DNA of 64,000 nt, taken from NCBI GenBank assembly GCA_965214605.1, contig OZ243961.1:3680001-3744000 (forward strand), written 5' to 3'. The notes under the pieces were generated by a model. The model was not told the origin of the DNA, made no database searches, and worked only from the letters and a program-made list of their open reading frames with translations. Position 1 is the first letter of the stretch; the number at the start of each line of letters is the position of its first letter. Shown piece by piece: positions 1 through 64,000 of the stretch. The translations under genes were made by a program, and so were the position numbers. Source of the stretch: an uncultured Candidatus Binatia bacterium (GTDB taxonomy: Bacteria > Desulfobacterota > Binatia > Bin18).

Positions 1-2009
1 TCGGCGTCGGTCAGCTGCAGATCTCCACTCTGGAAAATCCGTTTTCGGATCTTGATATTGTAGTAGTCGGCCGTCACCGACAGCCCGCCGAGGGTTAACA
101 CGGCGCCGACGCTGAAACTGGTCGAGTGTTCGGGCTTGAGCGGTTTGGCGCCCATTTGTCGGGCGATCGGATGGTCCACGGGAAGGGTGACGACTTCGGC
201 CAGAACCCCCTTAGTGCGGTCTACGCCGGTGGTTGCCCGCCGGTAGTTGACCTGTCCGACGGTCGGAGCCCGAAAGCCGGTGCCGACCGAGCCACGCACG
301 GCCACATAGTCCTTGAGCACTTCCCAGCGAGCGGCCACTTTGCCGACCAGAGAGTCGCCTATCCCTTCGTGGTTCTCATAGCGGCCGGCTGCGGTGAGCA
401 GGACATCCTCAATAACATCGGCTTCAAAATCGAGATAAGCGCCAAAGATGCCCCGGCTCGCTACCCCTCCGTCCCTCGGCGGCGTGCCCTGCTGGCCGGT
501 GACGCCGTTCAAAAACCCCTGGGCTACGAGCGTTTCGTCGCGGAACCAGGAGGCGGGTTCGCCGGTTTCATTCTCGAATTCTTCCTCGCGGTACTCCAGG
601 CCGAGGGCAAGATTGAGCGGGGAATAAAAGAGGCCGAGGTCGAGCGGCCTGGACAGGGCGACGTTGAATATCATGTCCTGTTCGGTATAGCCCGAGACTC
701 TGTACTCGGTCGGAATTGCCGCTCCGAGGCGGAGCAGGTTCGGGTTAACGCTGTTCCTGACCCGGCCGACGATGCGGTGCTGGCCGAACACCCCGCTCAT
801 GTCGTACCGCCAGCCGTCAAGCAGTGGGGAGGCGCTGCGCAGCCTGCCGCGCAGGCCGAGAGCGATGCTCCAGTCCGTCACCGTGCCATTCCAGCGGGGC
901 GTGAACCCGCCCGGAAAGTGTAAGAACAGGGTATCGCAGTTGGGGTTGGCCCGAACCTCGGCCAGCTTGGCCGGATCGGGACGATAGTTTTCTGTTGGGA
1001 CCCGAGGACAGCCACCTGACAGGTCGGGAGTCAGGTTGGCAATCAAGAGGTCGGCGTTCGGACCCCCGCCGTTATTGGGGCCGAAGGGATCGGTGAACAC
1101 CTGGGCGAAGTTTGTAGGGTGGCGATAAAACCAGGAATCTTCAAGCTCGCGTTGCGCGTAGTTGCCAAACGCATAGACGTGGTGATGGTCGCTGAGGTCA
1201 AGCCCAAGGTTGCCGAAGAACTTGTAGTCATAGTGCAGATCGGGCGCGCCCCACACCTGGGCCGCCGATCTGCGCACGTAGTCGTTGCCTGTGGCGATGA
1301 GCCGCAGGGCGTCTTCGCGCTGGACGCTGCGGTTGGTCGAGTCGGCGTTGGTGAACTCAAAGCTGAGGTTGGCAAAGCCAGCCTCTGTCAACGGCAGGCC
1401 GACGTTGGCCGCCACATTTCCTAGGTCGCCGTCGCCGTGGTAGTGCTGGCCGAGCCGGGTCTCCAGGGTGAGGCCCTCGGCGTCATCGCGCAGGACAAAG
1501 TTGAGCACGCCGGCTACCGCGTCTGAGCCGTACTGGGCCGCGGCTCCGTCGCGTAGGACTTCGATCCGCTTGAGGGCAATGGCCGGGATGGAGGCAATGT
1601 CAGGCCCGTGCGAGCCACGCGCCCGGCCCCGGCTCCAGACGGTAATGGCCGACGAGCGGTGGCGGCGTTTGCCGTTGACCAACACCAGGGTGGAGTCTGG
1701 TGGTAGGCCACGCAATTTGGCCGGCCGGACCAGCGTGTCCTGGCTGCCGATGGAGTGCTGGGAGATGTTGTAGGATGGGATGGTAGCGGCCAGCAGATTA
1801 TTCATATCCCGGATGCCGTAGGTCTGGAGGTCTTCTCCCTGGATCACATCAACCGGAACCGGGGCGTCCTGCGCCGAGCGTCCCGGAAGCCGCGAGCCGA
1901 CCACCTGAAGTTCTCCGAGCTCAACGACCGTCTCTTGTGCTCTTGCCGGCGCTGAACCGATCACAACCATGAGGCCGACCAAGACTCCGTGTTGCCACAA
2001 TTTCTTCAT
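1..2009 (-). CDS. TonB-dependent outer-membrane receptor (3' end runs off the left edge)
   Basis: Not in the ORF track; translated by hand from ATG at 2009. Signal peptide MKKLWQHGVLVGLMVVIGSAPARAQ, plug motifs VVGSRLPGRSAQDAPVPVDV, LRGLPPDSTLVLVNGKRR and IEVLRDGAAAQYGSDAVAGVLNF, barrel motif GTGFRAPT. No stop seen before base 1. Confidence 0.93.
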   Translation of the reverse strand, partial: MKKLWQHGVLVGLMVVIGSAPARAQETVVELGELQVVGSRLPGRSAQDAPVPVDVIQGEDLQTYGIRDMNNLLAATIPSYNISQHSIGSQDTLVRPAKLRGLPPDSTLVLVNGKRRHRSSAITVWSRGRARGSHGPDIASIPAIALKRIEVLRDGAAAQYGSDAVAGVLNFVLRDDAEGLTLETRLGQHYHGDGDLGNVAANVGLPLTEAGFANLSFEFTNADSTNRSVQREDALRLIATGNDYVRRSAAQVWGAPDLHYDYKFFGNLGLDLSDHHHVYAFGNYAQRELEDSWFYRHPTNFAQVFTDPFGPNNGGGPNADLLIANLTPDLSGGCPRVPTENYRPDPAKLAEVRANPNCDTLFLHFPGGFTPRWNGTVTDWSIALGLRGRLRSASPLLDGWRYDMSGVFGQHRIVGRVRNSVNPNLLRLGAAIPTEYRVSGYTEQDMIFNVALSRPLDLGLFYSPLNLALGLEYREEEFENETGEPASWFRDETLVAQGFLNGVTGQQGTPPRDGGVASRGIFGAYLDFEADVIEDVLLTAAGRYENHEGIGDSLVGKVAARWEVLKDYVAVRGSVGTGFRAPTVGQVNYRRATTGVDRTKGVLAEVVTLPVDHPIARQMGAKPLKPEHSTSFSVGAVLTLGGLSVTADYYNIKIRKRIFQSGDLQLTDA

Positions 2010-2218
2010 ATCCGCTTCCTATACGCACGCTTATGATGTCTCAAGCTCTCAGTGCTTGCAGAAGCTTGCCAGAGTTGCGGAGTGTCTGGAAGGTGCCGCG
2101 TAGGGAAGCGTGATGTCTGGTCGCTGTCTTGGTCATGAGGGAACTGAAATACGTTGCTGGGATAGGTCCTCTCTGGTATTCTCTGCCCCTCTTGCTTCGT
2201 CTGTTGAGGTTATTGAAG

Positions 2219-3970
2219 ATGTCGACCACCCCTGCAGGCCACAACCCTAATATCCGCTACGAACCCAACGAACAGCCTTCGCATCTCTTGTCCCTGAGTC
2301 TCGGTTTCCAGTACGCTATGCTGCTCCTCGCGGCTATTGTGTTGACCCCGGCCATTGTGATGCGGGCAGCCAGCCAGAGTGAGAGCTATCTGTCCTGGGC
2401 AGTCTTTGCGGCACTGATCATCAGCGGACTGACGACCGTCCTTCAGGCCGTCCGGCTGGGGCGCATCGGATCCGGCCATGTCCTCATCATGGGGACCTCG
2501 GCCACCTTTATTTCTGTCTCCATCACGGCCTTGGTGGAGGGGGGGCCAGCCCTGCTGGCAAGCCTCATTGTCGTCTCGTCGCTGTTCCAGTTCGCGCTAG
2601 CGGCCTGGCTATCATTGCTGCGGCGGATCATCACGCCGGTTGTCACCGGTACGGTCATTGCCCTCATCTCTGTCACCATCATGCCGGTCATGTTCAACCT
2701 GTTGACCGACGTGCCCGAGGGAACGCCGCCAGCCGCGGCTCCGATAAGCGCCGCGACCACCCTGATTACTGTCGTGGCCCTGGCTCTGCGCGCCTCGGGC
2801 GTCTGGCGGCTGTGGGCGCCGGTCATTGGCATTGCCGTGGGCTGTCTCGTCGCCTCGCCGTTTGGGCTCTACGACTTCGAACGGGTGAGCGCCGCGGCCT
2901 GGATCGGCCTGCCGGCGTTTGCCTGGCCGGGCTTTGATATGAGGTTTGGGGTTGAGTTCTGGGCGCTGTTGCCGGCGTTTGTATTTGTGACCCTGGTTGG
3001 CGCTATTGAGACGGTCGGTGATGCTGTGGCCATTCAGCGGGTCTCGTGGCGTACGCCGCAGGCGATCAGTTTCCGGACGGTCCAGGGCGCGGTCACCGCC
3101 GACGGCGTGGGCAACCTGCTGTCCGGCGTTGCCGCCACCGTGCCGAATACGACCTACTCCTCAAGCGTACCGCTCGTTGAGCTGACCGGAGTTGGCGCTC
3201 GCAGCGTTGGCGCCAGTGTCGGTATTGCCTTCGTCACGCTGGCGTTTCTCCCCAAGGCCACCGCTCTCCTGCTGGCTATTCCAGGCCCGGTCGTCGCCGC
3301 CTATGCTTTTGTCCTGCTGGGGCTGCTGTTCATACAGGGCATGAAGCTCATAGTCCAGGACGATATTGATTATCGCAAGGCCACAGTGGCCGGGGTCGCC
3401 TTCTGGTTGGGAGTAGGATTTCAGAATCAGGCAATTTTCGCTGACTATCTCGGCGAGGCGTGGAGCGTACTGCTCGGCAACGGTATGACAATGGGCGGCT
3501 TTGCGGCGATTGTCCTCACGCTGTTCATAGAACTGACCGGCCCGCGCCGCCAGCGTATCGAAATGGAACTGGATGTCGCCGTCCTGCCAAAGGTCGAGGA
3601 TTTTCTGCGTCGGCTAGCCTCGCGCCTGGGCTGGAACGCCGAGGCAACAGAGCGGCTGTGCTCGGCTGGCGAAGAGACCCTGCTCACCCTCCTTCAGCAC
3701 GAAGAGGGCAAGCCGGTGAGGACGGATCAGCGTCTGCTGCTGGTCGCGCGCGGCGACCGGAGCGCCGCGGAATTGGAGTTTGTGGCGGCAGCTGGCGAAG
3801 AAAACCTTGAGGACCGGCTGGTGCTCCTCGGCGAGCGGGCCGCTGGGACGCCAGCCGAGAACGAGCTCTCGCTACGCCTGCTGCGGCATTTCGCCTCGTC
3901 GGTCCGCCATCAGCAGTACCACGACACGGACATTATAACGGTCCGGGTCGTGGCTGCTGGGGCGAGATAG
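2219..3970 (+). CDS. NCS2 (xanthine/uracil) family permease with C-terminal GHKL/RsbW-like domain
   Basis: Many TM segments; motifs ISGLTTVLQ, ETVGD and GAVTADGVGNLLSG..PNTTYS. A soluble tail of about 140 aa follows. ATG 2219 preferred over TTG 2129. Confidence 0.88.
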   Translation: MSTTPAGHNPNIRYEPNEQPSHLLSLSLGFQYAMLLLAAIVLTPAIVMRAASQSESYLSWAVFAALIISGLTTVLQAVRLGRIGSGHVLIMGTSATFISVSITALVEGGPALLASLIVVSSLFQFALAAWLSLLRRIITPVVTGTVIALISVTIMPVMFNLLTDVPEGTPPAAAPISAATTLITVVALALRASGVWRLWAPVIGIAVGCLVASPFGLYDFERVSAAAWIGLPAFAWPGFDMRFGVEFWALLPAFVFVTLVGAIETVGDAVAIQRVSWRTPQAISFRTVQGAVTADGVGNLLSGVAATVPNTTYSSSVPLVELTGVGARSVGASVGIAFVTLAFLPKATALLLAIPGPVVAAYAFVLLGLLFIQGMKLIVQDDIDYRKATVAGVAFWLGVGFQNQAIFADYLGEAWSVLLGNGMTMGGFAAIVLTLFIELTGPRRQRIEMELDVAVLPKVEDFLRRLASRLGWNAEATERLCSAGEETLLTLLQHEEGKPVRTDQRLLLVARGDRSAAELEFVAAAGEENLEDRLVLLGERAAGTPAENELSLRLLRHFASSVRHQQYHDTDIITVRVVAAGAR

Positions 3971-4159
3971 GTCAACCGACCGGAGAATCTGTCTTCCGTT
4001 TTTTCGACACGTCTTCTGCTCAGTGTTCTGAAACCCTATATTTTTCAGACGCCTATCTTCGCCACTTCGTCAGCAGCCCCGGGGGACGCCCTGTCTTCTC
4101 CAGCCTTGATGTGCTAAGCACAGAGTTAGACACTTACATCGCGCAGGAGGGGCATTCTC

Positions 4160-4912
4160 ATGTCAGGCCACTCTAAATGGAGCACGATCAAACACAAAAA
4201 GGCGGTCAAGGATGCGCGCCGGGGTAAGCTCTTTAACAAACTCATTAAGGACTTAAGCATTGCGGCTCGCATCGGCGGCAGTGACGCCTCCGCCAACCCG
4301 CGCTTGCGCACGGCCCTGGCCGCGGCTAGGGCTGCCAGTATGCCGAACGACACAATTGAGCGGGCGATCAAAAAAGGCGCCGGCGAACTTGAAGGCGTGA
4401 GCTATGAGGAGGTTGTCTATGAGGGCCACGGCCCGGGTGGAGTAGCAATCATGCTGCAGGTCCTGACCGATAACAAGAACCGGACGGTTGCCGAGATTCG
4501 TCATTCTCTCACCAAGTATGGCGGCAGCCTAGGGACCTCAAATTCGGTCGCCTGGATGTTTGATAAAAAAGGCATTATTGCAGTTGAAGCTGAGCAGGTT
4601 GACGAAGACCAGCTGATGGAAATCGTGCTGGAGGCCGGAGCTGAAGACGTGAGCGGCGGCGAGGGCAGCTTTGAGGTAGTGACGAGCCCTGAGGATTTTA
4701 GTGCCGTGCACGCCGCCCTTGAGCAGGCCGGCTTGGCCATGCAGTCGGCTGAGGTAACGCTCGTCCCTCAGAGCACGGTCAGCCTCTCCGGCAAAGAGGC
4801 CGAACAGGTGTATAAACTGCTCGATGTGTTGCAGGAACACGACGATATCCAGAGTGTAGCCGCCAACTGCGAATTCTCTGAAGAGGATTTTGAGCGCTTG
4901 AGCGCAGCCTAA
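4160..4912 (+). CDS. yebC: YebC/PmpR family protein
   Basis: MSGHSKWSTIKHKK start, YEGHGPGGVA and TDNKNRT motifs; canonical position upstream of ruvC. Confidence 0.97.
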   Translation: MSGHSKWSTIKHKKAVKDARRGKLFNKLIKDLSIAARIGGSDASANPRLRTALAAARAASMPNDTIERAIKKGAGELEGVSYEEVVYEGHGPGGVAIMLQVLTDNKNRTVAEIRHSLTKYGGSLGTSNSVAWMFDKKGIIAVEAEQVDEDQLMEIVLEAGAEDVSGGEGSFEVVTSPEDFSAVHAALEQAGLAMQSAEVTLVPQSTVSLSGKEAEQVYKLLDVLQEHDDIQSVAANCEFSEEDFERLSAA

Positions 4913-5009
4913 CAGGCCGGTGCCAACAGATGGGTAGGAGGGAAAAGCTTTTCAGCGTCAGGGTTGATGATTACTAACATGCCGATGAGTTGGGGCAGGA
5001 GGAGGACAG

Positions 5010-5642
5010 GTGCGACGCACGGAAGAAATAGAGCGGGTGCTTGGAGTAGACCCTGGAACGTTGCGGACCGGTTGGGGCATTGTTGACCGCCATCGACAAC
5101 TCACTTTTTGTGCCGGAGGCGTTGTCTCAACCGCTGGCTTCTCATCTCTACCAGAACGGCTGCGGGTCGTGTATGCAGGAATCGTCGAGGTAATTGAGCA
5201 GTGGACTCCCCACACTCTGAGTTTGGAAAAAGCGTTTGTGGCCCATAATGTGCAAAGCGCCTTTCGGCTTGGAGAAGCCAGGGGCGTCATCCTGCTCGCT
5301 GCGGCTCAGGCCGGGCTGCAAATCTCCGAGTATAACCCGACCGAAATTAAAACGGCCGTAGTCGGCTATGGCCGTGCGGATAAGACGCAGGTACAGAAAG
5401 CCGTGTTTTCTCTCTTAGGCAGTGAGACATCGGCCTTGCCAACTAGCCAGGACGCGACAGATGCCCTAGCCGCGGCGGTGTGTCACTGTCATACCTCGCC
5501 GCTGGCGGATCAGATTCAGACCCAGCTGGCCGCGGCGACGGGCCGTCGGGGTAAACGACGTCTGCGCTCGTGGCGTCAAGTTTCTGCCGATAGTCTCGAT
5601 CCTAAGCTGTTGGTCAGGGAGTGGGGAAGAGGCCGGAACTGA
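5010..5642 (+). CDS. ruvC: Holliday junction resolvase RuvC
   Basis: LGVDPG, LGEARGV, GYGRADKTQV and DATDALA motifs. Confidence 0.96.
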   Translation: MRRTEEIERVLGVDPGTLRTGWGIVDRHRQLTFCAGGVVSTAGFSSLPERLRVVYAGIVEVIEQWTPHTLSLEKAFVAHNVQSAFRLGEARGVILLAAAQAGLQISEYNPTEIKTAVVGYGRADKTQVQKAVFSLLGSETSALPTSQDATDALAAAVCHCHTSPLADQIQTQLAAATGRRGKRRLRSWRQVSADSLDPKLLVREWGRGRN

Positions 5643-5664
5643 GCAGCGGGGATCGGGGCGGACA

Positions 5665-6255
5665 ATGATTGCGCATCTGAGCGGAGTACTCGAAGACAAA
5701 GCCCCGGATCAACTGATTGTCGATGTCGGTGGGGTGGGGTACCTAGTGTTCGTTTCGCTCCAAACTTTCTATCGTCTGCCTGAGTCGGGGCAGCGGATCC
5801 GTCTACATATCCATACCCATGTGCGTGAAGACGCCTTGCAGCTCTTTGGCTTCCTCGACGAGCAGGAAAAGGCCGACTTCGTGTTACTCAAAGGGGTCAG
5901 CGGAATTGGCCCCCGGCTGGCGGTCAACATCTTGTCCGGTATCCCGGTTGAGGAGCTAGAAGACGCCCTGCGGGCTGGGGATGTGACCCGGCTGCTGGCT
6001 ATCCCCGGGGTTGGGCGGAAAATGGCTGAGCGTCTGGTGGTTGAGCTGCGTGAAAAGGTCGGGACCTCTCCCGGAAGCGACGCCGTGGCTATCCCGGACG
6101 CCGAGCCGGCGGTTTCTGCGGACGCGGTCTCGGCTCTTATCAATCTGGGCTATCGTCAGGCCCAGGCCGAAAAAGCGGTCCAGCACGCACTCCGCGATGG
6201 GCGGTCCACACTGACCGGTATTATTCAGGAATCACTACGGAGTCTGAGCGGGTGA
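5665..6255 (+). CDS. ruvA: Holliday junction DNA-binding protein RuvA
   Basis: [18 protein letters not shown], and HhH motifs VSGIGPRLA and [11 protein letters not shown]. Confidence 0.97.
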
Positions 6256-7334
6256 GTAAGCCGAAAGAATCCTCCAGAGCCTCTGTCCTTGATCTGAACG
6301 CGCCGCTCGACGCTGTCGAGGATACAGCCACCGGCGAGAGTGGCGGCGAAGCGCGGCTAGAGGGCTCGCTGCGCCCCCGCAGCCTGGACGACTATATCGG
6401 TCAGGAGAGTACCAAACAGAATCTGCATATCGCTATCCAAGCCGCCAAACAGCGAGACGATGTGCTTGACCACCTACTGTTCTACGGCCCTCCAGGGCTG
6501 GGCAAGACCTCGCTGGCCCATATTATCGCCCGGGAAATGGGGGTGGATATTCGGGCCACGACCGGGCCGGTCATTGAGCGGCCCGGTGACCTAGCGGCCA
6601 TCTTGACCAACCTGGAAGACGGCGATGTGTTGTTTATTGATGAAATTCACCGTCTCAACCGAGTGGTGGAAGAATTTTTGTATCCAGCCATGGAAGATTT
6701 TCAGCTGGACCTAGTGGTCGGCCAGGGCCCCTCGGCCCGCACCGTCAAGCTCTCGCTCAAACACTTCACCCTGGTGGGTGCGACCACCCGCTCGGGCCTG
6801 CTGACCTCGCCTCTGCGCGACCGCTTTGGCTCGACCTTTCGCCTGGACTTTTACCGGGCGGCCGAACTCGAACAGATCGTTCGCCGCTCGGCTTCCATTC
6901 TAAATATGACGATTGACTCCGACGGCGTGACTGAGATTGCCCGCCGCTCGCGCGGCACGCCGCGCATCGCCAATCGTTTGCTGCGGCGGGTGCGCGACTT
7001 CGCCCAGGTCAAGGCCGACTCGGTGGTCAGCCGGGAGGTGGCCTGGGATGCGCTGCAGCTGCTAGAAGTGGACGAGGTCGGCTTTGACAAAATGGACCGA
7101 GCCGTCCTATTGACGATTATTGATAAATTCCAGGGTGGCCCGGTCGGAATCGAAACCATCGCCGCAGCCATTGGCGAAGAGAAAAACACCATCGAAGACG
7201 TGTATGAGCCGTATCTGATCCAGGAGGGCTATCTACAGCGTACTTCCCGCGGGCGGCTAGCAACTCTGAAAGCCTACACCCATTTTGGCCGAACCAGCAG
7301 TGCGGACGGCTCGGGTCGGGGTCATCTGTTCTAA
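6252..7334 (+). CDS. ruvB: Holliday junction branch migration helicase RuvB
   Basis: [12 protein letters not shown], Walker A GPPGLGKT, Walker [25 protein letters not shown]. Confidence 0.98.
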
Positions 7335-7364
7335 ATTTCTCGAACGTCAAGGAGTTGAGACGCT

Positions 7365-9677
7365 ATGGACACAGGCCCGCCGTCCGCCGCTCCGTCCCAG
7401 AAATCGCAGCATGCCAAACGCCGGCGAGTCCGGGAAGGCGGGCTGATTGTACTCGCCGGCCTCGCCGTTTTCCTGTTCGTCGTCTCTCAGGGATCGGTGC
7501 CCCAGCTCGTCAACCACAGCTTGGTCAGTAATATCGTCTTTGTTCTACTGATCAACCTCAATATCATTCTGCTCGTCCTCGTCGTTTTTCTGCTCGGCCG
7601 CCACGTGATCAAGCTCTTTTATGAGCGTCAGCAGAAGATACCGGGCGCGCATTTACGCTTTCGGCTGGTCCTGGCCTTTGTGGCGATTTCTCTGCTGCCT
7701 GCCTGCCTGCTGTTTTTGATCGGGATTGGTTTTGTTAATCAGTCTATTAACAACTGGTTTTCCGAAAAGATCGAAACCCCGCTGAGCCAAGCGGTCGACG
7801 TCGTCAATGCCTTCCACGATCACTTGACTGACGATGCGTTATTTCATGCTCAGAGGCTGGCCACCGAGGTGGTGTCCGAAGGGTTGCACGATGGGCAAAG
7901 CCAGGCGCTGGGGGACTTGGTCGAGCGCACCTCTCGGCGCTTTGAGCTGGGACGAATTTTGATCTTTGGTCCTACCCGGCACCTCTTGGCGAGCGCCTCG
8001 GAACCGGACCACGCCATTGGCGAGAACAACAAAAGGGACACCAAGCTGCTCGACCAGGTGTTCCAGAATACGGCCATTCCTCAGACCTACTCGGTGGGCC
8101 AGACCGAGGTCGTGCGCGGAGGGGCACCTATCCTGGACCGAGATGAGGTGATTGGAGCGGTCGTTGTCGAGTACTCGATGCCGCCTCACGTCGCCTGGCA
8201 GGAAATCCAGGTGGCGAAGGCCTCCCGGGAGTATCAGCAGCTTAGAATTCTCAAGCAGCCGATCAAGAACAATTATTTGATCACCATGTTTCTGGTGACA
8301 CTAGTGGCAGTCTTTTCCGCGATTTGGCTGGGTTTCTTTTTGTCCAAAAAGATCACCATCCCGCTCCAACAGCTGGCCGCGGCAACTCGTGAGGTAGCCC
8401 AGGGCCACTGGAGCCATCGGCTTGAGGGCGAGGGCGAGGATGAGGTCGGAACCCTGGTGGCCGCCTTTAACCGGATGACAACCGACTTACAGCAGAGCCA
8501 TCAAGAGCTGGAAGCCCGGCGGCGCTATATGGAAATCTTGCTCGCCAATATGAACGCCGGGGTCGTATCTTTAGATCGGACCGGTATGGTCTCGACGCTG
8601 AATCGGGCCGCCGAGCAGCTGCTGGGGGTGGCCGCCGAGGGGGTAGTTGAGCGGGACTACCACAACGTGTTTGGGTCGGCCGAGTTTGCTGAACTGCGGC
8701 GGATGATCGGGAACTTGCTGACCGAGTCACTCAGCGAGCCAAGCGCTGGAGACGAGGGGAGGCCCGAGAGCCAGGGGCAACTGCGCCTGCTGCGTGACGG
8801 CCAAGCCCTGACCCTATTAGTAACGACCGCGCCTCTGACTGATGAGCGCGGAGAAGTGTTAGGCGGGGTGTGCTTTTTTGAGGATGTGACCCAGATCATC
8901 CGGGCCGAACGTATGGAAGCCTGGCGTGAAGTGGCGTGCCGGATTGCTCACGAAATCAAAAATCCGCTGACCCCAATTCAGCTTGCCGCCCAGCGCTTGC
9001 ACCGGCGGTTTGCGCCGCAGTTGTCCGATTCCCAAGGCGTGTTCGAAGAATGTGTCCAGAGCATCGCCCATGAGGTTGATACGATTAAACGGCTGGTCAA
9101 CGAGTTTTCGACCTTTGCCCGTTTACCGACCGCTGAGTACCAGCCGGAGGATCTGAACACGCTGATCCAAGAGGTGATTATCATCTTTTCCGAGGCGCAT
9201 CGAGATCTGGATTTCATCTTGTCCTACGACCCTGATCTGCCGCTGCTTGATCTCGACCGAGAGGGTATCAAACGGGCTGTACGCAATCTGCTGGATAATG
9301 CCGTGGCTGCCTGCCAGACCTCGGTCAACGGCAGGGCCAATGGCCCGTTGGGTCAGATTGGAGTGGCGACCCGCTTTTTCCGTTCGGTCGGCATCGTTCG
9401 ACTTGAGGTGACCGATACTGGCTGCGGTATTCCGGCCCAGATCAAGGATCGCTTGTTCGAGCCCTATTTTTCGACCAAAAAAGAAGGAACGGGCCTAGGG
9501 TTGGCGATTGTGGCTACGGTGGTGGCTGATCATCAGGCTTTTCTGCGCGTGCGGGATAATACCCCTCACGGAAGTCGCTTTATTATTGAGCTGCCGGTCC
9601 GACGGCGGGGGCAGCTGAGCACGGATCTGGTCAGGGCGACGCCACCGCAGCCAACCGCAAACGGTCGATATAGCTAG
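7365..9677 (+). CDS. ntrY: NtrY-like membrane sensor histidine kinase (HAMP-PAS-HisKA-HATPase)
   Basis: Three N-terminal TMs, periplasmic domain, HAMP (DEVGTLVAAFNRMT), PAS, NtrY-type H-box AWREVACRIAHEIKNPLTPIQL, and N/G boxes NLLDNA, DTGCGI, GTGLGLAIV. Confidence 0.9.
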   Translation: MDTGPPSAAPSQKSQHAKRRRVREGGLIVLAGLAVFLFVVSQGSVPQLVNHSLVSNIVFVLLINLNIILLVLVVFLLGRHVIKLFYERQQKIPGAHLRFRLVLAFVAISLLPACLLFLIGIGFVNQSINNWFSEKIETPLSQAVDVVNAFHDHLTDDALFHAQRLATEVVSEGLHDGQSQALGDLVERTSRRFELGRILIFGPTRHLLASASEPDHAIGENNKRDTKLLDQVFQNTAIPQTYSVGQTEVVRGGAPILDRDEVIGAVVVEYSMPPHVAWQEIQVAKASREYQQLRILKQPIKNNYLITMFLVTLVAVFSAIWLGFFLSKKITIPLQQLAAATREVAQGHWSHRLEGEGEDEVGTLVAAFNRMTTDLQQSHQELEARRRYMEILLANMNAGVVSLDRTGMVSTLNRAAEQLLGVAAEGVVERDYHNVFGSAEFAELRRMIGNLLTESLSEPSAGDEGRPESQGQLRLLRDGQALTLLVTTAPLTDERGEVLGGVCFFEDVTQIIRAERMEAWREVACRIAHEIKNPLTPIQLAAQRLHRRFAPQLSDSQGVFEECVQSIAHEVDTIKRLVNEFSTFARLPTAEYQPEDLNTLIQEVIIIFSEAHRDLDFILSYDPDLPLLDLDREGIKRAVRNLLDNAVAACQTSVNGRANGPLGQIGVATRFFRSVGIVRLEVTDTGCGIPAQIKDRLFEPYFSTKKEGTGLGLAIVATVVADHQAFLRVRDNTPHGSRFIIELPVRRRGQLSTDLVRATPPQPTANGRYS

Positions 9678-9687
9678 TGAGGACGGT

Positions 9688-11007
9688 ATGAACGATACCA
9701 TTCTAGTGGTTGATGATGAGGAAAAGATTCGGACGACCTTACGCGGGATTCTGAGCGATGAGGGATTCCAGGTCTTGGACACCGGAGACAGTGCCCAAGT
9801 CCTCGATCTAATCCGCACCCGCCAACCCCGGCTGGTCATTCTTGATATTTGGATGCCGCAGCTCGACGGCATTAGCCTGCTCGAACAACTCAAAGCCCAG
9901 CAACCGAAACTACCGGTCATTGTCATTTCCGGCCACGGCACAATTGAGACAGCGGTCCGGGCGACCAAGCTGGGAGCGACTGATTTTATTGAGAAACCGT
10001 TTTCGCTCGAAGCCCTCCTCCGCTCGGTGTATCGGGCGATTGGACGCGAGGCGGCTGACCACACCGCCCAAGGAGGACATCGCGCTTCGCCGCCCAACCG
10101 TCAGGCTGTAGTGGGGCCGCGCGAGTGTGTCCAGGCTCAGACAATTGGACGCAGCGTTGTGCTGCGTGGTCAGGGATTGCACTCTGGCGTGCGCACTGGG
10201 GTGATCCTGCAACCGCTGCCACCCGGCAGTGGAATCGTGTTCGGATCCCTATCGACCGGTGTGGTAATTCCGGCCTCAGTCGACTATATCAGCTCGACCG
10301 GCTATGCGACGAGTTTGTACCGGGACGGCGCTATGGCCCGTACGATTGAACATCTCATGGCGGCCCTGCACGGCTACGGTATCACTAATCTGATGATCAA
10401 GATGCAGGATGAAATCCCGATTCTGGACGGATCGGCGCGCGAGTTTTGTCAGGTACTTGACGAAGCCGGGATTGTCGAGCAGGACGAGACAGTTGAGCTC
10501 ATTACGGTCGATCGGCCGTATCAGGTGGGCGACGGAGGGGGTGACAAGGAGCTGCGCATTGAGCCGGCCGATCATTTTTCGGTCCGCTATATTCTGGACT
10601 ATCCCCCACCGGTCGGTCGTCAGGAACACTGCTATGTGCATCGGGGAGCCGAGAGCTTTGGCGCCGAAATTGCCCCGGCCCGAACCTTTGGCTTTTTGAA
10701 AGAGGTCCAAGCGCTGGAGCAGATGGGCCTGGCCAACGGTGGACGGCTTGACAACTGTATTTTGATAGGCGATCAGGGCGTGATTAATCCACCTCTGCGT
10801 TTTGATGACGAACTCGCCCGCCACAAAGTCTTGGATCTGGTCGGTGATCTGTACCTGTTAGGGCGACCGTTACGGGGGAAAGTGACGGCTAATCGGACCG
10901 GTCACAGCGATAATGTTGCCCTAGTCCGGGCCTTACGGCTGGGATTGCAAGCCAAAAAGCTCGGGGGAGAGCATTTGTCTATGAGAGGTGTGGAAAAACA
11001 GCTATGA
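9688..11007 (+). CDS. lpxC: Receiver domain fused to UDP-3-O-acyl-GlcNAc deacetylase LpxC
   Basis: Residues ~1-120 are an NtrX-like REC (VVDDE, LDIWMP, ISGHG, FIEKPF). From ~150 the LpxC motifs appear: GQGLHSG, TIEHLMAAL, EIPILDGSA, IAPARTFGF, HKVLDLVGDL, TGHSDN. One continuous ORF. Confidence 0.92.
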   Translation: MNDTILVVDDEEKIRTTLRGILSDEGFQVLDTGDSAQVLDLIRTRQPRLVILDIWMPQLDGISLLEQLKAQQPKLPVIVISGHGTIETAVRATKLGATDFIEKPFSLEALLRSVYRAIGREAADHTAQGGHRASPPNRQAVVGPRECVQAQTIGRSVVLRGQGLHSGVRTGVILQPLPPGSGIVFGSLSTGVVIPASVDYISSTGYATSLYRDGAMARTIEHLMAALHGYGITNLMIKMQDEIPILDGSAREFCQVLDEAGIVEQDETVELITVDRPYQVGDGGGDKELRIEPADHFSVRYILDYPPPVGRQEHCYVHRGAESFGAEIAPARTFGFLKEVQALEQMGLANGGRLDNCILIGDQGVINPPLRFDDELARHKVLDLVGDLYLLGRPLRGKVTANRTGHSDNVALVRALRLGLQAKKLGGEHLSMRGVEKQL

Positions 11008-11014
11008 TGAAAGA

Positions 11015-12001
11015 ATGATTAAACGCTGGCTCTGCCTGAGTCTCCTTTTTGCTGTTGGACTCGTGGCTGACGGCCTTGGCCAGAGCCCTCCGTCCTCCGT
11101 CCAACTCGCCCAACTCAAACAGGTTCGTGACCGTCTGCTCTCGGTTATCCCTAATCCCCCCCAGTTTGAACTCCTGGTGTTCGACAACCCATCCATCAAC
11201 GCTGGGGCCACCTCTGGTCGGCTCCTTTTCTCGACCGGCATGCTCAACTTTGTGCGCTCAGACGACGAACTCGCCGTGATTGTCGGCCACGAGATCGCCC
11301 ATCTCACCCAGGGACATGTGGTCCAGGGGAGGCTCAGGTCCATCCTGCTCAGCTTGGCCAGCCAGCTAGTCGATAACGTCTATCCGGGCGTCGGGGTGCT
11401 GACCGGTCAGATCGGTCGGCTGTTTCTTAACCACTATGACCAGCGCCAGGAGCACGAGGCCGATGCGGTCGGCCTGCGCTATGCGTTTGACGCCGGCTAT
11501 GATCCCTGGGCCGGGGCTGAGGTCATGCGTCGTCTGGCCCGTGAGGTGCCGAAAACGGCCACCGCCAACTTTTTTTCGTCCCATCCGTCCTCTCCAGAAC
11601 GGGCCAACACACTCCAACGGCTCGCCGCCCGGCTGACCGCCCAAGCTTCCGCTTCCCCGCCCACACAAGCTCCCGGCCCGGCCGCTGATTTGGCGGCCTT
11701 GTCACGGTCGCCAAATCAGCAGGTAAGGTCTCGGTTCGGACGTGACAAGGAGTCTTGCCTTCGGGCGCGATCCTACTTCCAGCGCGCCTCAGACACCCAC
11801 GCCTTAGACCAAAAAGTGCAACTCTACCACCGGGGCTTACGCCTGTGTCCGCAGAGCCCACGGGCACGTTTTGAGTTGGCCGAGGTGTATGCCCGTCTGG
11901 GACAGCTCAAGCCCGCGGCCGATGAGCTCCGGGCGGTGTTGAGTTACGATCCGTTTTATCCTGGCGTCCGTCAGCGCTTGCGCAGCCTGCAGGAGCGCTG
12001 A
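11015..12001 (+). CDS. M48 family metalloprotease with C-terminal TPR (BepA/YfgC-like)
   Basis: Signal peptide, INAGA, ELAVIVGHEIAH (HExxH), QEHEAD, SSHPSSPER and a TPR-like tail. Confidence 0.9.
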   Translation: MIKRWLCLSLLFAVGLVADGLGQSPPSSVQLAQLKQVRDRLLSVIPNPPQFELLVFDNPSINAGATSGRLLFSTGMLNFVRSDDELAVIVGHEIAHLTQGHVVQGRLRSILLSLASQLVDNVYPGVGVLTGQIGRLFLNHYDQRQEHEADAVGLRYAFDAGYDPWAGAEVMRRLAREVPKTATANFFSSHPSSPERANTLQRLAARLTAQASASPPTQAPGPAADLAALSRSPNQQVRSRFGRDKESCLRARSYFQRASDTHALDQKVQLYHRGLRLCPQSPRARFELAEVYARLGQLKPAADELRAVLSYDPFYPGVRQRLRSLQER

Positions 12002-12016
12002 CGGTATCCCTTGAAC

Positions 12017-12546
12017 TCAGCGGTGTTTTCCGACGGTGACAATCTCGCTGACGATCTCCGAGAGAGATGCGGTCGGTGTGGCCGGCTGCTGCACCAGACG
12101 GAATAGACTTGACTCGCGCTGAAAAAATCTCTCGGTCTGGCAGGATCCGGGCAATCCGAGGTAGGTGTGTAATCGAAGGGGTGACAAACCTCGTGTAGGA
12201 GGGGGCGAAGGTGCGAAAGGCCACTCCCTAGCCTCGTTTGGCGGTCTGCATCCAGATCTGGAATCCTTACGGCTGCCATTGTTGTACTGAGTGTATAGAC
12301 CGTGTAGCTTACTGCGCTGATTCCGAGGAATGGGATCCCCCGGACTTGTACCCGTACGCTGCGAACGGTGAGTTGACAGCAGATCTGATTCACAATACGC
12401 CGCTCCTCCCCACCTAGGACACTGACCAGAGTCTCCACCACGTCTAACAAGTGCAGGGGAGGTGTCGAGCTTGATCGGGGTGATGACACGATACTGCGAT
12501 CGTACATTCGTTTCTGACATGGATTCTTGACCAGCCAGTCCCGCAT
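12017..12546 (-). pseudogene. Frameshifted remnant of a small HExxH (SprT-like/zincin) conserved protein
   Basis: Fragments in three frames join into QKRMYDRS / VRVQVRG / KLHGLYTQY / QIWMQTAKRG*GVAFRTF / LLHEVCH / ERFFQRESSLF. This matches my recollection of a conserved LHGLY..WMRTAK..VAFRTFLRTLLHE..HLDY..RESSL family. One internal TAG and several frameshifts; SD-like sequence before ATG 12546. Confidence 0.65.
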
Positions 12547-12685
12547 CCTCACCTCTCTGACAGACGACTATTGTGGCCCGGACAAACGAAGACTACAAGG
12601 CGGCCGCAAAGAGCTTTCTCTTTTCTTCTAGACTGAGATAGCGTATGGTGAAGGCTCATTTCGCAACTCACACACAGGAAGCGTC

Positions 12686-13168
12686 ATGCGATCTCTCGTC
12701 AGATGGTGGGGCAGTGCAGTTCTGATTATGTTGGTAGTCGGCACGCCTGTACGAGTCGCCGCGTGTTTTGCCGATTTCTTCCAGCAGCAGAAAGTCGGTC
12801 AGGAAATGACGCTGACCGGGGAGTTTTACCGTTTTCCCCAGACGCGTCGATTTTTTCGGCGCGATTATAAGACCCGCCGAGTTGACTATTTTACCTTTTT
12901 TAGCGTAGCAGTCGTGCCGACCACGATTATCGGCAACGGGGCCATGTCGCAGGAGGCGAGGCCAATCGATTCCTTGCTGTTGCTGTTCCCCGCTGAGGAA
13001 CTCGTCCGAGACCTGCCACAGACGGGTGATAAGATTTGGTTCACCGGAACACTACTCGGCTATCAATACGGCTCAAGCGGCATTACCGAAGCCTTCGGTA
13101 TCGGCGGTATGCCCTATATTTTGCTCAAGCGCTTCTCTGACCAAGCCCCGGACTCTCTCAACCGCTAA
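12686..13168 (+). CDS. Hypothetical exported protein
   Basis: AGGA before ATG, signal peptide ending VAA, beta-rich body. Confidence 0.7.
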   Translation: MRSLVRWWGSAVLIMLVVGTPVRVAACFADFFQQQKVGQEMTLTGEFYRFPQTRRFFRRDYKTRRVDYFTFFSVAVVPTTIIGNGAMSQEARPIDSLLLLFPAEELVRDLPQTGDKIWFTGTLLGYQYGSSGITEAFGIGGMPYILLKRFSDQAPDSLNR

Positions 13169-13212
13169 TCGGCCTTGCCAAGACCCAAAAAAATCTGCAC
13201 GGTCATAGGATT

Positions 13213-14985
13213 ATGACTTGGGATGCGTGGTTTACTCTGGCGGTCGTGGTCGTCGGTATTGGGGCCTTGATTCGGGACTTGTTGGCCCCGGATCTGATCT
13301 TTGTGGGCATGCTGGCCGTCTTGCTAGTGAGCGGTATTCTCTCGCCGCAGGAGGCGTTTGCCGGTTTTTCAAACCCGGAAATTTTGGCCATCGGCGCCTT
13401 ATTTGTGGTTGCCGGGGCGCTCCGCCATACTGGCGCCCTGAGCTTTGTAGCGACTCGCCTGTTTGGCCAGATTACCAGCGACCGACGTGCCCTGTTGCGC
13501 ATGATGCTGCCCACCGCCGGGATCTCCGCCTTTCTAAACAACACCCCGATTGTGGCAATGTTCACGCCGGTTGTGTTTGACTGGGCGCGCCGCCACCACG
13601 TGTCGCCGTCGCGCTTTCTCATTCCGCTGTCCTACGCGACGATTTTGGGCGGGGCGTGTACCCTGATCGGGACGTCTACCAACATGGTGGTCAACGGCTT
13701 GATGGTCAGCGCCGGCCAGCCGGGCATGTCCTTCTTTGAGCTAAGCGCGGTCGGGGTTCCATGTGCTCTGGTCGGCGTGGGTTTTCTGGTCATTGCTGGG
13801 CGTGTTCTGCTGCCCGATCGCAAGGAGCTGCTGGAGAGTCTCGGCGAAACGAGTCGTGAGTATCTGGTTGAACTCGAGGTGACGGCTGAGTGCCCTTTGG
13901 TCGGCCGACCGATCGAAGAGGCTGGGCTGCGCCACCTGCCCGGCCTGTTTCTGGTCCGTATCGAACGGCTTGAGGAAACCGTCTCCCCGGTCGGGCCGCA
14001 AGAACGTATCCGGGTCGCTGACCGGTTAGTCTTCACCGGAGTCGTGTCGACGATTGTCGATCTGCAAAAGATCCGGGGACTGGTACCAGCCGGGGATCAC
14101 CGCGAAGGAGCCGAACGCGTCGGCGAGGGCAATAATCTGAGCGAAGCGGTTGTTTCTGAGGAGTCGCCGCTCAACGGGGTGACAATTCGGGATGCCAATT
14201 TCCGCACCCGCTACGGTGCGGCCGTGGTTGCCGTGCATCGTGGGGGACGCCGGCTGAGTGGAAAAATCGGCGATATTTTGCTCCGCGCGGGAGACACCTT
14301 GTTACTCGAAGCCTCGGCCGGTTTTGCCCGTACCTACCGGAATTCGGCTGACTTTTATCTGGTGTCTGAGGTCGATAATAGCGCGCCGCCACGTTACGAT
14401 AAAGCTATTCCGGCCCTGCTCGCCCTGCTCGCCCTCATCTCTACTGTGGCCATGGGAGTGCTGCCGATGATAACGGCGGCGCTGCTGGCCGCGTTTATCG
14501 TTATCGCGTGCGGCTGTCTGTCCGTGGGGGAGACCCGCAGTGCTGTCGATGTCTCGGTGTTGATTCTGATTGCCGCCGCATTCGGGGTCGGCAAAGCGCT
14601 GGATAAGACAGGGGTGGCTGGATTTTTGGCTTTATTCTTGATCGACCTCGGCGATGGGCTGGGGCTAGTGGGAGTGCTGGCGTTGGTCTATCTGGTCACC
14701 CTACTCTTCACCGAATGTATCTCCCACGCCCCGGCAGCGGTCCTGATGTTCCCCATTGCGCTTGAGACCGCCCAGCAGTTTGGAGTCGATATGCGGCCGT
14801 TTGCGATTACGATTGCGATCGCCGCCTCGGCCGCGTTTGCCTCGCCGCTCAGCTATCAGACCCATCTCATGGTCTATGGACCAGGGGGCTATCGCTTTGC
14901 CGATTTTCTGAAAATCGGTATTCCCCTTGACCTGTTAATCTTCACCGTAGCCATGATTTGTATTCCGTGGGCCTGGCCATTCTGA
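13213..14985 (+). CDS. SLC13/CitMHS family permease with two TrkA-C domains
   Basis: AFAGFSN, SAFLNNTPIVA, TLIGTSTN, two central TrkA-C repeats, PLSYQTHLMVYGPGGYRFADF. Confidence 0.93.
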   Translation: MTWDAWFTLAVVVVGIGALIRDLLAPDLIFVGMLAVLLVSGILSPQEAFAGFSNPEILAIGALFVVAGALRHTGALSFVATRLFGQITSDRRALLRMMLPTAGISAFLNNTPIVAMFTPVVFDWARRHHVSPSRFLIPLSYATILGGACTLIGTSTNMVVNGLMVSAGQPGMSFFELSAVGVPCALVGVGFLVIAGRVLLPDRKELLESLGETSREYLVELEVTAECPLVGRPIEEAGLRHLPGLFLVRIERLEETVSPVGPQERIRVADRLVFTGVVSTIVDLQKIRGLVPAGDHREGAERVGEGNNLSEAVVSEESPLNGVTIRDANFRTRYGAAVVAVHRGGRRLSGKIGDILLRAGDTLLLEASAGFARTYRNSADFYLVSEVDNSAPPRYDKAIPALLALLALISTVAMGVLPMITAALLAAFIVIACGCLSVGETRSAVDVSVLILIAAAFGVGKALDKTGVAGFLALFLIDLGDGLGLVGVLALVYLVTLLFTECISHAPAAVLMFPIALETAQQFGVDMRPFAITIAIAASAAFASPLSYQTHLMVYGPGGYRFADFLKIGIPLDLLIFTVAMICIPWAWPF

Positions 14986-15017
14986 GCCGAGACCTGCCTT
15001 CGGCACCCCACGGTCCG

Positions 15018-16145
15018 CTAACTGAAGCGCGGCATGACTTTTTCGGCAAAGATCTCAAAACTGCGCAACACCATATCATGGGGTAAAAGGCCGTCGCCAA
15101 TTAAGAAGAACATTTCGTCGGTACCAATTTTTGCCGCCAGCTCGATTTTCCGTGACACACTGTCCGCGTCACCGATCAGCGGCTCTGCCACACCTAGCCC
15201 GAACGGAATGCCCCATTTTTCCCAGAACCAGCGGGTATCTTTGAGGGCGCGCTCGGTGTGCTCTGCGTTGTCCGTCACCACCAGCTGTCCTCCTAGGGCG
15301 AGTTCGGTGCCGGGAGTGACGGTGCGACCCGCCTTATCAGCCTCCTCACGATAGATGCTCTGCAGTCGAGCGCACAGTTCTTCGTGCAAGAGAATAATAA
15401 TCGGTTTGCCGCCCTCGCGGGCCCAGTAGCGAATCGACTCGGTATTATGGGTAAAACCGGCGTACAGTGGGGGATAGGGCTTTTGGTAGGGACGCGGAGC
15501 AATACCGACCTGTTCGATGATCATATCTTGTGTTACCCCGGCGCCGTACTGGCTATAGGCCTCCATAGGATGGGGATTCCTGGCCCCCTGAGGCGGGAAC
15601 TGCCAAAACTCTCCCCGGTGGCAGAAGGTGTCGTGCGTCCAGGCTTTCTTAATAATCTCCACGCCTTCTTCAAACACTCGTCGGTTGAGCAGATCAGAGG
15701 CCTGTTTTTTATTCCAGTGTCCGACCGCCTCGACGCCGGGCCGGGTGGCATAGTTCTGGACCCAGCGCGCCTGATAACCGCGTACGAAGGCGACGTTGAG
15801 TCGACCTTGGAGCATATGATCCATCATTGCCACATCCTCGGCCACCCGTAGTGGATTATGGGTGTTGAGCACATAGCCCAGCACGTCTACGCGTAAACGC
15901 TCGGAATGCTGGCCGATGAACATACTCAGCAGACCGGGGCTGCCGGTCGCTTCCATCCCCTCGATCTGTAAGTGATGCTCGGGATGGCCAAAGCCGGCAA
16001 AGCCGGCCTGGTCACAGAACTGGACGTAGTCCTTGAGATTGGTCAGCATGCGCTGATACAGAACCGGATTTTTTCCGGCCATACCGACCTCCAGCTCTTT
16101 ACGGGTTCCAACTGTACCATACGCAATAGCGTGAAATTTCATCAT
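15018..16145 (-). CDS. LLM-class flavin-dependent oxidoreductase (luciferase-like)
   Basis: PEHHLQIEG, NPLRVAEDVAMMDHMLQGRL, PRPYQKPYPP, FAEKVMPRF. GAGG SD before ATG 16145. Confidence 0.92.
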   Translation of the reverse strand: MMKFHAIAYGTVGTRKELEVGMAGKNPVLYQRMLTNLKDYVQFCDQAGFAGFGHPEHHLQIEGMEATGSPGLLSMFIGQHSERLRVDVLGYVLNTHNPLRVAEDVAMMDHMLQGRLNVAFVRGYQARWVQNYATRPGVEAVGHWNKKQASDLLNRRVFEEGVEIIKKAWTHDTFCHRGEFWQFPPQGARNPHPMEAYSQYGAGVTQDMIIEQVGIAPRPYQKPYPPLYAGFTHNTESIRYWAREGGKPIIILLHEELCARLQSIYREEADKAGRTVTPGTELALGGQLVVTDNAEHTERALKDTRWFWEKWGIPFGLGVAEPLIGDADSVSRKIELAAKIGTDEMFFLIGDGLLPHDMVLRSFEIFAEKVMPRFS

Positions 16146-16309
16146 GTTCCTCAAGAATAGTCGCTAGCGCCTCAGCTAAATTCTCGCGTGCAGTGTTCTT
16201 GGTTTTGTCCGGCCTGTTTGCTCCGGGAAGTGCAGGGCAGTATACCATTCCTCGCCCTACTCGATAATCGTACCGATCTCATTTTTTCTCGTAGCAATCT
16301 CCTAAACCA

Positions 16310-16739
16310 GAGCGCTGAGACGGCCTTTCCCTCATCTGCACGGAGAATCGATCCCGGTCTTCCCCTGGAAGCCGTGCCACTGCTCTCGAAGCGCATACGG
16401 TTATATGTGTCTCTGACACCGACCACGTCAGAGATATGGATAATCGTCTCGAACGCTTCTCGCTGGACGAAGAAGCAGCGGGCCTCTCCGTCGCGCCGCC
16501 GTCGGTCTGCTCCGGCAAGTCGGGTTCCCCGGACCTGTCAGTTGAGCGGGCTGTGACTTGCCGGGCTTGTGCCCGCATTGGTCGCTCTCAAGGAACGTCT
16601 GGTGCCAAAGCTCGGGCCCTCACTGGCGGCATCAGCTTCTCGACACTCCTCTCCCGCGGAGCCTCATCCGCCGAGAACCAGCGAAGCTCCAGGTAATCGT
16701 AGAGGGGGGAGAAGCGGGGGAGTCGGGATGGAGCGCCGT
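16310..16739 (-). pseudogene. N-terminal remnant of a Type III restriction enzyme Res subunit
   Basis: ACG (putative dead start) ALHPDSP, then in shifted frames LRWFSADEAPRERSVEKLMPP, FFVQREAFETIIHISDVVGVRDTYNRMRFESSG and DRDRFSVQM. These resemble the recalled Res N-terminus MALHP..RWFPADEALRE..EKLMPP..YFAQREAVETIIYL..MRFDSSG..RRFVIKM. The helicase and nuclease body is missing. Confidence 0.75.
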
Positions 16740-16740
16740 G

Positions 16741-17277
16741 TCAGCGGCTCAACAACCGCTTGTTCGCCGTTAGTATAGATATTCCTTGTCCGTCGAAATC
16801 GCCGTCATCGGTGATCAGCTTTAAGCCCCGGCTGTTACACAGCTCCCGAATAACTTGGTCATTAAAGTCAGCGCGCCCCTCTGTGTACTCGCTCATCAAG
16901 CCAGCTACGTTCAACATTTCAAAGCAGTTTTCAATCCGCGCACAATGGCGCAGCACTCGCTTGATGTTGTCGGCTATTTCTTGAGCGATCGGCTTGAAGC
17001 CTGGGCTGTTGCGGAACTCCTTGAACTTCTTCGTGGAGGCAACGAGCCGCCACTGCTGTCGGGTATAAGCGTTAATAAATTCCGAGACGACGAGGACATC
17101 GATGTAGATATGGCTGCCCGCTTCCAGGATGCGACGAAACGCTGAGGAATACGTGGACATTTTGGGGTTGGTGGGGCGCTGTGGGCCGTAGATAAACAAC
17201 CAGATATTGGCGTCCAGAAATAATTCATCGTCAGACGTGAACTTGTAACCTCCGACATGCGCAACGTCATGCGTCAT
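16741..17277 (-). CDS. PIN-domain protein (putative RNase)
   Basis: FLDANIW, VVSEFIN, DFNDQVI and LITDDGDF supply the acidic PIN residues. ATG 17277 overlaps the upstream gene by 11 nt. Confidence 0.88.
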   Translation of the reverse strand: MTHDVAHVGGYKFTSDDELFLDANIWLFIYGPQRPTNPKMSTYSSAFRRILEAGSHIYIDVLVVSEFINAYTRQQWRLVASTKKFKEFRNSPGFKPIAQEIADNIKRVLRHCARIENCFEMLNVAGLMSEYTEGRADFNDQVIRELCNSRGLKLITDDGDFDGQGISILTANKRLLSR

Positions 17278-17632
17278 CGCCGTTGTCCTCAAGCACTTCC
17301 CGCACCGCGTTATCGAATCTCTCCGGGTCTTGAAAGTATCGCTTGGCTGTCTCGACAACCCGCCTTAACAGGACGACATCATCAGATTCCATGTCTTCTA
17401 CCTTCAGCAAGGTGCGAATCTTATTTTCGTCGAATTCACTGTATAATTGACCGATCGCCGTGTTGAGAAATGCCGACGTCAGTGTGGACACGTTCCGGAA
17501 CGAGAGCGAGACGCGCCGGTTCTGTCTCAGTACAGCGACGATGCGATCGTATACTTTTTGTCCGTCGCTCGACGCGACGCATAAGGGGCTGCCGACGATC
17601 CCGAATATGGATATCGCAATGTCTGTGCTCAT
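17267..17632 (-). CDS. STAS-like domain protein (DUF4325-like)
   Basis: 121 aa from ATG 17632. DGQKVY..VSLSFRNVSTLTSAFLNTAIGQLY, with Thr/Ser at the STAS phospho-acceptor loop. Confidence 0.85.
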   Translation of the reverse strand: MSTDIAISIFGIVGSPLCVASSDGQKVYDRIVAVLRQNRRVSLSFRNVSTLTSAFLNTAIGQLYSEFDENKIRTLLKVEDMESDDVVLLRRVVETAKRYFQDPERFDNAVREVLEDNGDDA

Positions 17633-17639
17633 AGGGGCC

Positions 17640-18512
17640 TTAGAAGATTTCGTGGTCTTCGGGTTCTGAAGCGAGTCTGTAGGAGCTATAGTCTGCGGTA
17701 TTGATTTCCATGCTGACGACCGTCCCTGGAAACGGTTGGTCCAGTGGAGACGTATCAATCCCCTTGTCTTTTCGCTGCCAATACCCAGCATCAGACACTA
17801 TCTGAATATGGCCCCCATTCAAATCAATAAACTCACTCAGCAGTGTCAACCCCAGTCCGCCGGGAATTGTACCGCGCTTGGTCGTATTGTGCTCCCGAGT
17901 GGCCCAGATGATAGCGTCCATCGGAGACAGATTTTTCTGAAGATGGTCGCAGACATTTTTTCGTATGCCGACCCCTAAATCGGCCACGGTAAAATTAAGT
18001 CTGTTCCTGGTAGGAAAAAACTGTCCACAACTAAAAATTCCCAACTCAGTACGGGAGTGCAGCACGGCGTTGCTGAATATCTCGAAAACACTCTCGCGAA
18101 GTTTTTTCAACAGTCCCGGCGACATTGCTGGCATTTCGGGATGGCTGATAAACTCCCGCTCAATATAGTCGGAGAAATATCGGTCGTCTTCAACATCAAA
18201 TCGTTGGTAAGGAATAGTCGTTCCCCAGCGGTCGGGGATGTTCGTCCGACCGTAGTGGCTCAGAAAACCGTTTTTCGACAGGATGCTTTCAACAGCTGGG
18301 GGGAGATTGACCAAATTGACGGTGTTCAGATTGTCTCCCAAGCAATACAGAATTGCGCCGAACGCCGCGCACCTGTCGGCGTCAAGCCAACTCGTTTCCC
18401 TCATGTCAATTTCGACGTCCTCAAAGACACACTGTTTAGTTTGAGAGTGGAAGAGTGCCAAAGCTGCGAAACCTTTGAGGCCGTGGTAAATCGTCGGGAG
18501 AGGAACTCTCAT
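17640..18512 (-). CDS. GHKL ATPase/kinase (HATPase_c) with N-terminal STAS-like region
   Basis: N box EIFSNAVLHS, G1 VADLGVGI, G2 GGLGL, GTVV. N-terminus IDMRETSWLDA..VNLPPAVESILSKNGF looks STAS-like. No TM or HisKA H-box. Confidence 0.85.
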   Translation of the reverse strand: MRVPLPTIYHGLKGFAALALFHSQTKQCVFEDVEIDMRETSWLDADRCAAFGAILYCLGDNLNTVNLVNLPPAVESILSKNGFLSHYGRTNIPDRWGTTIPYQRFDVEDDRYFSDYIEREFISHPEMPAMSPGLLKKLRESVFEIFSNAVLHSRTELGIFSCGQFFPTRNRLNFTVADLGVGIRKNVCDHLQKNLSPMDAIIWATREHNTTKRGTIPGGLGLTLLSEFIDLNGGHIQIVSDAGYWQRKDKGIDTSPLDQPFPGTVVSMEINTADYSSYRLASEPEDHEIF

Positions 18513-18592
18513 ACCGTTACCTCCACATGCGTCATGGCGTCGTTACTGAAAAGGTTCACAACTTTGACGGCAATCTTATACCGTCCCGGCGG
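18509..18592 (-). pseudogene. C-terminal remnant of a Type III R-M Mod methyltransferase
   Basis: PPGRYKIAVKVVNLFSNDAMTHVEVTV* resembles the recalled Mod C-terminus GRRKIAVKVVDIFGNDT..EV. Its TGA overlaps the GHKL ATG (ATGA). An in-frame stop lies about 20 codons upstream. Confidence 0.72.
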
Positions 18593-18865
18593 GCGGTCCA
18601 CATTTCCGGCTGAAGGAGCGTCCTCATCCAAGAAGTTGAATGTCCCAACCCAGAATTATAAAAGGCAATCTGATCGTTAGCTCGAACAACGCTCCTACAC
18701 TCCGTTTGTGTTATTTTTCCCGTGGTCGTTTCTCTACGCCATCGTAACAAACGGTTGGACTCGGACTCATACTGGTTCCTCACGAGCTCTTGAAAGGCCG
18801 CTTGACGATTAATTCTCATGACACAGAGACAAAGCCTCGGTCCCTGCTATAGGTGAGTATTCCCC

Positions 18866-19168
18866 CTAAAACGGCAAAAACCTCCGAAATAGACGGTCGT
18901 CGTCTTTGGGCAGACTACGCTCTTCCTCATCGTCCTCGTCTGAGGAGGCAAAGGGATTGAGGCGGGCAAACAGGCCCGGCTTGACGATCACATCCCCCTC
19001 TCGGGGTTCCACATCTTCAGGGCCGGCATAGACAGGCATCTCTGAATGAACGTTCTCTTCAATGTAACGCTTCCCAATGAAATGGTCTTCATTCTGGCTG
19101 CCAAAAGGCCACAGCGAACATGCGCTCAGCGTTACACACCACACCAAGCCTAGGAACACATGTCTCAT
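18866..19168 (-). CDS. Hypothetical lipoprotein
   Basis: MRHVFLGLVWCVTLSAC lipobox; last gene of the MoxR operon. Confidence 0.7.
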   Translation of the reverse strand: MRHVFLGLVWCVTLSACSLWPFGSQNEDHFIGKRYIEENVHSEMPVYAGPEDVEPREGDVIVKPGLFARLNPFASSDEDDEEERSLPKDDDRLFRRFLPF

Positions 19169-19202
19169 CGCTTTCTTTGATCCTCTTCTCGGCTCGGGTG
19201 GC

Positions 19203-21866
19203 CTATTCGGCCAGGGGTCCGAACAAGGTGCGCAGACTGATATCTCCGAGCAACAGGAAGACGGCGGCAATAATCATGATATTCTCCATTGGATGCAGCT
19301 GCTTGCGTTTGCCTTCCCGCTTTTGGGCAACTAGCTCTTGGGGGTTGGGGTTGAGCTTCCCACCGCTCCCCTCGGCTAGGGCACGTAGCAGGTCGCGGTT
19401 GGGATGCTGCTGGCGGTACTCGTCGAGCGAGGCGTCGGCCGTCCGGCTGACCATCACGGTTTGGGTCTTTTGGTTGGCGACTTTGCCGTCTTTACGTTTG
19501 ATAATCGTGACCGGAAAACTCCCCTGTTGCCGACGTGCCATGACCGCTTCATACACCCGCGGGGCGACCGGCATGAGGGTGATGAGATCACTGGTCGAGC
19601 CCCGGGGCAGGCGAGCCTGCAAAATGCCGCTCTGGTCGCTGTCGTACGACTCAACCCGCAGCACGGTCCGGTTGCGCCGCTGCGGCATGCTGATCCGATA
19701 CTCCGAGGTGGTTTCGTCTCGCATCGACCAACGTGCGGCCTGCGACCAGAACTTGCCGAAACCCGGCCAGCGGATCCAGTCGCCCGCTCCGCTCCCGCTA
19801 GGGTCAAAGGTGACGGCCACGACCTTGCCAAGCCCGTACTGCCAGGTGGCCAGAATCGGATCGCGTTCGTCCTTGACGTCGGTATAGAGCTGGACTTTTG
19901 CCCCTTTCTTGGGGTTTGTGAGCATATATTCGTCAAGGTCGGGAAAGTCGTTCAAGCCGCGTAGAATCTGGCCGCGGATCCCGACTAGGGGATGGATCTC
20001 TTTGGGGTCCTGATCCTCCTCATCTTCCTCGTCATGCTCGCCAATGGTCTGCTTGGTGTCTTTGACCAGCAGTTGGGGAAGCTTTGCCGCATCATAGACG
20101 TGATAAAAACGCCCCTTGGTTTTTTCGGACATATAGGACAACAGCCGAAGATTGATGGTATCCGCCCCAATCCGGATCGTGGTAATCGAGATCTGACGCT
20201 GGGTAATCAGATTGACCAAGGGGTAATGGTCCCTTGGGTCGCGGTTGGTGTCCCCGTCGGTCAGTAAAATAATGTGTCGGATTGCCCGGCGGGTCCGCCC
20301 TAGCTGGTCGGCCGCCGTTTCTAGGGCTCTGAAAAAGTCGGTTCCACCTCCGTACTGTAGACGTTGGATTTTGTCGTTCAGCTCGTCTCGATTGTGGGAC
20401 AAAAGCTTCAGCGGGGACAGGGTGTAAGCTTCTGAATCAAAGGCGACCGCCCCGGCCAAGTCGTCATCCTTGAGCTGGCGCAGTACTGCGAGTGCCGCCT
20501 CTTGCGCGTAGTGCATTTTCTGGCCGTCGTGCAGTCCCCGGACTTTGCTGTTGTAGCCCATGCTGTTGGAGCGGTCGATGATAAGGAAGAGCGCAATCGG
20601 GATACGTTTCTTTTTGAGCTTTTTGGGTTTGGGCGGCGGTTGCTCCTGAAAGGTGACAGGTAAAATCCGCTCAACCGGCGTATCTCTAAAGGCTAGGTCG
20701 CCAAAAGAGCGGGTACCACCGGCCATCAGAAAGCCGCCGCCAAAATCGCGCACATAGTGCTCAATGGCGCGCATCTGTCGGTTGGTGATACCGCCCCGAC
20801 CGATATCGTCAAACACCAGACAGTGGTAATCGAGCAAATCTGATAGCTTGGTTGGTAAGCCCTCGGGGCGACGAAACTCAATGTCGACTTCCTTGAGTTG
20901 AAGCGCACGGGCCAGATGGGTACGCGGGTTGTCGGTAATGACCAGCGCGCGGACCTTGCCCGAGACGACCAGAGTGGCATGTTGGCGGTTATTGCCGGTC
21001 ACGGTATCCGGCTCGGCCGCGATCTCAGCCCGCAGCAGATAGTTGCCGGGTTGCATGATCTGGGCCGGGATTTCAAAAACCGACAGGCCGGGACTGAGCT
21101 GCACCGGCTGGCTGGTCAGCCGATCCTTGTTAGCGTGGATCATCACCTGGCCCTTGACCGCTTGCTCATTCCCGTTGCGGATGACTAAGCGCAGGGTAAA
21201 CACGCTGCCCTCGCGGGCCAGGGGCGGAGTGACGAATTTCTCCAGAGAGATTTCGGGTTGTTGGCCCGAGGGCGGGATGACTGGGAAAATGCTCACCCCC
21301 ATTTGGCGCGCCAGAGCTAGATGTTGGCGGGCCGAGCCGGTCGTCTCGTTGCCGTCAGTCATCAGCAGCAGGCGTTTTTGAGCCTGTTCTGGGTAGAGGG
21401 CAAACACCCGCTCCAGGGCTTCGGCAATATTGGTCCCACCACCAGGGTGCGCTTCGTCCGGGTCGACAGCCACACTGACCGAGGTCGGGGGGCCGGGCGG
21501 TATGAGCAGGGTGGTGTCGCTGGCAAACGACAGCGCGGAAAACTCCTCTTCGTCGGTCAAATAGCCGCGCAGCTGGGCTAGGTAATCATTCATCCACTGA
21601 CGGCTCTCCCGCGAGATGCTGTCGGATGTATCAAGCGCGGCAACAAGGGCAAGCTGATGCTCAGACAGGGTGGTCTGTAGGTTGAGGCCGGCCAAGGCAG
21701 CGACTAGGGCGACCACCGCCAGGGTCCGTAGGACAACGGCGCTGAACAACACGCCCCGTCCGCGCTGCCAGAAGAGGGGGAGCCACAGCAGTGGAATCAG
21801 GACCAACAGCCAGAACCAGCTCGGGTCAAGGAAGACATAGCTGCGTCCAAAGAGATCGTAGGTCAT
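19203..21866 (-). CDS. Membrane-anchored double-VWA protein with glutamine-amidotransferase-like domain
   Basis: MIDAS motifs DTSDS and DRSNS, two TDG motifs, GGGFLMAGG..SFG and ATWQYGLGKV. ATGA overlap with the upstream gene. Confidence 0.88.
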   Translation of the reverse strand: MTYDLFGRSYVFLDPSWFWLLVLIPLLWLPLFWQRGRGVLFSAVVLRTLAVVALVAALAGLNLQTTLSEHQLALVAALDTSDSISRESRQWMNDYLAQLRGYLTDEEEFSALSFASDTTLLIPPGPPTSVSVAVDPDEAHPGGGTNIAEALERVFALYPEQAQKRLLLMTDGNETTGSARQHLALARQMGVSIFPVIPPSGQQPEISLEKFVTPPLAREGSVFTLRLVIRNGNEQAVKGQVMIHANKDRLTSQPVQLSPGLSVFEIPAQIMQPGNYLLRAEIAAEPDTVTGNNRQHATLVVSGKVRALVITDNPRTHLARALQLKEVDIEFRRPEGLPTKLSDLLDYHCLVFDDIGRGGITNRQMRAIEHYVRDFGGGFLMAGGTRSFGDLAFRDTPVERILPVTFQEQPPPKPKKLKKKRIPIALFLIIDRSNSMGYNSKVRGLHDGQKMHYAQEAALAVLRQLKDDDLAGAVAFDSEAYTLSPLKLLSHNRDELNDKIQRLQYGGGTDFFRALETAADQLGRTRRAIRHIILLTDGDTNRDPRDHYPLVNLITQRQISITTIRIGADTINLRLLSYMSEKTKGRFYHVYDAAKLPQLLVKDTKQTIGEHDEEDEEDQDPKEIHPLVGIRGQILRGLNDFPDLDEYMLTNPKKGAKVQLYTDVKDERDPILATWQYGLGKVVAVTFDPSGSGAGDWIRWPGFGKFWSQAARWSMRDETTSEYRISMPQRRNRTVLRVESYDSDQSGILQARLPRGSTSDLITLMPVAPRVYEAVMARRQQGSFPVTIIKRKDGKVANQKTQTVMVSRTADASLDEYRQQHPNRDLLRALAEGSGGKLNPNPQELVAQKREGKRKQLHPMENIMIIAAVFLLLGDISLRTLFGPLAE

Positions 21867-23749
21867 CGTACCCTCGCATAGCGCCATAGCGCGTACAGCC
21901 ATTCCAAAAACAGCAGCGTTGCTGCGCCGTAATACAGCAGCTGCCCAAACTCAATCGGTACGGTACGACTGACTTCTTGGGGAGCCTGAGAGGTCTCCAA
22001 GACCACTGAAACCGCCTCTAAACTTTGCTCGGGTTGAGGGCGACGTCCGATGTCCGACTCAATTTCGTCAAACAGGTTGGCGTACCACATCGCCTGGTAG
22101 TCTCCGTTTTGCAGCCGATAGGCCCCCACGTGCGGAATCTCGACTGCGGCGGCTTCGACTGCTTGTGTTTCACCGCTGGGTAGGGTCAGCTCAAGCGTCT
22201 CAACGGCAATAGAGGGCGGCACAAAGAAAGTCTCTCCGGGCGTGGTCAGGGCTGGCACGCTGGGGTCTGACGGCAGCAACCAACGCACCGCATTCAGAAA
22301 AAGGAGTAGCAGACTCAGACTATCGGAGTCGGTCAAATTGCCCTGGTCCAGATCAAAAGCTAGACACACCACCCGGTAGCCGTCTTTTTCGCCAGTCAGT
22401 GCCAGCGGCACCTCGCCGGTATCGGTGCGCGAGGAGATCAAGACTTGTGCCCACGACGGGAGCACGACAACGCGGGCTTTCTTGAGCGGAAGGGCATCAA
22501 CATAATGCAAATTATGCAGAATCTCGTGGCTCTCCCGCCAGTCCAGAATGCTCAGATCTTTCGCCTCGGCAACAATCGGAAAGAGCGGATTGTCCATGGG
22601 TGGGAAGACGTACAAACTGTTGGCGGAAACCACCACGCTGGGGACAAACTGGTGAAACAGGACGATATCCTGGGCGTCTAGGCGGAATGTGAAAAACTCG
22701 TCTGGCGTGATGGCAGTGAGGCTGAGGTTGGGAATTGAACGACTGACCCGTTGCAGCTCGCGGTGGAGGCTGGTGGTAGCCGAGACGAGCACGAGACGGC
22801 GCTCACGCCCCTGGGCCACCCAGGCGAGGGCCTGATTGTCGACCGTTAGCCCGTCGTCGGGGCTGACTCGGGCGACTAACTGGCCCGCCTCGGGAAAGTT
22901 GCCGACTGAGAAGGACGCGGTGTCTCGGGACGGCAGGGTAAACGCCCGCCGAAAGATTTGGCGCTCGTTCAGGTAGACGGTCAGGGTGCCGCGCTTGGTG
23001 CGCGAGGCGTAATTGCGAACCAAAATATAGGCGCGAGCTTGCGAGTAGTGCTGGAACGGATTTTGGTGCAGGTTGAACGCGGCCAGAGCGATATTATCAT
23101 CGTTGCGACCAACCTGGTGATACACCAGATTCGTCAGCTGATCCTGGGAGAGGTCGAGCTCGGTCTGTGGTACGTCGGTGAAGACGTGGACGCTGGCCCG
23201 GTGTCCAGTTCTGTCGCGCTGGGTCAGGGCCAGCTCGATCCCCAGGTCGAGATTGGTCGTGCTATCTTCGGGCTGTAACGATTCGAGCAGGTGCAGAAAG
23301 ACCCGGTGGTCGGTGGTAAAGCCGCTGACCACCCGTGGTCGAGCTGCCACGCTGATCAGCATTACCTCGTCGAGCGGTCCCAAGGAACGCACGACCTGGG
23401 TGGCCTGATCGCGGGCTAGGCTAAAGCGCTCGGTATTGCCCTCGCGGACTTGCATGCTGGCTGACACATCAAAGACTAGAATGTGTCGGTCGCCCCGGAC
23501 TTCGGTGACCGTCTGGGAGCGGTAGGGATGTAACAGGCCGCTCAGCAGCAAGATCAGCAGCAGGGCTTGAATCAAGAACAGCAGGCTCGGAAAAAATCGC
23601 CGGACACGGACGCTATCCTCCCTGATTTCGTGCCAGAACATCAGGCTGGACACCTCGACCCGTTTCCGCCAGCGCTCCCGTAGATAGACTAGAATCAGAA
23701 TACCCAATAGGGCAAAAAGTGGCAGGGCGGCTGGATTTAAAATACCCAT
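21863..23749 (-). CDS. BatA-like/VWA domain membrane protein
   Basis: BatA-type N-terminus (LILVYLR..EVSSLMFW), MIDAS DVSASM, C-terminal TM LLFLEW. Confidence 0.88.
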   Translation of the reverse strand: MGILNPAALPLFALLGILILVYLRERWRKRVEVSSLMFWHEIREDSVRVRRFFPSLLFLIQALLLILLLSGLLHPYRSQTVTEVRGDRHILVFDVSASMQVREGNTERFSLARDQATQVVRSLGPLDEVMLISVAARPRVVSGFTTDHRVFLHLLESLQPEDSTTNLDLGIELALTQRDRTGHRASVHVFTDVPQTELDLSQDQLTNLVYHQVGRNDDNIALAAFNLHQNPFQHYSQARAYILVRNYASRTKRGTLTVYLNERQIFRRAFTLPSRDTASFSVGNFPEAGQLVARVSPDDGLTVDNQALAWVAQGRERRLVLVSATTSLHRELQRVSRSIPNLSLTAITPDEFFTFRLDAQDIVLFHQFVPSVVVSANSLYVFPPMDNPLFPIVAEAKDLSILDWRESHEILHNLHYVDALPLKKARVVVLPSWAQVLISSRTDTGEVPLALTGEKDGYRVVCLAFDLDQGNLTDSDSLSLLLLFLNAVRWLLPSDPSVPALTTPGETFFVPPSIAVETLELTLPSGETQAVEAAAVEIPHVGAYRLQNGDYQAMWYANLFDEIESDIGRRPQPEQSLEAVSVVLETSQAPQEVSRTVPIEFGQLLYYGAATLLFLEWLYALWRYARVR

Positions 23750-23778
23750 GGTATACGTCCTTGGCCTTCTGGCGTGCC

Positions 23779-24687
23779 CTAGCGCAGGGCTAGCAGTCCA
23801 GTCCGGGTGAGTTCCTGGCTAATCACGCCTGTCACTGCCTGATGCGTTGATATCTGGCTATACAGAATCTGATGCCGGTGACAAAAGTCCCGTATGGTGC
23901 TGATGTGGGCTTGCAGCAGCTCTTGGTAGCGGCGGAGATTGGCCTCGCTGAGAGTAATCCAGCGCTCGGCTCCGTCTTCAACATCATACAGTTTACCGCG
24001 TCGAAAGAGACGTCTGGGTTCCAGCTCACTAGCCCCCAAGACGTGAATCACTTTGACCTCGTAGCTGCGCGCTTTGAGAAGAACCAGAGGCTCTTCGTAC
24101 TGTGCGGCTGGCATTAAGAAGTCCGAGATGATGATCGCCACCCCCGGCTCTAGGGTTTGACCGATATAGGCCCGGATGGATTCTCGTAAATAGGTCTTAC
24201 CGACCGCAGACAGGGTGTCGAGAAACGGCGTGACCCGAAAAAATCGGTTGCGGTGGCGCAGAAACGGCGTGGCCCGAAAGGAGCGCGTGTTTTTACCAGC
24301 GCCGGATAGGGCGATCAGCCGCAGGGTGTTATTGCTGGACAGCACGATGTAACCGAGGGCTGACGTCAAATCCAGGGTAAACCGGAATTTCTCATCCTTG
24401 ACCGGCACCCCCATTGAGGCGCTGGTATCAAGAAAGATATGGAACGGAATCTCGCGTTCGGCGGTAAAGGTCCGGACCATGAGTTGATCAAGCCGGCCCA
24501 GGGCGTTCCAGTCCAGATGCCGAAAATCGTCCCCAGGCGAGTATTCTTTGAAAGATTCAAACTCGATGCCCGAGGCCTGACTGGTACGGGGAATCGGGGT
24601 TTCACCGGGACGGTTGCCGCGCGCCATTCGGACGCGGATATGAAATCGATTCAGGGTTTTAAAAAAAGCGGCATTGAGGCTAGCCAC
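23779..24687 (-). CDS. DUF58 family VWA-like protein
   Basis: GIEFESFKEYSPGDDFRHLDWN, LDTSASM, IISDF. GTG start; follows moxR. Confidence 0.92.
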   Translation of the reverse strand: MASLNAAFFKTLNRFHIRVRMARGNRPGETPIPRTSQASGIEFESFKEYSPGDDFRHLDWNALGRLDQLMVRTFTAEREIPFHIFLDTSASMGVPVKDEKFRFTLDLTSALGYIVLSSNNTLRLIALSGAGKNTRSFRATPFLRHRNRFFRVTPFLDTLSAVGKTYLRESIRAYIGQTLEPGVAIIISDFLMPAAQYEEPLVLLKARSYEVKVIHVLGASELEPRRLFRRGKLYDVEDGAERWITLSEANLRRYQELLQAHISTIRDFCHRHQILYSQISTHQAVTGVISQELTRTGLLALR

Positions 24688-24699
24688 GGTCGGATCGCC

Positions 24700-25770
24700 C
24701 TATTGGAGTTGACGAGCACTGTTGAGGATACGCTCAATCAGGCTATTGGGATCGACATTATCCGCCTCAGCCGCAAAATTGAGCACCAGTCGATGGTTGA
24801 GCGTCGGGACGGCAACCCGGTTCACATCGTCGTAGCTGACGTTGGCCCGACCGTTTAGCAGTGCCACGACTTTTGCCCCCAGCATCAGGGTTTGACCGCC
24901 GCGCGGGCTTGAACCAAAAGAGACATAGCGGTTGATCTCGTCGTCTTTGGACAGTGTCACCTTGGCCGTATCCTCTGGGCTCATGTAGTTCGCTTCGGCC
25001 GGAATGGTGGCATGAATCAGGGCCGCGATATACTCCTCTATATGCGGGGCGACAATGACCTCGCGTACCAGGTGGCACAGCGCCATGATTTTTCCCGCGG
25101 CCTCATCCTGCTCAAAGACCGGCCGTACCTCGGGCAGTTCGGTTGTCGTGGTCGAGCTAATAATGCGCTGGATTTCTTGGTGGGTCGGGTAGCGCAGGCG
25201 AACCTTGAAGAAAAAGCGATCTAACTGGGCCTCGGGAAGCGGATAGGTACCCTCCATCTCGATGGGGTTGAGCGTGGCTAGGACAAAAAAGGGCGGCATC
25301 AAGCGGTGGGTGGTCCCGGCCACCGTCACCTGCAGTTCGGCCATGGCTTCGAGCAGCGCGGCTTGGGTTTTGGGGGTTGAGCGGTTGATTTCGTCGGCCA
25401 GCAAAACGTGCGAGAAGATCGGTCCGGGGACAAAGGTAAAGTCTCGTCGGCCGTCCTCTCTGTCCATTACCATGCGCGTGCCGGTGACGTCGGCTGGCAT
25501 GAGGTCAACCGTAAACTGAATTCGGCTAAAGCTGAGGTTTAGCGCTTCGGCCAGCGAGCGGACAATCAGCGTCTTGCCCGTTCCCGGTACGCCCTCGATC
25601 AGAACGTGGCCGCCAGCAAAAAAAGCGATCAAAATGTTTTCAATCAGCTCGTCATGGCCAACAACAACCCGAGCCACTTCCGACCGGAGGCGACGAAATG
25701 TTTCCTGGAACTCGGCGACGAGGTTGGTCGCCGGAACTTCACTCGTAGTTTGGCTCAGCGATTCGCTCAT
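24700..25770 (-). CDS. moxR: MoxR family AAA+ ATPase
   Basis: GHVLIEGVPGTGKT, RIQFTVDLMPAD, LADEINR, NPIEMEGTYPLPEAQLDRF. Confidence 0.96.
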   Translation of the reverse strand: MSESLSQTTSEVPATNLVAEFQETFRRLRSEVARVVVGHDELIENILIAFFAGGHVLIEGVPGTGKTLIVRSLAEALNLSFSRIQFTVDLMPADVTGTRMVMDREDGRRDFTFVPGPIFSHVLLADEINRSTPKTQAALLEAMAELQVTVAGTTHRLMPPFFVLATLNPIEMEGTYPLPEAQLDRFFFKVRLRYPTHQEIQRIISSTTTTELPEVRPVFEQDEAAGKIMALCHLVREVIVAPHIEEYIAALIHATIPAEANYMSPEDTAKVTLSKDDEINRYVSFGSSPRGGQTLMLGAKVVALLNGRANVSYDDVNRVAVPTLNHRLVLNFAAEADNVDPNSLIERILNSARQLQ

Positions 25771-27221
25771 CTAGATTCTCCTTGGGAAAATAGACGTTTG
25801 ACAATAGCTTCGTATTCGGGCGGGATCTTGGCCTTGCGGATGGCGTCGTCCAAGGACTGGCGTTGGCTCAGCCTGCGACGAGATTTACTAGGTGGGAGTT
25901 CGCCCTCATATTTGACCGCCTCGCCCTCCCCGCCCCGGGTTAATTCATAGGTGCTGTCCAGCGATAGTTGGAAGGTCTGCATGTCATTGCCCAGAGTGGT
26001 TCGGTCGCCGAACAGATTGGGGTCTGTTCCGCTGCCCGCACCCGTACCCGCCCGACCTCCGCCGCCGCTGCTCGGCATCTGCGGGGTCTGGGGCTGAAAG
26101 CTGCCGGGAGCATTTTTACGGCCTAGGCGAGCCTGGCTGAGCTGCTGCAAGCCACTGCCCTGGGCCGGTGACTGGGCACCGGGCCCGGCTTGGCCGGACA
26201 TCATGCCCGAACCGTCTGCTCTGGTCGTTTCACGCGTGCGACCGCCCTGGGGTCTGTCCGTGCCCTGAACCGAAAAATCTGCCTCGTCCTTGGGCGTGTT
26301 GGCAAGCTGCAGGCCGTCGAGATCTAGATCCGGAAGGGGAGGTGCGGTATGCTCGTCGACCTGCTCTGCTGGATCTGGACTAGGTGGAATCGATAATCCC
26401 TGCAGAGTATCGCGAATTGATTGCTGGAGTTCCTCTGACAGCGAGGCCAGGGTTTGCAGGGCCGGGTTGGTCGTACTGTCATCGGCTGGGCTGGGGGTGA
26501 CCTCTTGATCGTTGGTCGCCGGAGGCGTGTCCTGCTGCGAGAACATACTGCTCTCCCCCCAGTTTTCTGACGTGGGAGGGATGAGCGACATTTTTTCTTC
26601 AATCAGTTTTGTCATCCGTTCGGGCAAATTTTGGGCCAGATCTTGCATACTGGCCAGGCTGAACGGGTCGTCCTGCTGCCTGGAAGATAAGGACGGAATC
26701 AGAGCGGTTAGGCTCAACACGCCAAGCGCGGCCAAGAAGGGGAGACTGCTCCACGGAATCCGGCGCGGAGCGACCTTTGATATTTCCCATTCGGACAACC
26801 AGGCGGTGTTATCGGCTAATAGATGCGGCCACAGCCGGGAGGGTGGTCCTCTGCCGACCACGCCGTCTTGGAGCTGGGCAGCCAGGGTTGACACGCGTTC
26901 TTGTAGGCCGGCGTGTTGATCGGCTCTGCGGGCGGCCAGGACGATATCCGCCCACTCCTGAATACCGAGACGCAGGCTAAAGAGGAGCAGGCCGAGCAGA
27001 CCAAGGCCGAGCGGCCAGCTGATCCAGGCAAAAATATGGGAAGCCACGTCTATCTTATAGGCCCCCACGATCAGGACGCTAGTAGCCAGGGCCAGCGCCG
27101 TTCCAAAAATATACAGACGGTGTTGAAAGGTGTACTGGTTGAACCGTCCCCGCAGCTGGCGCAGCCTGTCTTCTATGTCCGCTAGGGCCAGCCGCTCCTC
27201 TGTTCCTGGGACGCCTACCAT
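25767..27221 (-). CDS. Membrane protein with low-complexity Gly/Gln-rich tail (MoxR operon)
   Basis: Three TMs, a disordered tail and C-terminal IPPEYEAIVKRLF typical of MoxR-associated proteins. Start uncertain; ATG 27221 chosen. Confidence 0.75.
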   Translation of the reverse strand: MVGVPGTEERLALADIEDRLRQLRGRFNQYTFQHRLYIFGTALALATSVLIVGAYKIDVASHIFAWISWPLGLGLLGLLLFSLRLGIQEWADIVLAARRADQHAGLQERVSTLAAQLQDGVVGRGPPSRLWPHLLADNTAWLSEWEISKVAPRRIPWSSLPFLAALGVLSLTALIPSLSSRQQDDPFSLASMQDLAQNLPERMTKLIEEKMSLIPPTSENWGESSMFSQQDTPPATNDQEVTPSPADDSTTNPALQTLASLSEELQQSIRDTLQGLSIPPSPDPAEQVDEHTAPPLPDLDLDGLQLANTPKDEADFSVQGTDRPQGGRTRETTRADGSGMMSGQAGPGAQSPAQGSGLQQLSQARLGRKNAPGSFQPQTPQMPSSGGGGRAGTGAGSGTDPNLFGDRTTLGNDMQTFQLSLDSTYELTRGGEGEAVKYEGELPPSKSRRRLSQRQSLDDAIRKAKIPPEYEAIVKRLFSQGESR

Positions 27222-27518
27222 TTGTGTGACTGCTGCCTTTCTCTTGGATGAAAAAGTGCCCACGTTCTCGTTTCTGTTTGTACGAGGTATGTTGACCGCA
27301 ACCAGTGCTCGGCTCTTCACCGGCGTCGCTTCAGAGATACCCCAGATCGGGTGATGGTGGTAGCCGCGCTGGCGTCTCACTATGAAGCGCCCCAACATAT
27401 AGTCGAGAGCATGACATAGGTCAACTCAGAAAAAAGCGGCCATAGCTCTGTTTACAATCTCCACCACATAGCCTGAGGCTCTTGGCGACGACCTGACCTA
27501 TCGTCTATACACACATCC

Positions 27519-28490
27519 ATGGCCCTGCATGTCCATGTCCGTCCAGCAGCCCTCAGCCTAGTCGGCCTGCTGGCCTTGCTGGCGGGTGGCTGTCACGAGC
27601 CCTTGCGGCCGCCATATATCGTTCCTGAGCTGCACGACTGGCCCAAGACCTATCACGGTACGCCAGGGCTGCGGCTCCATGTTTTTCAGACCGGCTCGGT
27701 GATCCTGCCGAGCCGACTGGTGTATGAGGGTAGCAGTGTCTTTGGGCGGACACACCTGGACGTGCTGGTCTTTGCCATCCAGCATCCACACCGAGGGCTC
27801 GTCCTGGTTGGCACCGGGCTTAACCGGGCTCTGGCCGACTCCTCAGCTGACAGTCCCCAAGCCTATTTGGAGACGCCGTTGTCGGTGATCGTACAGGCCC
27901 GGTTGAGAGCCGGTCAGGACATTGTCGCCCAGCTCAAAGCCGCCCGGCTAGCGGCCGACGAGATGACGCACATCATCCTGCCCGATCTACGGCCCGATCA
28001 CGCCGGGGAATTGGAGCATTTTTCTGGGGCAGCTGCGGTGGTAACTAGCACTGAACACGCCGCAGCAATCAGACAGACCGGGTTCGGGGCCTATCTGCCC
28101 AAAGAGTATGACCAAGTCGCGCAGTGGCAGTTCATAGATTTTGGACAGGCCGAGCCGCTCGGCCTGCTGCCCGCCGCCCAGGACTTGTTCGGCGACGGCA
28201 GTGTTGTCCTGCTTGACGCCAGCGGCGCGACCGCGGGCGGACTCGCGGTGCTCGTCCGGCTCCCCTCGGGGCCGATGTTGCTGTGCGGAAACTTGGCCTG
28301 GACCAGGGAGCAATACATGTATGCCCGCCTGCCCGGGCTGGCCTTTGATCGGAACGCCTGGTGGGACAAAATCTGGCGCCTGAAGAAATGGACCCAGCTT
28401 GCGCCCGAATTGACGGTTTTGCCCGATCATGACTGGCGGGCGGTTGAGGCGAGCGTGACGGCTGATGTGCAACTCCACGTGTTTCAGTGA
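27519..28490 (+). CDS. MBL-fold lipoprotein, AHL-lactonase-like, with degenerate metal ligands
   Basis: Lipobox LAGGC; lactonase-like scaffold LHVFQTG, HIILPDLRPDHAG, DLFGDGSV and VLPDHD. Confidence 0.8.
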   Translation: MALHVHVRPAALSLVGLLALLAGGCHEPLRPPYIVPELHDWPKTYHGTPGLRLHVFQTGSVILPSRLVYEGSSVFGRTHLDVLVFAIQHPHRGLVLVGTGLNRALADSSADSPQAYLETPLSVIVQARLRAGQDIVAQLKAARLAADEMTHIILPDLRPDHAGELEHFSGAAAVVTSTEHAAAIRQTGFGAYLPKEYDQVAQWQFIDFGQAEPLGLLPAAQDLFGDGSVVLLDASGATAGGLAVLVRLPSGPMLLCGNLAWTREQYMYARLPGLAFDRNAWWDKIWRLKKWTQLAPELTVLPDHDWRAVEASVTADVQLHVFQ

Positions 28491-28613
28491 TAATGGACAG
28501 AAGAGGCAAACAGACAATGGGAAACCTAGAGCACTATGGCTTGTCCAGCAGACAAGGTTTTGACCTCTGACTTGAGAACCGGCTGCGCTCCCAGCAAAGA
28601 CCACAGGCAAACT

Positions 28614-29495
28614 ATGGAGGTTATGTTTCTTGGTCACGGCTCGCTAATGAGCGGGCGAGGTTTGTCCTTCTCCGGGACCTTTGCCGTTCGTCGAGCGGGC
28701 ATTATTGCGCTCGCCAGCTGTCGGCGGGGTTTTGCCAAACTATCGATGTATGGCAACCGGTTTGCCACCGATGTGGAACTTGTGCGGCTTCCTCTGCGGG
28801 GCTGCTGGGTTTCGCCCCAGACTAGTGGGCCTGGGGGTATCGAGACCTTGGCCCTGAGTGTCTCCCTTGACGAAGCCTACCGGCTGATTAAGCGTGAGGG
28901 CTATCAGCCTGGGGCGGCCCAAAAGCTGGCCCGGTTTGGTCAGGAGCGAGGCCGGGGACTGGCCGATTTTTTATGGCAGGTGCAGACCGAGGCCGGGCAC
29001 GATGTCGTCGGCTATCGGCGTCGGCTTTTTGAGCTGACGGGCTATACTTCGCCCCACTATATCCCGCATCCGGTGCAGGTCGATGGGAAGGAGACGGCCC
29101 TCATCTTTCTGGCCCCCGGTTTTGAGGCGACAGGCTCTGAGGCGGTTATCTCGGTCCGCCAGCAAACCGGGGTACGCACAGTCATGTCCGCGGGGCAGGC
29201 CTGGAAGCACAAACCAAATGAAGAGCAGTTGAGCTATCTCGTGTCGTGTGTACTGGGCGGCGTACACGGGGTCAAAATTGATGACTTACTGCCCCGGCTC
29301 AGCGATGACCCGCGGCTGATAACCGCCCTGACAGAACGCTTGCAGCCGGAGATCGAGACGGAAGCGTCCCGCTTCTTGGAAACCGTCGGCTTGTCGGCCG
29401 AGCAGTATCGCGCGGCCTTTGGTGAACCTGAGCAGCTGCTCAGGCGCAGTGGCTTGCACGACTTTCTGAGGGGCAATCTCAGTCCTCGTGTCTAG
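28614..29495 (+). CDS. Hypothetical protein with gamma-glutamylcyclotransferase-like N-terminal motif
   Basis: MFLGHGSLMS resembles the GGCT/ChaC FGYGSL motif; LIKREGY resembles the LDxREG motif. Function uncertain. Confidence 0.6.
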   Translation: MEVMFLGHGSLMSGRGLSFSGTFAVRRAGIIALASCRRGFAKLSMYGNRFATDVELVRLPLRGCWVSPQTSGPGGIETLALSVSLDEAYRLIKREGYQPGAAQKLARFGQERGRGLADFLWQVQTEAGHDVVGYRRRLFELTGYTSPHYIPHPVQVDGKETALIFLAPGFEATGSEAVISVRQQTGVRTVMSAGQAWKHKPNEEQLSYLVSCVLGGVHGVKIDDLLPRLSDDPRLITALTERLQPEIETEASRFLETVGLSAEQYRAAFGEPEQLLRRSGLHDFLRGNLSPRV

Positions 29496-29513
29496 CGTGT
29501 GGAGACCGACCCT

Positions 29514-30017
29514 ATGAGTTTCTTTTCAGTCACCATTGGAAAAGACCAGTTGTGTTTTACGGCCGCTCACTTCATTGCCTTTCGGGGGTTTCGAGAGCCG
29601 CTGCACGGCCATACCTATCACGCTCAGGTCACTGTCAGCGGACCGGTCGGGCCGGACGGCTATGTGGTTGACTTTCTGGTGCTCAAGAAGCTTGCCGTAG
29701 AAGAATGTTCCCGGCTCCATTTTCGGACCCTGTTGCCCGAGTGTAGTGACTGTCTGGATATCGTAGAGTGCGAGGGCCGGATCGAGGTGAGCTGTGAGGA
29801 CGGCAATCGTTTTGTGCTGCCGCGCCAGGACGTGTGCCTGTTACCTATCGTGCATTCGTCTTCGGAAGAGCTCGCCCAGTATCTGGTGGCGCGCTTGCGT
29901 CAGCGGCTGGCTGGCGAACGCAACAGCATCGAAACCATTGAGGTCAGCATTGAAGACATCCCCGGCCAGCTTGCGGTATGTCGGGAAGCCTTTGACGCTG
30001 ACAAGGCGGATGGATGA
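29514..30017 (+). CDS. 6-pyruvoyltetrahydropterin synthase family protein (PTPS-III-type motif)
   Basis: FTAAHF, EPLHGHTY, VVDFLVLK, SSEELA. Confidence 0.9.
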   Translation: MSFFSVTIGKDQLCFTAAHFIAFRGFREPLHGHTYHAQVTVSGPVGPDGYVVDFLVLKKLAVEECSRLHFRTLLPECSDCLDIVECEGRIEVSCEDGNRFVLPRQDVCLLPIVHSSSEELAQYLVARLRQRLAGERNSIETIEVSIEDIPGQLAVCREAFDADKADG

Positions 30018-30298
30018 GTCGGGTCCGGTGGAGCCTTCTGTGTCTGGTGGTGTCGGCCGGACTCGGCTGTAGTTCCGGGCTGCCCGAGGCGGAGTCGGTG
30101 GCCGCCCAGGCCTACGTCCAGCGCTGTTCGGGCTGTCACCGTGTGTACCACCCGAGGCTGCTGACGGCTCAGATGTGGGACTTTATGCTGACGCGTATGG
30201 ATGACGAACTTCGGCGACTCGGAAGACCGCCACTTCAGGGACAGGAACGGGAGACCGTGCGCGCCTATCTCCATAAGCATAGTGGCGGTCAAGGGTAA
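30014..30298 (+). CDS. Small monoheme c-type cytochrome lipoprotein
   Basis: Lipobox GLGC, CSGCH heme motif, downstream Met candidates (W..MLTRM). ATGA overlap with the PTPS gene. Confidence 0.82.
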   Translation: MSRVRWSLLCLVVSAGLGCSSGLPEAESVAAQAYVQRCSGCHRVYHPRLLTAQMWDFMLTRMDDELRRLGRPPLQGQERETVRAYLHKHSGGQG

Positions 30299-30329
30299 CA
30301 CTACGGGGGTGGCCCGGACGGCCCCGTCC

Positions 30330-30779
30330 CTATTGGTTGCGTTGCAAATCGTACTGATCGTATAGCGCCGGGAGCTCTAGAGTAGCGTCGGCTTGGCGTT
30401 GTACTTGCAGAAGGTGGGCGCTCAGAGCCTTTTGGCACGGCCCGTTGGCCAGGCAGTTTTGAAATGGAGCGGGACCATCGGTCATGGCCCGCTGGAGGGT
30501 TTGCAAGACCCACTCAGCTTCTGTTTTTGCGACCGCCGGCGTCGATAGGCTTGGCGGCGGAGCTACCGCGACTGGACGTGGTGGTGGGACCGGGCTCGGT
30601 GGGTGGGCAGCGGCTGGACTTGAGCTACTTGGGGAAGCGGAGGAGGAGAACGACGGTATCCGTGAGGTCGAACTGCCCGGAATAACCGTGCCAATCGTTC
30701 CGAGGACCTCTCGCTGTTGCTGGACCGTACAGCTGGTGAGGAGGAACAGGCTGCTGAGGCACAAGGATACGTATCGCAT
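30330..30779 (-). CDS. Hypothetical lipoprotein with Ser/Pro-rich linker
   Basis: LTSC lipobox, GGGAG SD, Pro/Ser tract followed by a small Cys-pair domain. Confidence 0.65.
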   Translation of the reverse strand: MRYVSLCLSSLFLLTSCTVQQQREVLGTIGTVIPGSSTSRIPSFSSSASPSSSSPAAAHPPSPVPPPRPVAVAPPPSLSTPAVAKTEAEWVLQTLQRAMTDGPAPFQNCLANGPCQKALSAHLLQVQRQADATLELPALYDQYDLQRNQ

Positions 30780-30854
30780 TATGGTGCTCCCTTAGACTAA
30801 ATCAGACTTGGTGACCTTGACTTGTGTAGGCAAACAGCAGACTGTCTACCACAT

Positions 30855-31214
30855 ATGGAACACAAGCACACCTATCCGGAAGCTCTAGAGACCCTGCTGA
30901 GCCGTCTGCCGGAAATCGAACTGGTGCTGGGCCCGCAGGCCAAAGGCGGACTGGTGGCGGTCGAGCGCTCACTGCAACAGGCGATTGCCCTACGGGCCGA
31001 CGGTGATATCCCGCGCACGGTGTCCCACATCGCCGCGGCCATGGACAGCCTGTCTCAGCTGGCCGACGAGCTAGATCCGCAGGAAGCAGCTATGATGCGG
31101 ATGTTGACCAACCATTTTCGCCGCGCTTTGCTCAGTGGGCACAACAGCGAGGCGCGGCGGGTCTCTGACTTGATGCGCGAGAAGTCGGGAACGACAGTTC
31201 GAAATCGTGATTAG
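30855..31214 (+). CDS. Hypothetical helical protein
   Basis: Coding-like ORF from ATG 30855; no family recognised. Confidence 0.65.
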   Translation: MEHKHTYPEALETLLSRLPEIELVLGPQAKGGLVAVERSLQQAIALRADGDIPRTVSHIAAAMDSLSQLADELDPQEAAMMRMLTNHFRRALLSGHNSEARRVSDLMREKSGTTVRNRD

Positions 31215-31759
31215 CGCCCCAGTGTTCAGTCGCTTCGCTCCCCGTGAGGGGGGGGGTAAGGGAGAACACTCTAGCATCGACCGGAACCGACAGACTTGGG
31301 GAAGCGGAATACGCTAGGCGGGGAAGTAGGACGCCGCCGGTATCAAGCCGCTTGACGGCGGGACGAGTGCTTACAGCCATGTAGCGTTCGTCAGGCGCGG
31401 CCGGATGTGTTTGATCGTGAACTACTCATCGACCTCTGTGGCCACTGTCGACCGCAGCAACTACTGGCAAGCGCGCGAGGCGTATCGGATATGACATTGA
31501 CCGGACAGATGGAGAGAGTTGCAAGCACTGGCGTCGGCGCTCCTCAGTCCTTGGCTAGGGACATGCCCGCGGTCTGTTGGACGCAAGGTTGGCCGGAGCG
31601 AGCTTGCTTGGTGTTCTGTCAACAGCGGCATGTTTTGGCGCTCCGATAGAAGAGGCATGACAATACGCCTCTTTACCGAACGATGACTTCCTCAGCCGTG
31701 GCTTTCAGGGTCGCCGATATCCACTCGCACGCAGAGTGACCCCTTGTGACCCCTTGCCG

Positions 31760-32007
31760 ATAGGACAGTGTTGCCCCGGCGGGGTGCCACAGATGGCCTG
31801 CAGGAGGACAAATTGTAAGACTGACTCTCAATCCTGATTCGCCCCACACGCCCAGCCGGAGATAACGCCAAGGCCGCTTTGGAACACACCGAGCTGGGAA
31901 TTTGCAAGCATCGCTTGAGCCTGCGCGCGTGCGGCAGCGCAGATCAGCAGGAGAACCAGCAATGCGGTTACGAACGGGCAGAATCGAAGCCATGAGACGA
32001 TGCTCGT
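31760..32007 (-). pseudogene. Decayed exported-protein gene fragment
   Basis: Right after the hslU stop: signal-like FVTALLVLLLICAAARAQAQA, then LANSQLGVFQSGLGVISGWAC, then TGA at 31830-31828. No standard start codon precedes the signal-like segment. Confidence 0.5.
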
Positions 32008-33426
32008 TTACAAAATATAACGCGACAGATCTTCGTCTTTCACAATCTCTTCGAGTTTGTCTTTGACGACCTGGGCGTCAATCTTGATCTCTTGTCCGTC
32101 AAGATCTGGGGCGTTGAAGGATAAATCCTCAACTAGGCGCTCTACCACAGTATGCAGGCGGCGGGCGCCGATGTTCTCAGTCCGCTCGTTGACTAGGGCG
32201 GCGATACGCGCAATCTCCTCGACCGCGTCGTCCACAAAGGCGAGTTTCACGTTCTCCGTGGCCAGCAGGGCGCTATACTGGGTCAGCAGGGCGTTTTTTG
32301 GTTCGGTCAGAATACGAATAAAGTCGTACTGGTTCAGGGCGTCCAGCTCGACCCGGATCGGAAAGCGACCCTGGAACTCGGGAATCAGGTCGGACGGTTT
32401 GGCAGTGTGGAAGGCGCCCGAGGCGACAAACAGCACATGGTTGGTGCGGACCATGCCGTATTTGGTGTTGACCGTACAGCCTTCAACTAGAGGTAAGAGG
32501 TCACGTTGCACGCCTTGGCGTGAGACATCCGGCCCCTGGACCTGGTCACGACCAGCAATCTTGTCAATTTCGTCAATAAAAATAATGCCGGTCTGCTCGA
32601 CTCGGTTTATAGCTTCCCGGACCACTGTATCCATATCGACCAGCTTATCGGCCTCTTCCTGGGTCAGCAGCTCGACCGCCTCAGGCACCTTGAGCCGCCG
32701 CTTCTTGGTCTTGTGAGGCATGATGTTGGAAAACATTTCTTTTAACTGGTTTTCCATGTCTTCCATGCCCTGGGGGGCCATGACCTCGATGAAAGGAGTG
32801 GTCGGCCGGGTTATCTCGATTTCGACCTCGCGCTCGTCGAGTTTTCCCTGGCGGAGCATACGGCGCATCTTCTCACGGGTGGCCTGGCTGGGCTGCTGAG
32901 TTGTGTCGTTGGTGTCTTGGCCGTCACGCTGGCTGAAGCCGGCCCGCGAGGGAGGAGGAGGCAGTAGCAGATCAAGAATCCGTTCTTCGGCCTGGGCCTG
33001 GGCTTTAACCTGAATCCGGTTTTTTTCTTCTTGTTTGACCATATTCACGGCCAGTTCTGTCACATCGCGGACCATCGACTCGACGTCACGGCCGACATAG
33101 CCGACCTCGGTGAATTTTGAGGCCTCGACCTTGACAAACGGCGCTTGAGCCAGACGGGCCAGGCGGCGGGCGATCTCGGTCTTGCCGACCCCGGTCGGAC
33201 CGATCATCAAAATATTCTTGGGGGCGATCTCATCCCGCAGCTCCGGGGGTACCTGCTGGCGACGCCAGCGGTTGCGCAGAGCAATTGCCATAGCCCGTTT
33301 GGCCTTGGCCTGACCGATAATATAACGGTCTAGTTCAGACACAATCTCGCGCGGCGTCATGACCGGCAGCACCGCTTCTTCGGGCTCGGGCGTGGCGGTG
33401 GTGATCGAATTAACGGCGTTCGCCAT
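32008..33426 (-). CDS. hslU: ATP-dependent protease ATPase subunit HslU
   Basis: [35 protein letters not shown]-terminal DLSRYIL. Confidence 0.98.
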
Positions 33427-33967
33427 AGGATAGCTCCTCAACCGTAATATGGGCATTGGTGTAGACGCAGATATCTGCGGCCGTGCGCATTGCTTCTTCG
33501 GCAATCGTTCGCGCATCAAGTGCCGTGTGCTTCAGCAAGACCCGGGCTGCGGCCAGGGCATAGTTACCGCCCGAACCAATGGCCAGAATGCCGTCGTCGG
33601 GCTCCAGCACATCGCCAGAGCCCGAGATCAGCAGGGACGAGTCCTGATCGACGACCGTCATCAGGGCTTCCAGCCGCCGTAGCACCCGGTCTGAGCGCCA
33701 ATCGCGGGCCAGTTCGACCGCGGCTCGACGCAGGTTGTTGTTGTACTCCTCAAGCTTTTTTTCGAACATATCGCACAAGGTCAGGGCGTCGGCCGTACTC
33801 CCAGCAAAGCCGGCCAGAATTTTGCCGTGTGACAGTTGACGGATTTTACGGGCCGTGTGTTTCAGCACCGCATCCCCCATGCTGACCTGGCCATCCCCGG
33901 CCATCACAACTCGACCCTGATGGCGGACAGACACGATGGTCGTACCGTGCATGATTTGCCCCTCCAT
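33410..33967 (-). CDS. hslV: ATP-dependent protease subunit HslV
   Basis: HGTTI with N-terminal Thr nucleophile, [24 protein letters not shown]. Confidence 0.98.
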
Positions 33968-34087
33968 TACTCGCCTCCCTCCTCCGAAATGCACAACGGA
34001 AGACCTGTCCCGACAAGGCGGGTCATGACCACTCCCTTGCTGTCTTTCCAGGCCTCGTCCATGCTTCATCATCTGCGCGCTAGCGCG

Positions 34088-35029
34088 CTAAGCGCGCGGG
34101 TGCGCCTTATCATACACTTCCATGAGTCGGTCAAGGTTCACATGGGTGTATTTTTGGGTTGTGGACAGACTGGAGTGGCCGAGCAATTCTTGGATGACAC
34201 GCAGGTCGGCTCCGGCCTCGAGCAGATGGGTGGCAAAGCTGTGGCGTAACGCGTGGGGGCTGGTCTTCAGACTAATGCCGGAAGCCTGGGCGTACTGGGA
34301 CACGATGCGGGCCACACTCCGGGCGGTTAGGCGTCCCCCGCGACGGTTGAGAAAGACAGCCGGACAGGCAGGCGATCGGGAGGCTGCGGTGTGTTTCTTT
34401 GGTGTCAGTAAGCTCGGAATCTGGGCTCGATAGCGAGCCAGACTGTCAAGAGCGTGGCGACCGATCGGCACCACCCGCTCTTTATCACCCTTGCCCTGAA
34501 CCCGCAGGACTTCCAGATTGTAATCCACATCGTTCCAGTCGAGGCTGACGAGTTCACCGACCCGCAGACCGCATGAGTAGAGCACCTCCAGGATGGCCCG
34601 TGCTCGCAAGCCCGACGCGGAGTCGGGCGGCGGGGTGTCTAGCAGGCGAAACATATCGTCGACCGGCAGATAGTTAGGCAGCGGTTGGTCTTTTTTCGGG
34701 GACGCGAGCCGGAGGCTGGGGTCGCGCTGCAGCTCGCCCTCGCGGACCAAAAACCCAAAGAAACTCTTGAGAGCGGAGAGTTTGCGGCCGATCGAGCTTT
34801 TGGCGTGATCGCGGTACAGGGTTGACAGAAAAGCCTGAATCAGGTGGTGGTCGATCTGGTGGACGCCGAGTTGGCGCAACGCAGAGCGCGGACTAGGTTT
34901 TTCAATAAAGGCAAAAAATTGAGCCACATCACTCAGGTAGTTCCGCTGGGTATGGACGGAGACATTTTTCTCTACTCGGAGAAAAACCTCGTAACGAGCT
35001 AGCAAACTTGGGAGCGTTGATGTCTTCAT
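34088..35029 (-). CDS. xerC: Tyrosine recombinase XerC
   Basis: LYSCGLRVGEL, GKGDKER, HALRHSFATHLL, LLGH, TQKYTHV; canonical xerC-hslVU linkage. Confidence 0.93.
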   Translation of the reverse strand: MKTSTLPSLLARYEVFLRVEKNVSVHTQRNYLSDVAQFFAFIEKPSPRSALRQLGVHQIDHHLIQAFLSTLYRDHAKSSIGRKLSALKSFFGFLVREGELQRDPSLRLASPKKDQPLPNYLPVDDMFRLLDTPPPDSASGLRARAILEVLYSCGLRVGELVSLDWNDVDYNLEVLRVQGKGDKERVVPIGRHALDSLARYRAQIPSLLTPKKHTAASRSPACPAVFLNRRGGRLTARSVARIVSQYAQASGISLKTSPHALRHSFATHLLEAGADLRVIQELLGHSSLSTTQKYTHVNLDRLMEVYDKAHPRA

Positions 35030-35122
35030 AGTCTGGACAAAAGCAGGAGAATGGTATCAATAAGATGGTATCAATAAGCCTGTATCGAAGAAAGGGCGGT
35101 GCTGAGAGACAGGGGATGAGCT

Positions 35123-35431
35123 ATGCCACAGTTGCTGACATGTTACCAGTGTGGAGCCGAAATCGCCGTGATTGAGCGAGTCGGACGCCGTGATAGCTGT
35201 CCGGGCTGTGAGGCCGAGGTCCACTGCTGTCTCAATTGTCTGTTCTACGATCCGCACGCGTCAAATGCCTGCCGCGAACCGAATGTCGAGCCGGTCCGAG
35301 ATAAAGACCTGGGCAATTTCTGTGACTATTTTTCGCCGGGGAATCCTGCTGGGCGGCTCACGACCGAGCGGACTCGGGTGGCTGACGCTCGGGCGCACCT
35401 GGAGGCGTTGTTTGCTAAGAAAAAAAAGTAG
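35123..35431 (+). CDS. Small Cys-rich (zinc-ribbon-like) hypothetical protein
   Basis: CYQC, CPGC, CLNC, C..E..NFCDYF. Confidence 0.75.
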   Translation: MPQLLTCYQCGAEIAVIERVGRRDSCPGCEAEVHCCLNCLFYDPHASNACREPNVEPVRDKDLGNFCDYFSPGNPAGRLTTERTRVADARAHLEALFAKKKK

Positions 35432-35447
35432 TCAGAGGGCAGGAGGG

Positions 35448-35858
35448 ATGGATAGGTGGATACCTGTCGTGACCGTGCTCGTGCTCATCGCTGGACTGAG
35501 CGCCTGTCAGCTCGCCGACCCAAACAGCCCACGCGGCGTGGCCGAACGCTTTCTGGACGCTCACTATGTGCAAATGGACCTAGAGGTGGCCAAAGGCTAC
35601 TGTGCCGGCCTGGCGCTCAAGCGTGTTGAGGACGAGATCCGTCTGACTGCAGGGCAGACGATCGATGCCAACACCCGGCTGCCTCGGGTGTACTATACCT
35701 TGGTGCAGGAAACACCCCGCGGCGACACACGCGTTGCCTTACACTATCGGGCCAGGATCTCTGTGGCTGGAGCCGGGGAGTTTCAAAAGGAATTTTTGCT
35801 CAGCCTGCGCAAAGAGCAAGACGGCTGGCGGGTGATGAATTACAGCGAGTTTGATTAA
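35448..35858 (+). CDS. Hypothetical lipoprotein (NTF2-like pattern)
   Basis: AGGAGG SD, LSAC lipobox, SPRGVAERFL..LRKEQDGWRV. Confidence 0.78.
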   Translation: MDRWIPVVTVLVLIAGLSACQLADPNSPRGVAERFLDAHYVQMDLEVAKGYCAGLALKRVEDEIRLTAGQTIDANTRLPRVYYTLVQETPRGDTRVALHYRARISVAGAGEFQKEFLLSLRKEQDGWRVMNYSEFD

Positions 35859-35870
35859 GCCGTCTTCGCT

Positions 35871-36638
35871 ATGCTGCCGTTTCGCCAGCCGAGTGATGCT
35901 CGGATTGCAGCCTTTCTGGCCACCCACGCAAGCCGGCCATACACCTATGACGAGATCGGTGCGTCGCGTACCTCTCCACCCTCAGGCTATGCGGTCGATC
36001 ATCATCGGGTATTGTTAGGACACGGGCTGGCAACCTTTCAAGCCGCCGGTGTGGCGCTGTGCGACTGGCAGATGTTTCGGCTCGCTTGGGTCACACTGCG
36101 GCCAAAGGCGAACGCTGGTGGCCAATTAGGCAAGAAGAGCTCATCGTTCGCCTGTGCTGAGCGGCCTGTGGTCGAGGGGCAAGTCCTGGCCGTTATCGCC
36201 CGGGTAGCCGGGGTGTGGTTTCTGAATGCGTGCCGGATTGTCTATGTGTGGCAGGATGCCGGGGCGATCGATCATTTTGGTTTTGCCTATGGGACGCTTG
36301 ATGCCCATATGGCGTGTGGCGAGGAGCGGTTTTGCGTTGAGTGGCATCACGCCGACGATTCGGTGTGGTATGACGTCTTGGCGTTTTCCCGGCCGCGGCA
36401 TGTGTTGTTTCGACTCGGCTACCCGTTGGCCCGCTGGGTGCAGCGCCGATTCGCCCGTGAGGGTGGAGCAGCCATGGCGCAAGCCGTGGCTGGGGCGGCG
36501 GACGACCGACCGCCGGGGGTTGGAGAAGTCGAGGTCGTGCGTCGGCACACTCCTCCGGCTGAGGTGATCCGCTGGCTTGGTTACTGGGGGGCAATTGCAG
36601 GACTGCTAGGCGGAGCGCTTGGCCAGCTGTTGTCGTGA
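35871..36638 (+). CDS. DUF1990 family protein
   Basis: YDEIGAS, NACRIVY, FGFAYGTL..H..GEERF, AFSRP. Confidence 0.88.
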   Translation: MLPFRQPSDARIAAFLATHASRPYTYDEIGASRTSPPSGYAVDHHRVLLGHGLATFQAAGVALCDWQMFRLAWVTLRPKANAGGQLGKKSSSFACAERPVVEGQVLAVIARVAGVWFLNACRIVYVWQDAGAIDHFGFAYGTLDAHMACGEERFCVEWHHADDSVWYDVLAFSRPRHVLFRLGYPLARWVQRRFAREGGAAMAQAVAGAADDRPPGVGEVEVVRRHTPPAEVIRWLGYWGAIAGLLGGALGQLLS

Positions 36639-36673
36639 CCGGCGGTGTTGGCGACACCGCCGGAATGAACCGC

Positions 36674-37330
36674 TTATTTTGGCTGGGAGACGAGTCGCAG
36701 GTAGGGTTTGAGAGTTTTCCAACCCTTGGGATATTTTTCCTTGGCCTCGACATCGGACACCGCGGGTACGATAATGACGTCTTCGCCCTGCCGCCAGTTG
36801 ACCGGGGTGGCGACTTTGTGCTGGGCGGTCAGCTGCATGGAATCCAGCACGCGCAGGACCTCGTCGAAGTTGCGCCCGGTGGTCATTGGATAGGTCAGCA
36901 TTAGCTTGATTTTCTTATCCGGTCCAATCACAAAGACCGAGCGAATGGTGGCGTTGTCGGCCGCGGTACGCGGCGCACTACCGCTGGCCTCAGGGTGGAT
37001 CATATCGTACAGCTTGGAGACGGCCAGGTCGGCGTCGCCAATCAGCGGATAGTTGACCGCATGGCCCTGAGTTTCTTCAATGTCTCTAACCCAACTGTTA
37101 TGATCACTGACCGGGTCTGTGCTCAGGCCGATAATTTTGCAATTGCGCTTTTCAAATTCGGGTTTGAGACCGGCCATATAGCCCAGTTCGGTTGTGCACA
37201 CCGGAGTGAAATCCTTGGGGTGTGAGAACAGAATCGCCCAGCTATCCCCAATCCATTCATGAAAGTTGATCGTGCCCTCCGTTGTTTCTACCGTAAAATT
37301 CGGAGCTTCTTCACCAATATGGAGTGACAT
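36674..37330 (-). CDS. 1-Cys peroxiredoxin (Prx6 family)
   Basis: FSHPKDFTPVCTTE, YPMTTGRNFDE, ATPVNW. Confidence 0.96.
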   Translation of the reverse strand: MSLHIGEEAPNFTVETTEGTINFHEWIGDSWAILFSHPKDFTPVCTTELGYMAGLKPEFEKRNCKIIGLSTDPVSDHNSWVRDIEETQGHAVNYPLIGDADLAVSKLYDMIHPEASGSAPRTAADNATIRSVFVIGPDKKIKLMLTYPMTTGRNFDEVLRVLDSMQLTAQHKVATPVNWRQGEDVIIVPAVSDVEAKEKYPKGWKTLKPYLRLVSQPK

Positions 37331-37461
37331 AATTCTCCTCCCCTGAGAGTGATGTGAGCTGTAGGGTAAACGAAGACCTCCCCCTGATAGAGAGGACCTC
37401 CCCGTTTATCTTCCCTGCAACCTAGCGATTTCCGCCCCTAGAGTCTAGTCTGGAATTGTGA

Positions 37462-38595
37462 CTAAAACCCTTCTAGTCGAGCGACCCTCTCACGGTGGTA
37501 GGTTGCATCTCCAAAGGCAAACTCGTTCCACTTGGCGCGTTTGAACCAGAAGTGCATGTCGTGTTCCCAGGTAAAGCCGATGCCGCCGTGCATCTGGACC
37601 GCTCGGTTGGTGGTGCGCGCATAGACGTCCGACAGCCGAGCCTTGGCCAGTGCCGCGGCTCGCGAGGCTTCATCGGGCAGGGCATCAAAGGCATAGGCGG
37701 CGTACCACACTAGCGACCGGGCGGGCTCAATATCGCTGGCCATTTCTGCCGCCATATGCTTGAGGGCCTGGAACGAGGCGATCGGTCGGTTGAACTGGGT
37801 GCGGGTTTTGGTGTATTCGACGGCTAGTTCTAGGGCTCTCTGAGCTCCGCCCAGACTATCAGCGGCCAGAGCTACGCACGCCGCGTCGAGTAGTCTGGCC
37901 ATGATTTTCCAGCCCTTGCCTTTTTTGCCGACCAGGGCGGTTTTGGGGACGACGACTTGCTGGAACTCGACGCTGTACATGCGTCGAGTCTGGTCAATAA
38001 TATCGAGCGGCGTGATGGTGAGGCCTGGGGACTGGCGTTCGACCAGGAACAGACTTACTCCCTGTTCGGCTTTGCCGGTGGTCCGAGCTACCACCAGTAG
38101 GATATCGGCAACTGCCGCAAACGGGACAAACATTTTTGTTCCGGACAATAGGTAGCCGTGTTCGATTTTTTGGGCCTTGAGCTGTATGCCCCGGGCGTCG
38201 AGGCGATCGTCCCGCTCAAGAAAGGCCAGCGTCCCGATCGTCTGTCCCGAAGCCAGACGCGGCAGCCAGGCATCCTTCTGGGCGGCACTCCCAGCCTGGA
38301 CCAGACCAAGTGTAGTCAGCACCGAAGAGAACAGAAATGGGTCAGGCATAACCGCCCGTCCGATCTCTTCGAGCAGGACTGTCATATCCAGCATACCGAG
38401 TCCCAGTCCGCCGTAGGCTTCGGGGATCAGCAGACCGGTCCAACCTAGGGCGGCCGCCTTGCGGTGGAGTTCGGGTGAGAACCCGTTAGGGTCGCTGTAC
38501 AGCTCCCGCACCAAGGCGGGCGGGCACTCCTGGGTCAAAAATTCCCGGGCGGCGTTTTGTAGCAGTTCCTGTTCCGGTGACAGGCTAAAATCCAT
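37462..38595 (-). CDS. Acyl-CoA dehydrogenase family protein (likely non-catalytic subunit)
   Basis: IPEAYGGLG, GTKMFV, RTQFNRPIASFQALKH, QMHGGIGFTWEHD. Confidence 0.92.
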   Translation of the reverse strand: MDFSLSPEQELLQNAAREFLTQECPPALVRELYSDPNGFSPELHRKAAALGWTGLLIPEAYGGLGLGMLDMTVLLEEIGRAVMPDPFLFSSVLTTLGLVQAGSAAQKDAWLPRLASGQTIGTLAFLERDDRLDARGIQLKAQKIEHGYLLSGTKMFVPFAAVADILLVVARTTGKAEQGVSLFLVERQSPGLTITPLDIIDQTRRMYSVEFQQVVVPKTALVGKKGKGWKIMARLLDAACVALAADSLGGAQRALELAVEYTKTRTQFNRPIASFQALKHMAAEMASDIEPARSLVWYAAYAFDALPDEASRAAALAKARLSDVYARTTNRAVQMHGGIGFTWEHDMHFWFKRAKWNEFAFGDATYHRERVARLEGF

Positions 38596-38615
38596 GGCAA
38601 CCTCTCCGACGGCGT

Positions 38616-39806
38616 TTAGCCCGACTTCGGCATGCCCAAACCCCGCTCGCTAATAATATTCTTCTGAATCTGCGACGTCCCACCGCCGATAATCAGACCT
38701 AGGGTAAACATGAACTCATACTGCCACATGCCATTATCGATCACCTGATCTGCCCCGCGTTTGAGCGGTGCGTAGGAGTTCATAATCTCGAGTGCCAGGG
38801 CGCAGATGTCGTGGTTCAGCTCGGTCCCGACCAGCTTATTGACCATCGCTCCGAGACCGGCTTGACGGCCTTTAATGACATCGGTGAGCTGACGGAGCGA
38901 GTGGTACTTCATGGCCTCGACCCGGCTGAGCAAATCGGACAGCTTCTGGCGGATAACCGGATCCTTGGCCGCGGGCCTGCCGTAGCGTTGATGATTGCCG
39001 GCTAGGCGGATTAGGTTTTGCATCATGAGCTGGGTGCGGGTAGTGGAGCCTAGCATATTCCGCTCGTGAAACAGGGTGGCGTTGGCCACCATCCAGCCCT
39101 GGTTTAATTCCCCGACTAGGTTGTCTCGAGGCACGCGCACGTCCTCGAAAAAGACCTCATTAAATCCGGCGTCGCCCGTCATCTGGACCAAAGGGCGGAC
39201 CGTAATGCCGGGCGTTTTCATGTCGATCAGAACGTAGGAGATTCCGCGGTGCTTGGGCGCGTCGGGATCGGTCCGGACCAGGCAAAACATCCAGTCTGAA
39301 AACTGAGCGCCCGAGGTCCAGACCTTCTGGCCGTTGATAATAAATTCGTCACCGATCAGTACGGCCCGCGTCCGCAGGGAGGCCAAATCCGAGCCTGAGC
39401 CGGGTTCTGAATAGCCCTGGCACCAGATCTCTTCGGCGGTCAGGACCTTGGGGAGATAGCGGCGTTTTTGTTGGTCGGTGCCGCACTGCAGGAGGGTCGG
39501 GCCGAGCATGGTCAGGCCCGAGGCCCCGATTAAGCTCGGTGCTCTGGCCAAGATGAGTTCTTCGTTGACGATCGTTTGGTGCATGACATCGCTATCACCC
39601 TGGCCGCCATACTCCTTGGGCCAGCCCATGGCCACATAGCCGGCCTGATGCAGGCTGCGCTGCCATGCTTTTGCGCGTTTGATGCGTTGTGGGTCATCGG
39701 CCGCCAGCTTGCTAAACGCTTTATCCTTTTTGGGGACATTTTTTTTCAGCCAGGCCCGGACCTGTTTGCGAAAGGCTCTGTCCTGTTTGGAATAGCTGAG
39801 ATCCAT
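38616..39806 (-). CDS. Acyl-CoA dehydrogenase family protein (likely catalytic subunit)
   Basis: WPKEYGG, WCQGYSEPGSGSDLASL, NGQKVWTS, FNEVFFEDV, TLFHER, IGGGTSQIQ. Confidence 0.94.
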   Translation of the reverse strand: MDLSYSKQDRAFRKQVRAWLKKNVPKKDKAFSKLAADDPQRIKRAKAWQRSLHQAGYVAMGWPKEYGGQGDSDVMHQTIVNEELILARAPSLIGASGLTMLGPTLLQCGTDQQKRRYLPKVLTAEEIWCQGYSEPGSGSDLASLRTRAVLIGDEFIINGQKVWTSGAQFSDWMFCLVRTDPDAPKHRGISYVLIDMKTPGITVRPLVQMTGDAGFNEVFFEDVRVPRDNLVGELNQGWMVANATLFHERNMLGSTTRTQLMMQNLIRLAGNHQRYGRPAAKDPVIRQKLSDLLSRVEAMKYHSLRQLTDVIKGRQAGLGAMVNKLVGTELNHDICALALEIMNSYAPLKRGADQVIDNGMWQYEFMFTLGLIIGGGTSQIQKNIISERGLGMPKSG

Positions 39807-39828
39807 AATATCCACTCTCCGGCTTGCG

Positions 39829-40941
39829 CTACAGGTTGTACAGCCGTTTGGCGTTCTCCCCAATAATCTTGGTACGGACCGCTTCCGACAGCGGTGCGCA
39901 GGCTTCCTGAACCTCCTCGACCACGCCTGGAAAGGTGCAGTCGAAGTGTGGATAGTCCGAGCCCCAAATCACACAGTCTTCCAGGCCCATGGCGACCATG
40001 CTCTGCAGGGTTCGTTCATCGGGATCTAGGGCGATAAAGCACTGCTGTTTGAAATGCTCGCTCGGTTTTTGCTTCAGCCACGGCACGTAATGGCCCATTT
40101 TCTCAAAATGGCCGTCCATCCGATCGAGCCAGTAGCCGATCCAGCCCACGCCCGATTCGAGAAAGGCAACCTTCAGACTCGGAAACTTGCTCAGCACCCC
40201 GCCACAAATGATATCCATACATGCGCCTTGTTGTTCCCAGGGATGGCAGACCATGTGGAAGAAAAACGGATCTTTGTAGCGCTCTTGTCCGAGCGTTGGC
40301 ATTTTGGTGCCAAAGCTCCCGTGAATAGCGACCGGGGTGTTCAACTCCTGGGCCTCACGCCAGAACACGTCATAGGCAGGATCGTTCAGCCGTCGGCCAT
40401 TAAACGGGTTGGGGCGGATAAACACGGCCCGCATGCCCAGCTCTTTGACCACTCGGCGCATCTCTGTGACCGCTTCGTCAACATCCTGGAGGGGCAGCGG
40501 GGCAACGGCAAAGAAGCGGTCAGGATACGGCTTACAAAAGTCGGCGATCCAGTTGTTGTAGGCCCGACACGAAGCGGCGGCTAGCTGTGGGTCCTCTAGG
40601 TCGCCATAGATCAGCCACAGGCTCGGATAGAAAAAGGCTTGCTCGATCCCTTCGAGGTCCATATCCTTGACCCGAATGTGGGGGTCATAACCGCCCGGAA
40701 CGATCTCGTCCCAGCCCATAGTTCGGGCTTTCTGCGGGTCGGACAGACCGCCGGGGGTGCATGCCGCGGCAATAGCCATATTCCGGTCGTGGCGGACCTC
40801 GCCATTAATCCTGAGTTTGTCGACGCCGTCACGGTCCCGAAAGATCTGAATTACCCCGTCACGATAGGCCGGCTCGGTATACTCCTGCCAGACGCTTGGC
40901 GGCTCAAGAATATGTCCATCCGCATCAATAATCTGGGCCAT
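39829..40941 (-). CDS. Amidohydrolase_2 family protein
   Basis: IDADGHILE, AYNNW, VAIH, FLESGVGW, WGSDYPHFD. Confidence 0.92.
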   Translation of the reverse strand: MAQIIDADGHILEPPSVWQEYTEPAYRDGVIQIFRDRDGVDKLRINGEVRHDRNMAIAAACTPGGLSDPQKARTMGWDEIVPGGYDPHIRVKDMDLEGIEQAFFYPSLWLIYGDLEDPQLAAASCRAYNNWIADFCKPYPDRFFAVAPLPLQDVDEAVTEMRRVVKELGMRAVFIRPNPFNGRRLNDPAYDVFWREAQELNTPVAIHGSFGTKMPTLGQERYKDPFFFHMVCHPWEQQGACMDIICGGVLSKFPSLKVAFLESGVGWIGYWLDRMDGHFEKMGHYVPWLKQKPSEHFKQQCFIALDPDERTLQSMVAMGLEDCVIWGSDYPHFDCTFPGVVEEVQEACAPLSEAVRTKIIGENAKRLYNL

Positions 40942-41006
40942 AGCTGCTCTCCTTTTGGCACTCGTGGACGATCACCCCCTTCACTACGCGCAGGCGGCGC
41001 GTCTTG

Positions 41007-41480
41007 TCAACCTAACAGTTCGGGTAGGGCGACGGTGACCCGATTGCTAATCCGTTCCACTTCGCCGTCTGCCCGCACGCCTTTGAGGGAAACGGTACAA
41101 CACGTCTGTGGATCACGCAGATCGTCCCAGTCAATCCCAGCATCGTCCGGAATTGGAAAGCTGGCCGAGACCGAGCCGGCGTAGAGCTTGAACGGCCTGA
41201 GCGCACCGGCTAGCTTGACCTCGGGTTCAAGGGGAAAGACCAGTACCTCGAGGTAGGGCAGGGGTAGCTCGGCGTCCTCGGCCAGGTCATAGTCAAGCTG
41301 AACGGTCAGCGTTTCAACGTTGAAGCGTTTCAGCTCAACCTGTGAGATATGAATCAGAATTTTGCTGGGCTCTGGACCGGAGCAGCCGGACATAACAAGT
41401 CCGGCCAGGGGGAGAAAAACGCCGAGGAGATAGCGGAATTCACGTTTTCGGTGATCGGTACTTGCCTGTTGTCCGCTCAT
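41007..41480 (-). CDS. Hypothetical lipoprotein
   Basis: Hydrophobic segment ending MSGC, beta-rich body. Confidence 0.65.
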   Translation of the reverse strand: MSGQQASTDHRKREFRYLLGVFLPLAGLVMSGCSGPEPSKILIHISQVELKRFNVETLTVQLDYDLAEDAELPLPYLEVLVFPLEPEVKLAGALRPFKLYAGSVSASFPIPDDAGIDWDDLRDPQTCCTVSLKGVRADGEVERISNRVTVALPELLG

Positions 41481-41560
41481 GATACATCCCTACGGGTGTT
41501 CTCGGACCGTGTCTCGTCTGCCGAGAGGCTTGGGCGACTTCAACTTTGCCATATTCCAGG

Positions 41561-42448
41561 CTAAATCAGCTTGACGTCCCGAGCGAAGCGCTCCATCATC
41601 CCGGCCATCTCTTCATAGCTACGGGCAAAATTGAAGAAAGCCAAGTACAGATAGTTCGCTCCTAACTCCTGGTAACGAGGAATGTCGTCCACAATTTCTT
41701 CGGGCCGTTTACCACGGGGCGATACGCACAGGGTAATCGTCGATATATCCCGCCCGGCCTTGGCCGCTCGGTCTCGGAGTTTGTCCACCCGTTGGCCGAA
41801 CTCTTCAGGACTGAACACCACGGCGGCCCAGCCATCGCCGTACTCAACAATCCGGCGGAGGGCCGGACCGGTATGCCCGCCTAGCCAAATCGGTGGATGG
41901 GGTTGCTGAACCGGCCGGGGCTCACAGCACAGCTCCGGGAACTGGTGAAAACGCCCTGAGAAGCTTGTGCTGTCTTTGGTCCACAGCTCTTTCATGACCG
42001 CCACGCTCTCGTCACTCAGCGGGCCGCGATCGACAAACGGAGCGTTCAGGGCGCCAAACTCTTCCTCCATCCAGCCCACACCAACCCCTAGGATGACACG
42101 TCCGGCGGACAGCACGTCGAGGGTTGCGACCGTCTTAGCGGTCACCACCGCATTCCGGTGGGGTAGGACTAGGACTGCCGTGCCAAGACGGATTGTGGTG
42201 GTACAGGCCGCGGCAAAGCTTAAGACCGTCAACGGCTCTAGAATAGGCGCGTGTGGGTCAAGCGGAAAAGCGCCGCTAGCGGTGTACGGATATTTTGAGG
42301 CAATATCCAGCGGGGTGACGATATGATCGCCCACCCACACGGAATCGTAGCCGAGGGCTTCGGCCGTCTGGGCGGTGGTCCGGATATTATTGAGCACGTC
42401 GCCTCTGGCTAGCGGACCAATATGGGGTAAAAAGGCACCGTATTGCAT
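41561..42448 (-). CDS. LLM-class (probably F420-dependent) oxidoreductase
   Basis: GYDSVWVGDH, IRLGTAVLVLP, ATLDVLSAGR..GVGVGW, PRPVQQPHPPIWLGG. Confidence 0.92.
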   Translation of the reverse strand: MQYGAFLPHIGPLARGDVLNNIRTTAQTAEALGYDSVWVGDHIVTPLDIASKYPYTASGAFPLDPHAPILEPLTVLSFAAACTTTIRLGTAVLVLPHRNAVVTAKTVATLDVLSAGRVILGVGVGWMEEEFGALNAPFVDRGPLSDESVAVMKELWTKDSTSFSGRFHQFPELCCEPRPVQQPHPPIWLGGHTGPALRRIVEYGDGWAAVVFSPEEFGQRVDKLRDRAAKAGRDISTITLCVSPRGKRPEEIVDDIPRYQELGANYLYLAFFNFARSYEEMAGMMERFARDVKLI

Positions 42449-42482
42449 GTTCCATCTCTCCTCTGAAGCTCGCAATCAGCAC

Positions 42483-42536
42483 AAAAGGTGAACGATGATG
42501 GCCACCTTCCTAAAAAGAGATCATCCTTCACCTTTT
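42483..42536. repeat. 17-bp inverted repeat (1 mismatch, 20-nt spacer) in a divergent intergenic region
   Basis: AAAAGGTGAACGATGAT (42483-42499) pairs with ATCATCCTTCACCTTTT (42520-42536). Confidence 0.8.
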
Positions 42537-42674
42537 CGGTCAAGAGAATGCCAATGGAATCGTCTAGACGAGCCATTATCGGCCTCTAATCTGGCAATCC
42601 AAGCCCGGACGTGCTAACAGCACCTAAACTAGAGCGTGCCGCAAACATACAGGAGTTCTGACGAATCAGCGTTC

Positions 42675-43340
42675 ATGAGGAGAACAATGGAGGGGGTACG
42701 CATACTCTTAGTCCGGCACGGAGAGACCGTGTGGAATCAAGAAAACCGTTGGCAGGGTCAGGCCGATGTCCCGTTGAGTGAAAACGGCCGAGAGCAGTCC
42801 TGGCGGCTGGCCCGGCGGCTGTGGCAGGAAAAGCAGTCGGTCCGGGCGATTTACACCAGCGATCTGATCCGAGCGGTTGATACGGCGAGGATTCTTGGCC
42901 AGACCTTGGGGCTTGAGCCGACCATTGAGACCGGCTGGCGGGAGATGAATATCGGCACCTGGAGTGGGCTGCGGACTAGCGAGGTTATTGCCCGCCATCC
43001 CGAAGAGTGGGAACGGCTGCGGGCGGGCGAAGATCTGCCCCGTGGCGGGGGTGAGACCTTCGCCCATTTTCAGGGCCGACTCGTCGGGGCTGCCCAGGCA
43101 CTAATCAAGAAGCACATCGGGCAGCAGGTGGCGGTGGTGACCCACGGCGGCGCGGTCCGGACGTTCTTATTATACTGTCGCGGTCTAGATATGAGTCAGT
43201 TCCGCAAAATCGACAAAATTGGCAACACAGGCCTCAGCAAGGTGACCCTGGGCGCGGATGGCAGCGCGTTAATCCACTATGTAAACGATACCGACCATCT
43301 GGATAGGGTGGCGCTGTCGGGCGAGACGGTTGACGCCTGA
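42675..43340 (+). CDS. Histidine phosphatase (phosphoglycerate mutase-like) family protein
   Basis: LVRHGET, TSDLIRA, REMNIGTW, GGET, VTHGG. Start is 42675 or 42687. Confidence 0.92.
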   Translation: MRRTMEGVRILLVRHGETVWNQENRWQGQADVPLSENGREQSWRLARRLWQEKQSVRAIYTSDLIRAVDTARILGQTLGLEPTIETGWREMNIGTWSGLRTSEVIARHPEEWERLRAGEDLPRGGGETFAHFQGRLVGAAQALIKKHIGQQVAVVTHGGAVRTFLLYCRGLDMSQFRKIDKIGNTGLSKVTLGADGSALIHYVNDTDHLDRVALSGETVDA

Positions 43341-44071
43341 GCCCTTAAAAGGCGCTCTCGTCGCGCCTTGACCGATACGCTAGCAGGAGAGCAAAACAGG
43401 AGAGGTCACCGTCACCATTGGGCTTGAGAACGCCGCAGACCGGGGGGGATGAGCGAGGTGACGACAGGGCGTCGGCCATTCGTCGTTCCGGCAAGATTGT
43501 CGATGTGGTCACGCTGATGTTACCGTAGCATGTGGCTGAGAGGCTTGGGTTGGGAATATGATGACGCACTACGGTTGTCTCCTCAATACAGATGAGCGAA
43601 AGGAGGAACGCCGAGTGGCCGGTCCGCTGACCATCCGTATTGATGACCGTTCCATGAGTCTTGTCGGCCCTCCTTATGGGCGAGCCACTGGATTGTCCTG
43701 GAATCATTGAACTTAAGTGTCGATTATACAAATCCTAGACTGACTCCACACCCGGGGTTGCCGGATTCTCCTCGGTTGAAACTGAAATAACAGGGATGGG
43801 CAAGTGGGAGAGCAGACTGAAGACCGGGGCACTCGTCGCTAGCCCGATCCTCATCGGGCGCGTTCCTGGCGCGCTGCGCGTTGGCCTCCATATTGATGTT
43901 TTGCAGCCAGAGACGATCGGTTGCAGCCTCGGAGCCGCGCAAGGCACGGCTCCGAGCGATTCTTCGAGATTTTCTTCCAGCATGTTCTCAGCGGTCATGA
44001 CGTGATCCGCCCCTTGCAATCCGCTACAAGGCTCCATATAGCTGGCTAGACAGCGAAAATTTTAACGCCGT

Positions 44072-45034
44072 TTGCACCAAGGCCCTGCTCCCTTGTCTGT
44101 CTTCGCTTCCCGTTGGTTTCAGCTCAGTGTGAGTCTCATCCTCTTAGGGGTGCTGTTTGTGTCAGCCGATTGGCGGGCGTTTGTCAGCCAGCTGTGGACC
44201 GCTCAGCCTGGTTATGTGGTGGTGGCCTTTGTCGGCTATGTGCTCGGACAGGTGCTGAGCGCCTATAAGTGGGGCCTGCTGGCCCGGGTCGTGGGCTTTG
44301 ATCAGTCGCTGCGATCCTTTGTCAGCTATTACTTTGGCGGCATGTACCTCAATCTGTTTTCACCCAGTACGATCGCCGGGGATGTGGGCCGCGGTGTTTT
44401 GCTGGCTGGCGGGCGTGAGGGGGTCGGCCGCGCCCTGCAGTCGGTGTTGGCCGACCGGGCAAGTGGTACGGTCATGCTCATATGGGTAAGTGCCCTCAGC
44501 TTTGTTGTCCTGGGGCCAACTGTCCTGCCGGCCGTGGTGTGTTACGGAACAATTGCGGCGGCGGTTGGAGCCGTGCTGGTCTGGTGGCTGCTGCCGCGCT
44601 TGATGGCGCTGCTGTTCGTGCCTGGCCACGTCATCCGTCGGAGTAGCGAAAAGCTGCTTGCTCCGTATCATACCCGGCCGAGGCTTATGCTTGGGGTGTG
44701 TAGCTTGGCCTTTGGCTTCCACGTCTTTCAGATTGGCCTGCTGCCCCTGCTGGCCCACGCGCTCAATGTTAGCGTCCCTTTTTGGTACCTCATGGTGTGT
44801 ATTCCGTTGGTCACGTTGGTGAGCAGTTTGCCGTTGAGTTTCGGCGGGCTGGGAATTCGCGAGGGGAGCTATGTGCTCTTTCTGTCGCTCGTCGGGGTTA
44901 GCCAGAACGAAGCCTTGGCCATCAGTTTGGTGTGGACGGCGCTCGTTTTTGGTGCCGGTCTCGTCGGCGGGCTGGTGCTGTTCATGTCACCGGATACGCG
45001 AACGAGGTTTCGCCAGCTGGGCGGCCTGACCTAG
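44072..45034 (+). CDS. Lysylphosphatidylglycerol synthase TM / flippase-like membrane protein
   Basis: YLNLFSPSTIAGDVGR, SVLADR, LPLSFGGLGIREG. Start uncertain. Confidence 0.88.
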   Translation: MHQGPAPLSVFASRWFQLSVSLILLGVLFVSADWRAFVSQLWTAQPGYVVVAFVGYVLGQVLSAYKWGLLARVVGFDQSLRSFVSYYFGGMYLNLFSPSTIAGDVGRGVLLAGGREGVGRALQSVLADRASGTVMLIWVSALSFVVLGPTVLPAVVCYGTIAAAVGAVLVWWLLPRLMALLFVPGHVIRRSSEKLLAPYHTRPRLMLGVCSLAFGFHVFQIGLLPLLAHALNVSVPFWYLMVCIPLVTLVSSLPLSFGGLGIREGSYVLFLSLVGVSQNEALAISLVWTALVFGAGLVGGLVLFMSPDTRTRFRQLGGLT

Positions 45035-46323
45035 AAAAATGATGGCCGGATAAGAATCGTCTCTTCCCGACCAGCGCCGACCGAAATCATTTTGATCGGT
45101 ATCCCCAGCAGGCTCTCAATCCGCTCAACATAGCGCCGGGCATTGGTTGGCAGAGCGTCAAGGCTGCGGATGTTGGTCAGCGGTTCGGTCCAGCCGGGCA
45201 GTTCTTCATAGACCGGGGTGAGCTGTTCGAGAACGTGAGCACTGGCCGGAACCTCGTCATAGATCTGCCCGTTGTAGCGATAGCCGGTACACACCCGGAG
45301 GGTGTCCAGGCCGCTTAAGACATCGACCTTGGTCAGTGCCAGACTCTCAACCCCGTTCAGGCGGGCCGCCGTCCGGACAAGCACGGTGTCCAGCCAGCCA
45401 CACCGACGCGGCCGGCCGGTGACTGTCCCAAATTCGCCCCCGGCCTGACGTAACCGGTCCCCTTCGGCGTCAAACAGTTCGGTCGGGAAGGGGCCTCCAC
45501 CAACCCGGGTGGCGTAGGCTTTGGAGATGCCGATCACACTGTGGATCTGCTGGGGAGCAATACCAGCTCCGGCGCACACGGCTCCGGAAACAGTATTCGA
45601 AGACGTCACGTATGGGTAGGTGCCGTGGTCAACATCGAGCTGGGTGCCCTGAGCGCCTTCAAACAAGACCTTCTTGCCGCTGCTGATCGCGTTGTGCAGA
45701 TAACGGGAAGTGTTGGTCACACACGGGGCTAGCCGCTCGCGGAGTTGACAGTAGGTATCGAACATGGCCCTGAAATCAAGCCCCGGCTCACCCAGGATGG
45801 TTTGCAGATAGCTGTTTTTGTCCTCCACATTGCGGACTAGTTTGGCCTCAAACGTCGCTTCATCCAGCAGGTCAACAAAGCGGATGCCAACCCGGGCCAT
45901 CTTATCCTCATAGCTGGGACCGACGCCCCGTCCGGTCGTGCCAATTTTGGCCTTACCGCGTAGCTTTTCGCGGGCGAGGTCAATCGCTTTATGGTAGGGC
46001 ATAATGAGATGTGCGGTTTCGCTGATCTTGAGCAGGCCGAGATTAATCAGACAGCCCTGCTGCCGTAGGGCGTCAATTTCTGCCACCAGCGTTTCGGGAT
46101 CGATGACCATGCCGTTGCCAATCACACACACTTTGCCAGCGTGCAGGACGCCCGACGGAATGAGCCGCACGATCGTCTTTTTCCCGCCAACGACCAGGGT
46201 ATGACCAGCATTGCTGCCTCCTTGGAATCGGACTATGACATCGGCCTCGCGTGCCAGTAGATCGACAACCTTGCCCTTGCCTTCGTCTCCCCACTGTACA
46301 CCAACGACAACCAGAGTGCTCAT
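45031..46323 (-). CDS. purA: Adenylosuccinate synthetase
   Basis: QWGDEGKGK, GGSNAGHT, IGTTGRGVGP, GTVTGRPRRCGW. Confidence 0.98.
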   Translation of the reverse strand: MSTLVVVGVQWGDEGKGKVVDLLAREADVIVRFQGGSNAGHTLVVGGKKTIVRLIPSGVLHAGKVCVIGNGMVIDPETLVAEIDALRQQGCLINLGLLKISETAHLIMPYHKAIDLAREKLRGKAKIGTTGRGVGPSYEDKMARVGIRFVDLLDEATFEAKLVRNVEDKNSYLQTILGEPGLDFRAMFDTYCQLRERLAPCVTNTSRYLHNAISSGKKVLFEGAQGTQLDVDHGTYPYVTSSNTVSGAVCAGAGIAPQQIHSVIGISKAYATRVGGGPFPTELFDAEGDRLRQAGGEFGTVTGRPRRCGWLDTVLVRTAARLNGVESLALTKVDVLSGLDTLRVCTGYRYNGQIYDEVPASAHVLEQLTPVYEELPGWTEPLTNIRSLDALPTNARRYVERIESLLGIPIKMISVGAGREETILIRPSFF

Positions 46324-46333
46324 TTGTTGCTCC

Positions 46334-47926
46334 TTATAATAGGTGGATCTGCTGCGCCGAAGTCACCGACTCCAGATTGCGCAGTTCGTCCAGGACCTCG
46401 GCCGAAACATGGGCATCGACATGGACCAGGGCCAAGGCTTGGCCACCGACCCGTTCGCGTCCGAGTTCGAGCCCGGCGATATTGATCCCGCGCTGTCCGA
46501 GGACCGTTCCAACGCTGCCGACCACGCCCGGCACATCGTGGTTGTGCAGGACAATAATATGCCCTTCAGGAACGGCTTCAAGATAGGACGTATTGACCCG
46601 CACGAGCCGGACCACGTTGTTGGTGAAGACCGCCCCCTCGACCGTGTTGGTGCCGCCCGTGCTTATAACGCTGACGGTGATTGAGTTTAAAAAATCGCTA
46701 GGCCGACTGCTGCGCGACTCCACCACCCGCACGCCCCGCTCACGGGCGATATGCGGGGCGTTCACATAGTTAATGTTTGATTCCAGAATCGAGTTCAGTA
46801 GCCCGCGTAGGACCGCAGCGGTAGCCGGGGCAACATCATAGTCGGTAATATCACCCGTGTACTCGATATGGACTTCCAGCGGCGCTTCGCCGGTCAACTG
46901 AGCTAAAAAGCTGCCCAGTTTTTCGCCCAGCTGCAGGTAGGGCTGCAGAAAGGTGATCAGTTTCGGGGTCAGCGAGGGAAAGTTGACCGCGTGCTGAATC
47001 ACACCCCGGATCAAATAGTTCGCGACTTGGTCAGCAATCGCCACCGCGACATTGATCTGGGCTTCGTCGGTTGCCGCGCCCAGATGCGGAGTGCAGATGA
47101 CGTTGTCGAGCTGGAGCAGGGGGTGGGAGGCTGGCGGCGGTTCTTCGACAAAGACATCAAGGGCGGCGCCAGCAACGCGGCCGTTTTGGAGGGCGAGGAG
47201 CAGAGCCTGTTCGTCAATAATTCCGCCCCGCGCACAGTTGATAATCCGCACCCCGGCTTTCATCTGGCTAAAGGCGGTCTGGTTGAGCAGCCCCCGGGTG
47301 TCTTCGGTCAGCGGGGTATGGATGGTAATAAAGTCGGCCTGACCATACAGGTCGCCTAGACTGACCAGCTCAATCTGTAGCTTGGCCGCAGTCTCCGGGG
47401 TGACAAAAGGGTCGTAGGCAATAATCCGCATTCTCAGCCCTAGCGCCCGTTCGGCCACAATCGCTCCGATATTGCCGAGGCCGATGATGCCTAGGACCTT
47501 ATTACACACCTCGCTCCCGGTGAATTTGCCCCGCTCCCAGCGTCCGGCTCGAATTGAGGCGTTGGCCTGGGGGATATTCCGGGCTAGAGCCAACATCATT
47601 GAGACCGCGTGCTCAGCGGTGGTGACATTATTCCCGCCCGGCGTATTCATGACCACAATCCCTTGCTTGGTCGCCGCTTCGACCGCGATATTGTCGACCC
47701 CGATTCCCGCCCGCCCGATAACCTGGAGATGAGTTGCAGCGGTAATAACCTGGGGAGTGACTTTTGTGCGGCTGCGAATAATTAAGGCCTGGTAAGCCGG
47801 AATGTGTCGGATGAGCTCGGCTGTGGACAGCTCGGGCCGCACGTCGACTTCGAGGCTAGAGTAGGACTGCAGACGCTCCAGACCTTGCGGAGCCAGGGAA
47901 TCGCTGATAAGGACCTTAGAACTCAT
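46334..47926 (-). CDS. serA: D-3-phosphoglycerate dehydrogenase (long form with ACT domain)
   Basis: GRAGIGVDN, GLGNIG, INCARGG, TPHLGAAT, C-terminal ACT domain. Confidence 0.96.
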   Translation of the reverse strand: MSSKVLISDSLAPQGLERLQSYSSLEVDVRPELSTAELIRHIPAYQALIIRSRTKVTPQVITAATHLQVIGRAGIGVDNIAVEAATKQGIVVMNTPGGNNVTTAEHAVSMMLALARNIPQANASIRAGRWERGKFTGSEVCNKVLGIIGLGNIGAIVAERALGLRMRIIAYDPFVTPETAAKLQIELVSLGDLYGQADFITIHTPLTEDTRGLLNQTAFSQMKAGVRIINCARGGIIDEQALLLALQNGRVAGAALDVFVEEPPPASHPLLQLDNVICTPHLGAATDEAQINVAVAIADQVANYLIRGVIQHAVNFPSLTPKLITFLQPYLQLGEKLGSFLAQLTGEAPLEVHIEYTGDITDYDVAPATAAVLRGLLNSILESNINYVNAPHIARERGVRVVESRSSRPSDFLNSITVSVISTGGTNTVEGAVFTNNVVRLVRVNTSYLEAVPEGHIIVLHNHDVPGVVGSVGTVLGQRGINIAGLELGRERVGGQALALVHVDAHVSAEVLDELRNLESVTSAQQIHLL

Positions 47927-47974
47927 AGGGGTGCTCTGTTTCGACCGTGTGTCGGACGTGTCTCGTCTTTAGCC

Positions 47975-49135
47975 TTAGGCACGGTTCAGCTCGGGCCACC
48001 CTGTCATCAGGATTTCTTGGGCTGCCCGAACGCCGCGGCCGAGCTCGATATTGCAGCCAAACAAGCCTAAGGCCATCTCCAGAGCGCTGATGGCGGTAAT
48101 GACGTCGAAGGGGTCAGCATAGCCGAGATGAGAGATCCGAACAATTTTTCCGCTCAGCTGATCCTGGCCGCCTGCAATATCAACCCCCATGCGATCGCGC
48201 ATGGCGTTCAGCAGCCGCTCACCGCTCACCTCAGGAGGCAGCCACACCCCGGTCGCCGCCGGACTAGGGTGTTCGGGGGCGAGTAAACGTAGCCCCAGAG
48301 CCTGGGCCGCGGTCCGGGTTGCCTGTGCCAAACGCGCGTGCCGGGCGTACAACTGGGCTAAGCCTTCATCCTGTAACAGACGCAGGACCTCGTGCAGACC
48401 AACAACTAGCGAGACGGCCGGGGTGTAAGCGGTCGTGTGGCGATGTTGGGCTTGGCGCTCACGTTGCAGATCAAAATAGAAACGTGGCAGGCTCGCTGCC
48501 GCGGTCCGCTGCCAAGCCTTGGTGCTGAGGGCTACAAAGGCGAGGCCTGGTGGCAGCATCAGGGCTTTTTGCGAACCAGTGATCAGAATATCAATCCCCC
48601 AGCTGTCCATCGGCATTGCGGTCGCGCCCAGCGCGGTAATAGCGTCAACGATTAGGAGACGGTCGGTGTGGCGGGTCAGACGTGCTAGGTCCTGGACGGG
48701 ATGCAGAACGGTGGTTGAGGTCTCGCTGGCCTGGACTAGGACGGCCCGCACCTCGGGATGTTGATCAAGCGACCGGGACACCGCCTCAACGGTTACCGCC
48801 CGGCCCCATTCGACCTGAATTTCAATGGCCTGAAGCCCGGCCGCCTGACAAATTTTGAGCCACCGCTGGCCGAATTTGCCGCCGTTGATAACCAATACGC
48901 TGTCCCCAGCCGAACAGGTGTTAAAGACCGCTGCTTCCATCGCTCCAGTGCCTGAGGCGGACAGGAGGAGTACATCTTGGTCGGTTTGAAACAGCCAGCG
49001 TAACCCGGTTTGGACCTGGGCAAACAACTGACTGAATTCCGGGCTGCGATGATGAAGTATCGGCTGCGACATGCGCAGCAGGACTTCGGGCGGAACCTGG
49101 GTCGGCCCCGGGGTTAATAAATACCGTTTTTGCAT
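47975..49135 (-). CDS. Class V PLP aminotransferase (serine-pyruvate/alanine-glyoxylate type; probable SerC role)
   Basis: LLTPGPT, SGTGAMEA, ETST, VDAIT, GSQKAL; directly upstream of serA. Confidence 0.92.
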   Translation of the reverse strand: MQKRYLLTPGPTQVPPEVLLRMSQPILHHRSPEFSQLFAQVQTGLRWLFQTDQDVLLLSASGTGAMEAAVFNTCSAGDSVLVINGGKFGQRWLKICQAAGLQAIEIQVEWGRAVTVEAVSRSLDQHPEVRAVLVQASETSTTVLHPVQDLARLTRHTDRLLIVDAITALGATAMPMDSWGIDILITGSQKALMLPPGLAFVALSTKAWQRTAAASLPRFYFDLQRERQAQHRHTTAYTPAVSLVVGLHEVLRLLQDEGLAQLYARHARLAQATRTAAQALGLRLLAPEHPSPAATGVWLPPEVSGERLLNAMRDRMGVDIAGGQDQLSGKIVRISHLGYADPFDVITAISALEMALGLFGCNIELGRGVRAAQEILMTGWPELNRA

Positions 49136-49304
49136 ACGGCGCTCCAAAACCAAAAAAACGCCCGGACGGCGGGGGGCACGGTCCAGGCAAAAGCTTTGTC
49201 TCGTGAAGAATTTTGCTATTCAAACAAAGATGTATCGGAGCCGCAGGCCTGAGTCAATGCTGGTCGCATAGCGGCAAACTGCCTGAGTTTCCTAGGATTT
49301 TTTC

Positions 49305-49333
49305 TTGACAGGCCAAATCCCGACGATTATAGT
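49305..49333 (+). promoter_or_regulatory. Sigma70-type promoter for the dcw cluster
   Basis: TTGACA (49305-49310), 17-nt spacer, TATAGT (49328-49333), upstream of rsmH. Confidence 0.75.
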
Positions 49334-49484
49334 CGTGTGGACCGTTGGCAGGACTGGGAGGTTGAGGAGCGGCAGGTGTCTGACGGGTGCTACGAGTTCT
49401 TGACGAAACAACGTTTCGGTTCAGCCTTTCTCGCCCTCGCACCCCTGACAGAACTATATTCGCCCGTGTCCCTATACAGGCCTA

Positions 49485-50462
49485 ATGGAAGCGGTATTGA
49501 CGAGCCAGCCTTGTGCCCCTGTTGCAGGCCATCTGCCAGTGATGCTTGAGGAGATGCTCGCTCAGCTTCAGCTGCGGCCCAACGCCGACGTGCTGGACGG
49601 TACCCTGGGCGGCGGTGGGCACGCCGCCGCCGTGTTGGCCGCAACTGGACCGAACGGCAGGCTGCTAGGGCTCGACCGGGACGGTGATGCGTTGGCGGTG
49701 GCCCAGCGGCGTCTCGTCGAGTGGAGCACCCGTATTACTCTAGTCCAGGAGAATTTTAGCCAAGCGCTGGCGACCCTGGCTCGACTGGGCTGGTCGGGCG
49801 TTGACGCTGTAGTGCTCGATTTAGGCTTTTCCTCGTTACAAATTAACAATGCCAGGCGAGGCTTTAGCTTTCGGCGCACCGGCCCGCTCGATATGCGTAT
49901 GGACCAGACCGAACCGGGTTGTGCGGCCGATGTGGTGAATCATGCTAGCCGGGACGAGCTGCGTAAGATCTTTCGCCAGTGGGGAGAGGAACCGGCCGCT
50001 GGTAGGGTGGCCCGGGCGGTGATTGAGGCGCGCAAAAAGGCCCTGTTTACCACCACTACCGCCCTGGCTCGGACAATTGAGCAGGTCATCAAACGGCCGT
50101 CCCGCTCAACTCGCTCATCCATCCATCCGGCCACTCGGGTGTTTCAAGCCCTGCGGATTGCGGTGAACCAGGAGCTCTGCCACCTGTCCACATTTTTGGT
50201 CGACGGCTATCGCCTGCTCAAGCCGGGGGGCAAGCTGGTCATCCTGGCCTACCATTCTTTGGAAGACCGTTTGGTCAAGACCGCCTTTCGGCGTTGGGCC
50301 GCCTCGTGCGTGTGTCCGCCCCAATTCAAGCTGTGCGCCTGTGGCTGGTCTCCGAAGGTGAGAATCCTGACGCCAAAACCGTTGACCCCATCCCGGCAGG
50401 AAGTGGCCGACAACCCCCGTGCTCGGAGTGCGCGGCTGCGTGCGGTGGAACGATATGGCTAG
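49485..50462 (+). CDS. rsmH: 16S rRNA m4C1402 methyltransferase
   Basis: HLPVML, DGTLGGGGH, DLGFSSLQ, PLDMRMD, FQALRIAVN, HSLEDR, NPRARSARLR. Confidence 0.97.
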   Translation: MEAVLTSQPCAPVAGHLPVMLEEMLAQLQLRPNADVLDGTLGGGGHAAAVLAATGPNGRLLGLDRDGDALAVAQRRLVEWSTRITLVQENFSQALATLARLGWSGVDAVVLDLGFSSLQINNARRGFSFRRTGPLDMRMDQTEPGCAADVVNHASRDELRKIFRQWGEEPAAGRVARAVIEARKKALFTTTTALARTIEQVIKRPSRSTRSSIHPATRVFQALRIAVNQELCHLSTFLVDGYRLLKPGGKLVILAYHSLEDRLVKTAFRRWAASCVCPPQFKLCACGWSPKVRILTPKPLTPSRQEVADNPRARSARLRAVERYG

Positions 50463-50492
50463 AGGAATGGCGGAGAAGAGAGGAAGGACAGT

Positions 50493-50792
50493 ATGCCGCG
50501 TTCGAGTCCTGCGCGTCAGTGGCTGGGCTATGGTTTTGTCGCCCTGCTCGGCCTAGGCCTGGCCTGTGCCCAGATTTGGACCCGCCTGCAAGTCGTGGCG
50601 ACCGGCTACGCGCTGTCCAACACGCGACACCTGCTGCAAACGCTTGAGGCCGAGCAGCGCGGTCTTGAAGCCGAGTGGAGTAGGCTGACGGCATCGCGCC
50701 GGCTTGCCCGGCTTGCGCGCCAACGTTTGGGATTCACCGTACCCCAAGCCGGCCAAGTCAAGCGGATCAAGACTGTCCGGCAAGGACGATGA
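50493..50792 (+). CDS. ftsL: Cell division protein FtsL
   Basis: Single TM plus coiled coil ending ARQRLGF; lies between rsmH and ftsI. Confidence 0.82.
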   Translation: MPRSSPARQWLGYGFVALLGLGLACAQIWTRLQVVATGYALSNTRHLLQTLEAEQRGLEAEWSRLTASRRLARLARQRLGFTVPQAGQVKRIKTVRQGR

Positions 50793-50802
50793 GGAGGGGG
50801 AG

Positions 50803-52731
50803 ATGGAAAAACGGTTGTGGGCTGCCGCGCTGTTCATTGGGCTGGCACTCGTGCTGGTGGCCGGCCGGCTGGTGCAGCTGACGGTTATCCAACACCGGGA
50901 GTTGGCCGACCGGGCGGCGAGTCAGCACCACAAGCGAATTAGCTGGACCTCGCAGCGGGGGACAATTGTTGATCGGAACGGGACGCCGCTGGTCCTGAGC
51001 GTGGCGGCCGAGTCCTTTTTTGTCCACCCCGGACAGCTGCCAGACAAGATGCATAAGCGACTGCCGGCTCTGGCCTCAGCCCTTCAGTTGTCGGTACCGC
51101 AGGTGGCCGGGCTGTTGAAAAAGTCGGCTCCGTTTGTCTGGCTACGCCGCCAGGTCCCGCTCCACCAGGCGGAGCAGGTCCACAGCTTGGCTATTACCGG
51201 GATTGACAGCCATCAGAGTGAACGGCGGATCTATCCACAGGGCAGCCTGGCCGCCTCGCTGCTCGGCTTCACCGATATTGATACCAAGGGGCTGGCTGGT
51301 GTCGAACTGGTCTATGACTCCTATTTGCGCGGTCAACCGGCCGAGTTGACAGGGCTGCGCGACGCTTTTGGCCGGATGATTTTTGCCCACGGTATCGGGT
51401 CTGGGCTGAGCCAGACCTCTGAGGTCCGCCTCAGCCTTGACGCCGGCCTCCAGGACGTTGCTGAGCAGGAACTCGCTCGGGCGGTTGAGGCGCACGCGGC
51501 CAAGGCCGGCACGGTCATCATTCTTGATCCTCGCAGCTTTGCTGTCCTGGCCATGGCCCAAGTCCCAGGCTTTGATCCGCATACCCCGGCGACCGCAGCA
51601 GCCACCGTCCGCCGCAATCGGGCCATCAGCAATGTCTATGAGCCCGGCTCGACCATGAAAGCCCTGCTCGCCGCGGCCGCTCTGGATAGCCGGCTGGTGG
51701 AGCCCGATGAGCAAATCTTTTGTGAACAGGGGCGGTATAGGATCGGGCGACGGACGATCCATGACGCCCCTCGGTCGCACGGCTGGCTGAGCTTTGCCGA
51801 GGTCATCAAACACTCGAGCAACATCGGAGTGGCCAAGGTCGTCCAACGACTCGGTCAGCAGACCTACTCCCGCTATCTTCGGGCATTTGGCCTGGGTCAG
51901 ACCAGCGGCATTGACCTGCCGGCCGAGAGCCCCGGCTTGCTGCCCGCCGCTCGGAAATGGTCGTCCATCACCCTGGCCACGACGAGTTTCGGCTATGGAG
52001 TGGCGGTCACCCCCCTCCAGCTTGCCGCCTCGTTTGCGACCTTGGCCAACGATGGGGCGCTGATGCGACCGTATGTTGTCCAGGACATCCGCTATAGCGA
52101 CGGGAGGGTGCTAGAGGTCAACCGTTCGCAGTACGTCTGGCAGGCAGTCCGGCCCGAGACGGCCAGGCAGGTTGTCGGATTGCTTGAGAACGTGGTTCAA
52201 CCTGACGGGACCGGCTGGCGAGCACAGCTCAAAGGCTTTCGGGTTGCCGGTAAGACCGGCACGAGCCAGAAACTTGATGCCGAGGGCAAATACTCTGCCA
52301 GGGCGCATGTTGCCTCCTTTGTCGGCATTGTCCCGGCAGACGCGCCGCAGCTGGTGATCGCGGTTGTTATTGATGAACCGAATCGGGGTGGTTACTATGG
52401 CGGTCAGGTTGCTGCGCCAGTTTTTCGAGCTATTGCCAGTCAAGCCTTGGCCTCTCTGGGCGTTGAGGCGACAACGGTCCCGGTCGCCAGCCCGGCTCGG
52501 GTCAGCCAACCGACCGGCCCGAATACCGCCGGGCGGCCAAATTTCCTCGGTCTCAGCCTGCGCGAAGCCCTCCGCATCGCCGACCTCCACGGCTGGCGGG
52601 TGAGTGCAACCGGTAGCGGTTATGTTGTCGGCCAGGCCGTGCAGTACGACCCGGATACCGCCCAGCCGTTCTACCGTCTGAGCCTAGCCCCGACTCGGCC
52701 AGCGATCATTACCGAAGAGGAGATGCTGTGA
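50803..52731 (+). CDS. ftsI: Class B penicillin-binding protein FtsI/PBP3
   Basis: RGTIVDRNG, RIYPQG, SxxK (STMK), SxN (SSN), KTGT, PASTA-like tail. Confidence 0.95.
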   Translation: MEKRLWAAALFIGLALVLVAGRLVQLTVIQHRELADRAASQHHKRISWTSQRGTIVDRNGTPLVLSVAAESFFVHPGQLPDKMHKRLPALASALQLSVPQVAGLLKKSAPFVWLRRQVPLHQAEQVHSLAITGIDSHQSERRIYPQGSLAASLLGFTDIDTKGLAGVELVYDSYLRGQPAELTGLRDAFGRMIFAHGIGSGLSQTSEVRLSLDAGLQDVAEQELARAVEAHAAKAGTVIILDPRSFAVLAMAQVPGFDPHTPATAAATVRRNRAISNVYEPGSTMKALLAAAALDSRLVEPDEQIFCEQGRYRIGRRTIHDAPRSHGWLSFAEVIKHSSNIGVAKVVQRLGQQTYSRYLRAFGLGQTSGIDLPAESPGLLPAARKWSSITLATTSFGYGVAVTPLQLAASFATLANDGALMRPYVVQDIRYSDGRVLEVNRSQYVWQAVRPETARQVVGLLENVVQPDGTGWRAQLKGFRVAGKTGTSQKLDAEGKYSARAHVASFVGIVPADAPQLVIAVVIDEPNRGGYYGGQVAAPVFRAIASQALASLGVEATTVPVASPARVSQPTGPNTAGRPNFLGLSLREALRIADLHGWRVSATGSGYVVGQAVQYDPDTAQPFYRLSLAPTRPAIITEEEML

Positions 52732-54278
52732 GGCTGACCGAACTTTTGCCACCAGGAGTTGCGGTTCGGACCTGGGGCCATCTGGACATTCCGGTCAGTC
52801 AGTTGTCCTATGACTCACGGCAGGTGCGGCCCGGGGCGCTGTTTTTCGCCCTGCCTGGGAGGAAGACCGATGGCGTGGCATTTATGGATCAGGCGCTGCA
52901 GGGCGGGGCCGCAGCGATTGTCGTGGCCCAGAAAGACTACAGGGCTATACAAGGTCGGCTGGCGGGCTACGAGCGGCCGCTTGGCCTGATTGGCTGTGCG
53001 GAGCCGAGGCGCCTGCTAGGGGTGATGGCTGACCGGTTTTATGGCCAGCCGAGCGCTCGTCTCTCGCTGGTTGGAGTGACCGGAACGAGCGGGAAAACCA
53101 CTACGACCTATCTGCTGGAGGCCATCTGTCTGGCCATGGGCTGGCCGACCGGTGTGATTGGTACGGTCAACTATCGCTATCAAGGCCAGCAAAAGCCTGC
53201 GCCGTTTACCACACCCGAGGCGGTTGAACTCCAGTCGCTGCTAGGTACCATGGTCGACGCTGGGGTAGGCCACGCCATCATGGAGGTTTCGTCACACGCC
53301 CTGGTCCAAGAGCGGGTCCGCGGTTGCCAATGGGATGGGGCAGTGTTTACCAATTTGGGCCGGGATCACCTCGATTTTCATACCGACCTAGACGATTATT
53401 TTGCCGCCAAAGTCAGATTGTTTTGCTCTGGCCTGGCCGATTCCCCTAAAGCGAACCGTTTTGCCGTGGTCAATGTGGATGACCCGTGGGGCCAGAAATT
53501 AGCCGGCTACCGATTGCCCGGTCGGCTGATCACCTACGGCCGCAGCACTGATGCGATGGTCTCGGTCGCTGTGCTTGAAGACAGTTTCGGCGGTTTACGC
53601 GGGGTGTTGCGTGTAGAGGACAGGACGGTCGCGTTTTCCTCTGCCCTAATTGGTGAGCCGCACCTGTACAACATCGTGGCCGCGGCGGCGACGGCCCACG
53701 CGCTCGGCGTGCCAGCCGATACGATTGTGGCCGGTATCGCTGCCTGTCGCAACGTGCCCGGGCGTTTGGAAAAGCTCGACCTCGGCCAGCCGTTTGAAGT
53801 GATTGTGGACTATGCCCATAAACCCGATGCGCTCGACAAGACCCTGCGTTCGGTGCGTTCGCTGACCCAGAAACGTGTGGTGACGGTCTTTGGCTGCGGT
53901 GGCGACCGGGATCGGGGGAAGCGGCCGCTCATGGGACAGGCCGCTGGTCGGCTAAGCGACCTTGTTGTTTTGACCTCGGATAATCCGCGCAGCGAAGATC
54001 CGCAGCGCATCCTGGCTGAGACGGAACGTGGTTTGGTCCAGGCGGGCCTGCGACGGCTAGGCGAGCCGTCGGCCCTCGCCGCTGCGCGGCACGGCTACGT
54101 CGTCCTGGCCGACCGTCGGGCCGCGATTCAGGCCGCTTTGGCCGGAGCCCGGTCCGGAGACGTGGTGGTGATTGCTGGCAAGGGCCACGAGGACTACCAG
54201 ATCATCGGCACCCACAAGCATCACTTTGACGATCGAGAAGAGGTCCGCCACTATTTCTCCGTACAGGAGGCCGGGTGA
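52728..54278 (+). CDS. murE: UDP-MurNAc-tripeptide synthetase MurE (meso-DAP type)
   Basis: [44 protein letters not shown]. Confidence 0.97.
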
Positions 54279-55354
54279 TGCTTTACCTATTGCTGTATCC
54301 ACTGCATACAAGCTACTCGGCGTTTAACGTCTTCCGCTATATCACCTTTCGGACGCTGTTGGCCGCTATCATGGCGCTCACAGCGTCTTTTTTTCTCGGG
54401 CCACGCCTGATCGCCCGCCTGACCGCCCTACAGGTCGGACAACAGATTCGGCCCGACGGTCCGCGTACGCATCTGAGCAAAGCAGGAACGCCGACCATGG
54501 GCGGAACGCTGATTCTCTTCTCCTTGGCCGTAGCCACTCTGTTTTTAGCCGATCTGAGTAATCCCTATGTTTGGCTTGCGCTGGGGGTGACGGTCGGCTT
54601 TGGGGCGATTGGTTTTGTGGATGACTACCGCAAGTTGTCGCACAAAAATTCCGTTGGTCTCCGAGGTAAGTATAAGCTGCTGTGCCAGCTGATCCTGGCC
54701 CTCGGGGCGGCCATATCTCTGGTCTGTCTTCCGGGGTTTGACACCAGCCTGACGATTCCGTTTTTCAAAGACCTGCGGCCCGATCTGGGCTGGTGGTATA
54801 TTCCGTTTGCGGCGATCGTGATTGTGGGCGCCTCAAACGCGGTCAATTTGACTGATGGATTGGACGGCTTGGCGATTGGGCCTGTGATGATTACCGGAGT
54901 GACCTACGCCTTGTTCGCCTATGTCAGCGGCCATGTCAAGATGGCCGAGTATCTCCAGGTCCCCAATGTGCTCGGTGCAGGTGAGATGACGGTCTTTTGC
55001 GGTGCGCTGGCCGCCGCTGGACTCGGATTTTTGTGGTTTAACGCCTATCCGGCCCAGATGTTCATGGGTGATACCGGGGCCTTGTCGCTGGGAGCTGCGC
55101 TGGGGATTGTCGCGCTTATCTGTAAACAGGAAATTGTCCTTGTCCTGGCCGGTGGGGTATTTGTGGCCGAGGCCGCTTCGGTCATTTTTCAGGTCGCCTC
55201 GTATAAGCTGCGCCACAAGCGAATTTTTCGTATGGCGCCACTCCACCACCATTTTGAGCTGTTGGGATGGCCGGAACCCCTGATTATTGTCCGGTTTTGG
55301 ATTGTGTCGATTATCTGTGCGTTGTTAGCGCTGTGTACGCTGAAGCTGAGATGA
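54275..55354 (+). CDS. mraY: Phospho-MurNAc-pentapeptide transferase
   Basis: [36 protein letters not shown]. Confidence 0.98.
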
Positions 55355-56541
55355 GGGTCGGTCGAGCAGTGGCAAACGGGACAATAATGGAGAGTCAGAA
55401 GCGGGAAGATGCGGCTCGGATCGAAGGCCAGCCGCCAGTCTGGATTAGCGGTGGAGCGATAGATGGCTGGCTGCTGACAAGCGTGCTACTGCTGCTGCTG
55501 ATCGGCCAAATTATGGTGTTGAACACGACCTACTTCTATGCCGCCGAGCACACTGATCAGCCCTATCGCTTTGTCTGGAAGCAGGCTTTCGCACTGGTGC
55601 TGGGCGTGCTTGGGATGGGAGTAGCCGCCCGGCTGTCGTCGGCCAGCTATTGGCGCTGTGCCTATCCCGCTCTGCTGCTGGCAGTTATCGGCCTGATCGC
55701 TGTCCTCCTGTCCGAGGGCCAGGTCCGGCGCTGGATCCATCTCGGCGTGCTCAATTTTCAGCCGTCCGAGTTTGCCAAAGGGGCGGTCGTGCTGTATCTG
55801 GCCTCTTCCTTGGTCAAGAAGATTCAGCTGTTGCACAGTTTTGTGTTTGGCGTGTTGCCCCATGTGCTGGTCGTCGGGCTGATCGCTCTCCTGATTGTCA
55901 TAGAACCGGACCTTGGCGGAGCGGCCTTTGTGGGGATGACGCTCCTTGTCCTGCTGTTTGTCGCCGGGGCACGCAAACGCCACCTGGCTCTGCTGGCAGG
56001 AGCAGGGTTGGTCGTAGTGGTCGCTGGGATTATGACCGCCGAGTATCGGAGCGCGCGGCTGCTATCGTTCCTCGACCCAGCCGCCCACCGCCAGACCAGC
56101 GGCTATCAGCTACACCAGTCGCTGCTGGCCTTTGGGAGCGGTGGGGTCCACGGCGTTGGTCTGGGTCAGAGTAGTCAGAAGATGTTTTATCTGCCCGAGG
56201 CGCACACCGATTTTGTGTTCGCGGTGGTGGGCGAGGAAACCGGTCTGTGGGGGACGGGACTCATCCTTGGCCTGTTTGCCATGGTCGGTGCCCGTGGGGT
56301 ACGGATCGCGCTCCGCCATCCTTATCGGTTTGGGCAATTGCTGGCTTTTGGCTGCAGCTTTCTGCTGGTTGGACAGGCCGGGTTAAATATGGCTGTGGTG
56401 TTGGGTATGCTCCCGACAAAAGGACTGCCCCTGCCGTTTATTAGCTATGGTGGGTCCTCCCTATGCATGGCTCTGGTGTATGTGGGCGTGCTATTGGGCC
56501 TATCGCGTGAGATTCGGCGGGAGAACCAGAGTCATGCCTAG
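55351..56541 (+). CDS. ftsW: SEDS peptidoglycan polymerase FtsW
   Basis: [38 protein letters not shown]. Start is 55351 or 55387. Confidence 0.95.
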
Positions 56542-57694
56542 GACCAAAAACACCAGACGGCTACGGCTGCTGTTGGCTGCTGGCGGGACGGGTGGACATT
56601 TATTTCCTGGGGTTGCGCTTGCCCAGGACGCCCAGCGAGAAATGGCGGCCGAGGTGTTGTTTGTCGGTACGCCATCCGGCATAGAGGGAACGGTGGTTCC
56701 ACGCCTGGGTTTTCCGCTGCGCTTCATTTCTGCCGAACAGTTACGGGGCAGAAGCTGGTGGGGAGGGCTGCGGGCCGGCTGGGCAGCCCTCTGCGGAATT
56801 GGCTCAGCGTGGCGTATTCTGGGTGAATTTGGACCTGATCTGATTTTTAGCCTCGGAGGCTATGCGTCTGGACCAACAGTGGTGGCGGCCTGGTTGCGGC
56901 GCATCCCGTGTGTGCTGCTTGAACCGAACGCGATTCCCGGACTCACCAATCGGCTGTTGGGACGCTTTGCAAGACGCGTGTGCGTCGGTTTTCCCACGAC
57001 TGTGGCCTGCTTTCCGGCTGGCAAAGCGGTCTATACCGGTACACCGGTCCGCTGGCGGCCAGCCGGGATGACGGGGGTGTCTTCCGGACCATCTGGAGCC
57101 AATGGCCACGGGCTGACCAGACCGTTCAGCGTCTTAATCGTTGGCGGGAGTGCCGGTGCGCACCGCCTTAACCAAATTCTCCCAGCCGCGTTTGCCGCTC
57201 TTGGAGCGCCGTCCGACCAGCTTCGGATTGTACACCAGACCGGCCAGGCCGAGTACGACGAGGTCCGGAGCCTCTACACCCGACTTGGTGTCGAAGCCGA
57301 AGTCGTGTCTTTTATCGAGGCTATGGATGTGGCCTATACCGCCGCCGATTTAGTTATCTGCCGGGCCGGAGCCATGACCCTGGCCGAGCTGATGACCCTG
57401 GGCAGACCGGCTATCTTTGTGCCCTATCCGTATGCCGCGGATGATCACCAACGGGCCAATGCTGAGCAGCTAGTCCAAGCCGGAGGGGCGGTGATGATTT
57501 TGGATGCCGAGTTGAGTGCGGAGCGCATCGCGGGGACTATTCGCGGCCTAATGCAGGATCCCGCCCGCCTACACGCTATGGCCCGGGCTACGGCCGCTTT
57601 TGGCACAGCTGATGCGACGACACGGGTACTGCGAGAGTGCCTGACCTGTGTCCCGGCCGCGGTCCGCAACGCCGCGGCAGAGATGGGGCGATGA
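56534..57694 (+). CDS. murG: Lipid II GlcNAc transferase MurG
   Basis: GGTGGHLFPG, GGYAS, GGSAGA, CRAGAMT, HQRANA. Confidence 0.97.
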   Translation: MPRTKNTRRLRLLLAAGGTGGHLFPGVALAQDAQREMAAEVLFVGTPSGIEGTVVPRLGFPLRFISAEQLRGRSWWGGLRAGWAALCGIGSAWRILGEFGPDLIFSLGGYASGPTVVAAWLRRIPCVLLEPNAIPGLTNRLLGRFARRVCVGFPTTVACFPAGKAVYTGTPVRWRPAGMTGVSSGPSGANGHGLTRPFSVLIVGGSAGAHRLNQILPAAFAALGAPSDQLRIVHQTGQAEYDEVRSLYTRLGVEAEVVSFIEAMDVAYTAADLVICRAGAMTLAELMTLGRPAIFVPYPYAADDHQRANAEQLVQAGGAVMILDAELSAERIAGTIRGLMQDPARLHAMARATAAFGTADATTRVLRECLTCVPAAVRNAAAEMGR

Positions 57695-59175
57695 TGGACG
57701 ATAGGGTAAATGGCAGAGCGCAGGTGCCTGGGAAGGGGGAGGCGACGTTTGGCTCTCAGGGACAGGTATTGTTTGATACCAATCGCCATATCCATTTTGT
57801 CGGTATTGGGGGGATCGGCATGAGTGGTATCGCTGAGCTGTTGCTGAATCTGGGCTATCAGGTCAGCGGTTCGGACCAGATCAAATCGGATACGACCCAC
57901 CGCCTGACCCGCCTCGGGGCACACATTGCGTACGGACATCGGGCTGAGCATATCGACCTTCAGACCGATGTGGTCGTGATATCGTCTGCTGTGAAATATA
58001 CCAATCCAGAGGTGAGCCGGGCCCGTGAGCTGCGCATTCCGGTGATCCCGCGGGCAGAGATGCTGGCCGAACTGATGCGTCTCAAATACGGGATTGCGAT
58101 TGCCGGCACGCACGGTAAAACTACTACCACCTCGCTCATCACCAGCGTTCTGGCCCGGGCCGAGTTGGACCCGACATACGTGATCGGCGGACGTCTGAGC
58201 GTCGTCTGCTCGAACGCACGTTTAGGTCAGGGTCGCTTCTTAGTGGCTGAGGCCGACGAGAGCGATGGGACCTTTCTGTTGCTGAGCCCGACGATTGTTG
58301 TGGTCACCAATATCGACCCTGAGCATCTCGATTTTTATGGCGATATGGACCGGGTCAAAGACGCCTATTTATGCTTTATCAACCGGGTGCCGTTTTACGG
58401 GCGGGCTGTCCTCTGTCTGGACAGTGTCAATGTCCGGGACCTGTTACCCCACGTCCAGAAGCGCTTTATCACCTATGGCCTGAGTCCCGAGGCCGACCTG
58501 ATGGCTCGCGATTTGCGTGTGTCGGGTATGACCACCTGCTGTGAGGTCTGGTATGGCGACGAGCGGCTGGGCCCGCTTCAGATCCAGCTGCCGGGTCGCC
58601 ACTATGCGCTCAACGCCCTGGCGGTGGTGGCGGTGGCTCGAGAGTTGGGGATTCCGTTTGCTTGCGTGCAGCGCGCCCTGGCCGGTTTTGATGGCATTCA
58701 GCGCCGCTTTGAGGTCAAGGGTGAGGCCGCCGGAGTGTTGGTGGCTGATGATTATGCGCATCATCCCGAGGAACTGCGGGTGACCCTGCGGGCGGCCCGC
58801 GAGGGAAGCTGCCAGGCCAACCCGGCGCGCCGCTTAGTTGCCTTGTTTCAGCCTCACCGGTATTCGCGGACTCAGACTCTGTTTGACGATTTTCTGTCCG
58901 CTTTTGATGATGCAGATACGGTCGTGCTGACCGAGATCTACCCGGCTGGTGAGAAACCGCGGGACGGGGTGTCTGGACACCGACTGTACCAAGCGTTGCG
59001 TCAGCGCGGTCATGGCGAGGTGCATTTTGTTGCCGACCGGGAGAGTCTGGCCGAGGCGGCCCTCGCCTTTGTCCGGCCGGGCGATATGGTCATGACCCTG
59101 GGGGCTGGGGATATCCACCGGACTGGGGGTGAGTTGCTCACGCTGCTGCAGAAAAGAGGGAGTGGTGCAGGCTGA
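57691..59175 (+). CDS. murC: UDP-MurNAc-L-alanine ligase
   Basis: HFVGIGGIGMSG, GTHGKTTTT, EADESDG, DDYAHHP, FQPHRYSRT. Confidence 0.97.
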   Translation: MMDDRVNGRAQVPGKGEATFGSQGQVLFDTNRHIHFVGIGGIGMSGIAELLLNLGYQVSGSDQIKSDTTHRLTRLGAHIAYGHRAEHIDLQTDVVVISSAVKYTNPEVSRARELRIPVIPRAEMLAELMRLKYGIAIAGTHGKTTTTSLITSVLARAELDPTYVIGGRLSVVCSNARLGQGRFLVAEADESDGTFLLLSPTIVVVTNIDPEHLDFYGDMDRVKDAYLCFINRVPFYGRAVLCLDSVNVRDLLPHVQKRFITYGLSPEADLMARDLRVSGMTTCCEVWYGDERLGPLQIQLPGRHYALNALAVVAVARELGIPFACVQRALAGFDGIQRRFEVKGEAAGVLVADDYAHHPEELRVTLRAAREGSCQANPARRLVALFQPHRYSRTQTLFDDFLSAFDDADTVVLTEIYPAGEKPRDGVSGHRLYQALRQRGHGEVHFVADRESLAEAALAFVRPGDMVMTLGAGDIHRTGGELLTLLQKRGSGAG

Positions 59176-60154
59176 ACAGAAAAAATGGCTGTTGACCCTG
59201 CTGGCCGACCAGGTGTCTCAGGTCCGCTGTGATGTCGCGCTGGCCCGCTATACATCTTTTCGGATCGGCGGCCCGGCCGACATCTTTGTTGAGCCCCGCA
59301 CTCTGGCTGAACTTCAAGCTGTCGTGAGGCTTGTCGGGGCTGAACGGCTGCCGCTTTTCATCCTGGGTGGGGGGAGCAACCTGCTGGTCAGCGATGCAGG
59401 CATCCGAGGCGTTGTGGTCAAGCTCGGCAAAGGGTTTAACTATAGCGTCTGGAGCGAACCTCGGGCTGAGCAGCGGCGGGTGCGGGTTGGAGCTGGGCGT
59501 TCGCTGGGCCGCTTTGTCCGTGAGACTGTGGACAGGGGATATGCCGGGGTGGCATTTGCCGAGGGGATACCCGGCAGCGTGGGTGGAGGACTGCTGATGA
59601 ATGCGGGCGCTTTTGGCGGGGAGCTAGGTCAGGTTGTTGAAACGATCCTGGGTGTTGATCATGCTGCTCAGGTGGTCTGTTTGGCCGCTGAGCAGCTCAG
59701 CTTTGGCTATCGCTGCACTGGATTGCCCGTCGGTTTCATTGTGGCCGAAATCTGTTTTCGCCTGCAGCGCCAAGAGTCGGTTCGACTCAGGGCAGCAATG
59801 CACCAGGCTCAGATAAAACGTCAGAACGGCCAGCCGCACGGCTATCCCAACGCAGGCTCAATTTTCAAAAATCCGCCCGGCGCCTATGCTGGCCATCTAA
59901 TTGAGCTAGCTGGGCTGAAAGGTTCCCACTGTGGGCAGGCTCGGGTGTCTGAGCGGCATGCCAATTTTATCCTGAACACCGGTGGTGCGCGGGCGGCTGA
60001 GGTGAAACGACTGATGGAACACGTGCAGCGCACGGTGTGGGATGCGCAGCAGGTGTGGCTTGAGCCGGAGATCCGTCTGGCCGGGGACTGGGAGCAGGAT
60101 CGGGGGGAATCGAATCTGGCCGTCCGAGCATTCGAAAAGGAGTGGGCGGTATGA
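59162..60154 (+). CDS. murB: UDP-GlcNAc-enolpyruvate reductase
   Basis: FRIGGPA, GGGSNLL, GIPGSVGG..MNAGA, GSIFKNP, HANF. Confidence 0.97.
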   Translation: MVQAEQKKWLLTLLADQVSQVRCDVALARYTSFRIGGPADIFVEPRTLAELQAVVRLVGAERLPLFILGGGSNLLVSDAGIRGVVVKLGKGFNYSVWSEPRAEQRRVRVGAGRSLGRFVRETVDRGYAGVAFAEGIPGSVGGGLLMNAGAFGGELGQVVETILGVDHAAQVVCLAAEQLSFGYRCTGLPVGFIVAEICFRLQRQESVRLRAAMHQAQIKRQNGQPHGYPNAGSIFKNPPGAYAGHLIELAGLKGSHCGQARVSERHANFILNTGGARAAEVKRLMEHVQRTVWDAQQVWLEPEIRLAGDWEQDRGESNLAVRAFEKEWAV

Positions 60155-61095
60155 ATGTTACGACCCCTCGGTGGCGTGAAAGAACGGTCGGGGTGCTGCT
60201 GGGCGGTATGTCGGCCGAGCGCGAGATTTCGCTCCGGACCGGTGGGGCGGTGTGTGAAGCGCTGCGCGGCCTAGGTTACGAGGTGGCCGCCATTGAGGTT
60301 GGGGCCGACGGCGAGTGGCTGAGTGCGGTGCGCCAGGTCGATGTGGCGTTTATCGCCTTGCACGGAAAATTCGGTGAGGACGGCACGGTCCAGGCCGTTC
60401 TAGAGGTGCTGGGGGTTCCGTATACCGGGTCGGGCGTATTGGCTAGCGCGCTGGCCATGAATAAACCTATGGCCAAACGGATATGGCACACCCACGAGAT
60501 TCCGACCCCGGCCTGGGAGGTGATAGACACACGGACGGCGGAGTGGAAGCTGAGCAGGTTAGCGTTTCCGGTTGTGGTCAAACCAAGTGCCGAGGGCTCG
60601 AGTGTGGGGGTGAGTATTGTCCGCTCCAGCCAAAGCCTGTCCGATGCCCTAGCCGAGGCGTCTCGGTTTGATGCGGTCAGCCTAGTCGAGGCGTATATTC
60701 ACGGACAAGAAGTGACGGTCGGGATTCTGGGCGAGCAAACGTTGGGGGCGATGGAGGTCATTGCCAAGGGGAATTTTCACTCCTACGAGGTCAAGTATAC
60801 GGCTGGCCGAGAGGAGTTCCTGATGCCTGCACCGCTTGCGCCCGAGGTGTATGAGCGGGTGTTGAAGATTGCCCTTGAGGCGCACCGGGCGCTAGGCTGC
60901 AGCAGTTATAGTCGGGTCGACACGCGGGTGACCAAACAGGGACGGATTTTTGTTCTAGAGGTGAATTCCCTACCCGGACTGACTGAACTCAGCTATTTGC
61001 CGCGCATTGCCGCCCACGCCGGGCTCGACTACGGGACCTTGGTCGAGGCTATTTTGCAGCATGCCGGTCTCCATAGCCGCGGGAGGACAGAGTGA
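60151..61095 (+). CDS. ddl: D-alanine--D-alanine ligase
   Basis: GGMSAEREIS, LHGKFGEDG, PYTGSG, EGSSVGV, LEVNSLPG. Confidence 0.97.
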   Translation: MNVTTPRWRERTVGVLLGGMSAEREISLRTGGAVCEALRGLGYEVAAIEVGADGEWLSAVRQVDVAFIALHGKFGEDGTVQAVLEVLGVPYTGSGVLASALAMNKPMAKRIWHTHEIPTPAWEVIDTRTAEWKLSRLAFPVVVKPSAEGSSVGVSIVRSSQSLSDALAEASRFDAVSLVEAYIHGQEVTVGILGEQTLGAMEVIAKGNFHSYEVKYTAGREEFLMPAPLAPEVYERVLKIALEAHRALGCSSYSRVDTRVTKQGRIFVLEVNSLPGLTELSYLPRIAAHAGLDYGTLVEAILQHAGLHSRGRTE

Positions 61096-61928
61096 AACAG
61101 ACGACACCTGCCGCTCCTCAAGCTGACCCGGAGGCGCCGTTGCCGAGGACGCCCCTCGCTGGATTGATCGGTTGGAATCGCTGGAGCGGCGGGCTGCTAG
61201 TCCTCATCGGTCTGGCCGGACTGTATGGGGGAGGGGCGAGGTTGGTCCGCTTTGTTGCTCACCAGCCCTATTTCGCCGTACAGCAGATTGTCGTCCACAC
61301 AGACGGACAGCTGTCACAGACCGATATCCAGCGCTGGAGCGGTATTCGTTCCGGTATGTCGCTGTTCGTGGTCGACCGCCAGCAGGTCGAAGCTCGACTC
61401 CTCAGCCATCCCCGGGTCGCCCGGGCCACGGTCGCCCGCCAGCTGCCCAACGCCGTCCACATTCGGGTCGAGGCCCGCCGACCCGTCGCTGTTGTCCGAG
61501 GCCCACAACTGGCCTATCTTGATCGCTACGGGAACTGCTTTCTTGACCCCGAACCCCCAACCGTCCGCCTTGATCTGCCCTACGTCAGCGGTCTGGCCGA
61601 CCTGCGACTAGACGCTCCGGCCGTCCGCCGCGTGTTGGCTGGCGTCCTACGCCTGTTGGCGGTGAGCCGGCTGTGGCGGGAACAGCTGTCTGAAATTCAC
61701 TGGGATCGAAACGTGGGCTATACTCTGTTTCTGGCCCAGCGACAGATCACAATTCGGGTTGGCGAGGAAGCGCGGCCCGAAAAACTGGTCCGCGTCGGGC
61801 GGGTACTTGAAACCTGGCCGGTCGATGGAGCGGCGGCTGTGTTTGATACCCGCTTTCGGAATCAGGTAGTGGTCCATCCTGTTCCGACCTCTGCCCAAGC
61901 TCCGACCCGTATGGGGGGATCTGCCTAG
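61092..61928 (+). CDS. ftsQ: Cell division protein FtsQ
   Basis: TM plus POTRA (HPRVARATVARQLPN) and DTRF motif; lies between ddl and ftsA. Confidence 0.88.
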   Translation: MKQTTPAAPQADPEAPLPRTPLAGLIGWNRWSGGLLVLIGLAGLYGGGARLVRFVAHQPYFAVQQIVVHTDGQLSQTDIQRWSGIRSGMSLFVVDRQQVEARLLSHPRVARATVARQLPNAVHIRVEARRPVAVVRGPQLAYLDRYGNCFLDPEPPTVRLDLPYVSGLADLRLDAPAVRRVLAGVLRLLAVSRLWREQLSEIHWDRNVGYTLFLAQRQITIRVGEEARPEKLVRVGRVLETWPVDGAAAVFDTRFRNQVVVHPVPTSAQAPTRMGGSA

Positions 61929-61941
61929 GGAGAAGAAGATA

Positions 61942-63171
61942 ATGTACAAGGATGCCGCTCTCCTAGTGAGTCTTGATATTGGTAGCTACAAAACTGCGGT
62001 AGTGGTGGCCCGGCAGAGCCTTGAGGAGCTGGAAATCCTGGGAGTCGGCAGCGCTCCTTCCCAGGGTTTGCGTAAGGGCCTGATCATCAACGTTGAAACT
62101 ACCGTACAGGCTATTCGGAACGCTGTTGAGGAAGCCCAAGCCAGGGCGAGCTGCGACATCTATGAGGTGAGCGGCAGCATTGTCGGCGGCTATGTGGACG
62201 GCATTACCAGCCAAGGCCTAGTCGTTATTGAGGACCAGGAGGTGCAGGCCAAGGATCTGCGCCGGGTCATTGAGGTAGGCCGCGCCCGCGCCCTGCCCGT
62301 CGACTGTGAGATCCTACACGTCATGCCCCAAGAATTCCTGGTCGACGGCCAGGACCGGGGCAGAGATCCGATTGGCAGCTCCGGAGTCCGTCTTGAGGCG
62401 GCGGTCCATCTGGTGGCGGTGGCTAGCAGCGCCATCCAAACCATCTCCAGGTGCTGTGAGCGGGCCGGATTGTCTCTGCACCGGCTGTATTTTACCGCCC
62501 TGGCCGCAGCCGAAGCTGTGCTCACTCCGGAAGAGAAGGAAATGGGGGTGGCGGTGCTTGATATTGGGGGTGGGACAACGAGCGTGATTGTCTTTGCCCA
62601 CGGGGTGCCCCAGCATACCGCGGTTTTACGACTCGGCGGCCATAATATTACCAACGATTTGGCGGTCGGCTTGCGCACGCCGCTGGCCGAGGCGGAAAAG
62701 CTCAAACAACAGTATGGCTGCGCGTTGATGGATCTCATCCTGCCCGGCGAAACGATTGGGATGCCGCGCATCGGCGGACGTGAACCGGCATTGCTCCTGC
62801 GGCGACGGTTAGGAGAAATCATCGAACCCCGGGCCGAGGAAATTTTAAGCCTGGCCAAGGAACAGATCGAGCAGGCGAGCTTGCTCAACAAACTGGGGTC
62901 CGGCCTAGTGCTGACCGGTGGCGGAGCGATATTGGCGGGCATGCCCGAGCTGGCTGAACGGGTTTTCCGAATGCCCACCCGACGTGGCAGGCCGCACTAT
63001 TTGGACGGCCTTGTTGACGAGTTGAACAGCCCCATGTATGCGACTAGTATAGGAACTATCTTATCCAGCATACAGGAGGGACAGCAGAACGGCATTAGGC
63101 CGACCCGTCATGGTCGAGGGTGGCAGCGTGTCCGGGAAGAGGTGGCGGGGTGGATTCGAGATTTTTTTTAG
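61942..63171 (+). CDS. ftsA: Cell division protein FtsA
   Basis: LDIGSYK, GLRKG, DIGGGTT, AEKLK, LTGGGA. Confidence 0.96.
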   Translation: MYKDAALLVSLDIGSYKTAVVVARQSLEELEILGVGSAPSQGLRKGLIINVETTVQAIRNAVEEAQARASCDIYEVSGSIVGGYVDGITSQGLVVIEDQEVQAKDLRRVIEVGRARALPVDCEILHVMPQEFLVDGQDRGRDPIGSSGVRLEAAVHLVAVASSAIQTISRCCERAGLSLHRLYFTALAAAEAVLTPEEKEMGVAVLDIGGGTTSVIVFAHGVPQHTAVLRLGGHNITNDLAVGLRTPLAEAEKLKQQYGCALMDLILPGETIGMPRIGGREPALLLRRRLGEIIEPRAEEILSLAKEQIEQASLLNKLGSGLVLTGGGAILAGMPELAERVFRMPTRRGRPHYLDGLVDELNSPMYATSIGTILSSIQEGQQNGIRPTRHGRGWQRVREEVAGWIRDFF

Positions 63172-63216
63172 CCCGTGGCCTTCCCGGTGGGGAGGAACTT
63201 AGCAAGGAGGTGCGAG

Positions 63217-64000
63217 ATGATTGAGTTTGTGGAGAATGAGAGGAATGGGGCGCAGATCCGCATCGTTGGCATTGGAGGGGCAGGCGGGAATGCTATTAAT
63301 ACCATGATTAGTGCCGGGTTGGCCGGGGTTGACTTTATCGTCGCTAATACGGACGCTCAGGCTCTGCAGATGAATCTGGCCCCGACCAAGGTTCAGCTCG
63401 GTAGTGATTTGACCAAAGGGCTAGGAGCCGGGGCGAATCCCGAAATCGGCCGTCGCTCGACGATTGAGAGCGAGGAAGAAATTGGCCAACACTTGCAGGG
63501 ATCCGATATGGTTTTTGTCACCGCCGGTATGGGTGGCGGCACGGGTACTGGAGGAGCGTCGGTCGTGGCGCGGATTGCCAAAGAGATAGGAGCACTTACT
63601 GTTGGTGTTGTGACCAAGCCCTTTCTGTTTGAGGGCAAAAGGCGTATGCGTCAGGCCGAAGAAGGGATTCGCGAGCTTAAAGACAACGTTGATACCCTGA
63701 TCTCTATTCCAAATCAGAGGCTGTTAGCCGTGGCCAGTCGCAGTCAGCCGCTGCTTGAGGCCTTCCATAAGGCCGACGAGGTACTCCTCCAAGCAGTGCG
63801 CGGTATTTCCGATCTGATTATGGTTGGCGGCCTGATTAATCTCGATTTTGCCGATGTACGGACGATTATGGCCGAGATGGGGATGGCCATTATGGGCGCG
63901 GCATCGGCCAACGGTGAGGGGCGGGCCGAGGAAGCTTCGCGTCGGGCAATTGCCAGCCCGTTGTTGGAAGATATTTCTATCCGTGGAGCAAAAGGCGTTC
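63217..64000 (+). CDS. ftsZ: Cell division protein FtsZ (runs off the right edge)
   Basis: Translated by hand after an AAGGAGG SD: [50 protein letters not shown]. Confidence 0.97.

Follow-up and report, generated by a model that had tools for sequence, protein, structure and literature searches.

LpxC is the enzyme that commits the cell to lipid A synthesis. In CheB, a receiver is combined with a methylesterase, whose active site is blocked by the receiver until the latter is phosphorylated. The matching of LpxC activity to envelope growth is understood mainly in enterobacteria, where it relies on proteolysis, and other lineages are described as largely open in passages of a 2025 review (PMC12444477). 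NtrYX affects the amount of LPS and the level of lpxC transcripts, which it reduces in R. sphaeroides and C. crescentus, as reported in excerpts of two papers (PMC7240162, PMC12444477). In Desulfovibrio vulgaris, DVU2934/DVU2931 forms a two-component system dedicated to lpxC, which is the single mapped target of the DVU2934 regulator, and the orthologous regulator operon of S. fumaroxidans has lpxC immediately upstream (excerpt of PMC3333781). LpxC also occurs naturally fused to another domain in the bifunctional LpxC-FabZ (NCBIfam NF009667).

The window analysed here is a stretch of 64,000 nucleotides from an uncultured Candidatus Binatia bacterium, and it encodes an LpxC that carries a receiver at its N-terminus. 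The following features of the locus are considered:

5010-7334, + strand: ruvC, ruvA and ruvB (ORFs; RuvB Pfam domains), directly upstream, given as context
7365-9677, + strand: NtrY-like sensor histidine kinase, 770 aa (ORF; Pfam HAMP 326-377, PAS 391-508, HisKA 521-587, HATPase_c 631-746)
9679-9683, + strand: Shine-Dalgarno-like GAGGA, 5 nt upstream of the fusion ATG (sequence read)
9688-11007, + strand: gene for the receiver-LpxC fusion, 439 codons and a stop (ORF call, Pfam, NCBIfam)
9700-10029, + strand: receiver (REC) domain, residues 5-114 (Pfam Response_reg, PF00072, E 2.6e-31)
9844-9846, + strand: codon of the predicted phospho-acceptor D53, within LDIW
10042-10128, + strand: inter-domain linker, residues about 119-147, roughly 29 aa (pLDDT <50 for 123-141)
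10129-10938, + strand: LpxC deacetylase domain, residues 148-417 (Pfam E 9.7e-84, match 151-416)
11015-12001, + strand: M48 metalloprotease whose N-terminus resembles a signal peptide and whose C-terminal part carries TPR (Peptidase_M48 E 3.2e-22; TPR matches weak)

Each of the described systems resembles this locus in part. As in CheB, a single chain carries a receiver at the N-terminus and a hydrolase at the C-terminus, joined by a flexible linker, but the catalytic fold, substrate and pathway of CheB are unrelated to LpxC, and occlusion of the active site would be an analogy for the fusion. The kinase appears to share with alphaproteobacterial NtrY the order of membrane N-terminal region, HAMP, PAS, HisKA and HATPase_c, and NtrX is the best family, the source of the best solved relatives and the tree group of the fused receiver. 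NtrX, however, binds DNA and has AAA+ and HTH domains, whereas the output of the fusion is LpxC itself. Control by DVU2934/DVU2931 is, in contrast, transcriptional (excerpt of PMC3333781). The enterobacterial FtsH/LapB/YejM system differs in that proteolysis is regulated via separate proteins and not by a signalling domain within LpxC; no match to the LapB zinc-ribbon PF18073 above cut-off was obtained in the genome, but the control for this profile fires in Gram-positive genomes as well, so that the result is uninformative. Finally, the partner in LpxC-FabZ is a C-terminal second enzyme, not an N-terminal signalling domain, and NF009667 gave 209 bits on the LpxC part of the fusion (residues 148-424), below its cut-off of 465.

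The receiver scored 108.5 bits against PF00072 (cut-off 30.2). The initial annotation had proposed an NtrX-like receiver with an acidic pocket, a phospho-Asp in LDIW and a Lys-Pro pair, and every residue that it named is present: D9, D10, D53 and K103-P104, together with S81 and F100. Among 43 fused homologues from diverse genomes of at least two phyla, D9, D10, D53, K103 and P104 are invariant and S/T81 and F100 are kept; alignment A1, with 47 rows, shows no variation at the same receiver and LpxC residues. The best receiver-family match in NCBIfam is NtrX, with 139 bits over residues 4-120 only, and the best solved relatives are the Brucella NtrX receivers 4d6x (E 6e-31) and 5m7n (E 7e-30). 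In the receiver tree, fused receivers group with alphaproteobacterial NtrX, apart from the five other NtrC-type regulators of the genome (SH-aLRT 90). The 139 bits are below the NtrX equivalog cut-off of 600 (NF051870), and AAA+ and HTH domains are absent from the fusion according to Pfam. By these comparisons, the fusion has an NtrX-like receiver yet is no NtrX. No other protein of the genome exceeds the equivalog cut-off either, the best reaching 378 bits.

The C-terminal part had been described as a complete LpxC with apparent catalytic residues and zinc ligands, and this description proved accurate. PF03331 gave 281.5 bits (cut-off 27) and the lpxC equivalog TIGR00325 gave 244 bits (cut-off 187.25). 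The residues named are found as E221-H222 (TIEHL), H379, K380, D383 and D387 (HKVLDLVGD) and H406 (TGH); all seven are invariant in 43/43 fused homologues, and the alignment with P. aeruginosa LpxC displays the same motifs. In E. coli LpxC, the zinc ligands (His, His and Asp) and the catalytic Glu and His are presumably E78/H79/H238/D242/H265. Prediction from a single sequence gave a poor AlphaFold model (pLDDT 43.6), and an alignment-based model was used instead (mean pLDDT 87.6, pTM 0.83). In this model, pLDDT is mostly >90 over residues 147-425, and the C-terminal 12 residues are disordered. Foldseek comparison with solved LpxC chains from Aquifex, Pseudomonas and E. coli yielded TM scores (target) of 0.82-0.94 and rmsd values of 1.6-2.3 A, in agreement with the two-domain LpxC fold. 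Since the family scores lie above cut-off, the LpxC fold is recovered and the residues are invariant in 43/43 homologues, both domains look functional.

The linker between them had been estimated at about 30 aa, close to the roughly 29 aa delimited here, and is predicted to be disordered. The distance from the receiver Lys-Pro to GxGLHSG varies from 51 to 90 residues in short forms such as this one and from 318 to 375 in the long forms described below. Because the linker is disordered and of such variable length, coupling between receiver and LpxC cannot need a rigid connection. A pTM of 0.83 despite the disordered linker would fit a defined docking of both domains in the model.

The fusion is the only LpxC match in the genome, which is 99.99% complete and also encodes LpxB; the check for a second stand-alone lpxC, which had been advised, thus found none. 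This sole status beside LpxB indirectly supports the predicted deacetylase activity on UDP-3-O-acyl-GlcNAc. In the phylum of the window, a receiver-fused LpxC was found in 34 of 151 sampled genomes; 33 of these 34 confirmed cases have no LpxC besides the fused one, the exception being G034; with the addition of G074, whose fusion is unconfirmed, 34/35 genomes are without another LpxC. The fused LpxC is likewise the sole LpxC in Bdellovibrionota genomes G151 and G152. On these grounds, the cell is expected to depend on the fusion protein. A domain-architecture check revealed that Response_reg plus LpxC is widespread and not unique to this assembly. Full-length matches occur in 71/81 genomes of the Bdellovibrionota sample, the best 120 matches in each of two database searches all combine the two domains, and 17 ESM Atlas clusters carry both. 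No cultured species name appears among the named database matches listed for the fusion. All fused LpxC domains form one clade in the LpxC tree, and an apparently intact phospho-site is retained across great evolutionary distance.

The kinase gene sits directly upstream, as had been noted, and its stop is followed after 10 nt by the fusion ATG. In its N-terminal part, four hydrophobic segments can be made out by eye, and they flank ~170 aa that lie outside the cytoplasm. NtrY_N gave 23.2 bits, exactly at cut-off, over 130/291 profile positions, sCache_3_2 remained below cut-off, and no NtrY model is among the best 25 NCBIfam matches of the kinase. In 13 other loci, a kinase homologue with 37-77% identity immediately precedes the fused lpxC, and the order ruvCAB-kinase-fusion is common to seven of the loci compared (L002, L003, L005, L007, L008, L082 and L089). 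The question of whether ntrY is always adjacent is answered in the negative. Among assessable loci, an NtrY-like kinase is directly upstream in 9/9 from the window's class and in 4/9 of the long form, but a homologue adjoins the fusion in none of the 23 short-form loci outside this class (0/16, and 0/7 for those with long linkers). The fusion is thus an orphan in most lineages. Five genomes with a solitary fusion gene were tested, and four of them encode a homologous kinase elsewhere, with no regulator gene in its ~1.5 kb flanks; in G151, no NtrY-like kinase was found at E <= 1e-40. Two candidates were rejected. At L092, one of the 16 orphan loci, an unrelated kinase-regulator pair follows the fusion at a distance of ~1.5 kb; it shares 26% identity, confined to the kinase core, and was not counted as NtrY-like. 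Long ORFs of 1290-1354 aa that seemingly join kinase and fusion are open-frame artefacts of G+C-rich DNA, since tblastn puts the kinase in another frame.

A second architecture, of 684-742 aa, comprises a receiver, a degenerate sigma-54 AAA+ module and LpxC. This long form had been missed in the initial annotation. Such proteins agree with the view expressed there, that LpxC replaced an AAA+/HTH output. In an alignment inspected by eye, the Walker B Asp-Glu pair is lost and the GAFTGA loop absent in 10/10 long forms, whereas three free neighbours of NtrY-like kinases retain both; the Pfam domain Sigma54_activat is still detected in 5/5 long-form proteins scanned. Between the AAA+ lid and LpxC, a Fis-type helix-turn-helix-like segment can be seen by eye in 8/10 long forms. 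Pfam at E <= 0.001 detected no HTH in the five long-form proteins scanned, and the database member P0195 has a precomputed match to HTH_8 (PF02954). In three unfused genomes, lpxC stands in a row with the genes for an NtrY-like kinase and for a receiver-AAA+-HTH regulator, all on one strand, an order matched by the S. fumaroxidans arrangement (excerpt of PMC3333781). From the LpxC tree, long forms had seemed to occupy three or more places, with repeated loss of the AAA+ module. This view was withdrawn because an AU test does not reject a single long-form clade (p 0.744; the single-clade tree is 12.3 log-likelihood units better) and the receiver tree agrees, with the long forms as one clade (SH-aLRT 84).

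We consider it somewhat probable (roughly 55%) that the protein is a working LpxC with a working NtrX-type receiver at its N-terminus and serves as the enzymatic output of a two-component system; its pairing with the kinase is predicted from the 10-nt gap and from synteny. The architecture, the intact sites, the sole-LpxC status, the wide conservation and the genomic tie to NtrY-like kinases are observed. NtrYX-type systems are, moreover, linked to lpxC independently of the fusion by the unfused gene rows, the DVU2934 target and the transcript effects. In the mechanism that we infer, with its phosphotransfer, its effect on LpxC and the direction of this effect, the NtrY-like membrane kinase would sense a signal, probably from the envelope, and phosphorylate Asp53 of the fusion receiver. 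By analogy, the most likely mode would be CheB-like: the unphosphorylated receiver on its flexible tether would restrain the hydrolase, and phosphorylation would free or stimulate it. A change of oligomeric state may serve as an alternative mode; a homodimer prediction (two copies, alignment A1) returned 'no answer' with a score of 0.00 and counts neither way.

Intact receiver residues would also be expected if phosphorylation governed not catalysis but the stability, the location or the binding partners of the protein. It is accordingly conceivable, though rather unlikely, that phosphorylation sets the amount of LpxC, with the receiver acting as a switchable degron or adaptor-binding module in an RssB-type logic and a protease removing or sparing LpxC. 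The intact residues fit this reading as well as the main model, enterobacterial LpxC is controlled mainly by proteolysis via FtsH, LapB and YejM (passages of PMC12444477), the model shows disorder in the last 12 residues, and an M48 protease gene comes next after the fusion. Nevertheless, no known degron was found, and across the 16 other loci examined no adaptor or protease gene is conserved beside the fusion. The initial annotation correctly placed an M48/TPR gene 7 nt past the fusion stop, at ATG 11015, which opens the signal-peptide-like stretch (the furthest start is GTG 10988). The protein is no equivalog of BepA, the protease type mentioned there, the scores being 61.9 bits for BepA (cut-off 570) and 40 for LoiP (cut-off 365); its M48 domain is generic and accompanied by TPR. 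The link to the fusion is weak: of the related loci, L002 alone has an adjacent homologue, and in L082 the homologue is 2.2 kb away. Given its signal-peptide-like N-terminus, the protein is probably outside the cytoplasm.

A receiver that signals no longer, and persists for structure, for dimerisation or to drain phosphate from the kinase while LpxC is constitutive, appears improbable. Most fusion genes have no adjacent kinase, and the clearly decayed AAA+ module of the long form demonstrates that modules of the fusion protein can lose function. However, the residues of phospho-chemistry are invariant in 43/43 homologues from at least two phyla while AAA+ motifs decayed in the same proteins, which indicates purifying selection specifically on the phospho-site, and orphan NtrY-like kinases are present in 4/5 tested genomes. 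More improbable still is a reversed or two-way flow of signal, in which occupancy of LpxC by substrate or product would alter (de)phosphorylation of the receiver and thereby report lipid A precursor flux to the kinase or, in the long form, to DNA, in a trigger-enzyme-like manner. The HTH-like segments of the long forms and the HTH_8 match of P0195 speak for this possibility. To our knowledge, however, the N-terminal receiver of known response regulators is the input and the C-terminal domain the output, the short form lacks a DNA-binding part, and the five long forms scanned gave no HTH in Pfam.

If the two-component reading is correct, LpxC would join a small list of enzymes used as response-regulator outputs, and control through a receiver within the sole LpxC of a cell would be novel and particularly direct. 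A broader claim is held tentatively and with clearly less confidence: receiver-fused LpxC may be a major overlooked form of lipid A control, in which phosphotransfer from an NtrY-type envelope sensor would switch the committed step in most sampled Bdellovibrionota and Binatia and in many Desulfobacterota. Three arrangements, namely lpxC beside ntrY and ntrX genes, a receiver with dead AAA+ module, HTH and LpxC, and a receiver plus LpxC, would then record the replacement of an lpxC-regulating transcription factor by direct control of the enzyme. Control of lpxC would be an ancient core task of NtrYX-type systems, and the long form may combine enzymatic activity with DNA-binding regulation. The fusion can be regarded as a natural “Rosetta stone” that ties NtrYX-type systems to lipid A control, a link so far known only from transcript changes in a few species. 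Since one purified protein plus a phosphodonor suffices, it is also a simple test system. The initial annotation knew of no characterised example, and full-text searches gave no description of a receiver-LpxC fusion either, while the response-regulator output surveys of Galperin (2006 and 2010) may include the architecture; the words 'receiver', 'response regulator' and 'fusion' are absent from the 2025 review of lipid A regulation. Although widespread, the design seems to be unstudied, and it points to direct phospho-control of outer-membrane synthesis.

A scan of 4800-13300 for promoters and terminators gave counts at chance level, and an Rfam search of window positions 1-20000 gave no match. 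That assembly or gene calling joined two separate genes is refuted: no evidence in favour was found, although the genome appears to be metagenome-assembled (9 contigs); the frame is continuous without an internal stop, contigs of independent runs match letter for letter, and the same architecture is encoded in hundreds of independent assemblies. The fusion first proposed from the window is therefore real. For the linker region, where a check of read coverage had been recommended, contigs of two runs of one study span 9300-11300 without any difference. This study may be the source of the window itself. Contigs of a second study cover this span in pieces, and one of them (10046-10541) crosses the linker and the start of LpxC.

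The 439-aa receiver-LpxC protein of the window is a real, conserved response regulator with a predicted LpxC output. Its gene belongs to a run of genes on one strand, in the order ruvC, ruvA, ruvB, kinase, fusion and M48/TPR protease:

5010-7334, + strand: ruvC-ruvA-ruvB, immediately 5' of the kinase gene
7365-9677, + strand: histidine kinase, 770 aa, with HAMP, PAS, HisKA and HATPase_c (Pfam)
9688-11007, + strand: receiver-LpxC open reading frame, 439 aa, with Response_reg and LpxC (Pfam)
ending at 12001, + strand: M48/TPR protease open reading frame

The kinase stop codon and the ATG of the fusion are 10 bases apart, and GAGGA stands 5 nt upstream of that ATG. In Pfam, Response_reg covers residues 5-114 (E 2.6e-31) and LpxC residues 151-416 (E 9.7e-84). 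The C-terminal part passes the NCBIfam lpxC equivalog (244 bits; cut-off 187), and its catalytic motifs line up with those of Pseudomonas LpxC in an alignment of E 1e-50. The top NCBIfam receiver family is NtrX (139 bits, residues 4-120), although the protein remains far below the full-length NtrX cut-off of 600 bits, and the nearest solved structures to the receiver are Brucella NtrX entries (E 6e-31 and 7e-30). The NtrY_N match of the kinase lies exactly at the Pfam cut-off score. The fusion described in the initial annotation is confirmed, and the receiver and LpxC residues named there are all present. An AlphaFold model built from a 47-row alignment (mean pLDDT 87.6, pTM 0.83) is confident for the receiver and for LpxC, with pLDDT below 50 at residues 123-141 and 428-439; the pTM suggests that the two domains are held in a defined arrangement. 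In Foldseek, the model matched solved LpxC chains with a TM by target of 0.82-0.94, and no solved chain spanned both domains (TM by query <= 0.60).

The fusion is no artefact. Contigs from two runs of one study, which may itself be the source of the window, span 9300-11300 without a mismatch. Contigs from a second study match exactly, piece by piece, and one piece takes in the linker together with the beginning of LpxC. The strongest argument comes from the relatives: Response_reg and LpxC are found together in all of the best 120 database relatives. The initial annotation had also raised the possibility of a second, stand-alone lpxC. A family search of the whole window genome (99.99% complete) returned a single LpxC, the fusion itself, and the control search was positive in Gram-negative genomes, as expected. 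LpxB was found in the same genome, which means that the lipid A pathway is present.

The architecture is widespread. Among ESM Atlas clusters with 50 or more members, 17 carry both domains, most commonly under the labels Binatota and Myxococcota. A sample of 151 genomes of the window's phylum, including the window genome, gave a full-length match in 17 genomes, a form with the same two domains and a longer linker in seven others, and a long form, described below, in ten, which makes 34/151 genomes with a receiver-fused LpxC. One additional genome (G074) probably carries the fusion as well, with the gene divided between two contig ends. The fused gene was the sole LpxC in 15/16 and in 18/18 genomes in two family searches; with the window genome and G074 counted in, 34 of 35 genomes have no other LpxC. 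One genome of the phylum sample, G034, has both kinds, a fused copy (C11:39470-40762, locus L097) and a free one (C33:20150-20965, locus L128). No other fused copy diverges as far as that of G034 (38-41% identity; an end branch of 1.33 in the tree of LpxC domains), and its function may be relaxed or changed.

Records labelled Bdellovibrionota also encode the fusion. In a sample of 81 such genomes, 71 gave one full-length match each, and G187 gave two neighbouring matches within one open frame. Fragments at contig edges that cross the domain junction were seen in five genomes, and the LpxC part alone in two (G158, a 494-aa open frame; G190, a 328-aa one); the other two had no match at E <= 1e-30. 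All of the best 120 relatives of one Bdellovibrionota member contain both domains. The names among the best 120 relatives of this fusion and of the window's are those of metagenome-assembled genomes only.

The LpxC domains nearest to the window's are 50-58% identical to it (ordinary LpxC domains from this phylum reach 34-42%), and some of these nearest domains belong to proteins of 684-742 aa. These long forms have the order receiver, Sigma54_activat, AAA_lid_14 and LpxC:

L099, 3151-5328, + strand: long form
L100, 3323-5521, - strand: long form
L098, 3522-5783, + strand: long form
L103, L105 and L109-L113: further long-form loci

The long-form protein is the sole LpxC in all ten of its genomes. 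For one such protein, each of the best 120 relatives has LpxC and the AAA+ domains and 119 have a receiver as well, and one source frequently labels long-form relatives "NtrX". In an alignment, read by eye, of the ten proteins with three free regulators found beside NtrY-like kinases, Walker A was mostly retained in the long forms and a Fis-type HTH-like segment was present in eight; the Walker B Asp-Glu pair and the GAFTGA loop were missing in all ten and present in all three free regulators. Judging by these losses, the long form combines a decayed transcription-activator module with an intact receiver and an intact LpxC. The order lpxC, NtrY-like kinase, receiver-AAA+-HTH regulator on one strand occurs in three unfused genomes (L106 in G037, L107 in G109 and L108 in G149), where the regulator receivers are 53-60% identical to that of the window. 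Because these regulators retain GSFTGA/GAFTGA and the Asp-Glu pair, lpxC may be under sigma-54 control in these genomes. In two long-linker proteins (L101 and L104), the receiver is followed by what looks by eye like a charged, heptad-like segment, at about residues 118-145. This segment is similar to the coiled coil that connects receiver and AAA+ in the free regulators, and may be what is left of an AAA+ module since deleted.

Fused LpxC is concluded to have arisen once. A tree was built from 66 LpxC domains, 43 of them fused (22 short, seven long-linker, ten long and four from Bdellovibrionota) and 23 free; a long branch (length 0.76, SH-aLRT 99) leads to a clade that holds every fused domain and none of the free ones. 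Long forms are scattered in this quick LpxC tree, but placing them all in one clade is not rejected by an AU test (p 0.744). The receiver tree unites them (SH-aLRT 84), with 16 short forms as their sister group (82). Fused, free NtrY-adjacent and alphaproteobacterial NtrX receivers group together (SH-aLRT 90), and the five other NtrC-type regulators of the window genome fall outside this group. The decay of the AAA+ module suggests that the long form was reduced to the short one; the position of the long forms within a subclade suggests a change from short to long, or separate fusions from an ancestral gene cluster.

As for the mechanism, the initial annotation envisaged LPS flux tuned by phosphorylation of this LpxC. 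By analogy with CheB, we favour the reading that phosphorylation would relieve an inhibitory contact of the receiver with the LpxC enzyme; that it would instead govern the stability of LpxC seems rather unlikely. Purifying selection has maintained an intact phospho-acceptor site in all 43 fused sequences examined, and an unneeded AAA+ module of the same family has decayed. The contrast speaks for a continuing role of receiver phosphorylation; a non-signalling receiver is improbable. Sigma-54-type regulators are transcription activators, and it may be guessed from this analogy that phosphorylation would switch LpxC on. In alphaproteobacteria, however, NtrYX is reported to lower lpxC transcripts (PMC7240162, PMC12444477). 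Signalling in the reverse direction is very improbable.

The link to the kinase holds in part. A homologue of the window kinase lies directly 5' of the fusion at 9/9 assessable loci of the window's class and at 4/9 assessable long-form loci, but at none of 16 short-form loci outside the class, where the neighbours are housekeeping genes (e.g., purA, NUDIX, mobB, murC, a racemase), and at none of seven long-linker loci. When five genomes without an adjacent kinase were searched whole, four had a homologous kinase at another site, two of them full length with 41% identity, and no regulator gene lay within flanks of about 1.5 kb. Such lone kinases leave room for a partnership, and orphan kinase and orphan fusion could be partners nonetheless. 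At L092 (2111-3516, - strand), a locus of a Desulfobacterota-type genome, an unrelated kinase-regulator pair lies about 1.5 kb 3' of the fusion; its kinase is 26% identical to the catalytic core of the window kinase. The M48 protease, which the initial annotation set beside BepA-type proteases, is not regarded as part of the system: its gene adjoins the fusion in the closest relative only and is 2.2 kb off in one other, and the window protein stays under the NCBIfam cut-offs for BepA and LoiP.

The initial annotation knew of no characterised receiver-LpxC protein, and full-text searches gave none; such a regulator is apparently uncharacterised so far. Since subscription journals were mostly beyond reach and the Response_reg and LpxC combination is surely listed in domain-architecture databases, the claim is that no functional study was found, not that the fusion was never noticed. 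It joins the already known class of response regulators with enzyme outputs, to which LpxC would be a new addition. It matters for three reasons: outer-membrane synthesis depends centrally on LpxC, the architecture is found widely, and a test would be simple.

The ruvCAB genes and the kinase are closely packed on one strand, with gaps of 22 and 30 nt and a 4-nt overlap of ruvA with ruvB, and seven related loci share the ruvCAB-kinase-fusion order; it would be unusual for DNA repair genes to be transcribed together with an envelope system. On the 3' side of the M48 gene, 684 bases (12002-12685) hold no listed + strand reading frame of at least 80 aa and no Rfam match. They are followed by a 160-aa reading frame (12686-13168), which matched no Pfam family and is conserved at two related loci, L002 (81%) and L082 (41%).
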